A stretch of 62,904 nucleotides of DNA, counting the filler, from Hausera hauseri (Eukaryota), in the NCBI GenBank assembly GCA_046269625.1. It is 11 parts of 11 records of this genome, joined end to end, with 100 filler letters (N's around TTAATTAATTAA, not from the genome) between each part and the next. Parts side by side here need not be neighbours in the genome. Positions count along the whole stretch, not along the records: positions 4,370 to 11,070 come from JBJURY010073882.1; 10 more parts are not named here. One strand, written 5' to 3'. Under the pieces are notes generated by a model. That model searched no databases. It saw nothing but the letters and a program-made list of their open reading frames with translations, and was not told where the DNA came from. Of this stretch, positions 1 through 62,904 are shown one piece after another; positions within the stretch are counted from its first letter, which is position 1, and every line of letters starts with the position of its first letter. A program made the position numbers and the translations under genes.

Positions 1-540
1 GCATCAACGTCTGCACATTCTCCTATTAACCTAATCAAGTCCGTCGTAATTCTTTTGACCCCCCAAATCCTTTTAGTAAAATAAACTGACAAAGCCGCCA
101 GATGTTTCGGCACATGCTGGCACAGGCAAACGTCTTCATAATGATAGCCGAACTTACGCCATTTTCACATTAAAAGCTTCTTTAACTTTTGAATCCAATC
201 AATCAATCAATTTCCTCATTGACTCTGGGGCGGTGGTTTCTTTGTTACCGCCATATATCAAAACATAATCCATCTCACCATCTACGACAAAATTATACAC
301 CGTTAACGGCCAAGTATTACGCATTTTCGGCACGTCCAAGATCTCATTCACTTTACCGCTTTTCCCGACATCTTCAATTGGACATTTATCGTTGCCGACA
401 CACAATCTCCCACACTCGGTTCCGATTTCTTATCTTCCTACAACCTCCTTGTAGATTGTAGACAACGTCGAATTATTAAAAGCAATTCAACAAAGCCGAC
501 CTTTACAAATAACCAGCCGGTTTTGCAGCGTGTATCGACT
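1..540 (+). mobile_element. Ty3/gypsy (CsRn1-like) fragment: gag end, frameshift signal, aspartic protease
   Basis: FLIDSGAVVSLLP at ~211-250 and DFLSSYNLLVDCRQRR at ~424-470 match the proteases of the copies at ~49010, ~53850 and ~61965; frameshifted. Confidence 0.8.
80..121 (+). promoter_or_regulatory. Putative -1 ribosomal frameshift signal (degenerate slippery site plus H-type pseudoknot)
   Basis: AATAAAC, 7-nt spacer containing TGA, then GCCG CCAG atgttt CGGC acatg CTGG; same layout at 48872-48912 and 61825-61867. Confidence 0.6.
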
Positions 541-1079
541 ATTAAAGCTATATTAAAAGATTCATCAGCCAACTCAAATAATAATGCCATTAATACTAAT
601 ATAAATAATCCAGCATTTTTGTTGCAGGCCGATATTAGAGGAACAAAAGGCATTGACAAGGGCGACCGGGAATGGTACCTTGAGGTGCATACTATTTATT
701 TAATTCTTAAAACGCTTTACTCTCCCGAGGAGATTTGTGGTCGATTAGAAGAAACACGACAGTGTGTTTAGCCAATATCATCATGCAATATCATAAGTAA
801 TTAAATATTCTTTTATGTATTTTTGCTTATATTATGCCAGCAACACATGATAATAACTAACGGTTTTGAACTTTAAAGTAATTTTAGAGTGTCCGCTTGA
901 ATTCTGCAAATCTTCACATTGAGTAAGTTGACTAATACTTACTCAGTACATGTTAATTGCATGCTCAATGGCCCATGCCATGACATATTGAAAATAATAC
1001 AATAAAAATCAGATGAATTATGTAATTTATGTAATTATATGTAATTTGTAGTCAAATAAAGGCGGCAAAATCAACACGA

Positions 1080-3635
1080 AGCAAATCAGCCCTGTATCTT
1101 CTGGGTGAGCCAAACACAGTTCTTTCTATCATTCGCCTGTCATAAAATGGTGAAACGCTTGGTCTGTTTTTTCATCATCGCCTCACCAGTGGTTTGCCAA
1201 CACGCCAGTTGTCAGCACGTGTGATAAATGAAGTTACTGCGGTTTGGAACATGGATCATATTTCTACCTGTCGCAAAGACCATGCAATCATCAAGTTGAA
1301 ACAGGTGTACAATGAATGGTCAATTTTGAATAAACACAAGACACGCTAGTCAGAGAGACATAAATCTAATGAATCCAAATTTTGTATAAAGATGAATGAC
1401 CTTTTTGATATTGCTCACGCTAATGCAGCAGAACTGGTTAAAATTTTAGAAGACTTTGAATTTCTAGCGGCACAACATGAGCCTGGTCGACGCGAATATA
1501 TGGGAGCCATTGACACACCACTGGCAGCAAAATAAGAAAGCAGAACACAGTGGAAAGAGCTGGAAAGGGCAAGGCTAGAGCGGGTAAAGACTCAGAGCCA
1601 GCTATTGCAGGCAAGGGTGGAAGCATCTACCACTTCGGCGAGTTCCTCATTGGTGGAAGAAGTCAGCAGCAGCGATGAACCTGAGTCTGAATCTGATTCC
1701 AGTGACACAGTCGAGTATGGGTCATCTACATATACTCCTCGTCATAAAAGGATGAGAGCAACAATGAAAGCCATAACACTGAGGCTAGCAGTTGCATTAG
1801 ATCTCACCAAATTAAGTGACAGGAAGGCCACCCTTGTAATCTGTGAAATGACCAAGAGCTTTGGACATGAGATAAATGATTTCATCATCAACTGTAGTAC
1901 CATCAAGCGTCAGAGAGAAAGATATAGAATGAAAATGGCAGCTGTTTTGAAATAAGGCACAGCAGGGGACATACCACTTGTGATGCATTGGGATGGAAAA
2001 CTGTTGGCAGATCTTTGTGGGAAAGAGCATGTTGATCGCCTTCCAATTATAGTTACTGGCTTTGATGTTAGTCTGCTACTGAAGATAAGCAAGATTGATA
2101 GTGGAACAGGAAAAATCAGGCATCAGCAGTAGTTCAAGCACACGATAAGTGAAACGTCAAAGATCGGGTAATTTAAATGTGCTTTGACACAACCAGTTCG
2201 AACACAGGCATCAGAAAGGGTGCAAGTACTGAAATTGAGACAATGATTAGGAGAGATCTCCTGCATCTGGAATGTTGCCACCATATAATGGAGCTAGTGG
2301 TGCTGCATTCACAACAAGCCTAGGACCCTCGTCTGCTCCAGAGATTTTGCTGCTTGAAAGATTTCAAAAACAATGGTCCTTAGTTGATTAAACCCAGTAT
2401 CATACTGGTGCAAATTTGAGTGGAATTTATAACACAGTAAATCAGGAAATAATAGTCTTTTCTCAACACCAGTTGATGCATGAATCGGTACGAGACGATT
2501 ACCATGAATTCCTTGAACTCTTAGTTATCTTATTGGGCGTTTCATCACCTAGCGGTATTCGTTTCACGACACCAGGAGCAATGCACCACACAAGATGGCT
2601 ATAAAAGGTAATCTACTAATTGAAAGTCTGGACGTTTCAGACAATTCAAAATCACAGAATTTGAAGAGAAGAGCCTATGCGGGATGTGCATATTTGCTGT
2701 TGTAGTTTATCTGAAGGCTTGGTCCATTGCATTCCTAACTGCTAGTGCTCCATTGAGTGACCTTGGCTTGCTTCAGACCCTCCACAGTTACAGACAGTAT
2801 CCACAAAGTAATTTCAAAGACAACTTGCAAGACGTTTGAGTACCACCTGTGGCACCTGTCAGAAGGTTTAGTGGGTCTTGCTTTGTGCCATCCGAGACCA
2901 AACGAAAAATGGTGGATGCCTTGCAGTCAAATCAGCCTAAACGTACATCAGCTGGTTCAAAACGAATCACTATAAAAGTTAGTGATGCATCACAGCACAG
3001 CTTGGAAGATTTTATTAGTTCAAGCAGTGGCAAACTTCTTAACAAGTTACACATTGGTTCCCATTTTCTGTGTGGACCCTGATATGTGGGTAGACAGAGA
3101 TGGCTACAACGAAGACCGAGCGAATGTCAGTAAGCTTGCTGTTACAAATGACAATGCTGAACGAGGTTTAGCACTTGTTCAAGATTTGAACACACTCCTG
3201 ACCTACGATGAGGAACAATTTCAATTCCTTCTGCAAGTTGTAGCTGATCATCAACGTCGTTACCCGGAATGTCTCAAATCTTCGCTGAAGGAGCTGTCAC
3301 ACGCTGTCGCTTACAATGACATATACACCAGTTAGACATTAGGCATTAGACACACACAACTTGTTGTAAGCAGTAATTGAATGTGTATTGTTGAACTGAT
3401 TGCTGACTGTTGACACTGTTTACTGTTCAGATTAATAAAAAGCTGCCAAAGTATCAGTTGGGGAATATGCCACAGTATTCATAGTATAGTAATAACTACT
3501 GATGTATTGAGCGACCTCTAAACATTGTCTAATTGAGGAAATATTTTGCAGACTGATTTTGCCAAAGGAACATTTTAAAATGGTGGGTGATAAGTATTTA
3601 AAAAAAATTTCCTTCCTGATATAAGGACCATCCTA
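1080..3635 (+). mobile_element. Decayed DDE DNA transposon, hAT-like (probably hATm type)
   Basis: Motifs across several frames: LFDIAHANA, HWDGKLL (first D), CFDTTSSNTG (second D), LECCHH (CxxH), VTNDNAERGLAL (E). 3' end GGACCATCCTA at 3625-3635 resembles a hATm terminus. Many stops and frameshifts. Confidence 0.75.
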
Positions 3636-4059
3636 CTGATAATTTTAAAATGATAAAAATAAACATTTTATTTAGAAAAATTGAAAAAATATTTATTTTA
3701 GTAAAAAAATTTTAATATTAATTTATACCTCGGCGGAAATTTGTTTAGAAATTAATTTTTACAAGTATTGTTCTGCTTGACACTGATGAAGTGCAGAACA
3801 CAGAAACATGTCTTCCAGTGAACTACTAAATTCAGTGTCCTTGTATTTTAGTTTTACTATATTTTATTTAATTTAATGAACATTTCAAGTAACATACATA
3901 TATATTATACCCCAAAAAAGTCGTGAACACTTAACAAATATGAAACAAATTTAATATCATTGCAAATAGTAAGCTGTATAAATGAATTTGCTGCAACATT
4001 CATATGAAATATAATAAGATAAATATTTATCAAAATTACAAAAAGACTCATATTTTTAT

Positions 4060-4269
4060 AGCCCCACAACATTACTGACTGCGGATGTTTGACGGTGGGT
4101 TTGATGAAATTCAATTTTTGATTTGGTCGACTCCAAATTATCTGACGTTTGGCATTATTTGTGATGGAAATCACCATTTCATCGGTAAATGCAACACGTT
4201 TCCAGAACTCTGGAGGATGATTAACATAACGCTTAGCAAAAGCAAGACGCAGCTTTCTGTGCCGTGCTG
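4060..4269 (-). pseudogene. Tc1/mariner transposase fragment
   Basis: FWKRVAFTDEMVISI...IKPTVKHPQSVMLWG matches the Tc1 first-D region (WxxVxFSDE) and the PTVKHxxSVMVWG motif; cut by the contig end. Confidence 0.75.
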
Positions 4270-4369
4270 NNNNNNNNNNNNNNNNNNNNNNNNNNNNNNN
4301 NNNNNNNNNNNNNTTAATTAATTAANNNNNNNNNNNNNNNNNNNNNNNNNNNNNNNNNNNNNNNNNNNN
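4270..4369. other. Artificial contig linker (N-run, TTAATTAATTAA, N-run). Identical linkers at 11071-11170, 16123-16222, 22018-22117, 26670-26769, 34693-34792, 41111-41210, 45156-45255, 50881-50980, 57736-57835
   Basis: Ten identical 100-nt blocks with a six-frame stop cassette; content changes abruptly across them. Confidence 0.97.
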
Positions 4370-4520
4370 AATCATATTTTATCAGTGATATTTCAGATCC
4401 TGTATCTATTAGTGCATAAACCTCCCAATCTTCCAATTGAATCTTTACGAAGGGCCTGCCTTCAATTACTGTATCATAATAGTTTGGTGCTATCTTTTGT
4501 TGTCGTATGGTAGACACTTT
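4370..4520 (-). pseudogene. Retropepsin-type aspartic protease, N-terminal part
   Basis: GRPFVKIQLEDWEVYALIDTGSEISLI (DTG active site); truncated by linker. Confidence 0.9.
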
Positions 4521-5099
4521 TGTAACCTCAGTGGTTCCAACTGGCTGCTCGACTAACTGTCTTAACTCTTTAATTGGGTATAGTGCGTTATTCGTTTCAC
4601 TCGCGTTTTCTACTGTCTGGTTTCTAACTGGCGGCTGAACATCTGAGGTTCGGAGATTTCGTGCTTCATGGTTTCGAGTAAATATCGATTGCGTTTCGTT
4701 TGGCTTAGGTATTCTGGGCCAGTAAATTACACCATGGTCGCCGACTGCTGATCTATGGTGTGGAGCCTAGGTTTTTTCTGTTTCGTGGATCTTACGCAGT
4801 ATCCCATAGCGTTTTGTTCCTTTGTAAGGATCCTCTAAACTAAACGGCTTCCGATAGATAGATTGTTTCTTGCAATCTTCATATATAGGCGCCGTTGGTG
4901 GCAATATTGGTAATGGTAGTTTCATAACGGAGTAATTTTTGTGCCTGTTTGGCCTGAAGAGGGCGTCTCCTCCCTTAGGCTCGTCATCAGCCGAATTATT
5001 TCTTCGTATCTTAGCATTAATAAATTTTTGTCTGTAGTGGAATATACCTCTGTTCCGTTTTCGATAATGGTAGCCAACATGTCGTTCTACATTTGTTTT

Positions 5100-6690
5100 C
5101 CATTTACCCTCTTCATAAGCCTTTATGAATTTGCCGAAGGGAGTAATAATAGCCGTTAAAATTTTGCATGAAAATCCTGTTAAGGTAAATATCTCATATC
5201 CGTTTATGATTGTCTGAATTATAACTTTTACCAGTTGAATTAAAAAATATATCGCTAGAAATCCTTACGCGGCTTGTCCGAATATCAGGAATCTTCCCCA
5301 AATTTTGTACAATATTTCTGTAGTTACCTTCTTATAATAGCCAACACCAAGTAATGACTCCCATTTTGCCTGGTAGCGAGAGTCCTCTAATATTGTATGC
5401 ATTGCTCTGTTTAATTCATGTGTACATTGGCTGGAAAAAGCAAGAAATTCTCTAAACGTTTCTATTTCTTTTGGTCGATAAATACCTTTTGCGGCTGTAT
5501 CTTGAAACTTATCGTCGGTTATTCCTTTTATCAGGTTTGTTCCTGTCAGCTTGGTAGGTGGTGCGATAATACCACCGTTTAGTAAACTTACCCAGTCGGT
5601 CTCGCTCCGTCTGAACATCGGCTCTCTTAAGCTAGTTTTGCAATCTCTCAAAATTGTCGGTTGAATAGCGTTTGCCAACAATACTCTGATAATCGGTGTT
5701 ACTAATCTCGATATGTCCTGATATATCACTGGGTGTTCTTGTATACATCTCTTCTCTTTCACATTAATCGGCACGTCTTTCTTCTCGCACTCATACGTCA
5801 ATAAGACTTTTCCGGTTACTCGTCCAAAAACACCTTCCTTCATCGGAATTATTGGTGATGCCAACTCGGAATTTGCATATATTAGAGCTAGTTTAGTTCT
5901 CATGATTTCCAAGTCCAATGTACAGTCGTTCCTTATCATCTTGTGATATAACTCTGTTATTCCGGCTTGTCCTTCATAGTAGAAATAGTCGTCTCTGTTT
6001 TTTAGATAATCCTCGATTCGAATGTCTTGAGCCTCCAGTTTAAACGTTCTAGTGTTTATTTCCGTCTCCGCTACAAAGAATGCCTCATAATTTGTGGCAT
6101 ACATTATGACATCGCATCTTGTGAATACATCTTTCTTCATAAACTTTAGGCCATGAGTGTCAGAAATCAGTATAGTAGGTGTGGACTGTTCTGCTACCTC
6201 TTCTCGCGTTTTAGAATTAGTTTCTGTACTACTTATATATCGTTTCCCTGTCGTTTCATTGAACTTAAGTTCTTTAATTCTGATAAAATTATTTTCCCTT
6301 GTTGCATTTCTAACTCCATGCCGTCCCACTTTATTATTCCCGTTTCTCTAGCTTTCTTACAATGTTGTCGTTCTAAATTCATCGGAATTGGTGGAGTTGT
6401 CGGTTTGATTATTGATGAGTGTCCATGTATCAGCCAACAATGAAAGATGCTGCGAGATCGTCGCAACATACATTCTACCCCATCTAGGGTAACTAGTTCG
6501 CATTGTTGATATAATATATAACTTTTATCTTTTGTTTCTAATCTGTGGGGCCTTGCATCTTCACACATTTCCAAGTCCATTAACGAATATTTTTGGCGAA
6601 GTCTGAATTTTTCACAATCATATACTGTGACTGCGCCCATTTGTTTTATCAGCATCATCATGGTCAGAAAGTTTATTAACCAATTCGATT
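5100..6690 (-). pseudogene. Chuvirus (Jingchuvirales)-type envelope glycoprotein
   Basis: Signal-like WLINFLTMMMLIKQMGA then VYDC...YSL...C; CMLRRSRSIFHC; CKKARETG; GVFGRVTGKVLLTYEC...CIQEHPV...TPIIRVL...C...PMF...W; C-terminal FLIFGQAA*GFLAIYFLIQLVKVIIQTIINGYEIFTLTGFSCKILTAI. One frameshift near 6300 and one stop at 5265-5267. Confidence 0.85.
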
Positions 6691-6721
6691 CATTTCCTCT
6701 ACGATTTCCAGTTACATTTCA

Positions 6722-9700
6722 TAGTAATTCAGCGTATATATTGCTATCGAAGGATAATCCACTCTGATGTTCTTCCTCTTTTTCGAATAATTTAGACCAG
6801 CTCACTTCTCGGGGTAGCTTCCTGGCAGCCTTCCTTGCCAAACTAATAGCCTTGATGAACTCATTTTTCCGATTCGGATTGGTTTTGAATGCTAGGTATA
6901 GCAGTACTTTTCTCACTTCCTCTATAGCATTCTCTACCATAATTTTCTCAATTATTATTTTATCACTTAAAGTGCTCTTAGTTGATTTACAGCGAAGGTT
7001 CTTCATGGCCTTTGCGGCGTTCGCTATGGCCTTCTTCTCGTCGAATATATCACTGCTTAGGCTAGAGTAGTTTATTATTCGTGTCAGATCTTTCATCAGT
7101 TCGTTCAGTTCCTCATTATCTGCGCCAACGATCGGTATGGACATCTGCCTCAATTCTCTAATCAAGTCTCCATTATAATCGATTTCATCTCGTATCTTCC
7201 GTGGCCTACCAACAGGACGTTTTTGTTTTGTTACCACGGGTATATTACCATCGATTGATACTAAATTTTTATCATACTGCTCATTATGTTCATCCGTTTG
7301 TAAATACTCAAAATACACTGCTGCATCTCGGATTCCCATTATTTGTCCTACCTGTTGTTCTGCTTTGGCCTTTCTTATAGCCTCTTCTTTTGTTTCGTCG
7401 ATAGCGGTGGTTACCACCAACCGGTTCACTTCACCTGAAATAATTCCAACTTCTATTAATAGTCTCGTCTAGTATTTTTCCTCGGAAATAAAGCTTATAG
7501 CTCAACTCATGAGCATATCCGTTGTTCTTTATCTACAGTAATACATCCTTTACTTGGGAACGCGTAGTGAACTGTTGTTCCTTCTCATCCATCCAATCTG
7601 ATGCTATTTTTAGAGGAATCGTCTCTTCCTCCTTTGCCTTTAGAATTTTGGCATATTCTTTGAGTAAAAGCCTGGATACTGTACTGAAGATCGTACCTTC
7701 AATAGCTAATTTAGTTAGAGTGGGGACTAACTGTCTTAAATGAATTTCAGTGAGATTTATTTCAATCAGCTGAGTTAAATCCTTCTAGGTTTGCGCTGGG
7801 TCCAGAAGCATTTCTACGTTGAACCTTTGTTCATGAGAATACATTTCCATTTCGCCTAAGTGTATTGGGGTTTTCGGATTTTCCGCAATCATTGCATCTA
7901 AATAGGCTTCCCAATCTGGTTCACTTTCATTGTCTGGCAGTTGATAGTTTTTCAATGGTGTATCGGTTGGCCTGCCCACCACTGTGGGCCACGTAGTTGC
8001 TTGGAGTTCTTGTAATTTCTGTTGAATCTGGACCATTTTCGTCGTTCGGAAACATCGCCCATTAGCGGACGTTTGGTGGAGCAGTGTTAACAACGAACAT
8101 AATTCTTCGGGTGAAATTAGACTCTTTTCTTCGTATTTCGTTAGTTCGGACGTTACATTTCTTAGTCATCTTTGAATGAATTGTGACTTGTCAGCTTTTT
8201 CGGCTTCTGTGAGGACGTATTTGTTTTTGTAAACTTTGAGTTCTCTATCTAGTTCGTCCAACCTTATTGCTCTCTGTTTTGTCTTAATGCAAGTTTCTTC
8301 GACTTGCTGTATCTGCTGACCAATTGCCTTAGTTTCTCGTAACTAATTTCTGCCATTTCTGCCATTAATAATGCTAATTCGTACATCTCATTAATGTTCT
8401 TTGAATCCGGATCTATCGCATTTAATAATTTTTTTACGAACTTGATCTCTTCGAATTTAAGGTGGCGGTCGTTCTTAATTTTAGTTAATTCGGTATGAAG
8501 TCTTTGATCCGTTCCATCTCTCCACTCTTGGGGACGATGTAAAAACTTAACTGCTTCTTTAACGACTGACCGGTATTCGGGACAAAAGTCCAAATTTTTA
8601 AGATCTTGCATCAAGATTTCTTCGATAAGTTTGGCTGTAACCAGTGTATTCCCTTCAGGCGGATATCTCTTAATCGTGGGTAGAAATCGCAAGTCGCGTT
8701 TCGCTTTCGCGTGAAGCTTGTTTCTTCAATCATTTTATATATATCGTTTAGCACCATCATCTCTTCTTTCTTTTCCATAAAGTTTAATTGACGTAGTGCC
8801 TCGAATTGTGTTCGGATGTCAATTTCTGCTTTCATTGTGTCTAGGTTTTGGGCGTCTTCTTCCAGCTGCTTCTTAACTGTAAGATCACTTTCTGGAAATT
8901 CCTTTTTCCGATCGGCCACTCAGCCTCGTTATTACTCCGGACCATTCTTTCAACTGGTTAGCGATTTCTGGCTTTGCCAGTATCGCTTTATTTAACATTT
9001 TGCGGGCGTCATCTAGCTCGTCATCTGGACCTCTAATAAAATCGATGATCCGGAAGGCATAGTCAAACTCATCCTTATATTCATCGAATTCGAGGATACA
9101 AGTAACAATTATTTTCTGTGTTTCATCATCAGATGGGTGCATGATCCTATTCCTTAGACTGTATATCTGCGACCACTTTTCGACTTCTATTTTAAGACGG
9201 TTTTTTAGACAAGTATATTACCTTGTCGCAGTAGAAGCGATTTTTATCATTTCCGTTAAGGGCGGAATATCTAATGCACCTATGCCCAACATCTCTAAGT
9301 CGTTTGCATCTCGTTTTTTGACCGGCTTCTTTTTTAGTTGTTCAACTATGATGAATCTAAATTCGTCTATGACGCGCTCCAAATTACGTTCTGCTCTTTT
9401 TAATTTCTGGTTGGCTTCTAATGTAGCTAATAACGACTGAGCCTGGTTGGTCCTAGTTTCAATGTTTTGGGTAGTTTTATCCCATGTCTTCTGAAATTTC
9501 GTCTTTCTTTTGATCCACCGTTCTAATTCCCGTTTCCAGTGAAGTAGGGTTTCTTTTGCCACTTCTTCTGGCTGTTCAAATCTATATCTTCACTTAGTTT
9601 CCCTTCGCTACATAGTTTCATATTTTTATATAATCTTTCTGCAAACTGCTGTTCCTTACCAGAAATATCCACTTGTTCGCTCATTGCTTTGAGCTTCTAT

Positions 9701-10400
9701 AGATTATGTCGTAATACCTCTGGGTTGCGACAATTCATCCTCATTCTTTTTTAACTCCTCTGCACTTTTCGACGAGCGTCTGATTTTCCACTTTTTAGGA
9801 TCGAGTTTCTCTTCTCGTTCTGTTTCCTCTTTGCTCGTAGATAAGGGACATACATCATTTATTTTATCTATAGATTTCATCAGCTCACCCATTTCGCTGG
9901 GCGTAACTAAATTAATTTTCGAAATGTCCAAGGCACACTCCGTTTCGCTGTCTAATGAGATTTCCGCATCTCTCTTTGTCCTTGATTTCTCTTTGATTAT
10001 TGGGAATATCGAACGATCTTTACGTTTCTGTTTCAGTGACGGGTTACGGCTTCTATTCTTGGTGGTTTTAAGTATAAGCGCTTCGAGATATTCTTCTTTT
10101 TCTTCGGCCTCTTCCTCCTTGGTTACCTTTTCTCTAGTATACTCAGGTTCTAAATCTGCCTTATCCGGAGTCTCAGGCTTCCCTGATTCGACTGGTTCTT
10201 TGTTTATCGTAGGAGCGTTCTTTTTCCGAGACATATCACTTGGCCTTGGGGGGCAATGGAACGTTCATATTCCGTTTCTGGTTCGCGCAGGCCATGGTAA
10301 ACTTCCATTAATGGTTATTTATGCTTATATTCATTTATAGCCACTAAAACTTTGGGGCCCTTAGCCTAAGGCTGGGCTTTTAAAAAACGTCGTAAATCCT
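6722..10400 (-). pseudogene. Large charged, probably helical ORF of unknown function between gag and env (fragmented)
   Basis: Chain of same-strand, nearly abutting ORFs (9704-10234, 9218-9562, 8885-9142, 8611-8919, 8264-8692, 7785-8093, 6719-7429), K/E-rich, with AT-hook-like KRPVGRPRK at ~7196-7225. Confidence 0.65.
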
Positions 10401-10416
10401 GTATCTCGATAACCAT

Positions 10417-11070
10417 TCATGTGTCTCTACGAACACCGTAAATTGCTTCTAAATTTTCGTTTTTAATTACATTGGTTTTACTAGGTTCCACAAACGAGAC
10501 ACTTCGCGTATTCGGACAGGACCTCGCTATGTGTCCTTCTTGTCCACATGTGAAACAGACTAAATTGCCATTTCTTACAACTCTTTGTCGGCTATCTTCG
10601 TTTAATGTAGATTTTGATCTACTCGGATTTCTATTGTAACCTTGCTGCGGTGGAGTCTGTCTAGGGTCTCCATATTGGCGATTATCATAACTCCGGTTGT
10701 CATTTTGTCGACTAAAAATTTTTACAGCCACCTAGGCGTTTATCTGTCTGATAATCTGATTTATTAGAAAAGCTATTTCGGCTATTATCAAAATTCTGAT
10801 TACTGTATCGATCATTTCTGTGATAATATTTACCGTTTGTGTTCCTATCTCCGTAATTATTGTTAAATCGTCTATCATTTCTATTGTTGCGATTTCTATT
10901 GCTCCGATCACCTTGATCATTATTTCTATAATTTCTATCATTGTCTCTAGTATATGTGGCCAACGCCATTTCCAAGTCTTGAGCTAATTGCATTGTCCTA
11001 TCAAAATTCTCTGGACGTGCTAGAATCAATTGCTTTACTATGTCTTTAGACCAAATTCCATTTATTAATT
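10417..11070 (-). pseudogene. Gag C-terminus with CCHC zinc knuckle
   Basis: RPENFDRTMQLAQDLE, N/R-rich linker, CFTCGQEGHIARSC; one frameshift. Confidence 0.85.
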
Positions 11071-11170
11071 NNNNNNNNNNNNNNNNNNNNNNNNNNNNNN
11101 NNNNNNNNNNNNNNTTAATTAATTAANNNNNNNNNNNNNNNNNNNNNNNNNNNNNNNNNNNNNNNNNNNN

Positions 11171-11620
11171 AGCCAAATAATCTACTACGGTTTTGTCTCG
11201 TGGGTTTTTAAATATGACCAAGTAATGAATATTTAAATTACTCATACGATGATTACCTACTTGATGGAAAGGGTTTTGAGTAATGAATATTACCGTTACC
11301 TCTCTATACCTTGCGATATTTGTAAACAAATTAGTAAAATCAGCTTCCTTATTTGCCTCCTGAAAAAGATCGTCAATTACAATGACATCACCTTTGTTAG
11401 ACGTGAAGACCAGTTCTCATCAAATCCATTGATGACCTTTATGGCTTTTAATTTACAAAATTCATGTTGTGTTAGTCCACTTTCCCCACCTCCACCTTGA
11501 TGCCAAAAGATCCTGTTAAAATTGTTTTTAAACATATCTTTTCTTTGCAATAACTGATATACAAAGTGGGTTTCCCCACTCCCATACGTCCAACTATCTG
11601 GAATACTGCGTTGTTATTAA
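11171..11620 (-). pseudogene. Polinton/adintovirus packaging ATPase (A32/FtsK-like)
   Basis: Frameshifted Walker A (VG..GSG.THFVYQ), Walker B VIVIDDLF, ARYREVTVIFITQN, NIHYLVIFKNPRDK. Confidence 0.88.
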
Positions 11621-11767
11621 GAATCTGTTTTCAATTACGTGTGTATCAATAGAAGTGAATATGTAAAAACATTAGCGCCCAACACGTGATAAAAATATTA
11701 CAACAGTACCTGTAAGAATGCAAAAGTATAAGTCAATAAATCAACACTCAATTTCATTTTTACAAAA

Positions 11768-12250
11768 TTGCTGAACAACATAAATTATAAAGGTTTTACT
11801 ACAGTTTCATTGGATGAATTCAAATTCCCATGTAAAGCCAAACAGTGTGTTTTACGATACCCAGAATATACTATTATATTCTTTTCCAGTGGAAAATGCC
11901 GAATAATGGGATGCAAACAACCTATTAATTCATGCAGTTTACCCTATAATATTTCCATTGTGGATATACAGTCAATTACAGTGACATCTGATTTTTGTAA
12001 ACCCATATATCTCATGGCATTGGCGAGGAATAGTCCAAATCTTTATGAACCCGAATTATTTCCTGCACTTAAATTAACTTGTTATAATCCTCTATGCGTA
12101 AATGTCTTCCATACGGGGAAAATTGTTATTACCGGTTTGAAAGATTTGAATTATAGTGATTTGGATAATTGTGTTTTAGACAATAAATTATTATCGATTT
12201 ATATTTTTCTTATTTCAAGAAGCAACATGTATGTACAACAACTTTGTTAA
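11768..12250 (+). CDS. Divergent intronless TATA-binding-protein-like gene
   Basis: Two TBP repeats: TIIFFSSGKCRIMG and IQSITVTSDFCKPIYL...YEPELFPAL...VFHTGKIVITGLK; start is TTG in the ORF track, so may be decayed. Confidence 0.8.
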   Translation: MLNNINYKGFTTVSLDEFKFPCKAKQCVLRYPEYTIIFFSSGKCRIMGCKQPINSCSLPYNISIVDIQSITVTSDFCKPIYLMALARNSPNLYEPELFPALKLTCYNPLCVNVFHTGKIVITGLKDLNYSDLDNCVLDNKLLSIYIFLISRSNMYVQQLC

Positions 12251-14374
12251 CATGACAACAATAACAGTCTGTCATTATAACACCTATACATTATCAATTC
12301 TAATCGTAACTTTCTTCTTCTTCCTCTTCTTTCTCAATAATATTGATTTCAATTTCGTTATCATCACACTCACTGTGTTGGCAATCTTCGCAACATTCCT
12401 CAAGCAATTCAGTATCTATAGTTTTATTAGTTGTATCCATGTGTTCATTATCTGCATGATCTTCTGATTGAATACATGTATATTTTGGAACATCTTCATG
12501 AAACGCAGCCACATTTGTATTTTGGAACATTCTAGAACAATTTGTTTTAATGCATCAATTTGATAAAATTGTTTTGCCCACCAAATTTGAATTCACAGTG
12601 AATCAACATATGCACATCTGAATTTACCGATTTTCGAGTAATAAATTATTCGAATATTCGACTTTTGTACAGATATTCGAAATTCTGACGTTATAATTGG
12701 ACTCCCCATACAGTATTTCTTATCTACCTACATTTAAAGATTTATCGATCTTTGCACCATTGACCTTGAAAATCACAGTTTAAGTTAATTAAAGCATACA
12801 CACATACTTGTGAATTTTGATTGTTTTTTCAGTTAATTTACTCGCTAACGATTCATCAAACGGGGCCTATTTTGCTTGTATACAAGGTTTGCGCACATGG
12901 GAAATCGAATGGGACCTAATTCTCATTCATATGCACTTAATCGCATTAAATTATCTTTAATTAGTCCAGAGATAAATCGATTTTACGTTATTACACACAA
13001 TTACAAATATCTCTACACACATACAACATTTTAGTGTGATTTTTGACTTAAATAATTGCTGTTGACTAGGGGTACGCAATAAAATGTAAAATCATTCGAA
13101 AAAACGAGTTTTATTGAAAAAATAGAAATCGATAATTTTGATTTCCATCGATAGAGGACATTTTCATACATTTGACAAACTTTATCTCACTTCAATACGA
13201 TGTATGGATGCTGAGATATAGCCATTAGAACATTTTATTCCAAATATTCGAATTGTTATCGATTCCGCTCCTAAGGTCGTATGGGTTTGTAACCTATACC
13301 ATTCGATGGAGCTCAAAAACTAAACATTTTTGACATATCAACCAACATTATTCGAAAACTTGGTAAAAAGATTTGAATTTGAAAAAATTTTTTCGAAAAA
13401 TTTGTCCCACATATACCATGTTGTATAAAATTCAAAAATACATGTTTTACTTTCTTTCGATTTTTCGAAAATTTGCACCGAATTCGAATAGTGCAGCACC
13501 TTTCGAATAGCGCAGCACACTTTCAAAGTGTTAAAATCGATGGTGTACTGTGTACTATCGATTGATTTATTGACTTTATTGATTATCGACAATGGGGTTG
13601 GAGCTCATTTCCTATTACTGATTATCAAATCGATTTTCTTTTTTGCCTAAAATGAAAAACAATAGTAAATATTATAAACAGCATAAAACGTCGGTTCAAT
13701 GTAAAGAATGAAACAAAACTGAGAAGAAAAAATAGATTTAACATTTTTTTCTACTTTGAAAATATGATGTACTAATATAATCAAAATCTGACTACGGACC
13801 AAAAGATTTATGTATTAAATTACTAAACATAACTTTGGAGCCATATTTATCAACGAATGAACATGTTCAAAAACAGACAGAAATATTTCATTGGCAGAAT
13901 GATCTCAAATATTACCCATAGTGACAACTAATTTAATGAAAAATCTCTGAATTGAAAACATAAAACAATTATTTGCATTTCATAAACAGTGTTACCTAGT
14001 GGAATAAACGTTGTTGTAATAATTTTTCATACTCACAAGAACAGGGCCGTCAGTGATAGTGAGGGTTTATTTTTATATAAACTATTTATACAAATGTTAC
14101 GTTATTTCAAACTGTTTTCTACTAAAATTTGTTTTCCATTAATTTTTAATCGCATCAATAATAGGTCTTACAAGGAAAAGAATGTAATTGTGAATCTCGA
14201 ACGTGGTCAAAGACGTATAAAATATAATACTTCACTTCTCCCCACTACGTTTAACAACTCTGAACTTTGAAAAAATTTTCTTTTTCCTTTTCGGGTTAAT
14301 ATTCATTTAATATTCCATTTATAGTGTTTTGGTGTTTTGTCAATCTAAAGTGCATTCGTCTATTTATCAATCAC

Positions 14375-14895
14375 AAAAGTTAACCGCTCTGCGAAGCCGA
14401 AAAATGTAACCCAGCGGCACAGGAGGCGGAAGAAGAAAACGGACAATGTGCAACTGGCAACACAACGCATGTTGCTGGTATACTGAAATTCTGTACAGAG
14501 TAAAGTTGATGTTTGGCAAGTCGAATGGACACGGTTTCGTCATCGTCCGACCAAGGGAACATGGGGAAAACCGGTTGGGAAAATTTCCGTAGGGTAAAAT
14601 TTTGCCATGTTCAAGTCTGCCGGTGATGGAAATGGGTCTCATACATTGACCATAAGTTGGTGAAAATTTTATATTATAACCACCTCACGATCAGACCAAC
14701 GGATCCGCGTGAAAAATGAAATCGAAAAACGCATTGTTATAAAATCAAAATCATTATCGTTGTAAATGAGTTCGTTTTTTGTAAAAATCGTGGATTTCAT
14801 TTTGCACGACGACAACGACGCTTAAAACCGAACGCACTAATTACCACGAGCTCATAATGGAGTACTACTACTCTGAAGGAGGTGGTGGTGGTGAC
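14375..14895 (+). repeat. Polinton terminal-inverted-repeat-like sequence (left)
   Basis: Reverse-complement homology to 20025-20525 (shared GGGAACATGGGGAAAA, GATCAGACCAA.GGATCC, TTACCACGAGCTCATAAT.GAGTACTACTACT, GGTGGTGGTGGTGA); adjoins the protease and capsid genes; outer boundary approximate. Confidence 0.7.
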
Positions 14896-15054
14896 TCCTG
14901 AGATCGTCTGCCTACAAACGAATCATGAGTAACACCACCAAATGTGTAACAGAGATATTGAAGTCATATAACAATAGCAACAGCAATATAACAAGTTGTA
15001 CATTTAAAAATCACAAAAACAGTCTATCTGTCCATTCAAAAAAGCGAAATACGT

Positions 15055-15432
15055 TCACAATAATGTCTGTAATATAAGCCACAATAGGCAGTAATGTCCA
15101 CGCAATACGGTAAGTGGATGTTGATAATGAAGTCGATTATATTCAACACGATGATATGATTGTCTTTCAATTTGAGAAACAAACGATGACGGGTAATAAA
15201 ACCGGAGCGGATCGAATACCTTGACGACGGTGGGATGTACGTACACCGCAATCCAATGTTCGCCCGGTAACGATGAACTGTGTGTATTGGCGATGAAACC
15301 TCCGCCACTATTTTGTCGTAAGTCACGCGGCACACGGTCCAGTGGAAATACACCACGGAATTTTACACCCAAGAGTAGTTTTCCATAGTGACTGAATTCA
15401 GTTGAGCTAAACGTAAAACGTGATTTAATCAT
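15055..15432 (-). pseudogene. Polinton adenain-like cysteine protease
   Basis: FRGVFPLD, FIANTHSSSLPGEHWIAV (catalytic H), VFDP, YQHPLTVLRGHYC (catalytic Cys of CGxYC replaced by R). Confidence 0.88.
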
Positions 15433-15485
15433 AATAATAATAATGGTAATAAATTACTTCATAATACAAAGAAGAAGGTTTTATT

Positions 15486-16122
15486 TATACTATGACGGTT
15501 CCGTTTTTCGTTATTTCCACCTCGGCATCAAATACACCGTAAATTTACAGCGCGGTAAATTGCTCCAACGCTTTAGCAAAGTGAACCTACAGTCGCAAGT
15601 TTCCCTGCTGAGGTAGTTGAGTCTGTTTAACGTCATAATCCGCAGCCAGGACAAATGTGAAGAATGGATAGGTGGACTTGAACAAATCCATCGATATTCC
15701 GTTAATGACATTTTTGTTCAACAAACCCATGTTGCGGTCAATAGATTGCATATATGTGCAAACATAATCATTAGACTCAAAGTCTTGTTTGTACGTCTCA
15801 ACGAAATCCTCATTCTTGCCCAAACTGATGTAATTCACATTGCTATGGGTAAACGTTTCCGAACTGGTGATATAACCGCCCGTTTGTTGAGCAGTATTTA
15901 AAATGTAATAATCACAAATTTCGGCAATCACATGTGGCCAAACAGTGCATTTTTGTAAAACGTAGTTGAAATTTTGGGTATGGTGTAAAACAGAAGTTCT
16001 GTGCCTTGTAATGGGTAACAGGCATCTTGTGTTTCTAAGCCAAATCGATGTCCCATGAGCACAGATGGTTCCACCTTTACACGACGTACGTATAATCGTG
16101 CCTCGGTAATTTTCAGTATGGG
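15486..16122 (-). pseudogene. Polinton major capsid protein, C-terminal part
   Basis: ARLYVRRVKVEPSV...YP; FFTFVL; GNLRL*VHFAKAL...IYGVFDAEVEITKNGTV, the typical C-terminus of Polinton PY/hexon; stops present. Confidence 0.8.
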
Positions 16123-16222
16123 NNNNNNNNNNNNNNNNNNNNNNNNNNNNNNNNNNNNNNNNNNNNTTAATTAATTAANNNNNNNNNNNNNNNNNNNNNN
16201 NNNNNNNNNNNNNNNNNNNNNN

Positions 16223-17998
16223 TCAGTACTATCGGCACATCTGGTAAGGCATTTACCAGCTTTGCCAATGATTCATTGAGAAATTGCAATGAATCAAGGA
16301 AGCATATCTAAAACCGGTTAATAGGAACAGGCAGTGACAGTATTTCTTCACTGCAATCGAAATTATGGATAGTTTCCAGTTCAGAAATCCTTTTAAAGCC
16401 CATGTTAAAATATAGTGAAAATCATAACCCCCGAAGTTATGAAAAATCACAGGCAGGAATGGCCGCACAAGCCTTGCTCAATTTCATGAATTTCACGCTG
16501 CTCCCAAGTATCGATCGGCTAAATGGTCGTGATCCGGTACGAGCCATTCCTGTGAATCAAACCATATTATTTTGTGGCACAAATAGCATTCATCGGTGAC
16601 AGCAAAAAGCAGTGGTTGTTATCCGTCTGTCCAAATCAATGGCTTATTGCAATTGTTGCGATACCACGGCGCGATTTCGGTTTCCACTATGGTTTCCAAC
16701 TGCTGCAGGAAATCACTTACACAGTTCTAACCATGGAAAGTTTAATACTGCGGTTGTCCGGCGGCTTTTATTGATAGTAGCAACATACCGACAGCAATTG
16801 GAACGTGCTTTTGATCGTATGCATTGTGCCGTGATAGAATTGCTTTGATATCGGCATACATTACATATGCCGGATTGTATGTTTTTGACCAGTTACAGAA
16901 TCTTAACACCTTTTTGATTGGCATAGCATACATTGTGGTTCCTGACAAAGTTTGCCTGCACAACGCCACATGCTTTTTCCATGTCTCATTTTACCAAAAT
17001 CCATGAAGATACACGGGACACCATTTTCACTGTATACGCTTTTTAATGAAATGGTCATGATCCATGTTCAACAATCTGTCTAAATTCGCCACGGCCGTGT
17101 AATGAAACTTTTCTTCATTCTCCAACAGCAACAAATTTACTGGGCATCCAATTGCATTTCGACTGCGGTAAATTATGTCCACGTGAGGATTTTTGTAAAT
17201 TTTTTCATCCACCAGATAACTTTACGATTATGTTGAACCGGAACACGTTGATTTCCAGTGTCGGATTACGCCGTTCAAAAGCCGGAATGGTTTTGAGTTT
17301 CATTGGCATCCAACATTAGTCGTAGACCAATTCTGAGAAATACTTACTGTACTGCTTTGGACAACTGCATAATATTTGGACACTTGATCACATTTCGATA
17401 TGGCCAGAATGCTGTAAATAAAGCAATGTTCGTCATTAGCATTTTGTACATTCACTACCGCCAGAGACTGCTTCAAGGATGCATGTGTCGGTATGAATAA
17501 ACGTGCGGACAGGTAAATCGTGTCACGCGTCCTGGTCAGAATAAACCCGAGAGTGACAATCTTTACAATTTGCCAACCATTGGCATTTTCGGTGTAGTAA
17601 GCGATTTTTTCGTCAAGCTTTTCGCCTATATTGGCAATAAAATCCTCAGAGTATGGCACCGCTCGATGTGACAGGTACCATTGTTTCTTGTTACCCTGAA
17701 GATTTTCAAATTGTGCAAGTGCATAATATTGCACTTTGCAGTGTTGTTTTTGTTATGGTAATTTGGTCACCTCTGATTCCAAGCGGTTACGCACATTGAC
17801 GGCTACATACTTCAATTGCGTTGCTGTTTTCGCCGACATGTCCACTTTCATGTCCACGAACGATCTGTTCAGGTCGTACTTGACAGTAATGGGTGGTTCA
17901 CGTCCCTGCTGCTCCTCTTTCTGACTTTTGTTGTTTTGAAAGTATTCGTCAAGGCTTGCTGATGCTTGACGTTTCCTGCTGCATCTTGCTGCGTCCAT
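16223..17998 (-). pseudogene. Polinton protein-primed DNA polymerase B, N-terminal region
   Basis: VVNVQNANDEHCFIYSILA; NLLLLENEEKFHYTAVANLDRLL; YADIKA (ExoI-like); DHDHL; LPVIFHNFGGYDFHYI (ExoII); many frameshifts. Confidence 0.85.
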
Positions 17999-18013
17999 TA
18001 ATATTTCCTTTCT

Positions 18014-18412
18014 TTACCTCTGAAACTGGTTTAAGTAATTCTTGTGAATGTTGTAGAATTGTTCATAGTTGATTTCATCAACTATAGAACAACCAGGGCA
18101 AACGTATGCCTGTTTACCGTGCACCGTTGTTGCGCCATAGTACTGCTTCATTATACTATGGCAACCATCAGCATCATGTACTCTACTACTACTACAGTAT
18201 TTCGGGTATGTGGGGCAATGCACAACCATCATCTTCTTGGACCACGGGAATGGACCGAGATGATGCTTGCGCGTCTCATAAAATTCGGCGTACGGACATG
18301 TGTTTTGAATAAAACACACAGGACACAGGTACATGTCCTTGGCCACCAAATAATATTTGGCCATTTCCTTGTGGCATTGTCCACCCTCATGTATGCGGGA
18401 GACGAAATACAT
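18014..18412 (-). CDS. Cys/His-rich hypothetical protein inside the Polinton
   Basis: 132-aa open frame with CPVC and CPGC pairs, 15 nt upstream of the pPolB start and on the same strand. Confidence 0.5.
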   Translation of the reverse strand: MYFVSRIHEGGQCHKEMAKYYLVAKDMYLCPVCFIQNTCPYAEFYETRKHHLGPFPWSKKMMVVHCPTYPKYCSSSRVHDADGCHSIMKQYYGATTVHGKQAYVCPGCSIVDEINYEQFYNIHKNYLNQFQR

Positions 18413-20024
18413 GGGATATTGCGAACATTTCTAAATGATAAACAAATTAAACTAAAAACAAATAAAATGTATTAATTATAAATAAATAAATTTCATTACA
18501 ATACACCATAACTTAATCTCAGACGTCGCCTAAATCGGCTATAAACATACATCAACATTACTACTACTACTACTCTAAATCAACTGGAAAAGTATAATGA
18601 AAGTGAAATTCAGAGAATTACCGATGACATTTTGACCGGACATGTATTTGATGTACAGTTTTATGTGAGCTCACAGAAACGAGAATAATGAGCAGGCGAT
18701 AGTATATTGAATTACTAGTCAAATCTCCCTTCGTAAAACGTATTGAGGATGAAATGAGACGAAAACGACAACAACGTATTAATTTCCTCATTGAACTTTT
18801 ATTTTCCGCTTCGTTTTGTATTGTAATGAAAAAGTTGATTGACGATATTTAATCACACATTTGTACATATTTTGTTGCGTTTGTTTCCTGAGTCAATATA
18901 ATTTATTTCGTGTGCCTTTGTTGTTACATTTCAGTATAAATATTTGTACTTCGTTACGGCATGACATTACAACATATCTCACTTATCAGAACTCAATCGT
19001 TTATATCACTCCTTCGACGATCTCCAGAGTCACCTTTACAATCTTGGTCGACTTTTACATTATGCACGATACTGTTCTCTGTAATAGATACTCAAGCGTG
19101 CTGAGGAGAACTGGAGGACACGAGAACCTTATGTCCGAAATATAAAGTAGGTTTTTGTTACATGGATATGATATTCGGTCAGTTGTTTCGCACTTATCGG
19201 AAATTGTCGGATTACTATGCGTTGGATGGCAATTTATGTCAAATACGGTTTGTGGAAGATTTTGCAAAGATGATTACATTCCAACGTGGCAGTCAACAGA
19301 TCGGATTTGTTTCAAGCAACAGTGCAATATAACTAATTCCGATGGACTCGTTCATTCTCCTACGGGATTGGTTAACCCATGTGGTTTGTGTGCTCCTAAC
19401 ATTCATTAAAAATGATTTAATTGTTGTTGTTGTACAAAACAAAAGGAAATAAATGTTCGATTCAAACTTGACTTGACAGAATGCCTTATTGCCATAGCCA
19501 GACAAGTGTGGTCCGACCAAATACTAGGTTACCGAAAAATTAAAATAATCCTTATAGGTGGGGAAATGTGGTTGTCCGAAACTGGGTCAGTTCAAAACTT
19601 TTTCCGACTCAACTCATTGCGGGGAGTCCGAATATGCAGGTGTTTGAAACTAGGTCATTAATCAAAATTAATAAAAAAAATCAATAAAATAGTAATATAA
19701 GAAATATTAAAAGAAAACAAAAAAACGAACATTTACTGGATGATCCATCTTCGGTTGTCGCAAATTTTCGAAATGACGATAAATTAAGTGTCATGGTATT
19801 TTATATGCTAGTATGTGTAGTGGTCATAATTTATTGACACACATTGCTGATTTTGAAAACAGTACTTCCAAAAAACAACAGTCTCGACTTCATATGTCCA
19901 ATATTTTGGGAATGAACTTTAGACTAAAGAGCGAACAAATCATGAGAAATAATATGATATTTTCATTAATGTTAGCTTGATATTTGGTGGTGGTGATGGC
20001 ACTCATTAGTTTGTAGGCAGACTC

Positions 20025-20525
20025 TCACCACCACCACCTTGTGAGTAGTAGTAGTACTCAATTATGAGCTCGTGGTAACCTTTGCGTTAGTCGTCGTCGT
20101 ACAAAATAAAATTCACACGACTTTTTACAAAACGAACGCATTTACAACTAGATTTTGACTTTTAACAATTCGTTTTTTCGGTCGGTCGTTCGGTTGCATT
20201 TTTCACCCGGATCCATTGGTCTGATCATGAGGCGGCTATAATATGAAATGCTCAACTACTGATGTGCTACGTGCTCAGCCCATTTCCACAACCAGCAGAC
20301 TTAAACAATGGGAAATTTTTAGAGTTTAAAATTTTCCCCATGTTCCCATGGTGAGACAACGTTGAAATTGTGCGCCTTCGATTCCCTGACATTGATTTGG
20401 CATTTGCACCAAACATTGCGCAATTCGTAACTCGTGTCTCGTTTCTCATAAAACATTTCCTGTTTTGCTTCTTTTGCTTCTAGCGCTATCCAGTAAAATT
20501 TTTGACTCGCCGCGCTGTAAAATTT
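20025..20525 (-). repeat. Polinton terminal-inverted-repeat-like sequence (right)
   Basis: Inverted homologue of 14375-14895; contains (AGT)n at ~20044 and CAACTACT at 20253-20260. Confidence 0.7.
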
Positions 20526-22117
20526 TTCTCGCCTCATCGAGCTCTACCGATTTCCGTCGGTAATATGTACTACATATGACATGTGTTTGCAGCTGGGGTG
20601 GGCCTCCGACAACAAAACATGAAATGCTCAGAATTGCGAGATAGGTGGGGAAAACTTGGTCCCCCGTCCATCTGAGCACTTTTTGGGATTTGGAGTGGAG
20701 AGGATACTTCTACCTGCTTACATGGTATTTAGCTTTATTTATAGTTTTTATTCTCGTTAGAAACTTCACTTAACTTTTATCAAGCAAATTCAAGTTTCTT
20801 TCATCATTTATGAAGGTTGGGCCGTCGACTTTTTAGGGATTTATAAGGAATGCATATCATGAATAAGGAATGGAATGATATGATAAAGTTCCAGCCATTA
20901 TAGACACTATAGTACACAACTAATTGCAAATTGTGAAATGCTTAACCAATTTGGCGCCGCCGTGCTCAATTGAGTATGGCAAAACAATTGAAGTTAGTCG
21001 TCAAGACGATTTAAAAAGCTGCAGTTGACGTTCAAAGCTCCTTTTAAAATACGAATGTCAGTTCACTAAAATAGTTACAATAAAATTGGTAAATAGATAT
21101 TTGATGTCACTAGGAGGATTCTAATTTTCACTTCTTTTACTTAATATTATAACACATCCAACAAAAGGTGTTTATTAACACAAAAGTTTGGGTGTATTTT
21201 GTTTTGTTTCATGCTGGGGAATGACCGATGCAAGAAGTGCAAATTTTCACATGTAATACACCAGTAGTACGCCACTCTCGAGGGACGCAATTTTTTTTTC
21301 GCTCTTCATATTTTTCTGCTTATTTAGTTAGTTTATGGTACAAATATAAGCTATTCGTAAATAAAACACGTTTATCTTTTATTTTGCGTTTACTGGATTA
21401 AAGAGAATAACATAGTTAGAAGTTAAACAAAAGTGCATTCCTTCAACAGAACAATGCTATAAATAACTCCTCTTTTCTTGCAGTCGTCAATATTTATCAA
21501 ACAGACTACAATATTAACATATACCATATTCAAACGACTTTGTTCCCAGCGACTATTTCCAACATTAAACGGGCATTAATGTGGAAAAATAATCGAGTGG
21601 CAAAGGTATTATGTCTCGAAAAACGTTATTTCTGAATACTAAACTACTGTAGTAAGAATATTAGTATTATAGTAGATTATATTTGACATGAAGCATTCCT
21701 TTTACGTGTCGTCATCATAGTGGGAACAAATATATTGAATTTATATTTGTTTTATCACCTATTTAGACTATTGTATAACCGAAACGTGTATGTTATGAGT
21801 TAACTAATTTAAAGTTTTTTCTTTTCTAGAAGACTCAATTTGATAGAGAAGGAGGATCTCTATGTATTTTTTTGAAATCAATTTGGAAATTATTTAGGAA
21901 CTTAGTTGGAGAATACGAAAAATGTGCATAGATTTTATGTATAACTTGGACGATTTTATTTAAATATTCTCTCTTACAAACAGCATACTTAATTAAATCT
22001 GTATAATTATCTTGCGTNNNNNNNNNNNNNNNNNNNNNNNNNNNNNNNNNNNNNNNNNNNNTTAATTAATTAANNNNNNNNNNNNNNNNNNNNNNNNNNN
22101 NNNNNNNNNNNNNNNNN

Positions 22118-22950
22118 TTTAAAGGGCAGTTTCTTCTAATGTGTCCATGTTTTCCACAGCAAAAACAATCACCCTTAGATAGCACTTCATCTTTCGGGGC
22201 TGGTAGATGTTTCACTCGGCTGTAGATCTTACTGGCTTTATGATACGTAGAGTGAGTTGGAGCCCGTCTTCTCCTATCTGCGATCAAAGTGGAATGTGGT
22301 CTACTGTCCTGAGCCATGTTGTTATTCATCGACATTGTTTCAAACCTTTCTTTTTTGAATATTTTCTTCCGCTGTTGGTCTTCTATCATATTCTCTTGGT
22401 TTCACGTATGCTGTATTTCCGAAATTTTGGTTGAGAGACTTTACCACATCCCGAAATGATTTCTTCACTGTGGCCACTTCTCTGAACTCTTCTACGCTTT
22501 GGCTTTTTTCCAAAATTTTAGCCTCTTCCCTCATCTCCTCTACCACCACTTTTGGTTTGAAAACAAACCGCTCTCTCAGCACTTTTGAGCTGATTCGTTT
22601 TCTTAGCACTTTTTGAACAAAATCTTTTTTGTTCAACTCAACCATTTTGTCAGTTGCTTGGCGCACTCTGATTTCAAATTTCAGAAACTTTTCTCCTTCT
22701 TTCTGATACATGTTGACCTATTTTACTACCTCATCGAGAGGGTTCACCTTCCTCATAAACGTCGTTTTAAATCGTATTATGGCTTCTTCGTCTGACGGTT
22801 GGTTTCCCTTTTTTGTTTGAAATCCGTCCACAGAATTGTGGCTTGTTTCGTTAACAAGAATTCACAGCTCCACCAAAGGCCGTTGAAAAAATTTCTTAGC
22901 AAGAATCATGTCTTCCAGCCATCGTTTTGACTCATCTGTAAATTATCCAT
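22118..22950 (-). pseudogene. LTR-retrotransposon gag fragment
   Basis: YQKEGEKFLKFEIRVRQ (major-homology-like) and CFCCGKHGHIRRNC zinc knuckle at the contig end. Confidence 0.75.
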
Positions 22951-23340
22951 CAAACTGCCAAAGGGAGGCATCGTAGTATTTCCGGAAGTGTTCGTAATAG
23001 TACGGAGAACTTTGATTACCTTGTCCCATTGTCCTGGTTGGATCGCCAATAAAGAAGACTTTGATGGGCAAAGTCGGTGGACCGAAATCCTGAAGATCAC
23101 TTAGGTTCTTGTCGCATATAATTCAAAGTGATGTCTAATCAGTTTGTAAAATGTATTTATTTTTATCCAATATTAAACCAAATTACAAATAAATAATTTT
23201 ACTTATTATTTATTTTTGCTGTTCCATTACTATTATTTTATTGTTAAATTATGTAAATACAGTCTGCATCTCTAACAGGAAACCTTCTAAGCTATTGCGC
23301 ATTGTATTTACGAACTAGTCGTTCAGGAAAGTGAATTTAA

Positions 23341-25573
23341 CCAAACGGTAACATTGCCGTTTTATCTCTACTAAACAGCCTACTTGTAGTACAGATGATA
23401 CATTATTTCGTTTACATTTTTATGACCCTTTACAATTAATCGTTTATACATATACATTAACGTTAGACAACGTTTAGGGGTCCCTCATGTTAGGTTTTAA
23501 TATATCACAGTCTTTAATATTATGCTTCAGGATTAAGGATTAGATTATAGATAAAAGTATTGCTTTTTATATACTTGTATTATTGTAAAGCTATTTTGCA
23601 TTTAGTGCAAAATGAATATCAGTACACGAAGTTTTTACAGTCAATTTGGACGACGCACGACAGCAATTGTGCCAATCACTGCTGAGTTGGGAGAAAATGA
23701 CGTCACTGATGATAGCAGCTCAGATAAAGAATTGTATCACTCTGTTGCATCAGATGACGTGGATGAAGATGTTCCACATGACTTGCAGATTGCAGCGTAT
23801 GGCTCTTAGAATGATGATGATGATGATCAACACCATGCAAGCTGTTGGCGTAGGATGGACTTTGACGCCAAGGTAGAAACAGAACCAGCGTTTACGGTGC
23901 CTGATGAAATACAAACACCGTTGAAATACTTCCAACAGTTCTTCAGCACGGAGTTGCTAGACCATTTTATACAGCATACTAACTTGTATAGTGTGCCACA
24001 GACTGGAAGCTCAGTCATTGTAACCCCAAGTGAAGAGGAGGATTTCCTTGGCATCTACATTCTGATGAGTGTGATAAAGCTTCAAAGTATTGACGACTAT
24101 TGATCGATGGATGCACGTCAACCATCCTTGGTGAACATAATGTCAAGCAAGAGGTTTCAAGTGCTACGCCGCTTTATGCACTTCGCAGATAATCATGAAG
24201 TGTCAATGACGGATAGATTCTTCGAACACCGATATGTTATCAGCTCTGTGAATACAGCATGTTAAGCAGTTGAAGGAGAAATAACATACTCTATAGATGA
24301 AACCATAATACCATACAATGGAACATGTCCTGGTAATATGAGACAATACATCCGCAGTAAACTCCACAAGTAAATTTTTCCGAGCGGGGACATCTCGTAT
24401 GGAGTACGATTTTTTTATGAAGAATACCTTTTATGAAGAGTACTTAAGTGAAGAAGAGAAAACCATGGAAGTTGATGCCAAAGTAGTTGTTACTCTCTGC
24501 AAGAGTATTCACGACAGTGCTGAAGCTTGCGTGCATTTCGATAAATTCTTCATACGTATTCCTCTTTTGGAATACCTATGTAATGTTTTCGGAATTCATG
24601 CTCTGGACACGGTGCGATAAAATAGAATGAGTGGGTGTCAATTGGTGGCAGACAAGCACCTTCTAGCAACTGGTTGTGGTAGTTACGATTTTAAGTCACG
24701 TGGAGGTGTAATATTGTTGAAGTAGTCTAATCGTAAATGTTTTGTGTCGGCAAGCACTTTCAAGGCTGTAGAACCATTGGGATCTGTCTGGCGCTACAAC
24801 AAGGTTTCAAAACAGAAAGAACCAGTTAGAGCTCCTGCCACTGTGTCCACTTACAACAAACACATAGGTGGAGTGGATAAGTCCAACATGTTGATAGAAT
24901 TATACAGGAGCCAATCGTTGGTACTGCACAATATTCATGCACACTCTAAATCTCTGTGTTGTCAACGGTTGGATGATGTTTAGGCGTAAATGTGGGTTGC
25001 GTCAGATAACTTACAGAGGTATCACGTAACTGAAAAAATTTAAACTTCACGTTGGACGTGTACTGACAATCCAAGGAAAACCAAAACAGGACGTCCATCA
25101 GTCGAAAAAACTGGAAGAGAGCCAAAACATATAAGGCGTCCAGTTGTGTTAAGAGTGCATAGAAGCACAAGACTGAATGAGGTAGGAGATTGTCCAGCTA
25201 AAACCATTCGTGGACGTTGCCTGTTTTGTAAGAAGGGGACTTCCCGCAATATGTATGTGAAAAGCAATGCGCGCCTCTGCATAGACAAGAAGAAAAACTG
25301 CTTCAGACTGTTTATACTAATGACATTAATTAGTAAACGAATGCAAAATTATAATATTTAGAACTATGCTTATATGTAGTTTGTGTAATATGATGTAATT
25401 ATTATTGTGTCATTTTCTTATCGAGCAATATTACCGTTTGGTAATAACTCAACTCAAGAAATAAAACAAGTAACTAATTTTTTGGCTACATATTAACTAT
25501 ACGACTCTATTTGATGGGAATATATTAAAAAAATTTAACTTGTGTTTACTAGCACTGCCGATTATAGGGTTAA
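23341..25573 (+). mobile_element. Decayed piggyBac transposon
   Basis: TPLKYFQQFF...TNLY; MSSKRFQVLRRFMHFADN; SIDETIIPY; HFDKFF; YNKHIGGVDKSN; Cys-rich tail (RCLFC...LC...CF); right end AGGG-TTAA at 25566-25573; 17-bp subterminal inverted repeat 23341-23357/25425-25441 with 1 mismatch. Confidence 0.9.
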
Positions 25574-26769
25574 TCAGACCACGATACGGAACAGACGTAA
25601 TTGATGAATATTATAATTGATACAAATTTAATTAAAAAATATGCGGTAACCCAACAAAAGTTGTGAACAGTGTACTTGAAAAACTTAAATTCAACTACGG
25701 TTACCAATTAAAATATTTAATGATATTCAAGTGAACAGACAAGAGAAGCTAACAATAATTTATTGTTGCTTCATGAAAATGAATGTAACAAACATAAATA
25801 TACATAAGGGAATGCCAGTTAGTACTTAGTAATACCTCCACGAGCTTTAATACATTTTTACAAGCGTAAGCGTATTGACACCGCAAGGGTTTCAAAATAG
25901 TCCATATGTACACGATTTCTCTATGTTCTCATGATTTCAGTCTGTAGAGATATAGCATCGTGTATGATTTTTCGATTATGACCGTATTTTAGATGAGGCT
26001 TTGCGTTTTCAGTTGGTTTCAGGTCAGCTAATTCACTGAGGCAATTAAGAACTTGAGTAGTATAGAAATTTGGGTTCTGCATCACCCCCCCCCCCAATGC
26101 AGCCAATATGAAGCGTGCTTGATGCGCAAACAGGCACTGGCTGGGTAGAATCGGTGACGGAGATTTCTAAAAATACACCATCGAAAGTGTACGATGCACT
26201 CCGGAAGAACGGGAAGTGCACGAAAAAAGTGGATGTTAAAAGGAAATAGTGCACGGTCATGTGTGGCGCGTGGAAATGAAGGGGCAGCAATGGCGCATCG
26301 AAAGCCGAAGGAACGACGTCGATGGGATGCAGCGCAGAAGCAAGGAGCGAGGACAAAAAAGTGAGCCAGGACCGACATATGGTTTATAAGGAAATGGAAA
26401 ACGTTATCGGTGAGTCGGCACCGGTTCCGTAACAATTGGATGATGAGTAGCCGAACGGTACCGGAAAGAAAAGTGCACGATGCACCGATGACGTCATAGA
26501 CGCCCATGTGTGTGCACTAATGAAGGAATCCCGTGTCGAATTTATGTTTCATGGATGTATTCGTCACGCACAGACAGACATAAAAATATAAGAGGCACAA
26601 GAAAAAGTAAATGTAAGCAATATGATTTCAACAATAAATTATCGTGGTTATATACGTGGAACAGTTGAANNNNNNNNNNNNNNNNNNNNNNNNNNNNNNN
26701 NNNNNNNNNNNNNTTAATTAATTAANNNNNNNNNNNNNNNNNNNNNNNNNNNNNNNNNNNNNNNNNNNN

Positions 26770-27395
26770 CCATTTGTTGCATATATTGTTCGATTCTGGC
26801 CTTATGTTCTGCGTATTCGTTTAACTTCCTGCGATTTTCTCCTATTTCTCTGTTTGATACGTTAATCGCCGAAATGCTTCGCTCTAAGACATGTTTCATC
26901 ACTTCTATATTCCCATTAATCATGAGGATACTATGCTTCACATTTTGAATTTCCGAACAGTGTGTCGAGTATCTCGCCTATAAATGGTACGATCGCTCGT
27001 TTTTCTCTTCTTTTACTGATCCATTTTAGCCTTTCCTTGTTGCTTTGAATTTCACCTTGCCATTATTTAAATTCATTCTCTGCTTCGATTATTATTCTTT
27101 GGAAGTACGTTGCGTTGACTAAGTTCTCATTTCGTTGGCTGTTGTATAGTAACGTTCTCGCTTTCATTAACTGTTTCTCTACGTTTCTTATGTGTTCTTG
27201 GAAGGTTGTTAGGGATTGTATGATAACTAGCTTCCAGTGGGCTTTTACTTGCTGTATTTCTTTAACCTTCATAAATACAGTACCTTGACTTTGGAAGATG
27301 TCTTCCTTAGCTTGCGTCCTGACGACGATCATGCAGTTTGTGATGCCTATCAACTGATAGGCTTCCATCGTTTCTGTGGAGGTATATGTTCTCAA
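26770..27395 (-). pseudogene. Class I (baculovirus-F/errantivirus-like) envelope, N-terminal part
   Basis: Signal-like YQLIGITNCMIVVRTQA; GTVFMKV...HWKLVI; furin site plus fusion peptide RREKR|AIVPFIGEILDTLFG at ~26950-27012; heptad region after it. Confidence 0.8.
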
Positions 27396-28599
27396 TATTA
27401 TTACTTCACGTTTAATACTTGTATCAACAATTTCATAAAATTTTCCGCCTTTTCTTCCCCTTGGTTTATTTCCGTAACTTCATTCGTTTTCCTTTTGCTT
27501 TGCGTTTCAACTTCTGTTATCGTTTTTGGTCTACGTATATCTCGATTCTTATATGCTTTGGCAGCAGTTTGCTTTTTCGTTCCTTCTGGGTCGTCTCCTT
27601 TGCTGACTATTTCGGCTAGCTGTTTCCTTAGCTTGGTTATTGTTTCTGTTTTCTCTGCATTTGTGCCTTCAAGTTCCGTCGAATGGTTTCTCATTTCTCG
27701 TATCGTTTCTTCTTTTTTCTCGCATCTTAGTTTGAAGTTCAGTTACTTCTGCTTCTACTTTTCTTTTGGTTTCGGTTAATTTTTCAACAATATCTCGTTT
27801 GTCTTTCATTTCCTTATCCCTCTTACCTACCATTATGCGTGTTTCTTCTATACTTGCTTCTACTCGTGGTCTTTCTCTTTCTTGTTTCTTCCTAACTTCT
27901 TCTGCTCTCTTCCGGTATTTGCTTCGTAAAGCTGCTTTCCTTTTTATTTTCCTCAGCAGTTCGTCTTCTGTAGACGTACTTGAATCTCATAATCTTCGAA
28001 CCATCTGATTCATTTCAGACACTTATGTTTCTGTATCGTCGACTAGTGTGTTGGAGCTGCTATTGTCCGCTTCATCTTCTTGTAGTGGTTCGCTTTGTGT
28101 TTCTTCATTGGTTCTTTCTTCTTCCTGTGCTAGTCTTCTTTCTCTGTCTTGGAGTCGTCGTTTCCTTTCTAGTAGCAGGAGGTCACTATCTTTGGATGAA
28201 CTGCTTAACATCGTTCTCCATCGCTTCAATTGTTGTGCTCTCGCTTCTTCAAATCTTTGTCTGGCTGTGGCGCGTGTGTTTTGATATGGTGCTGTGGCAT
28301 CTGTTTCTACCCTCTGTTTTTGTTGATGTTCTCGTTGGTAGCGATAGTGCGATTTCGTATCTCCTGTCACTTTTTTCTTCTGACATTTCTTCACTGCTGG
28401 TACTCTCTTCTGTTGATGTTTCAGTGCTACTTTCGTCTTTCAGTGGTACCACATATCGTGACTTCCTTATTTTGTTCTTAAGCTCAGATTTTGGTTCTTT
28501 GAACAATTTGCTATCGTCTTTCCGTAATTGACTTGTCGTAACTGTAGCCTCATGGTTTTCTTTTTGGTTGACTATCACGTACGTCGTCGGACCTCTTTT

Positions 28600-29560
28600 T
28601 TCGATTATCCGATATCCGGGTAGCCAATTATTTTCTAATTTGGAGCTTTTCCTGTGCTTCCTATAGTAGACCCTATCTCCGATTTCGAAGTCCTGTTGAA
28701 CTGTTTTTGGGTCACTGTACTATTTTCTTTCTGGAAGGCTGTTTTCAAATTCCTGCTGACTTTTACTGTAATTTCATGCAGCTTTTGCAACAAGCATCTG
28801 TGCAATTCTTCGCCCTGGTATCGAAGCCTTAGTTTGAGTAAATTGTCAATAGGTAGCGTCGGCTCTCTGCCAAACAGCATTTCATATGGGGAGAATTTTC
28901 TGCTCCCATTCTCCATCACTCGAATCACCATTGCAGCTTGACTTAAATATAGATCCAATTCTTTCGGCTGGTCTTGGGCGTAATTAGCTATTACATCGTA
29001 TATTGTCGAGTGTTGCCTTTCATTAATACCATTGGCTCCTGGGTTATATACCGCTGTTTGCACATGTTTAATGTTTAATTCCTTCACTGTGTCACACATT
29101 GCCTTGTTAATAAATTCTCTCCCGTTATCGGTGATGATTATCTTCGGACATCCATATCGGGGTATGAATTTTTCTAGTGGAATATCGATTATTTTTTCTG
29201 CCGATTTGTCGGGCATGGCATATAACTCTGGCTAACCCCTATATACATCGACTATGTGTAGTATATGTTTATTACACGACGCAGTCAGCGGGTGTGGTCC
29301 TGACAAATCTAGACTTATTTTCTAAATTGGGTAGTTTGCATAGTCTGGTTGTTGAAGAGGGTGTTTCAGCACTTCCATCTTTCTTAACTTGCGGCCTTCG
29401 CAGTTCTTTACATAATTCCCGATTTCTTGTATCGTATTTTTCCAATAATATTATCGACTGATCAGTTCCATTATTCTGTCTCTGCTAAATGTCCCAGTTG
29501 ATAGTGGTACTGCAGTAATACCGTATATTTCAGCTTTTGGGGTATACATAGTTGGAAATT
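28600..29560 (-). pseudogene. Integrase (HHCC remnant, DDE core, GPY/F region)
   Basis: YHYQLGH; IPRYGCPKIIITDNGREF; TAVYNPGANGINERQH; FSPYEMLFGREP. Confidence 0.92.
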
Positions 29561-29794
29561 TCTCTTCTCTCCTCCTCCCACTCGATATAATTCTCCGTCG
29601 TCCAATATGAACTTTTTTCTCTTTTTCTGTTTTTCGGTTATCCCCGATTGTTGGTCTTCTATGATGTGTTTCAACTCTTCGTCTCGCTGTTGTTCGGCTT
29701 GTATTTCTAGTTTGTTTTCTTCTATTTCACTGCCGCCTATTTCCGATTCTTGGCTTTCATGCTGGCTCATTTTTACTGGATCGACCGCCAATAT

Positions 29795-30352
29795 TTACAT
29801 AGCATGGTCGTCTACTTCCGGCGTTCCCGCTTCTATTTCTTTTCTCTGGTCTACTTCATTGTTGCTTTTATCTGGGATGCGTGATAACAAATCTGCGATT
29901 GTGTTTTCTGGGCCTGGTATGTATTCGATGTTCATGTTATACCCTTGCAGGCTTATTATCCATGGCTGAATTCTTTTATTCTGGATGTCTGCTCTTAGCA
30001 TTGCCTTTAGCGGCATATAGTCGGTCTTGATGGTAAATTTGCTGTTGTATAGATAAAAGTTCAGTTTTTGCAAGGCGTAGTGAATTGCGTAGGCTTCCTT
30101 CTCAGTCACTGACAATTTCCTCTGGGATTTCGTTAACCTATGAGATAAGAAATATATCGGTTTCTCTCCAGGTACTTCTTTGCCTTTGATGATTTCTCTG
30201 CCGTCTTCTTGAGCTAATATGGCTCCTACGGCGTATTCGGATGCGTCCGTGTACAAAAATATTCCTTGTTGACGTTTGGGTAGGTCAACAGTGGTACTAT
30301 AGTCAAGCTTTCCTGCAGATATTCGAAGGCTTTTTGACAGTTTTCCTCCCAT
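29795..30352 (-). pseudogene. RNase H
   Basis: LYTDASEYAVGAILAQ; SVTEKEAYAI; FTIKTDYMPL; NTIADLLSR. Confidence 0.92.
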
Positions 30353-31318
30353 CGGAACCTTGCGAATTTTCCCGTTAACGCCACTAACGGTTCTGCTATT
30401 ACCGAGAAGTTGGGAATGAATCTACGGTAATACCCGCACGTTCCCAGGAATCTTCTAACTTCCTTCAGCGTTTTTGGTGCTGCCATCGATCGTATCGCTA
30501 TCACCTTTTCTTTGTCTAGCTGCACCCCTTGTCTGTTGATTATGAATCCTAGGTATTTCCTTTCTTCTTTTAAAAATTCGCACTTACTTAGTTTGAGTTT
30601 TACGTTATGTTCTCTCAGTATGTCAAACACCTTCTCTACATGTTCTAAGTGATCTTCGACGTCTTCCTTTGTAAAGATCAAGATGTCATCTATGTAGGCG
30701 AGCGCGTACTGTTGCATGCCTTCTAAAACTATATTCATTAGTGACATATAGGTCGCTGGGGATCCTTTCAACCCGAACGGCATGACGTTCCAGGCATACA
30801 CTCCAGTATGCGTGCAGAACGCACTCTTCATCTTCGCGTCTGGTGACATCGGAATACACCAGAATCCGGACCTCGCATCTAATGTGGTGAAGTAAGTGGT
30901 CAAGTCTAGCACTCCTAGGATGTCATCGATTAAGGGCATCGGGTAACTTATATTAGCTGTTATAGCGTTTAGTGCCCTATAGTTGACACAAAATCTATGA
31001 CTTCCGTCTTTTTTTGTTAAAGACAACTATCGGCGATGACCATTCTGATCTGGTCCTTTCGATTATCCCAGCCTGCAGCATGTCTTTCTCCACGATTTCT
31101 CGGTTCCCGAGCGGCGTTCGGTATGGCTTTAGACTAATCGGTGTGTGGTTGGTGGTGTCAATACTCATTGCGACCATCTGCGTTCTTCCCAATTCCATTT
31201 CCGATAGTGCAAATACGTCTGGGTGTTTCCTAACAAACTTCTCTATTCTTTCTCTGTGTGTTGGTTCTACTTTTATTGTTTCTAGTAGTTTCCTGGTTCT
31301 TTCATCATCCCTTGTCAC
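30226..31318 (-). pseudogene. Reverse transcriptase (Ty3/gypsy)
   Basis: KPYRTP; SEWSSPIV; RFCVNYRALN; LDARSGFW; MPFGL; YIDD; RRFLGTCGYYRRFI. Confidence 0.95.
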
Positions 31319-31372
31319 TTCCGGTATCGTTTTGGCTTTGGTTCCATTTCCACACTCAATCTCTGATTTCTT

Positions 31373-32125
31373 TTAACACTTTGTCTCTGGGTGTTCTTCT
31401 TTGTTTCTCCCTTCTGCTTCTACACTTATTCGTGTTTCTAGTTTCTTTTCTCTTCGGTTTCTTCTCGTGTTTCTAGTGATTGTTTCACATTTCGTCATCT
31501 GCGGCTTCTCTACTTTCGCTATAATACAACCTTTTTGCAAGGTGATTGTCTTTCCAGTGTGATTCGCCACCATTACCGGTATTTCTTTTCTCCTGTTTAA
31601 CCTCACTAATCCGCATATAGTTTGTAGTCCGGGTTCATCAATTATGTCTTTTTCTTCTAACATTGTTATCAGTATGCTCTCCCCTTCTTCCCAATATTGG
31701 TTTCCCTTCATTGCAGCTATCACTATGTTCAACGAATTCGGTTTCATAGTAATTTTTTGCTTTAACCGTATAATTGAGGCTATATGGATGTCATCTTCTA
31801 GGTCTACATATTCATCTTCTATCCTTATCTTTTTCATGTCAAAATAAATATGGGCATTGTTCTTTTTCAAAAAGTCTCTACCTATAATTGTGCTCCGGCA
31901 CATGTTTTTGATTAGCAAGAAATGGTGTCTCATCGTTTTCTTGCCAATCCTAAACTCTAACTGTGTTTTCCCTAGTACTTTCAATTCGCTCCCTGATACC
32001 GATCTTAGGTTGATGTCCTGTCTCACTAGTCTGCTTGGTTTTCTCGGCATTTTATATACCCTTTTGCTTATGATGCTCACTTGTGCGCCTGTGTCTATGA
32101 GACATCTCGCTCTGATATGATGCAC
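31373..32125 (-). pseudogene. Aspartic protease followed by degenerate dUTPase-like spacer
   Basis: CLIDTGAQVSII...IIGRDFL; then IPVMVANHTGKTITLQKGCIIAKV. Confidence 0.9.
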
Positions 32126-32854
32126 GAGCTTGGGTTCTCTGTGTAGTTGATTTCGTATCTTTTCCTTGATTTCTCCCTTACTTTGTTGTTGTCGTTTCCG
32201 TTTCTAGTTGATGTTCATGGTTGTTTCCCTATTGTGGCTGTTTCTTTCCGTCGTTTGGGACAGTGTCGTTGTTCTTTGGCTTTTGGTGTGTGGGTGTTAA
32301 CTTCGTTCTTGTGTTCGGGAATGGGGTGGACTTGCTTTTGGGGTTTGGGCTTTGGTTCTTTTACTACATATCTCTTTTTCTTGGCTTCGTCTATTTCCAT
32401 TGGTACTGGTTCTTGTTTTTGCTGCTGGCTGTTGTTCCGATTTCGGTGTTGCTGCGTATATTGGTTAATCGTTCTTCTTACGTTTTGCTGATATTCTTGT
32501 TTGGTTCTCAACCAGTGCCTATCATTTCTTGTGCTCGAGTTTCGTTTAATCGTTTTTCTATCTTCTCGTTTCGAAATTTGTTCTATATCTATCTTGGTTC
32601 GTAATTTTTCTTCGGCCGCTTCGTTGCCAAATTCTTGTTCTAGGATTTATTTAACTTGGGTTTCTTTTTCTTATAAATCGTGTTTCGTATCTAGTTCTTT
32701 TTCTCGGTGGTGTGGTGTTCGTTCTTATATCTTTTCCGACTATACTGTCTTGTGTTAGGTTGTCGAGTCCTTACCGTTCTCCTGCTTTGTGTGTAGTCTC
32801 GTTTTCCGTTTCTACTGTTGGTTGCTTCCTTTTGCTCCCTGCTATGTCGGACGC

Positions 32855-33617
32855 TCAGTTCAAAGCAGGGTTTCCGTTTCCCTGTTGTGTCTGATTTCTG
32901 CTGTTTCTTCGCTCATGTGTTTCACTTGACCTGCACACTCTGGCAAAGTGCCCTTCTTTGCCGCTTTTATAGAACTTTCTCCCATCTCCTACGTTCGGTC
33001 TAGTGGCGATCGGCTCTACTGGTTTGCTTCTGCATTCCCTTGCTATGTGATTCACTCTGCCGCACTTGAAGCACTGTATTCTCCTTTCTACTTCCTATCT
33101 TCAAAACTTCTTCCACTATACTTTTCGTGTTCGTGGAACTTTCTGTGCCATCTTGGTCTGTACTGGTCTACCTCCATTTGTTCTTCTCCCTTGTCGTCGT
33201 ATTTTTCTCTACCTAAACTCATGTTTACTCGGTTACTGAAGTTCTCTTCTTCCACTGCCGTTTGAATGGCTGCCTGTATTGTTTTTGGCTCGTCTTTCAT
33301 TAACTTGATCTTGATTCTTGTGTTTCTCAGCCCATCTGTAAATACCGGGATTAACAGCTTTCCTATCTCCTCTGTCATAATATTCTGTCCGGCATATGCC
33401 TCTTCTGCCATGTTTAGCATCCGGGGCTGTAGAGTTGTACCGCTTCTTCTCGCTCTTGTTTGATCTTTCTAAGTGCTGTCACAGCATAGTGCATGTCGCT
33501 GACTTTAGCGTATCTATTGGCCAGTGTTTTCTTAAACTCGTCCCATGTTTCTTCTGGGTGGGAACTAAATTTTGTCGAGGAATGGCTGCTTTGTAAACTA
33601 CTGGTTGCAACAAACAA
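32855..33617 (-). pseudogene. Gag with two CCHC-type knuckles
   Basis: WDEFKKTLANRY; KIKQEREEAVQLY; FTDGLRN; QMEVD; CFKCGRVNHIAREC and degenerate FYKSGKEGHFARVC. Confidence 0.88.
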
Positions 33618-34137
33618 TAGTCTGCGATATACAACACGCTCAATCTAGTCCTTCTTGTCTCGAACTATAGCCGTCTAATATTTCGCTTCGCCACGTTGGT
33701 TCTACACAAATGCCGTGTATCTAATATTTTACTTTCAATGTATCCTGTTAATCGTGTGGTCGTTTGGCCAATCGCCGATATTTAATGACTCACACACCCA
33801 AGGTTCATAACTGCTGTATAGATCATACTAATTCCGTTAAGGTTCATTGTCACTTTGTTCAACTAAGTACTTAATCCGACACACTACTTACTGTTTATAC
33901 GACCGTCACCTCCAAATAGCGCTGATGCCGGTGTTCCTAGGTGGCTTTGGTGGCTCCAACCGCCGAAAGACGTTGTATAGCTTCTGTTCGTTGGCACACA
34001 TGAACGTACTTCGATAATCTGCTCACTTCTCACACACGTTGGTTATACTCTACGATGTCAGCCCGGAAAGTGGACTCACGACGCTGCTATCTACGTAGAT
34101 ACAACCGTAAACTCAATCAACCTTGAGACTGATTATC

Positions 34138-34292
34138 GACGGACACACAGTCCCATAATTCGACGGACACACAGTCCCATTATACGTTGATTCTCATTTA
34201 CGTTTTGACAAAATCTTCACAGTTCAGCTGATTTTAACTCAGTGGTATCGGCGGACACACAGTCCCATTTAACGACGGACACACAGTCCCAT
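34138..34292. repeat. Four copies of 19-bp GACGGACACACAGTCCCAT in the retroelement leader
   Basis: Copies at 34138-34156, 34162-34180, 34250-34268 (1 mismatch), 34274-34292. Confidence 0.9.
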
Positions 34293-36171
34293 TTACCACT
34301 ATATCGAGGAATGCGTTTTACCAAGGCCAAACGGCTGAGCAGGCTGGTTAATAAATGCTGCTCACAACGGTCAAGATGCTGTGCCTCGAGCGAGCAAACG
34401 TTCCTGACTTCTTACCGTCACAAATGTTGCGGTTGCTAGGACTGCCTTGCTTATATAGCCTTTCGTTGCTATTCCGCGACGTTCTCCTTCGTTCTCTGAC
34501 GTTCTTGTGCTTCGGTTGTTGCTACACAAGCAACGTTCCTTGTTCTTTAACCAATCAGATTTATTTCCTGTCGAATGTTCCAATAATTCTTGCTTTCCTG
34601 TTTAGGACGTAATTTTCGATCTCCTTCTTCCCGTTTCTCGAACGCGCCATATTTTGCGTTCGCACAATTTGCGTTACACAACTTTGCGTTCANNNNNNNN
34701 NNNNNNNNNNNNNNNNNNNNNNNNNNNNNNNNNNNNTTAATTAATTAANNNNNNNNNNNNNNNNNNNNNNNNNNNNNNNNNNNNNNNNNNNNTGAAGCTA
34801 CTGAAAGTGAGTACAATTCTGGGTGTTTACTCTTGTGTATTGCTGCTAATATTTAAGGCCAAAAACCTTAATTCTGTGCTGACATGTGGTTGTTGTGTAG
34901 GATCAGATTTTCTTGTAACTATGCAACACACAACATGCAGTGAAGTGAGTTATAATCCTGATGTTTGTTTTATTGATTACAAATACATAAATGAAAGTTA
35001 ATGTTTTCATTGTGTATGAGATAAGCATTTTTTATCAGCCAGACATGAATATATAAATGCGATTAATAAAAGCGAATAAAAGATGCATAGCCTTTTACCA
35101 TGAAAGTGATTACCACAGATTTTATCTGAAGTATTTTAATTTCACAGTTGGAAATACACTGATATTAGAATTTTCTACACTTTGCATTAACTACTTTTCT
35201 GCATGAATAATTATGATGAAGTGAATCTTAAAATGGAAAGAAATATTATAGAAAAAAATACAGATATGTGTTTGTTAGACAACCAGTGATATAAGACACA
35301 TATACATTTTTTCAACAAAAGAAAACTGAAGGAGCGTGTAGTTACTGAGAGGCTACAGGAACATTTGAAACACTTCAGAAGTATGTTTTAACAGTTAAAT
35401 GTCTTCTTTATTGTTTGACCTCCAGTTTGACCTCTATTATTACGCACGACCAACTTAAATTCAAAGATTTACGTTAAAGCCCAGTAAAACATATTTGAGA
35501 AATATCCCTCCCATAGAAATCATATCTATAGAATGTATACAAATATACAGCTATACGTTGGACATACAACATTTGTGGTCGTTCCTTATAAAATGTATGT
35601 TTCCTATTGTTATTGCATTAAAAAAGTTGGTTGCGCTGCATGTGGCCCACGGGCCGTGTTTTCCCCAGATTCTGCTATGCAGCATGCCAAATGTACACAC
35701 ACTGTTCTATCAAACATTCCTCCGGCTGCCTGGAACCACTATTCAGTACAATCAGAAGAGGTCTTCTATTACATGGCGCATAGGCTCCATTTGAATTTAT
35801 TTGTATAGATAAGAAAACGAAATCGATTTCCGGAGCAAATCTATGGCTTACATCGCGTCATACTACATCAATGGTATGCCAATTGTTTCCTTAATAAGAT
35901 TCTTATTTAGAGACGATCTCATCATTATGAGCATGTAGCGTGAGTTTTGTAGAACGTCGCACTCATAACATCCCGCCCAAACAACTGTCCCATACTCGCC
36001 TTTCTGGAATATTCATGTTCAGAGTTTCTTTGATGTCTTGTGTCCATCGTCTTCTTTGTCTTTCTGCTAATATTACGATAACACACAAATATAATATGCA
36101 TTACCAATATTACAATTGTTTTCTAAAAGGGAATTTAACTAAAACATCAGAGATTATTCACTCTGACTAAA

Positions 36172-37275
36172 TTACGTGGTTCTCCTTCTCACAAAAATGG
36201 CGTCAATCGTTTCTGCAAACTTTGAGCTAAATTTATAATAAACGAAGAAATTAGTGGCCGCGTTTATTACGCCAGTTAAATAAATGCAGGAAAAAAACAT
36301 CCAGACCAATTTACTATACTTCTGGGCGTAATCAAACTCGGGGATCACGCGATGAATGATGGAGCTGATCACAGATGGCATGTTGCATACCAGGAACATG
36401 GCAGAAATTAATGTCACTTGCTTGTGCACACGGAGTTCCTTGTTCTTCCGGACTCGTCTCTGTTCTTCATTCACTTGCAGTTGCCTTCCATTGTGGTGAG
36501 TCTGATGTGACGCAATCTGTCGCCTAAATATATGCATGCGTCTTCTCTTTGACGCCTGAGGAAGTAAACCCTCCCCTCCATTATAATTCACGTGTCGAAA
36601 TTCACGGGATGATGTTCCATAAACGATAACAACCAGAGACAGAAGAATTAGAATTTGGCACGCGCAGATTAAAACTGTCCTGTTGAATATTGCCAAAAAA
36701 GCATCGGCGTTTCCCCAGCCGCTCCCTACATAGAGAACCACGGTTGTCAAGTTTGTCACAGGATTCCTGTATGGCTTTAGTGAAAGTTGGTTCAACATGG
36801 GCACGTAACATCCTACACAAAAGATGCTGATAAGTCCCATGATGAATTTCGTTCTTGTCTTTCCGAAGATCCTTTTGATATGGAAAGGAAATGCCACACA
36901 ACATCCTCGTTGAACAGCAATAAATGTTTTTATGAGGACAGAAATGTCATAGATGGCGCTCAGGTAGATAGTGAACACGAAAATCAAATCAACCATGTTT
37001 ATTGGTAAATGCACGACAACCAGGCTGATGATGTTACCAACAGCAACAGCTACATCCAATACGATGAAAGAAAGGTCAGTTAGCGATAAAACGAAGAAAC
37101 ACACAGCGACACTGTCTTGTAGACCACTGGCACAATACGTGAAGATGTTCAGGCAGTTGGTGATGAACCCAAGTATGCAGGCGACAATAAAGAAAAACAA
37201 AATGGCGGTACGGAATATATGAAATATGTCATCTCTGATAATGTCATTAGGTTGGACGTAAATGTCACTTGCCAT
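36172..37275 (-). CDS. Intronless rhodopsin-family GPCR, chemosensory-receptor-like
   Basis: Intact 367-aa ORF with seven hydrophobic segments; GFITNCLN (TM1), LSLTDL (TM2), IAVQRGCCVAFP (DRY equivalent), FLVCNMP (TM6), NAATNFFVY (NPxxY equivalent). Confidence 0.92.
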   Translation of the reverse strand: MASDIYVQPNDIIRDDIFHIFRTAILFFFIVACILGFITNCLNIFTYCASGLQDSVAVCFFVLSLTDLSFIVLDVAVAVGNIISLVVVHLPINMVDLIFVFTIYLSAIYDISVLIKTFIAVQRGCCVAFPFHIKRIFGKTRTKFIMGLISIFCVGCYVPMLNQLSLKPYRNPVTNLTTVVLYVGSGWGNADAFLAIFNRTVLICACQILILLSLVVIVYGTSSREFRHVNYNGGEGLLPQASKRRRMHIFRRQIASHQTHHNGRQLQVNEEQRRVRKNKELRVHKQVTLISAMFLVCNMPSVISSIIHRVIPEFDYAQKYSKLVWMFFSCIYLTGVINAATNFFVYYKFSSKFAETIDAIFVRRRTT

Positions 37276-37454
37276 GCTGTGGGAAGGGTGTGGAATGATT
37301 GAAGTTACCTGATGTAATAAAATTGTCTTGTTCCGTGGTAAGATGGTGTGATGATATCTTTAAAGAACAAACTGTCTTCTAGACACTGGTTTCCTGTTCC
37401 GTGGTAAGATAACCAGATGATATGTTTGATACAAAAAATCAGATTTATAAGTTG

Positions 37455-37789
37455 TCTGGTTTCTTTTCTCAGTGGTCTCGAAGTACGATGTCCGCCTCGA
37501 GTGATAGAGGTACGGGGTTCAAATCCGGGTCGAAGCACTTGGGATCTTTTATCCTGGATCTTCTAGTAATAAATTCAGTTGATCACTGGGTAGTGAGATA
37601 GGACGTTCGTGTACATTGTCGTGCACGTTAAAAATCCCTTTGCCAGTTCGAAATCGAAAAAGACTAGGCCTAACGGCCGCTGTCTTGACAAAATTCTAGG
37701 AAAAATCTACACTCAGGGCAGAAATATAAAAAGGCATTACTGCTTATTTCTTTAACCTGACATAATAAAGTTTCATTCATTCATTCATT
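37455..37789 (+). mobile_element. tRNA-derived SINE
   Basis: A-box remnant CTCAGTGG, B-box GGTTCAAATCC, central GTGCACGTTAAAAATCCC (Meta-domain-like), AATAAA then (TTCA)n tail; homologous to 39091-39336. Confidence 0.8.
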
Positions 37790-39090
37790 ATCCATTGCGT
37801 TATCACGTGGTGGATCAGAACATCAGAACACATGTATGCTAGAATCAGTTATCTTCTTTGGTCGTTAATATACCATTATCTCAGCCAGCAAGATAATGAA
37901 AATGCAAAAAAGGGTTATCTGATATAATCAGCTACAGAATGCATTATACAAGCAATGATCTCGTTCAATTATAAGCAAGACCGTTATAAGAAAGTGTCGT
38001 TTATCGACTGTTAAGAAAATATTTTATAAAATTGTTGATTGTTGTAAAGCAAATCACTGATAGTGTTTCGACAAATACATTGTGTACGACAGATTTGTGA
38101 TTGCATTTAAGAGAGTCCTGTAGTGTTACATCGAACCCACACTCCTATATGGCTGCGAATCTTTGATACTGAGTAAAAAATTTTAACTTTCTTTAAAACC
38201 ACAAGAAATGTGGTTTCTCAGAAAATGTCGAAAAATCCAATGGACATCAAAGAGAGCAAGTGAAGATGTTTTGCACGAAGCACACATAGAAATAATGCTT
38301 ATTAGTAAGATCAGAAACAGACGAGCATCTATTATTGGCAATGATTTAAGACGAGAAGGTCGGAGAATTTGGTCACAGTAGGCACAATACCTGGAAATAG
38401 AAGTTGTGGTCTATATAGAATGAAGTTACTGGACTGACTGCGTGAATGTCTCGTAACACAGTCAACAGCAATGATGATTTTGGACACCAGGAATCGGAAG
38501 AGATGGAGATCCATGGCGAACTACGCTGTACATTCATGCACCTGATGATGGCTATAATAAGACAATAATTGTCTGATCCTATCACATGTCTAATTATTTG
38601 ATGAGACAAGGAGCCCATGTGTCCAAAAATTGGCCAGTCTTATTTCATATTAAGACAATGAGAAGACATTAATCGTATTTCATAGTAAGACAATGAGAAG
38701 ATATGTTTCAATGAATGTCAACATGTCGTCTTAAATCACCATTTGCCTGTTTCCTCTCTATGTGTCACACGATATCAAGGCAATTTGTTGTTTGTCCTTG
38801 GGACAACTTTTTACAAGCACAAATGAATCGATCTGCGTGTGTTCCTCAAATTATCATGACAATTTACGCGAATGATTAATGATTCTCACGATCGGTTTAT
38901 ATCAACCAACGAGTCAATCAATTGATTAATGAAGCGGCGTTCCTTTGAACTTTGGCAATCACGTAAAATTATCTCCCTCCCGGTGTCTACAAGCTTTTTT
39001 GTTCACATTATTTTGTCCATGTTTGTAGTATACCCCTTTGTTAGCTCAACTGATGTCATTTATTGTACTATTCATCTAGATAAATTACTG

Positions 39091-39336
39091 GGGGACCGGG
39101 GTGGGGGCGCCCTCAGTGGTCAGCCTCAAGTGCTAGAGATACGGGGTTCAAAGCCCGGTGGAAGTACTTAGAATTTTTTCTGGGGGATCTTCTAGTAAGA
39201 AATTCCTCTAATCTCTGGGTAGTGAGATCGGACGTCCGTGTTCTTTTCGTGCACGTTAAAAATCTCTTGGCAGTTAGAACTCGAAAGAGAGTAGGCCTAA
39301 CGCTTTTTCTAGGAGAAACATTCTAGGAAAAATCCA
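39091..39336 (+). mobile_element. tRNA-derived SINE, second copy
   Basis: Shares ACGGGGTTCAAA, GGATCTTCTAGTAA, CTGGGTAGTGAGAT, CGTGCACGTTAAAAATC and TTCTAGGAAAAATC with 37455-37789. Confidence 0.8.
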
Positions 39337-39772
39337 AAGAACCTACTGGGCTCTGGCTGGTGCACCGAGTACGTGAACTGAGATCCTTGAGACAGGAGGA
39401 GAACCGGAGAACTTACGGATATATATCCGTGTGCGGAGATGTTGACCGTTCGACTAAACCTAAACTACTATCTCTTAACTCACCTATGCAAATGCACACA
39501 ACAGTTGCTAAATACTTGTTTAACAACCAAATTTCAACAACCTATATCGCCAAAGTGTGCACGAATATCGCCAAACGGATATCGAGCGCAAAAGAATAAC
39601 CTGTGTTCTGAAGTCTCGGTGATGTAGCTTCAGCACAGACCGTATGTAAGTAAGTAAATTTCATTCACATCTAAAGATAGGCATGTAGGGGAATGTGGAA
39701 ATAGTGGTCACAGTTTTCCTTGACACCTGCTTATGACTGAGTTATGTTGTCATCGAAATTTTTTAACCTTGG

Positions 39773-39963
39773 GTAGGCCTAGGTGGTCTTTTTCATACAG
39801 ATCGGCCTCGGTGGCTGTTTTCATACCAGTCGGCCTCGGTGTCCGCTTTCGTACAGGTCGACCTCGATGGCTGTTTTCGTCGAAAATATTCAAACTGCAA
39901 CAGCTAGAAATAAAACCACGACATTGTGATCTGTAACCTAGTGCACTAACCACTCAACCACCG
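39773..39963 (-). repeat. Degenerate tRNA-like SINE head followed by four 28-bp tandem units
   Basis: Minus strand CCGGTGGTTGAGTGGTTAGTGCAC...GTGGTTTTATTTC (A/B-box-like); units at 39773, 39801, 39829, 39857. Confidence 0.55.
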
Positions 39964-41210
39964 GAATACAAAACATACCATTACAAAATAAGGCATTTTG
40001 TTTCCGTTGTCAGTTCTCTGTTTACCTCTGTCTTTAGACTAATTACCTAATCTAATCATTTAAACGTATATCTTGCTGCCAAACCACATTTCAAACTGAC
40101 GAATAGCGTCTTTCAAAAAATAGATTGCTCAGAAACATACAGAGTCGGTATAAATAAAGGGTACTGTCGTATACAGAATATTAAGTTGTATGTGAAAACA
40201 TTCTTACAATATAGACACAGAGAACACGTAATTACACGAGATGAAACTAACTGTTATCAATAATGTGTGGTAGATTAATGAGAAATTATTCATTCTGGTT
40301 ATTATATTTTTGATAATTTTAATCATAGTTTAGATTTTGTTATTATTTTAGTAAAATGTGTGTTAATGTTTACGCAAATAATTGTTAGAAAATTTACCTA
40401 CGGAACTGCAAATATGTTTCTGAGGTGTAGCTAATGAAGAGAACGAGCAGCCGGTCGATACAAGACGGTTTCACAAGAACTATTTAGTCATTATTGTTAA
40501 TTATAATTACCTGTACCAAGAATGGCAATTCCCATTATATCAAGACGAATAAAATCGTCCGGTTTGGACAACACTATGAATGCAACATTACCGAAGTGCT
40601 AAGTCGAGCTAAAGCGAGTAAGGTTATCGAACCGATTCTGCGTTGCACAACCGCTCCATTGCGCCACGATCTGGTTAAAGAGATCCTGGCGACAAGTATC
40701 CGACATCGGTAGTTTCACTTTACTGAAGGATCTGAACCCGTGGCAAGGTAGGATCAGGAACATTGGTCATTTGATAGGATCTACTTCTTACCTCACCCGG
40801 GTGTATTAGGAGCCGTTAGGACCTTATCATTTTTTAAGGCGAGCACTGCGTTCACGAAACACAGAAATGGGGTTTCCTTGATTGACGTGCCTACATCATA
40901 CCAGCTCTTACTCTTCAGTTTGTCAAATATGAGCTTTATTTGTTTAGTTTAGTCTAGTCTTGAGATCGATATCATTGCACACAGATATTTCCATAGTGGT
41001 AGAACTCCCTGTAGCTGCGAACTATGAGCTCTTGGCAGCTGATGCCATAGTGAAGAACGCGCACATCTACTGGTGTTGTTTAGTCATTGAGTATAAAGAG
41101 TTATCAGTTGNNNNNNNNNNNNNNNNNNNNNNNNNNNNNNNNNNNNNNNNNNNNTTAATTAATTAANNNNNNNNNNNNNNNNNNNNNNNNNNNNNNNNNN
41201 NNNNNNNNNN

Positions 41211-41525
41211 AGAAATTAAATTATCCTGATTTTCATAAATGTTTAATAATCCCAATTTTGTAATACTATTTTCAAATGCGGATTTTAGCAGCCGTAATTC
41301 TGGTTGATTTATAGTTGTTGAGAAAAAGAGTAAATTATCATAATCTAGGAAACCTGATTCTGTCAACATTTGCATTAACAACACATTTTTACCACATCCT
41401 GAACTCTCAATCATCAATAATCGAATATTATTTGGGAACAGTTTATTTTGAAATTTGTTTTTCTTTAAATTTAAAATCCGTGGTTTCGGATTATCAGTTT
41501 TATGGCAGTAATATTTATACAACAT
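41211..41525 (-). pseudogene. Polinton packaging ATPase, N-terminal part (second, distinct type)
   Basis: LFPNNIRLLMIESSGCGKNVLL (Walker A, first G replaced by E); LDYDNLLFFSTTINQPE. Confidence 0.78.
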
Positions 41526-41943
41526 TTACAAATTGTACATTCACTCCAGATGTATTTATTATGTGATTTTATTATTATACGACCTGTTTCACAAAAGTTA
41601 CAATCTGAATTATTTGAACTCATTTTTTATTAATTAATTCATAATTAATTAATTAATTAAATAGGGTCGGTTTTCTCAAATTTAAAAAAAAATTTTTCAT
41701 TAAATTTTCGTTAAATTTTCTATAAATTTTTCATTAAATTTTTTATAACATTTTTATTAAATTTTTTGAAATATTTTTATTAAATTTTGTTAAAAATTTT
41801 TATTAGATTTTTTAATTAATTAGTAAATTAATTAATTATTAATTACTAATTAATTAATTAATTAATTAAAAGCGTCGGTTTTTTCAATTTTTAAAAATTT
41901 GCGATCTGAATTATTTGAACGCATTTTTTTATTGAATATAGTG

Positions 41944-42079
41944 AGTAGTTGTATAAGGAGGGTTATGGGTCGGTTTTTCAATTTTTTTAAAAAATTTTCA
42001 TGAGTGAGCGGTGGCGAACGGATGAAAATTTTTTAAAAAAATTGAGACCCTGGCCCATAACAGACATTGTACAACTACT
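41944..42079. repeat. 136-bp imperfect palindrome bounded by AGTAGTTGTA...TACAACTACT
   Basis: Perfect 10-bp terminal inverted repeat; inner arms GTTATGGG...TCAATTTTTTTAAAAAATTTTCAT and ATGAAAATTTTTTAAAAAAATTGA...CCCATAAC around a ~20-nt loop. Confidence 0.85.
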
Positions 42080-42082
42080 TCT

Positions 42083-43770
42083 ATGTCTCTATGCGTGTTT
42101 CACGCTCTGACTAGTCTCTCTCTGTATCTATCTCAGTCTCAGTCTCAGTCTCTGTTTCTCTCTGTCTTTGTGTCTGTCTCTGTGTCTATGTGCCTGTGTC
42201 TGTGTCTGTTTCTATCTCCGCTTTATGTCTCTGTCTATGTCTCTGTCTCTGTGTCTATCAGTGTCTCACTCTCTGACTCGTTTCTGTGTCTCTGTCTCTA
42301 TCTCTGAATCAATCTCAGTCCCAGTCTATATTTCGCTCTGTCTCTGTGTCTGTCGCTCTGTATCGCTCTGCCTATGTCTTTCTGTCCCTGTCTCACTGTC
42401 TCTCTCTCTCGCCGCCTCTATGTCTCTGTCTCTGTCGCTCTGTCTTTGACTCTGTGTCTCTATGTGTGTCTCGTTCCGCCTGGTCTCTCTGTCTCTGTCT
42501 CTGTGGTGGTCTCAGTCTCAGTCTCAACTTCTCTCTGTCTATGTGTCTGTCGCTGTGTCTCTGTCTCTCTCGATCTCTGTCACTTGCTCTCGCTGTCTCT
42601 GTCTCTATGTTTCTGTCTCACTATCTCGGTCGTTCTGTCTCTAACTCTGTGTCTTCCTCTGTGTCTCTCGCTCCGACTCGTCTCTTTGTCTTTGTTTCTA
42701 TTGTGGTCTCAGTCTCACTCTCTATTTCTCGCTGTCTCTCTGTCTCTGTTTATCTCTGTCTTTGTTTGTGTCTCTCTCTGTCTGTGTCTCTTTTCTTGTC
42801 TCTCTCTGTCTGTGTCTATGTCTTTGTCTCCGTCTCTATATCGTTGTCTCTGTCTCTGGTTCTCTCTATGTTTTTCACCCTCTGACTCGTCTCTCTATCT
42901 CTTTCTGTATCTCTGTCTAAGTCTCAGTCTAAGTCTCTATTTCTCTCTGACTCTGCGTTTGTCTCTATCTGTCTTTGTCTCTTTCTGTCTCTGTCTTTGT
43001 CTCTCTCTGTCTCTGTCTTTGTCTCGCTCTGTCTCTGTCTTTGTCTCGCTATGTCTCACTATCTCATTCAATGTCTCGGTATCTGTATCTCCTTGTGTCT
43101 CTGTCCCTCTCTCTCTCTATCCCTCCTTTTCCGTCTGCATGTGTCGCTCTCTCTCTCACTCTCTTTGTCTCTGTCTCTGTCTCTGTCTCTCTATGTCTCT
43201 GTCTTTGTCTTTCTCTGTGAGTGTCTCTGTATTTGTCTCTCTGTGTCACTCTTTGACTCTCTGTCTCTGTCTCTCTGTGCTTCTGTCGCTGTTTCCACTT
43301 CTGTCTATCTCTCGCTCTCCTTATCTATCTCTCGCTCCGACCCGTCTCTCTGGCTCTGTCTGTATCTCTGTCGCACTCTCNNNNNNNNNNNNNNNNNNNN
43401 NNNNNNNNNNNNNNNNNNNNNNNNNNNNNNNNNNNNNNNNNNNNNNNNNNNNNNNNNNNNNNNNNNNNNNNNNNNNNNNNNNNNNNNNNNNNNNNNNNNN
43501 NNNNNNNNNNNNNNNNNNNNNNNNNNNCTGCTTCTCTGCCTCTTTCTCTCTGTCTGTTTCTTTGTTTCTCTCTACCTCTCCCTATCCTCCTTCTCTCTCT
43601 GTCTGTCTCCCTGTCTCTCTCTGACTATGCCTTTATCTCTCTCTGTCCCTGTCTTTGTATCTGTCTGTCTCTGTGTTTGTCACTCTCTGCGTCTATCATT
43701 GTGTTTTTCTCTGTCTATCTTTCTGTCTCTGTCTCCGTCTCTATCTCCTTCTCTGTCTCTCCCTCCATCC
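42083..43770. repeat. Degenerate (TC)n/(TCTG)n/(TCTCTG)n simple repeat with an internal assembly gap (43381-43527)
   Basis: Directly visible pyrimidine-rich low-complexity tract. Confidence 0.97.
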
Positions 43771-43899
43771 AATGCTTCTTTTTGCTGTTTATTGTCATGA
43801 GCTGGTGATTTTTTGTTCCGATACTTTTCTGGTCGACTGTTGTTCCATGTCCATTTTCATAGGCTTGCAGAAAGTTTCCAAACTGTAAATCTGGTTGCT

Positions 43900-45155
43900 T
43901 CAGATTAAATCTTTGCATTTCAATACGGACTTGGTTTGTGTTTTCAGCGCGTAACATTTGGGTCTTAGGAAAATTCGCTCTTTGTACTCGACACTGTCTT
44001 TGCTTTCATCTTTAAACTTAATTATAGTAGCCGAGAAACAAGTGGAATAAAGAGGGTCCCTAGTATCATAATTCGACGTGTCCAATTCTTCATTTGAAAT
44101 CGTTGTTGGTAAGAGTTGTGATCTTAAATCAACTCCACGGCACTCAAGAGAAAAGCTATCCGTGTCATCAGCAATGATATTTAATTCACAATTCAAATGG
44201 TGTCTATACTTATCCAGTTCGATGTAATTAAGCTCATACATCCGTAACTTGGATAGATCAAGTACGGCCTTACCAATGTATGAGGGCCTATCTAGTGTAT
44301 CTGTGTCCTTATCAAGGAGAACAGCAACAATATCATCAGCAATAATTATACTTTTTTTGAACTGGACTTTGCTGGCATATGTTACAAGCCTCTTTGCATT
44401 GTTACAAAGCATCAAATTGGACCGTTTCATCAGATTTTCTACTGTTTTTCCATATAAACCGTTATTCTTGAGCTTAAAAAAGCCCTTTCCAAAAGCACTT
44501 TTAGCAGCAGCACTCTGCTGTATTAAGGTTGGTGTAGGCCTTAAAGACATTCCATTGATGAAATTCAACGGCCCAATGTACCTTGTCAACCACAGCGCCT
44601 AACTTGACGTATAGCTGAAAAAGCCTATAATGTATAACATATGTGGAATTTCGCTCATGTGTCAACAGCAATTTCTTTACTCGCGAACCAGGAGGGCATT
44701 GGTTAATTGGAGCTAAAGGTAGTTGGTGTAACTTATCATGCTTATTAGCCGGAATGCTCAAATCAACTTCGAAGACGAGACCACGTTTTTGTGTAACACT
44801 GTCTACAAAAGGCAATTGTGAAATCAGACTGTTTAATTTAAATTCATCGTAAATCCAAACCAAATTCGCAAATGGTATAGTTTGAGGTAAAGCCCAGCTG
44901 TACAAATTATTCACATTTATATACAAGATAGTGGTGCTTTCATTGGTGGCAACCCTATGCTTATTTACAAACGTCATACCACCGCGAATACCGGATTGGA
45001 AAAAACGATACATTTCAGGATCCTGAATGAGCTCAATACGACATGGACTCGTTTTTAGTGCTGTTGCCCAAGATAATTCTGGAATAGACACGAAATTAAC
45101 CGCTTCTAAGCCATCCTCCAACTTAACCTGCTTTCTAAATCGTTCAAAAATATCA
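43900..45155 (-). pseudogene. Polinton protein-primed DNA polymerase B, polymerase domain
   Basis: GIRGG; YINVNNLY (motif A, D replaced by N); FEVDL...LPLAP; FFKLKNNGLYGKT (motif B); LDLSKLRMY; DTDSF (motif C); LRPKCYA; frameshifted. Confidence 0.93.
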
Positions 45156-45255
45156 NNNNNNNNNNNNNNNNNNNNNNNNNNNNNNNNNNNNNNNNNNNNT
45201 TAATTAATTAANNNNNNNNNNNNNNNNNNNNNNNNNNNNNNNNNNNNNNNNNNNN

Positions 45256-46326
45256 CACAGGACCATTTCGTCGCGGTCAGTAAAGACTCGTTCTGTAGAA
45301 TACTACACAACAATAAAACGTATTTACCCGACTATTTGTATTGTGCAAAGTTCGTTTGGCTACGGAATCAAACGCCGTTTGGTTTTCAACCGCAGTATCT
45401 AGGGCATTATAAGCTAATCCAACTACATTGCCACAACGCTGTAATTCTCAAAGATGGAAATGAAATAGCAGTCCACATAAATAATGTGAAACCTGCCTTT
45501 TTTGTAGACGACACATCTCCAACCTAAACTTCGGCAAATTTTCTCACTCCTGCATTTCCTTCTGTTTCTGCTCCTGTCTCCAATCCTACTCCATTTTCTC
45601 CTGTTCCTGTTATTGTTCCCGCATTCCTTTCACCTCCTATTCCCATCCCTAACCCTACACCACTTTGTCCTTCCGTTCTTCCACCCGTTACTTCTCCTCC
45701 CTCCAAATATTTATCTTTGGGAACTCCCTTCGACAATTTCAAATATTCACCTTCAGTTACTTCTTTTCCTTCGTCTATTTTGCCTCAGCAAGACACTACA
45801 CTCAACGCGACAGAATGTGACATCTTCCCACCCAAAACACCTCAACAACCAGAGACAAAACCAAAGACATATCGCAAAACTATCACTTTCAGCAAGTACA
45901 GTAAAGAGAGAAACATCGAAGGTATACAACGTCTGGTTCATACTAAAACTGAATAGCCAAACCACAAATCTGTCACATAAGACCACGTAGTTAGTCCACA
46001 CTGTTTCGTTTTGTGTTCGTTTAATCTTCCCTTTTATCCTTACAGTTCACACCTTGTCACGGTGGGGGGGTATTGTAGTGCCTATTAAAATTTTTAGTTT
46101 TTTCAAAGTCGGTCGTAGGTTTGAGTTCGTCTGTTAACTCATTAGCTCTACATTGTCATTCGAAACCAACATGGTACATGGACTACCAATGTTCAGTGTC
46201 ATTCCTGTTCTTTTCATTGTGGAATTCAAGTCGGATTTTACAGAGTTTTACCAACGGTTTTACCGTTATCCCAAGAATATAAACAAAAAATGAAAATAAC
46301 TCCTTCGGCCAATAAACCTAACTACA
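45256..46326 (+). mobile_element. 3' end of CsRn1-like Ty3/gypsy: integrase C-terminus, Pro/Ser-rich tail, PPT, LTR
   Basis: AKFVWLRN...FQPQYLGHYKLI...VHINNVKPAF is nearly identical to 56530-56700; G-run PPT at 46061-46070. Confidence 0.85.
46074..46326 (+). repeat. LTR (253 bp)
   Basis: Starts TGTAGT 3 nt after the PPT and ends ACTACA; AATAAA at 46311. Confidence 0.75.
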
Positions 46327-47469
46327 ACAAATCCATCAATTGAAACCACTGAAACATAAGATCAACTTAGAAACCATCAATTCATCAATTTATGAATAAT
46401 TATATACAAGATTTGTACGACAGGACTGTTTTATCAATTAAAAGTTGTTATTATTAGACGCACACTTTGACTGACAAGTAAAGGTCATATAGACACATAA
46501 TAAAGCGTTCGTTATTTCATTCATTGTTTTATTGCAGAAATAGTGTGAACATGAATTATTTTGGTGGAATTAGAAATTTCTTGTGTGTACTTCGTTAAAA
46601 TATATGGTATCAAAATTCATGAAACATTAGCCATGTTAAAACAAGAGACATAGATGTATGGCGTGAACTAATGACAAATAAGGATAGTAGTCTTTTTTCA
46701 GAAAGTGACAATTATTAGAAATACATGGAAACTGCAACATGACGCGGTTGCGGGGGGAGGGGTTCGCAGGCAGGGACCGGACGTCAAATTTAGTGACAGG
46801 ATGTTAAAATGTTTTAATTACGCGATAACGACAAACAGTTTTTTAACTTTTTTTTTAAAAAGGTTTCAATAAAATTTTGAGTTGTTGGATCGAGTTTTCA
46901 TTTTAAAAGTTAATGGATTTCAAAATCCATAAACGCAGATCATTCATACCAAAGAATTATAAAGGTTCAGGATTACAAATATACCAAATTACGTTGTTGG
47001 TGCAGAAAAATTCATACTTTGATATTTTGATGCACCAACAAAGTCTGGTTAAGACCTTTGGTTATTTTAATCATTTAAATTGTCTAAGATGCTCAATGGA
47101 CAGTACGGATATAATTTACATAAACTACAGATACCATCATTCTTTGTAATCCTCAAAGAATTACCAATTCTTCCTGCGTCGGGTAAATTGTACAAAAGAG
47201 CATTTCCTCCACTGCACAAAGGCTTACACTTGTGTCAGCCTGATTCTCTCCCAGAAACTGGGACAGAGCAACAACTGTCGGAAACCTGAAGTAATGTTCC
47301 ACAAATAAATAACATCGATGTTCAGGAAAGTTTCTTCGATTTTGGAGAACACTCATTGTTGACAGCAAAATTATCACATATCATAAATGAGAAATTCGAC
47401 ATTAAATTGAGTGTTAACGATTTGTATAACCATCCAACATTGAGTGCTATTGTGAGGTAGGTCAACTTG

Positions 47470-49670
47470 CAATTTGGGGCCCGCCGCGCCTGGGCGGGGG
47501 TCACGGCTGTCAATCCTGCGCCGGTCAGTCAGAGGGCGCCTTTCGCTTCGGGACAACAAAACGCCCTCAGGCACATTACTTCTCCCCTCACTATTTTCCT
47601 TTTCCTAAATAACAAACATATATACACACTCATTACATCATATTTGCATATTGCAACCCTTCGTACCTTCATTTCTTTATTACTCAACTCTTCCAATATT
47701 TATCTTACACATAGCAGTTCTATAATACCCGTGACCAGAATCCTACCATCTTTCTCAACCCACACTTGTCTCCACATACATTTCCGTGCCCGTGGTGATA
47801 TGAATTCTTCGCCAACCATACACACCACGGATAAAACTACCACGAAACCAAAACCTGTTATATTGCTTTAAAAACCCACACCTAACCCTGCTAGCAACCT
47901 CCCATCCATTATCTCGTCTGCTCTTTTCCCTAACTGCACCGAATTCTTTATTGATAACAAGGCTCCAGCAAAACTTGGTTGCAATTTCCTCAACTATGGC
48001 TACAGGCAAAAAACATTACTGACTCTTTAACTAAAGCACACAATCTTCTCTTCTTACTCCCTAATAACATAAAAACACGCATTCACAACATCACTGAAAT
48101 CTTTGAACTTCCTGACCCATATCCAAATTTCTTCAACTCCGTTTTTAAGATCACAGAACCCTCCATGGACACAATCATACAACGTTACTTCCACGACAAT
48201 GCTATAGGACCCAACGACCATCAGAATTCCTACGCACCTCTTTGGCACATTTACATACCCTCGGCGTCACCAAAGAACACAATCCAGACCTACTGCGCCA
48301 CTATTTCCTCAATGCACTACCTATCTAAATCCGGGCCATACTTACCGTGGTGGAAGACTCCACGCCTCTTGAGAAATTGGCCGAATTAGCCGATAGGACA
48401 TACGAGTTCTACACGTAAATTCGCCACCAGTTGTTTCAGCAGAAGTTGCCGCTAATGGTATTCAAACCAATAACACATCTATGAAACAACAGCTTAATCA
48501 GCTACGTGATGAAAATCTAGCACTACACGCAACAATTAACAATATTAATAATAAACTAAGCGAACTCACCCTGTCCGCCGGAGGGATTTTGTCGCTGACC
48601 GCGTTCGTTCTGCGTCTAGAAACCGCTCACCATTGCCTGCCCGGTCGTCAATCTGCTATTACCACAGCAGATTTAACGCTAATGCTCAGAAGTGCTGCCT
48701 AGGGTTCAAATTTTATAACAAAAGTTTTTTCTTGGACACCGTTGTTTGCATCTACCATGCAAGGTTCAAAAATCAGGCTCGTAAATGCATTCCAGGCTGC
48801 ACTTTCAAATCAAATACGAATGACGGACGTACTATCTTTCCTTCTAAAGTCGTCCTAGTTCACCCTTTCAAAAAAAATTAGTTCGCCGCCTGACGTCACG
48901 GCAAACTCTGGCAAAGTCACTACTTCACTTTCTGAACGCCAACACGTCTCTTTTGCTGTCGTTACTCTAAAGGCTGCAATCACTGCTCCTACAACGCAGT
49001 CTGTTGATTTCCTCATCCATACAGGTGTAGCAATTTCTTTATTACCACAAACCTTTCCAGTTAAATATTCTCCATTCAGAATTAAGCTCTTATACACTGC
49101 TTCAGGCCAACCGCTGCACATTTCTGGCATGGCTAAATTATCTTTCTCCTTACCAAGTTTCCCTTTACCTTTCCACTGGACGTTCACAGTTGCTAACGTC
49201 CAGACGGCAATTCTAGGATCCGACTTTCTATCACTATAATTTATTGGTTTATTGCAGTCAGCTATGTTTGAGGAACGGCACAACTAGCGACATTTCTGAG
49301 CATGTCAATAGCATCTCGACTACCGCGCGGTCGACCGAAACGCGGAGCTCAATCTTAAAAAAATTAATGAATAATTCGAATTTCCATAATAATAACTCAA
49401 TTCGTAAATTTTTAAATAATAATACTCATGTTCGATTGAGGTTAGATGTCGATAATTGTGGTACCACCACCAAAGTTAATTCATTCGACGAAATCACTTT
49501 ATACAACTATTTTCAATTCGACCATCTTACACCAAATACCACATTATTGCACATCACTAAACAACTCACAAGTCGCATCCGCTACGACTCAAGCCGTTTC
49601 ACCACTTCCACTAAATCTCTCACAGCTATCTACAACTTTTACAGCAATTCGTCAACACATCATGTCCACG
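47470..49670 (+). mobile_element. CsRn1-like Ty3/gypsy 5' part: leader, gag with tandem CHCC motifs, frameshift site, protease
   Basis: CYYHSRFNANAQKCCLG...CIYHARFKNQARKCIPGC; AAAAAAT-TAG then pseudoknot; FLIHTGVAISLLP; ILGSDFL; left boundary approximate. Confidence 0.82.
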
Positions 49671-49754
49671 CATACTTAAAAAAGATGGCACGTTTACTCC
49701 CGCACAATACTTGGAGTGTTTATATAGTTTTTACATAATAAAGACATGACGATA

Positions 49755-50879
49755 TTATACGTTTCTCCCCCAAAATAAAAAACTGTCTTTCACTTTTCTA
49801 CTTGTTCCAAAGCTCAAGGTTACATCCACCGGTTTTTCATTGGGACGAAATACTTTCGCTCTCAATCTATATTTTCCTTCACCCCCAATCACTTCCTTTT
49901 TTGTCACTATATAGCTACCTTTTATTTGAGTCCCAATTTCACATAACTGCTTTATACTCAAGCCTAATGCATCTATCACGACTTCAACTAAAACCATTTT
50001 TATTCTACGAAACATTGTCTTCCCCGTAATACTGTTCGACCCAAATCCCATCAAACCCAGATTACTGACGAAATTATCAAACCCCCGAATTCCCCTGATA
50101 AATATACGGTGATACGAAAAAACATTCACCCCAACATCACAACCCCGGCCATCATTCATCAAAACAAGATAACAATAAACTACATTAATAATATTCACAC
50201 AACATCTTACTATTTTGTTTGACGGTAGCTGTACAATCTCAGTAGAATTTGTTGCAGAACCCTTTATATTAGTTAGTATTGTATTATCATTAAAATGACT
50301 CGGGTCGGAAATTCTTTGTTTTAACAAGGAAAACATGATAGGATCAAAATAATCCGAGTCAGTTTTGACGATTCTATTGGATTCTGTTACTTCTGTTTTA
50401 AGTTTTTCTGGGAAGTCTTTTTCTTCGAATGACAATGTCGATTTCTCGTTTGTGTTGAGAAGTATTTCAAACTCTTGACAATTTAATATGGTCCTACCAT
50501 GTTCTATATACAATGCGGAATTTTGTATGATTCGAAGAATCATGAGATTTACTTTCAACTTCTCAATGAGACTTTTGCCACAGACATCAGTTTGATAATC
50601 TAGGTTGGAGAATTCTTCAAATATATCCGTTAGTCGTAGATTGACTTGAAATATTCTCCAAATTATTCCAAAGACTCCTTGACAATATTTATTATTTTGC
50701 ACTATAGTCACATGGTCAGTATAGCCTATTAATGATGTTACCAAAATTGTTTGAACGATTTCATAAGCTATATTGGTTTCCATAAATTTAATTGTCATCT
50801 GCAAATGTAAAATTGTTTCACTTAGAGTTTCTGTAAACCTCTTAGACAGGGACATTTCCTTTTGAAGTTGTTTAATTTG
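49755..50879 (-). CDS. Uninterrupted hypothetical ORF (at least 366 aa, open to the contig edge)
   Basis: No stops over 1.1 kb of AT-rich DNA; frame stays open upstream of the ATG (QIKQLQKE) to the linker; no motif recognised. Confidence 0.6.
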   Translation of the reverse strand, partial: QIKQLQKEMSLSKRFTETLSETILHLQMTIKFMETNIAYEIVQTILVTSLIGYTDHVTIVQNNKYCQGVFGIIWRIFQVNLRLTDIFEEFSNLDYQTDVCGKSLIEKLKVNLMILRIIQNSALYIEHGRTILNCQEFEILLNTNEKSTLSFEEKDFPEKLKTEVTESNRIVKTDSDYFDPIMFSLLKQRISDPSHFNDNTILTNIKGSATNSTEIVQLPSNKIVRCCVNIINVVYCYLVLMNDGRGCDVGVNVFSYHRIFIRGIRGFDNFVSNLGLMGFGSNSITGKTMFRRIKMVLVEVVIDALGLSIKQLCEIGTQIKGSYIVTKKEVIGGEGKYRLRAKVFRPNEKPVDVTLSFGTSRKVKDSFLFWGRNV

Positions 50880-50980
50880 ANNNNNNNNNNNNNNNNNNNN
50901 NNNNNNNNNNNNNNNNNNNNNNNNTTAATTAATTAANNNNNNNNNNNNNNNNNNNNNNNNNNNNNNNNNNNNNNNNNNNN

Positions 50981-53094
50981 GCACAAATAGTATGGAATAA
51001 TTATTTGAATCTGGACGTAAATACCCTATTAATCCCATCAGATTAGGAAGATATAGATAAATTCGACATGGTAAATGCAAGCGGATTTTCAGATAGGTTA
51101 AATGCACTACGATATCATCTGATATTCTGTGAATTAAGCGATGACGAAGAAATAGCTACGCCATTTAAAGAGGAACGGGCGAGATTAGTAAATAACTTCC
51201 GATTAAGATCAGCTCAGGTAAAGGAAGAGATAACCGATATGGCTAGGAATTTACAACGATTAAACGCCTTCAAGAAACGCATCATGCACATATACTATAA
51301 TAAAGAATCATTTAGAATGAAAGAGTGTGAAGATTCATCGCATAGTGACGAAGAAAAGGAAAGAGATATTAATAAGAAACCACTAACAGTAGTTGAAACA
51401 CAACAGGAGACATTGCAGCCAAACAGCAATTACGACCAAATTATGATTAATGAGAATGTCAGCCTGGATGAATTTATAAAGATAACTGAACAAACATTGC
51501 ACAAGGAAATTACAGATTCCAAACCAACCTTAAAAGAAAATCAATCTAGTATAATTAGTAACGGGTTTATTTGCTCAACATTAATACTACTCATTATACC
51601 ATTTATATTATTTGGAACAACTGAAGCTATTCCTATTCAAGAAAGTTTATCAATTTGGTTAATATTGTTAATCTTAGTTAATTTAATGTTTCACATGAAA
51701 TCATTTGAGCAATCAAATAGTGATTAAGAGATAACTCCAACCGAGGTCCATACGACAACAGAAGAAGTCCCCAACATAAAACCAAAATATATAAAATGTA
51801 GAACACTCGTAAGGACAAACGAAATATCGATTAATAAATCCCTATTACCTGATGGCGATAAGAAAGATATCGATTCTACGAGCGAACATTGCCGCAGACG
51901 AATAGAATTTAATGAATTCCAAAACCCCGTACGGAACCCATACCTTTTACTATCACGACAAGTAGAACGTTATGAGACAAAAAGACTACAAGATAAAGGA
52001 GAAAATCAAAATTTTATTAAGAATTATGATCAAAAAACAGAATGGTCAAAATTGAATTGCCCAGTCCAATTAGATTTGAAGATATATGCGAAAAAACCAA
52101 CAATGCATCGTCATTATATATAGTTAATAGCTCAGAATGAAGAAATTACTAAATACATAAAAGAAGAGATTATGCAATCATACCTTTGAAAGCACAAGCA
52201 GTAGGCTCAATAGCAGAACATCCCTATTTAAGGACCAACAAAATAATTCCATTACTCCACGACATGAACAAGCTTTTCAAAGACCGTCATGAATTATCGA
52301 CTGAAGAATGTGAGTTATATACAGTAGCCAACCGTCTGGCTCAGTTACCATCGGATAACAGAAATCCCGTAACAATACTTGAACAAACCCCGAACAAGAG
52401 GACAATGATTAACGATCTCAAATAAGCCTATGTAACTCATTTAGAATGGAAAAGGGAAATAAAACATTCCGATTTAGTCAGAAAAGTTGCACTAGTGATG
52501 TACCAGAATGGAATACAACTCTATCGAAGAAATAACATAACTATTTATCGAAGCATCCAATACGCAAATCGTTTATGGGAGACACCCAGCCATATCAGGA
52601 GAGAAGTTACAAATTTCGGCCTTGATATGTACAAGAAATATGTCGAACAATACCAGAAAGAATCAAGGTAAGATCACGCCACTCACCCCGTGAGCGACAA
52701 CTTATTACTAATTACCAGCTTTCAAAGTTAGTTTTCTAAGGAGGCACTGCACGAGGATAGATCATTTAGAGAGCGTTACCAGAATGAACGAGGTAATTAT
52801 AATTCAGGATTGAGAATATTTGATGAAATTATGAATGTATCAGGCCTAAAGCCTTCATGGTACAACCCTATGCATAAACTAGCCAAAGTTTGGAACTACA
52901 GGTGTGGAATACAGTCTAACCATTTCGAAAATCAGAAACATAAATTAATAATTATGCATGAGTTACAACTGTCAACTATACCACAATTGTTGGAAAAGGT
53001 ACGATCAGTTGACCTACTAAACATAAGACATAATTTTAGTGAGAGCGAAATATGGTGCCGCAGTTTCGGGCGTCACCACAAGTCCCACTTATGA
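50981..53094 (+). pseudogene. Decayed long ORF of unknown function with two hydrophobic segments
   Basis: 51068-52185 reads in one frame through two isolated stops, then shifts frame to 52186-53094 with scattered stops; purine-rich coding-like strand bias. Confidence 0.5.
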
Positions 53095-53490
53095 AAAAAA
53101 AATATATATATATAATAATTGTTGTTATCCAATGATGAAAAGGAATTTCATTGAAGATGTGATTGAGACCCAAACAGAGTTGAAGATTTTGTGAAGCGTC
53201 ATTCTGTTATACTTTTTACAAATATCTAAATTTCATATTAGATAGTTTTGAATTCAGTGCATTCCACTGTCAAATTTAATAATAACAGAAAGATTGTATA
53301 GTTTCCATCCAATATGTTTGCAAATTAGTGCAATTATTTAATATCACAGTGATCTACTGGGAAAGAAAACATGAATATTAGAAACTTGATAGCTAAGTTG
53401 TTTATTGTAAACATTGTCTTTGAGGGCACTGTACTTCAGTGTTATTTGAATCAATTCTGAACCCTAATAAAGAACACAACAAATGTGCTA

Positions 53491-53682
<192 letters not shown>

Positions 53683-53729
53683 TTAAAACAATAAAAACAA
53701 CTTACATGTAGTTCACAAAAGCAACTGTT

Positions 53730-56700
53730 AACTGCGTCCGGTAAACCTTTACAAATCTTTGGAGTTACTAATTAATATTCACTCTTCCACAGTTCACAAA
53801 CACATTCAAATAAAAATTTACAGTAGCCAATGTACGCATACCTATATTGGGTTCAGACTTTCTGTCCCACTACAATTTACTTGTAGATTGCAAACAATGT
53901 TCCTTAAATAGAGGAAATAATCTTAATAAAATTAGTAGCATTTCGATGACTACCCCGGCGATCGCGTCCAGTAAGTCAATACTAAAGAAAACGACTAGGG
54001 ATTTGAATTATTTTTATAATCATTTATTATATAGAAATCTTTATTACGGTGACAAATGCGATATTGCCAACTGCGTGGCACCTATTACTAATAGCACAGC
54101 TGCCAACACCATCTTCATCACAAACATCCTGCTCCAAATACGACCCAGTCGCAACACCTCCTCTATAACTCATACCTCAACTGCATTTAGTCACGATATA
54201 TCGACACCATCGGATAATTTGTCATCGTTGCCTTCTGACCTACAACAATAAATTTCTTCTTCTTGCACGCGTCTGTTGCAGAAGGACAAATCTTTCGTAC
54301 CACCTCAATCCACTTTTTATCACATAGTAACAGCACATCAAAGACCAATACATCAAAAGGTCCATCCGCTATTGCCTCGTCGCAGACAGGCAGTAGAGGC
54401 TGAGTTTCTCTAACTTGGAAAATCAGGCATAATCCGAAGATTGAAGTCCCCCTGGTCTTCACCACTGCATGCTGTTCCAAAAAATGGCACCTTTCGCCCA
54501 TGCGGTGATTACCGCCAACTTAACATTATAACAACAATGGATGTCTACCTTCTACCATTAATCAATGATATTTTCTACAGGCTCCATAGTTCGACCATCT
54601 TTTCCTGCATTGATTTACACAAAGCATACCACCAAATCCCGGTGGCCACAGCAGACATTCCGAAAACTGCTGTCATTACACCCTTCGGCTTTTTCGAATA
54701 CCTCTTTATGCCTTTTGGACTCCATAGCGCTTTCCAGACCTTCCAAATGCATATAGGCACAGTCCTATCAAATTTAGACTTCGCCTATCCCTATATTGGT
54801 GACATATTAATTGCATCATCTTCATCGAAGCACACTTCGAGCACCTACGTTTGATCTTCCAATGCCTGCACCAAAACAACTTGCAAATCAATTTCTCTAA
54901 ATGCTCCTTTTCAACATAATGTCAACTTCCTAGGACATGTTATTAGCTCCTAGGGACACTCACCTCAGCCAGACAGCATCACACAGCTCAAAAACATTTA
55001 GCTTCTACGTACATCAACAGAGATGCGTTATTTCCTTGGAACCTTGCACTTTATTCATAAATACGTTTCACATTGCTCCACTCTAACCGCTCCATTTGCA
55101 TCACTATGCTCTGGCAAGAAGAGACAGCCTATTCAATGGACCACCAATCTAGTCAATACCTTTGATCGCCTCAAAGACAATTTAAAAACTGTGGAAATCC
55201 TGGCCTATCCAGACTCCCATACAGAACTTTTCTTAACCACTGACGCATCCACAACAGCCGCAGGTGCTGTTCTCCATTAAGTTAAAAATGGATCCCATGA
55301 GCCATTGGAATTCTCTTTTCGAAAATTCACAGCACAAGAGCAAAGATATTCCACCTTTGACCGAGAGTTGATTGCAATGGTCACTGCCGTAAAACACTTC
55401 AAACATCTCCTAACTGCACGAAATTTTACCATAGAAACGGACCACAAGCCCTTGCTTCAAATTGTCAGCATGAAATCGCTTTCTCCACGTCAGGAGAGGC
55501 AAATATCGTGTTTGCCAACATTTAGTTTTGTAATTAAGCATCTAAACGGAGTCCACAATTTAGTAGCTGACTTTTTGTCCCGATCGGTCAGCTCGATTGA
55601 TTTTACACCAATTTTTCCTCAATCTAAACTTCAGCAAAACCAGCCACCTCCTGACATCCCGAAATTTTTTGAATCTTGCAAAACCATTGACGGTGTAGCC
55701 TTTGACACCTCCAAACCTAACAATCCTAAGATCATCCTTTCTAAATCGATTCAAAAAGAAGCATTCAATAGCATTCATTCGTTCATCATCCTGGTACCAA
55801 GTCCACTTTTCGCCTTTTACAACGCCAAGTAGTATGGCCGTCCATGCGCTGTTACGTGCAGCAATGGGTTAGGCAGTGTGTGGCATGCTAAAAATACAAA
55901 GTTACTAAGCACCTAAAACCACAACTGTTTCATTTTCCATGCACGTCTCGTTTTGAATCCGTTCATATTGATCATGTAGGCCCACAACCATTAGACAACC
56001 GCTCCTCGCGATGGCCAGAGGCTGTCCCGCTTCGGAACACCAACATAGAAACCATCGCAGACGTTTTCATCCGCACTTGAATCAGCAGGTTTGGATTACC
56101 TGGCCACATCATTTCGGACCAAGGTCCACAGTTCGAATCCAACCCGTTTAAAGCTCTTGTCAAACGATTGGGAATAATCCACATTCACACATCACCATAT
56201 CATCCCCAATCGAACGGCCTTCTCGAACGCTTTCACGGAACAATGAAAACGTCTCTCAAAATTCTAGCTGAGTCCAATCGCAATTGGACTACACTCCTTC
56301 CGTACGTTCTGCTTGGCTAGCGGAACACACCATCTACTTCTACAGGCTGTTCACCTGCAGGAGCATTATTTGGCACTTCCATCAGATCATTATTCGAGCT
56401 GACTGAGCTGGACAATACTCCTACAGACGAAACCATACAAGCTTCACAATGACACTTTGTTGAGATAAGCTAAGACTCATTTTGCAGACTGTTACAGGCA
56501 AATAAACCCTACATACCCGATGATTTATATACTGCTAAGTTCGTTTGGTTAAAGAATCTGACGCCGTGTGGCTTTCAACCTTAGTATGTCGGCCCTTACA
56601 AAGTAATTCGCTTGCACTTCCATAACATCATCATTTTCAAAGACGACAAAGAAGTAACCGTTCACATCAATAATGCTAAACCGGCCTTCTTTATTGACGA

Positions 56701-57400
56701 CACATCTCCCATCGAAACCACTTATCCACCAACATCTTTACACGACATGCAGCAATCTAACAATTCACCATCCATTCCTGCTTAATTTCTTAATCAACCT
56801 TTGTCTACGTTTTCTCCAAAAACTTCCACTTTAATTTCATCTCACAATTCAGCATGCTTCTCCCCATCCGATTTTGCACCTTCAAGCCTTCTACCACCTC
56901 GTTCATCTCCTTACAACAACGTGCTTTATCCTTTTACAGCACTTCCTCCATCAAACACTATTTCAACTTCACCAATCTCTCCATCTACACCTTTCACCAT
57001 TCCAACCTCTTGCACATCACCCTCTAACTTCTTTCCTTTGCCTTCTCTATCTCCACGCTCTCTCTCGATCTGTCCCTCTTTTCCACACCTTACTCATCTT
57101 CGGCGCTTTCTTCCCCCCTTTTTCCTCACATCAACTTTTACTCATTTTACTTCTGCTTCACAACTTTCTCCTCTCTTTACCTCTTTCTCCACCCCTTTTC
57201 CGCTTATTACTACAACTTCTGTTTCATATTCCACTTTTACTATCTCAGATAATTCAATTCCAACTTCTACTCCAACTTCTCATTGTCTTCCTTTACCCGC
57301 CATTACACCTTTAATCACTACTTTGTCTTCAACAATCTCTCTTTCTCATTCACTTTCTCCTTCTCTTTATTGTGACTCATCTTTGCACGACACAACACTA
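53730..57400 (+). mobile_element. CsRn1-like Ty3/gypsy pol (PR end, RT, RNase H, IN) and Pro/Ser/Thr-rich tail, decayed
   Basis: LGSDFL; SPWSSPLHAVPK...RPCGDYRQLN; IDLHKAYHQIP; YIGD; LTTDAS; YSTFDREL; TDHKPL; ISDQGPQFES; YHPQSNGLLERFH. Confidence 0.93.
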
Positions 57401-57835
57401 ACAACAGTCCCTAAACTCATAAAACTTATTTTCGGGCATTTTGTACAGTGTCATACATTTGGCAGAAGACATGCACATTGGCAAATGCTTAATGTAAGCA
57501 GTATCAAGTCTAAAGCCATGTAAACATTTTCACACAAATGTTTACATTAAATGCGAATTTTCTTACTGTTCATATTCAACACTCGATTAAGATTGAGAAA
57601 AGCTACATAGTGGAACTTATTATTATTCTCAAGAATCAATAAATTAACTACAACACGATTTGGACTTTTGCTTCAGTAGAAAATATCAATGAATGGATTT
57701 TTTACTAGGTCCTCATCAAAATCCACATCATCCGCNNNNNNNNNNNNNNNNNNNNNNNNNNNNNNNNNNNNNNNNNNNNTTAATTAATTAANNNNNNNNN
57801 NNNNNNNNNNNNNNNNNNNNNNNNNNNNNNNNNNN

Positions 57836-59520
57836 GAAAGAATCTTTCATCATAAGGGTGTTTAACGCTCGACAATCGATATAAAATCGATGTTTTGTAG
57901 TACCCTTCTTTTTAACCATAAGTATGTACGAATACCAAGATCTATGGCTCGGTCTAATTATGTCAGCCCTAAGCATGCGTTCGACTTCCTTTGTTATCTT
58001 GGGTCTTAACGAGTGCGGAGGATACCATTTTGGCATCTCTTGATCTTCTAGATCAATTTCATCATTTGAGCCTGGCTTTGTCTTAAGCGGAATTGTTAAT
58101 CTCAAGGCTTTAGCTCTACCAATGTCTTCGTCGTCTTTAGCAATGACTGAGCTATATAAACAAGGTAGTTTGTAAAAACGACAGTGATTCTGGTAAGAAT
58201 TTACTTTCGACGTGAAGTGGAAATTCGGCACATTTGTAAGGTTTTTCTTCAATAGTTATTGATGATACTCTATACGTGTGACCCAAGGTGGTATTAGCGT
58301 ACAGTTTGATTTGGGTCGGCGCGTTATTAGCTATTCTGATCGGCACACGACCCGCTGACACTCTTTGTTAATATATTAATGAGTATGATGCTTGGGTTTA
58401 ATGATTCTTTTGGTTCGAAATATACTGGCTGGTCATCATCTTGACGGATTTGAGCATATATTAACATTTTAGTTCTTGGTGGAATGTTTTCGCCTACTGG
58501 GATCCATACTTCTCCAAATTTCCTTTCTTTAGTAGTCTTACGTCCTTTTAGCGGAACGAGTTCTATTAATTTTCCCGCATGGATGTCTATAGTTACATTT
58601 GGTAGTTGTCTTAACAGATCACATCCTAATACTACCTCATCAGTTAACTGTTCCATTACTGAGAATCCATCGTTTAAAGATTGTCACATTATGTGAATTT
58701 TTGGTTCCATCGATATTTGCTTTTTGACGACTGTCCAAAATCTCCAATACTTTCTGGATCTGTTGTTGGAGTTGGATATAATTGTTTCTGTTAAAACTGC
58801 GGTATTGAGTAATGCTTTATTAGCGATATTTCGGATCCAGTATCTATCAGTGATAAACTTCCAAATCTAACGGAATTTTCGCGAAAGGTCTACCTTCGAT
58901 TACCGTGCCATAGTAATTCGGTGCTACTTTTGGATGTAGAATCATTGATACTTTATACCCGTTAATTTTAACTTTTGTGGCTGCGACTGGCTGGTCGATC
59001 AATTGTCTTAGTTCTCCATTTGGGTACAGTTCATTGTTCGCACAATTGACAATTTCTGTTTCCTGACTTCTAACTGGGGATTGCAGTTCTTGATTTCTAA
59101 AAGTATGCATTTCGTGGTCTCTTGAAAGTGTTGGACGTGTCTCGTTTGTCCTGGGTATTCTAGGGGAATAAAGTATTCCGTGGTCGTCAATTGCTGAAAG
59201 ACGATATGGGGCAGAGGTTCTTTTCGTTTCATGCATTTTACGTAACACCGTAATGTTTTGTTCCTTCATAGGGATCTTCAAGGTTAAACGGTTTTCTATA
59301 GATATCCGTTTTATGAGCTCATAGATTGTTTCTCACAATATTCATATATAGGCACGGTTGGCGATAATATGGGTAACGGTGGTTTTATAACGGATTAGTT
59401 TTTGTGTCTATTTATCTTGTAGACGACATCTCCTTCCTTAGGCTCGTCATCGTCAGAGTTATCTCTTCGTGTCTTGACATTTATGAATTTGCGTTTGTAA
59501 TTAAATATGTCTTGTGGGTT
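57836..59520 (-). mobile_element. Second copy of the Env-Pol family: env tail/linker, protease, dUTPase-like spacer, RT start
   Basis: DIFNYKRKFINVKTRRDNSDDDEPK matches GIFHYRQKFINAKIRRNNSADDEPK (4975-5048); APNYYGTVIEGRPF...IDTGSEIS; VLGCDLL; KEVERMLRADIIRPS...MVKKKG...RFYIDCRALN. Confidence 0.88.
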
Positions 59521-60779
59521 CGTCATTAAGAGAGAATAACATAAATCCAACGATAATGAAAACAAATCCTTGACGACATTCATTCTGTATTTCTTTTTAT
59601 TGTCTAACAATTCAAATCATTTAAAATCAATTATCGACAAATTCCTCTACACAATCTATTGTTAATTGAAAAAAAAGGAAAAACAAAACTTAGAGACAAC
59701 AAATAATAAGCCATACAACAACAATAGAGAGAATAGTATAATAGTAATAAATAAACAGTTAATTTGAAAAGGTCAAATAATAATTTCAAAAGCGGTTCTA
59801 AATGCATCAAAAGTACTACTCATCAGTGGAAGCTTTCCGAATTAAAAAACATTGATTTTTGTCTGACTATTCACATTCAATACTTATCCTCTGTCTCACA
59901 CGTATGTATATGTTTACATTCAAACTTCAAAGAAAACATTGTAATGATAGCTTCCCGAATTCTCTGGAAAACAGCAACATTGGAAGAATCAAATACCAGT
60001 CAATTATCGCAAGGAATTAGATTCTGAATCCCTGTCCAAGGTAACAACCTGTGTGTCGTATAGTTACATGGCAGGGAAAATCCTTTCACCGATCCACTAA
60101 CCCCTCCTGTGCGACCACACCCTAGGCACTATAAAAAATCTATTCTGACAACTGTAAAACCGTTATTCTCACCCATCTAACACCATGCAAACATTTTAAT
60201 TTCTTGTATTCTTGTGTAAATCACGCACCGAACGATCAAACAGTATTATTCGAGGTCCTCCAATCAAATTCACTAAGAAAATATCCAATTATTAAAATAA
60301 AAAAATTCTTTTCTTGGTCTACATTACATGGTATTATTTTAAACGATTGGACACTGGCTTTACCTTTATTCAAGTATTGGTTTTTCATACCTTTTTATGC
60401 ATATTGGTAGTTGCACTATGACAATTATTGATAAAACCTATCTCAACCTCCTACCACCGAATTGGAATTATCCGGATCCAGCTTCGATGTTTTGTTTCAA
60501 CGTTGCCGGAAACCTTAACTTACCAGGGCATCTCCCGAGCATTATTTCTCAACCCCTCTCGTTCTTTGTTTTTCATAATAACAAACACATTTTACCACGT
60601 ATGCAGAACACATAGAAACTACACATACCATTTATTCTTCTCTATCATCCCATCTCAATTCCTCTGACTTTTATCTGTCATACCACGGTTCAGTTTGACA
60701 TCCGTCTGACTCATTTTCTTCTTTTGCTCACTTCATCATTCACCTCATACTTCATTATCGCGTCCGGGGCGGATCGGAC

Positions 60780-62904
60780 CCCGATCCTTCTTATGCCGAA
60801 AATTCCACTAAGACGAGATCTGGTCGTCGTCTTACCGAGCCCACACCAACTACATCTCCAAATCTTCCTTGCACAGATTTTTTTCTCGACAAAACGGATT
60901 CGAGTCGCACCAGGTTACAATTCCATTTGCACAATGGCTTAAAGCCAATCACATCACATATTCCTTTTTGAGGGCGAACAGCTTGCTGCTTCTTCTTCCA
61001 GCAAATATCAAGCAGCAAATCAATAATCTTACCGACATACTCACCTCTTCAAATCCATACGATATGCTTTATAAATCAGTCCTGCATATTACCGACACTT
61101 CCATTGACAGCATAATACAGAAATACTTCATCGCACATGCCATAGGAAATCAAAAACGGCCAGACTTACTTAAAACTGCAATATCTCAACTGAGCTCTTT
61201 AGGCGTCACTCCTACGAACAATGCCGATCTTCGTCGGTATTTTTTTCATCCTTACCAACCTCCATCAGAGCGTTGCTTACTGCAGTAGACAATTCAAAGG
61301 CACTCGAGAAACTCTCATTACTGGCAGACAGAAGTATCGACATTTTGCAATCAAATGGTTCACAACCAGTGGCTGCAGCAACCGCTCACACACCATCAAC
61401 GCAGATAACACTTTATTTTCACAACAACTACATATCATTCATAAACAGTTCGACACACTCCAACAGGCAATTTCTGCGATTATAGTCCAGCTTAATGATT
61501 TATGTGCCTTGAAGAGGTGAAAACCGTTCTTCGCGTAATCGTAGCCTTTCTAGGCATTCCTTTCGATCCAAATCTTGAGATGGCAGAATGACGTGTTTTT
61601 GTCACAATAAATTCCAGAGACGCAATAAAGTGTATTTTAGGCTGTCGATTTTACGACGAACGTTATGCAGTAGACAACCCAATATGTATTTATCACACAA
61701 AATACCAATCTCAAGCTAGGTCGTGTGTGCCGGGATGCAAATATTATAAAAGAAATTCTACTTTTTCTGAACCTTCTTCGCCTCCTCGTACTCATCATTC
61801 CTCTTCTTTTTCACAACAAGTCTCAAAAAACTAATAACGCCGCCAGGTGACACGACACATTCTGGCGTTGGCAAAACCTTTCAGTCATCTGGCCGCTTTA
61901 ACACCGCCTCTGCAGTCTTTCTGTTGAAAGCTGCATTGCTATTCAGAGACACCTCACATATCGACTTCCTTATCGATTCAGGAGCTGCCTTTTCGCTCCT
62001 TCCATTTTCTTTCACCCATATATCTACTATAATTTCCTGTCCACCGCTTTTTACTGCCAGTGGTCAACCGTTCAACGTTGTAAAAACCACGGAATTGACT
62101 TTCACATTCGTCAAGTTGCCAGATAAGTTTGTCTGGAAGTTCCACGTGGCCAACATTAAATCCCCCATAATAGGCTCAGATTTCCTTGCCGCACATGTTC
62201 TATTATTCGATTGCAAATACAGCTGTCTTTTAAGCAGGAACTCGGTTGCAACTCCAAACATGTGTCTCGTAGACAGTTTAGCCAGCAAATCACCAAACTC
62301 ATCTGTGAATATGTTGAAAGCTTCGTCATTTATAAAAAAACTTCCGATAAAGTGGGTAATATTTCAATTATGAACGACAATCATAAATCTATTCTAAAAC
62401 AAAAATTCAAATTAGGCGTCGACAGTAGCGATGCCAGTTGCTTTTCGTCAAGCACTGGAGCTGTTCTTTCTAATGATATGCCTCAATTATTCTTATCTCT
62501 AGATTCCGATCTTAAATCATACATCACAACGTCTTTTTTTGCATGGTTAAAATGGACGTTCACTTAAAGCCTCCATCCACAACTTATCACCATATAGTAA
62601 CGGAGCATCAGAGGCCTATCAAACAAATGGTCAGATCTTTATTGCCATAGCTGTGGAACAGAAATTCTATTAACTGGAAAGGTCTGGCATCATTCGAAGA
62701 TCGAATTCACCTAGGGCTTCTCTTCATGTAGCAGTAAAGAAAGATGGTACTTATAGGCCATGTGGCGACTATCGACAATTAAACAACCTAACTATTACAG
62801 ATGCCTATCCACTACCACTCATTAAGAGTATTCTTCATAGCCTCAATAACACCAATACCTACTCTACCATTGATCCGCATAAGGCCTACCATCAAATTCC
62901 TGTT
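60780..62904 (+). mobile_element. CsRn1-like Ty3/gypsy: gag, frameshift site, protease, RT start
   Basis: Gag homologous to 47900-48800; CIYHTKYQSQARSCVPGC; AAAAAAC-TAA; FLIDSGAAFSLLP; RPCGDYRQLN; DPHKAYHQIP at the window end. Confidence 0.9.

Follow-up and report, generated by a model that had tools for sequence, protein, structure and literature searches.

What kind of retroelement places an envelope gene upstream of, and in frame with, a Ty3/gypsy protease, and what might that order mean for how its polymerase reaches the particle? The locus that raises this question lies in a 62,904-nt stretch of Hausera hauseri DNA (assembly GCA_046269625.1; all of it hereafter called the window) that consists of short contigs joined by N spacers, with the element on the minus strand of the contig at 4370-11070 (JBJURY010073882.1). 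That contig is truncated at both ends, inside gag and inside the protease. Along this one contig and strand we find, in order, a zinc knuckle (10510-10560), a signal-like stretch, env (6718-5180), a membrane anchor, a linker and the start of a protease (4457-4372); that is, the gag, env, pol order is present in the window copy. This copy could not make the polyprotein, because it carries three stops, a frameshift and a deletion; it is the decayed remains of one copy of an LTR retroelement with many copies, which is likely Ty3/gypsy and Burro-like. Two public runs (X1 and X2) contain the stretch in part, and 13,504 and 1,199 Logan contigs from them, respectively, were aligned. These contigs fill 30 of 30 bins of the stretch in both runs, and the family is therefore high-copy along its whole length; none of the pieces listed covers the whole stretch.

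The envelope gene is recognizable in three pieces, all of which match PF24664, the Monjiviricetes fusion glycoprotein family, above its cut-off. The first piece (6236-6718, minus strand) covers positions 5-130 of the family (E 7.2e-10); the second (5268-6347, minus), which holds the central helix, domain IV and the membrane-proximal part, gives the strongest match (E 4.5e-22); and a third match spans 4770-5264 (E 8.3e-08). The first piece lies in a different frame from the second: relative to intact relatives, there is a frameshift with a loss of roughly 85-105 ectodomain residues at 6245-6300 (minus), where tblastn alignments of the relatives P0001, P0002 and P0004 jump frame and skip residues. 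Logan pieces terminate at 6268 and 6287, near this frame switch. The preliminary description of this locus, made from the DNA alone, had read env as a single frame from 6690 to 5100, which must be corrected accordingly; its identification of the gene as a chuvirus-type envelope is borne out by the family matches and by a predicted fold like those of chuvirus G and herpes gB. Directly before the xYDC motif with which mature Env begins lies an internal, hydrophobic, signal-like stretch (6623-6685, minus; hydropathy 1.5). The same order of signal stretch and xYDC motif recurs in 14 of 14 relatives, and cleavage would presumably fall between the two. Since the only in-frame Met codons past the stop at 6719-6721 lie within the hydrophobic stretch itself, a separate start for env is unlikely.

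The modeled part of Env was the 360-aa second piece only, folded with 103 aligned sequences, which gave a mean pLDDT of 85.7. In a structure search of the PDB with this piece, the top 12 rows were all herpesvirus gB (best E 3.7e-04), and a second structural comparison of the model with herpes gB gave a Z of 10.2, with 244 residues aligned at an rmsd of 5.9. The best match in a library of viral structures (BFVD) was a chuvirus glycoprotein, with an E of 3e-14. A class III fusogen fold, which the preliminary description had predicted and had proposed to check in this way, is thus well supported by the predicted structure.

Downstream of the ectodomain, the minus-strand frame whose end coordinates equal 2 modulo 3 contains stops ending at 6350, 5267 and 4769 and is then open to the contig end near 4370. 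The hydrophobic anchor region (5180-5306, minus), which corresponds to PF24664 positions 553-601, peaks at a 19-residue mean of 2.17 at 5261-5205; it is interrupted by a TAA (5265-5267, minus), through which the relatives align in one frame. There follows a predicted cytoplasmic linker of about 240-250 aa between anchor and protease (4460-5179, minus), open except for one TAG (4767-4769, minus) that is private to the window copy: the codon is sense in every covering Logan contig (20 of 20 from X1, which may be the window's own source, and 2 of 2 from X2), a check that had been suggested at the outset. The linker leads into the start of a retropepsin (aspartic protease) domain at 4372-4457 (minus), recognized with a profile of the relatives' protease starts and truncated by the contig end after only about 26 residues. 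Its ALIDTGSEISLI motif (ALIDTG) sits 284 codons past 5267, and with the 30-column protease-start profile this site scores highest in the whole window (18.1 bits, iE 3.3e-05). The shared frame from envelope to protease is therefore real in this copy: the second half of Env, the anchor, the linker and the retropepsin start are all read in it. That 5265-5267 and 4767-4769 are the only stops, as had been stated, holds from the second half of Env to the protease; a TGA at 6719-6721, before the signal, had been missed.

On the Gag side, the nucleocapsid CCHC zinc knuckle (10510-10560, minus; within an ORF at 10417-10731) matches PF00098 with an E of 6.4e-08 and also matches the knuckle regions of the relatives L002, L003 and P0006. 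Between it and Env runs a broken spacer (7469-10416, minus) made of several ORF fragments, each 100-190 aa long, whose frame keeps changing; no Pfam family above cut-off and no named domain was found in it, and it is covered by Logan contigs from both runs. Near 7800-7600 this decayed copy has a weak similarity to the spacer of L003 (iE 0.05-0.1). The last part, a 249-aa ORF in the frame of the Env signal (6722-7468, minus), is without a Pfam match and is likely the end of the Gag-side spacer; the Logan pieces 6287-6903 and 6558-6837 run gap-free from it into env. The TGA at 6719-6721 (minus), detected by frame scan, marks the boundary between this ORF and the Env signal. By eye, 7620-7430 (minus) looked ubiquitin-like across a frame change, a reading that we rejected as unsupported by Pfam. 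Pfam likewise gave no significant match in the window copy, which is decayed, to the accessory domains of Burro elements (Bcl-2, ankyrin, MATH, ubiquitin-like).

A second, more decayed copy lies on a separate contig (57836-62904). Its similarity to the first copy starts near 5067 and runs down from there, so that it shares with it the linker and protease start only (58812-59530, minus; 68% identity by blastn over 699 nt), with at least three changes of frame in the shared part by tblastx and no env match upstream. At the position matching the first copy's TAG at 4767-4769 it has a sense codon. The remaining protease, a spacer and the N-terminal part of an RT follow in changing frames (57836-58700, minus). 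The RT piece (58228-57836), about 115 aa of the N-terminus that lie outside the conserved core, runs into the contig end ahead of the YxDD motif; it is 36% identical to P0002 (E 4.5e-11) and scores 45-60 bits on eight env-fused relatives, versus no more than 25 bits on the other, broken RT remnants of the window. It matches best to fused relatives whose domains include RT_RNaseH and Integrase_H2C2 of the gypsy type. What had been said of this copy thus stands for the sense codon and the RT, of which only an N-terminal part is present, and has to be qualified by its frame changes and by the lack of an env. The link between env and RT in the window is made only through two different copies; no single copy joins both.

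Other features of the window include three further decayed gypsy-like pol regions with no adjacent env match (28638-32203, minus; 54318-56779, plus; and 62650-62904, plus) and an intron-free 395-aa ORF for a rhodopsin-family GPCR (36172-37359, minus), for which only five relatives were found, at 31-37% identity. A degenerate tandem repeat array at 42080-43766 extends over long open frames (42308-43624, 438 aa) without a Pfam match. By eye, there is also a broken remnant of a Polinton-type packaging ATPase (11600-11170, minus), an 82-aa piece of which has no Pfam match, and, on the contig next to that of the element, a piece of a Tc1/mariner-like transposase (4267-3908, minus), again without a Pfam match.

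The relatives of the window Env are where the layout can be seen intact. Of 1.84 billion representatives scanned with HMMER, 210 matched at E ≤0.001; the best of these are 30-34% identical and mostly long, and no relative exceeds 34% identity to the window Env. When longer relatives were sought by word-index search of proteins, none turned up among 1,969 candidates, and the ESM Atlas gave no usable match. We scored 155 sequences locally, 59 of which extend to the anchor. A protease motif follows the anchor in the same protein in 13 of the 19 sequences that score at least 60 bits, versus 1 of the 40 below 60 bits, and in 12 of the 13 fused close relatives the linker is 117-377 residues long. 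In the other six of the 19 no protease follows: three end ahead of the anchor, and P0007, P0016 and P0014 end 57, 50 and 94 residues past its start, respectively, at a stop or a contig end. P0159, which is 82% identical to P0007, is fused, and carries a capsid, two knuckles, a Bcl-2-like domain, Env, a protease and ankyrin repeats; accessory domains of the kinds known from Burro occur in P0007, P0151, P0159 and L003. When 24 proteins were annotated with Pfam, env was followed by a protease in 10 and accompanied by an RT in 5, and the env-then-protease order was further found by Pfam in P0151, P0163, L001 and L002.

These proteins also change the unit under discussion. All 14 relatives checked have at least 149 residues, among them a hydrophobic stretch, ahead of mature Env, and 7 of the 14 have knuckles there, so that what had been described as an Env-Pol unit is a Gag-Env-Pol unit. 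Knuckle and Env lie in one uninterrupted protein in L002, P0002, P0006, P0009, P0013, P0022, P0159 and P0160. A quick tree built from 96 Env rows places the window sequence on a long branch (1.25) within a group of 23 rows that includes all 14 fused ones (SH-aLRT 87, below 95). P0002 is itself a Gag-Env-Pol protein; its NCBI entry (HBK71150.1) lists it as hypothetical, from a metagenome-assembled genome of Flavobacteriaceae, and it is most likely a mis-binned animal retroelement. Several of the polyproteins (P0151, P0004, P0006, P0001, P0013 and P0160) contain two to six protease-like D[ST]G motifs each, some of them past the integrase (at 2319 in P0004; at 3357 and 4107 in P0151).

At the DNA level, a locus search with the window Env returned nothing in metagenome or viral contigs, one with P0002 nothing in genome contigs, and one with alignment A3 nothing in viral contigs. 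Among metagenome contigs, 6 of 108 candidate stretches were confirmed (L001-L006): L001-L003 belong to the fused group, in L004 env ends at a stop of its own, and L005 and L006 represent decayed elements in which pol precedes env. L002 (97-11205) is a single frame of 3,703 codons that encodes two knuckles, Env, anchor, protease, RT, RNase H and integrase, and L001 is a single frame of 3,426 codons whose 5′ end is open; no LTR pair was found in either. The preliminary description had proposed to look in metazoan genomes for single ORFs with Env, retropepsin and RT; the L002 frame, from a metagenome contig, is one such ORF. A separate ORF of about 460-500 aa with an RNase_T-type exonuclease match comes after the element in both L001 (10617-12104, E 1.4e-05) and L002 (12085-13470, E 0.0011).

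The order of domains, for which the preliminary description knew of no described element without excluding one, has been published, in frame, for the Burro elements of planarians. Burro/GYPSM1 are giant Ty3/gypsy elements with Env in frame in the gag-pol interval of one 4,873-aa polyprotein (Arkhipova and Yushenova 2019, PMC6431247). Their Env resembles mononegavirus fusion glycoproteins, a long spacer separates knuckle and Env, copy number is high, the internal region reaches up to 25 kb, and the accessory domains include MATH, ubiquitin-like, Bcl-2, BIR and ankyrin (PMC6431247). Set beside this published description, the window element shares the placing of Env before the protease, the long spacer and the high copy number, and the close relatives of its Env share the Bcl-2-like and ankyrin domains, with the domains of P0159 corresponding to the Burro set. 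The differences are that Burro is described with two or three knuckles, whereas one was seen in the window copy, and that the window copy is decayed and has no detected accessory domain. Where Burro has Env in one ORF with gag and pol, the window copy retains the second half of Env in frame with the protease, and its gag-env part is broken; the single ORF is found in the relatives. The accessible part of the Burro account contains no mention of multiple D[ST]G motifs (PMC6431247).

Several other groups come close to this one. GAG-ENV-POL errantiviruses with an HSV/gB-type ENV have been reported from Nematoda, Bryozoa and Platyhelminthes, and the ectodomain is flanked by two membrane segments in some of them (Chary and Hayashi 2026, PMC13524379). 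They share with the window element the gag, env, pol order and a gB-type, chuvirus-like Env, and, on inspection by eye, the window Env looks like the six Schmidtea C1a ectodomain rows of their supplement and unlike its nematode C1 rows. They are described as three ORFs, and the main text, as far as it was accessible, is silent on polyprotein, in-frame, single ORF, fused and Burro and contains no packaging model (PMC13524379). Before that work, Sacco and colleagues (2022; J Gen Virol 103:1739) are reported to have described a nematode metavirus with env before pol, attributed to capture of an RNA-virus glycoprotein. Anakin elements, as far as their description was available, carry a chuvirus glycoprotein of the same family (PF24664) as the window Env, but they are BEL/Pao elements with env after pol (Dezordi et al. 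2020, PMC7642597). We rejected a BEL/Pao identity of the Anakin kind: env precedes the protease in the window, and the fused relatives among the 24 proteins annotated have no BEL/Pao-type Pfam domain. The matches with a BEL/Pao layout, P0031 (DUF5641) and P0134 (integrase before env), scored 54 and 40 bits, compared with up to 192 in the fused group. Troyka was also rejected, since no Troyka encodes an envelope.

Taken at its face, the element is a divergent, decayed member of the Gag-Env-Pol elements, whose layout is itself already published. Nematode non-canonical endogenous retroviruses reportedly have a continuous gag-env-pro-pol ORF. It is very probable that the intact form of the window element encoded Gag, a gB-fold Env and Pol together, as its intact relatives do. 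Two readings compete with this. According to one, which we consider improbable, the DNA holds a single frame, but a regulated stop or frameshift before the signal divides Gag from Env-Pol, with Gag made in excess and Env-Pol by read-through. Capsids of retroviruses and Ty3 are established to need Gag in excess of Pol, the TGA at 6719-6721 is in frame before the signal, and L003 has a TGA (3058-3060) at a nearby place, in frame between a 999-aa Gag-side ORF (with the knuckle and a weak ubiquitin match) and the Env signal. By tblastn, however, these two stops are about 10 codons apart, and are therefore different sites; P0003, with a signal region resembling that of L003, reads through; the eight relatives listed above have knuckle and Env without interruption; and the TGA is one of many breaks in the window copy. 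The other reading, more improbable still, is that an env-bearing sequence was joined near 5050-5100 to an unrelated gypsy pol, by nested insertion or by misassembly, as a short contig of a high-copy family and a second copy whose similarity begins only near 5067, with no env ahead of it, might suggest. Against such a chimera, the frame is maintained across 5050-5100, and 53 contigs of X1 support a Logan row at 5066, their ends lying up to 61 letters away; of the joints and loose ends listed, none lies at 5050-5100. The same fusion, with the linker lengths given above, recurs in the closest Env relatives, and the RT of the second copy is closest to that of the fused relatives.

If the fused layout is accepted, the topology suggests how such a polyprotein might work. 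The Gag part would be synthesized in the cytosol, after which the internal hydrophobic stretch would thread Env into the ER lumen and signal peptidase would cut before the xYDC motif. The anchor would then stop transfer, leaving the protease, RT and integrase hanging on the cytosolic tail of Env. The signal peptidase cut would separate Gag from Env-Pol. Pol, still attached to Env, would thus enter the particle as it buds, and trimers of Env could bring the proteases together, letting them dimerize and set the enzymes free. Gag, Env and Pol would be produced in a 1:1:1 ratio, barring splicing or a leaky stop. It is established that Pol rides on Gag in every well-studied retrovirus and LTR element other than the foamy viruses. 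Our literature search, made mostly among openly available papers, found no test of Pol packaging via Env. From the topology we regard packaging of Pol through Env as plausible, at best evenly balanced between true and false. More tentatively, the group as a whole might be flavivirus-like enveloped retroviruses, with one membrane-spanning polyprotein from which signal peptidase would release Gag and in which Pol would remain tethered to the cytosolic tail of a class III fusogen. Env trimerization, not Gag assembly, would then package the enzymes and activate the protease; the tandem protease-like domains that many relatives carry would have a role in this route, and the window element would represent a divergent branch new to the group.

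A serious contender, which we rate somewhat short of even, accepts the layout and has Pol packaged by other means: either an early cytosolic protease cut releases it, or a spliced Gag-Pol RNA skips env, and Pol joins capsids through Gag or RNA. The two or more protease-like motifs behind the anchor in many relatives could favor early self-cleavage, and Pol packaging that involves splicing and RNA guidance is known from other retroelements, the foamy viruses. Against this contender, retropepsins are established to become active usually on dimerizing in the assembling particle.

Work on the mechanism would be better served by intact Burro-like elements than by the window copy, which, being broken and on a short contig, makes a poor model. 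What the window copy adds is a divergent, high-copy member of a group whose fused form is common among unnamed metagenome proteins. If it is true that Pol rides on Env in these elements, theirs would be a different way of building a reverse-transcribing particle, and the envelope would be essential even for movement within a cell.

Follow-up and report, generated by a model that had tools for sequence, protein, structure and literature searches.

Giant gypsy-like LTR retrotransposons of planarians, named Burro or GYPSM1, were reportedly described by Jurka in 2007 and by Grohme in 2018, and the nematode endogenous retroviruses of Sacco et al. in 2022 are said to be restricted to nematodes and to carry env ahead of pol, an order that the element reported here also has. 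According to the published description of planarian Burro (PMC6431247), Gag, a coiled coil, a SUMO-like domain, BCL2, Env and PR lie in one ORF, some cargo can be carried in separate accessory ORFs, decayed fragments occur in Dugesia japonica, and the strict sense of the name covers elements of over 30 kb with BIR and ankyrin cargo in a planarian host. Intact GAG-ENV-POL errantiviruses with an HSV/gB-type env have been described by Chary and Hayashi in eLife; the gag–env spacer carries no annotation there, and in the seven supplements of that work the words 'ubiquitin' and 'apoptosis' do not occur and the sole 'bcl' is an assembly name (PMC13524379).

Our analysis concerns a contig of Hausera hauseri, located at positions 4370–11070 of the window (the whole stretch of DNA analysed, 62,904 nucleotides), in which zf-CCHC, PF24664 and RVP follow one another in order on the minus strand (Pfam and reading frames). 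Among the Burro-like GAG-ENV-POL Ty3/gypsy elements, the copy is a new and decayed member. The region between gag and env, here called X, is very probably a decayed accessory segment of this multi-copy Burro-like retroelement, which in working copies would likely lie within one Gag-X-Env-PR-RT-RH-IN polyprotein, processed as proposed below. The features are as follows:

4370–5117, minus strand: env tail, linker and start of an aspartic protease (DTGS) in the env frame (PF00077, E 0.03; frames)
5118–6631, minus strand: gB/chuvirus-type (Monjiviricetes) fusion glycoprotein (PF24664 in three pieces, E 7e-10, 4.5e-22 and 8e-8)
6632–6682, minus strand: likely internal signal sequence of env, directly before a YDC motif common to relatives (hydropathy)
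6719–6721, minus strand: in-frame stop at the X–env junction, unshared by the other copies compared (copy comparison)
6722–10416, minus strand: X, an accessory region of some 1230 codons, coding-derived but decayed, with no fewer than 7 stops and 7 frame switches (break count versus shuffles; covered in other copies)
6773–7183, minus strand: helical segment in the Bcl-2-like slot of some relatives, homology unsupported (three sequence tests)
7187–7222, minus strand: AT-hook-like motif (PF02178, E 0.16, 12.3 bits, under the 17.4 cut-off)
7412–7778, minus strand: helical lead-in and ubiquitin/SUMO-like domain, interrupted by one stop and one frame switch (relatives' profile)
8990–9340, minus strand: possible second ubiquitin-like domain, weak (relatives' profile)
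9034–9702, minus strand: helical stretch, charged and coiled-coil-like in character, which may correspond to the Smc-like region of Burro (crude heptad scan only)
10420–11070, minus strand: C-terminal portion of gag, including a single CCHC zinc knuckle at about 10510–10560 (PF00098, E 6.4e-8; frames)

The element and its relatives

The copy is dead. Its gag piece, whose knuckle has the form CX2CX4HX4C, switches frame near 10720 and is truncated by the contig end, and in env the frame switches near 6349, a stop lies at 5267, and an internal deletion leaves 147 codons between two landmarks, compared with 230–250 in all seven relatives measured. The piece from the env tail to the protease holds one stop, at 4769, and runs off the contig; by eye the env tail has a GPY/F-like appearance, for which Pfam gave no support. 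Because the contig stops inside PR, RT is absent from this copy; LTRs, RT and IN lie beyond the limits of the 6.7-kb contig, and a sister fragment at 57836–59640 extends to the start of RT (31% to relative P0004, E 2e-12). The family is multi-copy, with 13,514 and 1,199 contigs, which are not a copy number, matched at ≥80% in two public runs. Contigs of two public runs, X1 and X2, one of which may be the source sample, were used for the copy comparison.

The closest env relatives (phmmer, 27–34% identity) are polyproteins with env ahead of PR-RT-RH-IN, and in relatives a single ORF spans X, Env, PR and RT, with a Gag-X-Env-Pol layout. For example, L001 is one ORF of 3426 aa composed of a ubiquitin-like (Ubl) segment, a Bcl-2-like segment, env, PR, RT, RH and IN, and L003 is one of 2693 aa running from Gag through IN. 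The env tree placed our copy with relatives in a 16-row branch (100/100), apart from eight more distant glycoproteins; its own branch is long (1.93), and the tree supports membership of the branch, not a place inside the clade.

When compared to GAG-ENV-POL errantiviruses with a gB-type env, agreement was found in gene order, env kinship and multi-copy state. A gB-type Env lies between gag and pol in both, and six Schmidtea rows (Platyhelminthes_C1a) have short motifs, identified by eye, in common with our env and its relatives; in contrast to those intact elements, our copy is decayed (PMC13524379). With Burro, it has in common a Gag with CCHC followed by a long accessory region containing a putative coiled-coil-like part together with a Ubi2/SUMO-like domain, the latter recognized ahead of env by profile match, as well as a mononegavirus-type env in frame ahead of PR (PMC6431247). 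Both the X–env and the env–PR connections are in frame, with stops that other copies do not share among the rows listed, and continuity from gag to X is supported in part. The layout is therefore largely ordinary, having already been published for Burro elements of flatworms. Differences from Burro concern the knuckle (one, as opposed to two or three), the slot in which BCL2 was not detected, MATH, BIR and ankyrin, which were not seen within the 6.7-kb contig, and the AT-hook, which is not named in section 7 of the Burro description (PMC6431247). Since a BCL2-like domain was not detected by sequence directly before env, the element is filed as Burro-like and not as Burro. A Troyka LTR retrotransposon, defined by a CX2CX8-10HX4C knuckle and no env (PMC12440569), was rejected on account of the CX2CX4HX4C knuckle and the env of our element.

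Coding state of X and its junctions

The initial annotation had read X as one frame interrupted by a single CGA-to-TGA stop. The cheapest path across 6722–10416 on the minus strand requires 14 breaks (7 stops and 7 frame switches), compared with 26 on the plus strand and a mean of 44.5 (minimum 34) in 100 dinucleotide shuffles of the same interval, and X is therefore a real but decayed ORF. By our own reading, indel rows of other copies coincide with six of the seven frame switches (12 of 26 rows listed), and the stops at 4769, 9699 and 10317 were unshared by other copies among the rows listed (40 of 1547). The K/E-rich composition held up, with K+E at 22% across X pieces totalling 1080 residues versus 16% in the env piece, as did the lack of enzyme motifs: PR, RT, IN and CCHC were not found in the three minus frames, and there was no such Pfam match. 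Variable places at 6630–6800 fell on third positions in 14 of 26 cases (p 0.025); this bias was not taken as a sign that X is under selection, because the X side alone gave 6 of 13 by our own count.

The polyprotein proposed at the outset ran from X through Env and PR to RT; its continuity from X to env and from env to PR was borne out, and its likely start is at Gag instead of X. On the gag side, Gag might end at 10419 and X might form an accessory ORF of its own joined to Env-Pol alone, in line with the initial proposal. This is suggested by two stops of the gag frame, at 10419 and at 10368, which were not found to be copy-specific among the rows listed (40 of 1547), and by the separate accessory ORFs in which Burro can keep cargo (PMC6431247). 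This arrangement is distinctly unlikely, given that the gag-frame stop at 10317 is unshared (3571 of 3571), that other copies show an indel row at the switch from the gag frame to X, and that Gag and X occupy one ORF in L002 (999 aa), L003, P0006, P0009, P0013 and P0022. Because the stops at 10419 and 10368 are not among the rows listed, we infer Gag–X continuity in the family of our copy from these relatives.

On the env side, the stop at 6719–6721 is indeed in frame with the glycoprotein and ends a stop-free stretch of 249 codons (6722–7468). Its TGA is not conserved, being unshared by other copies in 779 of 795 depth units of run X1 (25 contigs, 98%) and in 3.13 of 3.13 of run X2 (1 contig), and the contigs of other copies bridge X and env with no indel listed at 6630–6800. 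A programmed read-through site ahead of the env signal, setting the ratio of Gag-X to Env-Pol, would suit an element whose single ORF otherwise gives Gag, Env and Pol in equal amounts, and L002 has a 999-aa open Gag-X frame, after which come an in-frame TGA shortly ahead of its env signal, at nearly the same place as 6719–6721, and a frame open to the contig end. Such a site is nevertheless highly improbable, as the stop is unshared in the family of our copy, L001, P0001, P0003, P0004, P0006, P0007 and P0016 cross the junction without a stop, and L002 is represented by one contig (P0154, one member). A further reading, with X as a captured host gene or an unrelated element nested in our copy alone, is encouraged by the first two-thirds of X, for which no homologue was found, and by the length of X (knuckle to env about 1300 codons, versus 221–711 in seven relatives measured). 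It is scarcely credible, since 30 of 30 bins are covered in both runs by other copies, whose contigs bridge X and env, X holds no transposon enzyme motifs, its end matches the module of relatives in that slot, and P0016 has at least 1365 residues ahead of env.

Domains within X

The description of X as an unknown region stands for its first 800 codons and not for its end, which matches the ubiquitin-like module of relatives. A Ubl profile from four relatives, with the window left out, ranked 7412–7778 top of 66 frames (E 0.001), with 20.3 bits over profile positions 5–129 of 134, a score reached by 0 of 986 shuffles. The fold was seen on the relative L002 only, the domain of our copy being recognized by its profile match to relatives; the L002 model folds like SUMO1 and ubiquitin (Foldseek E 2e-5 to SUMO1; against ISG15, VIA Z 12.5, rmsd 1.6, 76 aligned), and an Atlas search with this domain gave no usable match. 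Judged by sequence, the end of X probably holds a ubiquitin-like domain. For the possible second one at 8990–9340, the relatives' profile gave 9.5 bits (0 of 952 shuffles) over an interval picked after the fact, but 5.1 bits over the whole surrounding piece, with 13 of 959 shuffles as high. The annotated KRPVGRPRK motif is present, following the Ubl module, and GRP[RK] occurs ahead of env in 4 of 12 relatives. Smc or MATH/MDN1-like families had no match within X in Pfam or NCBIfam, and no evidence was found for the matrix-like role that had been suggested.

Directly ahead of the env signal, some relatives carry a Bcl-2-like domain (profile versus Bcl-xL, E 7e-5), and Pfam Bcl-2 was found in three of four aligned rows, our copy being the row without it. 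Against the Bcl-2-like profile, the segment at 6773–7183 scored 3.1 bits, with 95 of 991 shuffles as high, and an hhalign probability of 0.5%, and pairwise comparison gave z ≤1.25. The sequence tests for a BCL2-like domain directly ahead of our env were thus negative with a profile of only five rows, and 6773–7183 may contain a very diverged Bcl-2-like domain. A search with this profile returned its own inputs only (3 matches among 7994 scored), and the fold-search matches of the L002 model were all taken up by the Ubl domain, the Bcl-2 likeness resting on sequence.

About 800 codons of X (7790–10416) matched no known family in Pfam or NCBIfam and tblastn against X of 14 relatives gave nothing significant. 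Searches for homologues by shared words, run with X and with env, gave nothing at longer lengths, which is weak evidence, and no relative was found in the viral and genome contigs searched. For 6722–7468, an Atlas search gave no usable match (best 0.82), and a single-sequence AlphaFold model was uninformative (pLDDT 36), with no Foldseek match at E ≤0.001. An RNxxxH stretch near 9160 suggested HEPN, for which Pfam had no match.

Proposed processing and significance

Under the favoured reading of X as an accessory segment of a single polyprotein, the hydrophobic segment that precedes the YDC motif, with a hydropathy peak of 1.29 over 15 residues and the same place in relatives, would act as an internal signal, a role we infer from its position and hydropathy. 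Cleavage by signal peptidase would release the Env ectodomain into the lumen of the ER, PR-Pol would be brought back to the cytosol by the Env anchor, and the element protease would then separate Gag, X and Pol. X would remain on the cytosolic face and represent modular host-directed cargo, not a matrix protein; its parts would be a spacer formed by a coiled coil, either one or two domains of ubiquitin/SUMO-like type, an AT-hook and, occupying the Bcl-2-like slot, a helical domain.

The significance is modest, in that a divergent, very abundant family is added to the Burro-like elements. The Ubl and AT-hook end of the gag–env spacer is common to relatives with env only about 30% identical, and the remaining spacer content varies among them. 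Our copy, being dead, gives no direct handle on function. Cargo can be of consequence in such elements: for the IAP-like cargo of Burro1, protection of planarian stem cells has been reported (Lee et al. 2026, cited in PMC13465017). It is possible, if on the whole unlikely, that a distant Burro-like lineage, perhaps in a host outside planarians, swapped its Bcl-2 cargo for another helical domain and also carries some 800 codons of undescribed accessory protein that include a second ubiquitin-like domain; if so, the gag–env spacer would be a cargo bay in which domains that manipulate the host are freely exchanged.

Element layout and coding state of X

The gene order on the minus strand of contig 4370–11070 is gag, X, env, PR, with Pfam matches, from the 5′ end onward, to a CCHC knuckle (E 6e-8), to three pieces of a Monjiviricetes fusion glycoprotein (E 7e-10, 4.5e-22, and 8e-8), and to the start of an aspartic protease, in which the contig ends (E 0.03). 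The window consists of short contigs, about 11 in number, separated by N spacers around TTAATTAATTAA, and no physical linkage is implied between contigs flanking a spacer. Its features are as follows:

6722–10416, minus strand: X, the coding region between gag and env
5118–6631, minus strand: env, a gB-type fusion glycoprotein
57836–59640, minus strand: sister fragment, decayed, with the env tail, a linker, PR, and the start of RT
26770–34692, minus strand: second gypsy element, decayed
11732–16120: TBP-like ORF (PF00352, E 1e-14)
43903–45154, minus strand: ORF pieces resembling, by eye, a family B DNA polymerase
36175–37359, minus strand: intronless rhodopsin-family GPCR of 395 codons (PF00001, E 6e-7)

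The sister fragment exhibited 68% nucleotide identity to 4378–5045 across 699 bases. In the second gypsy element, PR, RT, RH, and IN were recognized by eye, followed by a last ORF with no Pfam match, and the polymerase-like pieces had no Pfam match at E 0.01. The ORFs adjoining the TBP-like ORF, also without a Pfam match, resemble by eye a capsid protein and an adenain protease, which points to a polinton/adintovirus-like fragment. The GPCR is an animal host gene that resembles the orphan receptors expanded in gastropods and in other lophotrochozoans.

X is not a single frame interrupted once, as the cheapest path through 6722–10416 had 7 stops and 7 frame switches; because the same count gave 26 breaks on the plus strand and a mean of 44.5 (minimum 34) in 100 shuffles, X is a decayed ORF. 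Other particulars of the initial annotation were confirmed, namely the X–env junction, the in-frame stop at 6719–6721, the AT-hook-like motif, and the K/E-richness of X (K+E 22% vs. 16% in env). PR, RT, IN, and CCHC motifs were absent from X in all minus frames. The window's env carried one frame switch, one stop, and one internal deletion of approximately 85–100 codons, measured against 7 of 7 relatives. This copy of the element is non-working.

Relatives and the spacer ahead of env

A phmmer search with an env piece against 1.84 billion representatives returned 210 matches (28 at E ≤1e-10), 18 of which were scanned with Pfam. The top matches were polyproteins with env upstream of PR, RT, RH, and IN, several beginning with a Gag knuckle. 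When 24 env pieces were placed in a tree, the window grouped with 15 GAG-ENV-POL-type relatives (support 100/100), as a long branch whose placement within this 16-member group was unsettled. A metagenome scan found four related loci, including L001, a single ORF of 3426 aa running through env as far as the integrase; L003, a single 2693-aa ORF spanning Gag to integrase; and L002, a Gag–X ORF of 999 aa followed by a TGA and then env in the same frame.

The length of the gag–env spacer varies among relatives: the knuckle-to-env distance was 221–711 residues in seven of them vs. about 1300 codons in the window, and the related protein P0016 had at least 1365 residues ahead of env. Downstream of env, several tandem aspartic-protease domains were observed in P0151, L001, P0006, and P0004; P0151 (4844 aa) also had ankyrin and C2H2 matches, as in Burro. 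Residues about 110–290 of P0018, before env, look by eye like a DEDDh-type exonuclease, although Pfam gave no match there at E 0.01. This segment is another cargo candidate for the slot before env.

Ubiquitin-like and Bcl-2-like domains

A helix-plus-ubiquitin-like profile was built from four relatives, leaving the window out, and ranked window 7548–7778 top of 66 frames (E 0.001). When the letter X was inserted at the breaks in the reading frame, the module scored 20.3 bits over profile positions 5–129 of 134, a value reached by 0 of 986 shuffles. The corresponding L002 domain matched Pfam ubiquitin weakly (E 0.005), and its model (pLDDT 80–90 there) resembled SUMO1 and other ubiquitin-like domains (Foldseek E 2e-5; VIA Z 12.5, rmsd 1.6, 76 aligned). 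At the level of sequence comparison, these results demonstrate a ubiquitin-like module common to X and its relatives. A second candidate near 8990–9340, a region picked post hoc, matched weakly.

Upstream of env, a GRP[RK] motif and a GGW motif were each found in 4 of 12 relatives, many of the 12 being N-terminally cut. The GGW-bearing domain matched Pfam Bcl-2 in 3 of 3 aligned relatives, and its five-row profile matched Bcl-xL (E 7e-5); by these profile matches, it is classified as Bcl-2-like. The window's helical segment in this slot gave no match to this domain, scoring 3.1 bits against the Bcl-2-like profile (equaled by 95 of 991 shuffles), 0.5% in hhalign, and z ≤1.25 pairwise against five relatives; its single-sequence structure model was too poor for use. 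The remainder of X, mainly its first 800 codons, was charged and heptad-like in places, with no match in Pfam and other family-profile searches.

Other copies, proposed mechanism, and relation to Burro

Other copies were surveyed as contigs from two public runs, X1 and X2, one of which may be the window's source; 13,514 and 1,199 family contigs aligned, respectively, covering 30 of 30 bins in each. In L002, the TGA at 3058–3060 directly precedes the env signal, the Gag–X–env frame being otherwise open, and its position approximates that of the window's junction stop, as either a lesion or a read-through site. This TGA prompted a minor alternative, in which the junction stop is a programmed read-through site. 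Conservation of TGA 6719–6721 among copies, named initially as the result that would count against an X–env continuity, was not observed: within the stop codon, the window differed from 779 of 795 depth units in X1 (25 contigs) and from the sole covering contig in X2, so the stop is copy-specific. One contig in each run spanned 6630–6800 end to end, and neither run listed indels or joints within this stretch. Among the 40 of 1547 rows listed, the stops at 4769, 9699, and 10317 were likewise not shared by other copies, and of the 7 frame switches in X, 6 coincided, on our reading, with indel rows of other copies (12 of 26 rows listed). Because the stops at 10419 and 10368 had no differing rows among those 40, Gag–X continuity in the window's family is proposed from the relatives.

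Based on relatives and established polyprotein biology, Gag-X-Env-Pol would be made as one translation product, in which a predicted internal signal ahead of the conserved [YF]DC motif would start Env, placing Env in the lumen and Pol in the cytosol. Signal peptidase and the element's own protease would make the cuts, and X would serve as a cytosolic cargo, perhaps membrane-tethered through the signal remnant.

According to PMC6431247, planarian Burro elements have one ORF of 4873–5140 aa containing Gag, CCHC knuckles, Smc, MATH or MDN1-like, Ubi2/SUMO-like, and BCL2, with env in frame before PR. GAG-ENV-POL gB-type elements are reported from nematodes, bryozoans, and flatworms in PMC13524379, whose six Schmidtea env rows have motifs in common with the window's env family, as judged by eye. 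A Troyka identity, as described in PMC12440569, does not fit the window's element. The element is termed Burro-like rather than Burro proper because a BCL2 domain was not detected in it and size, LTRs, RT, and host are not readable from the contig. X is a genuine accessory region, now decayed, belonging to a Burro-like GAG-ENV-POL Ty3/gypsy element, and the mode of working of its family is, by analogy, like that of Burro. The gag-X-env layout itself is already published for Burro, and the window's copy adds a decayed, Burro-like member.
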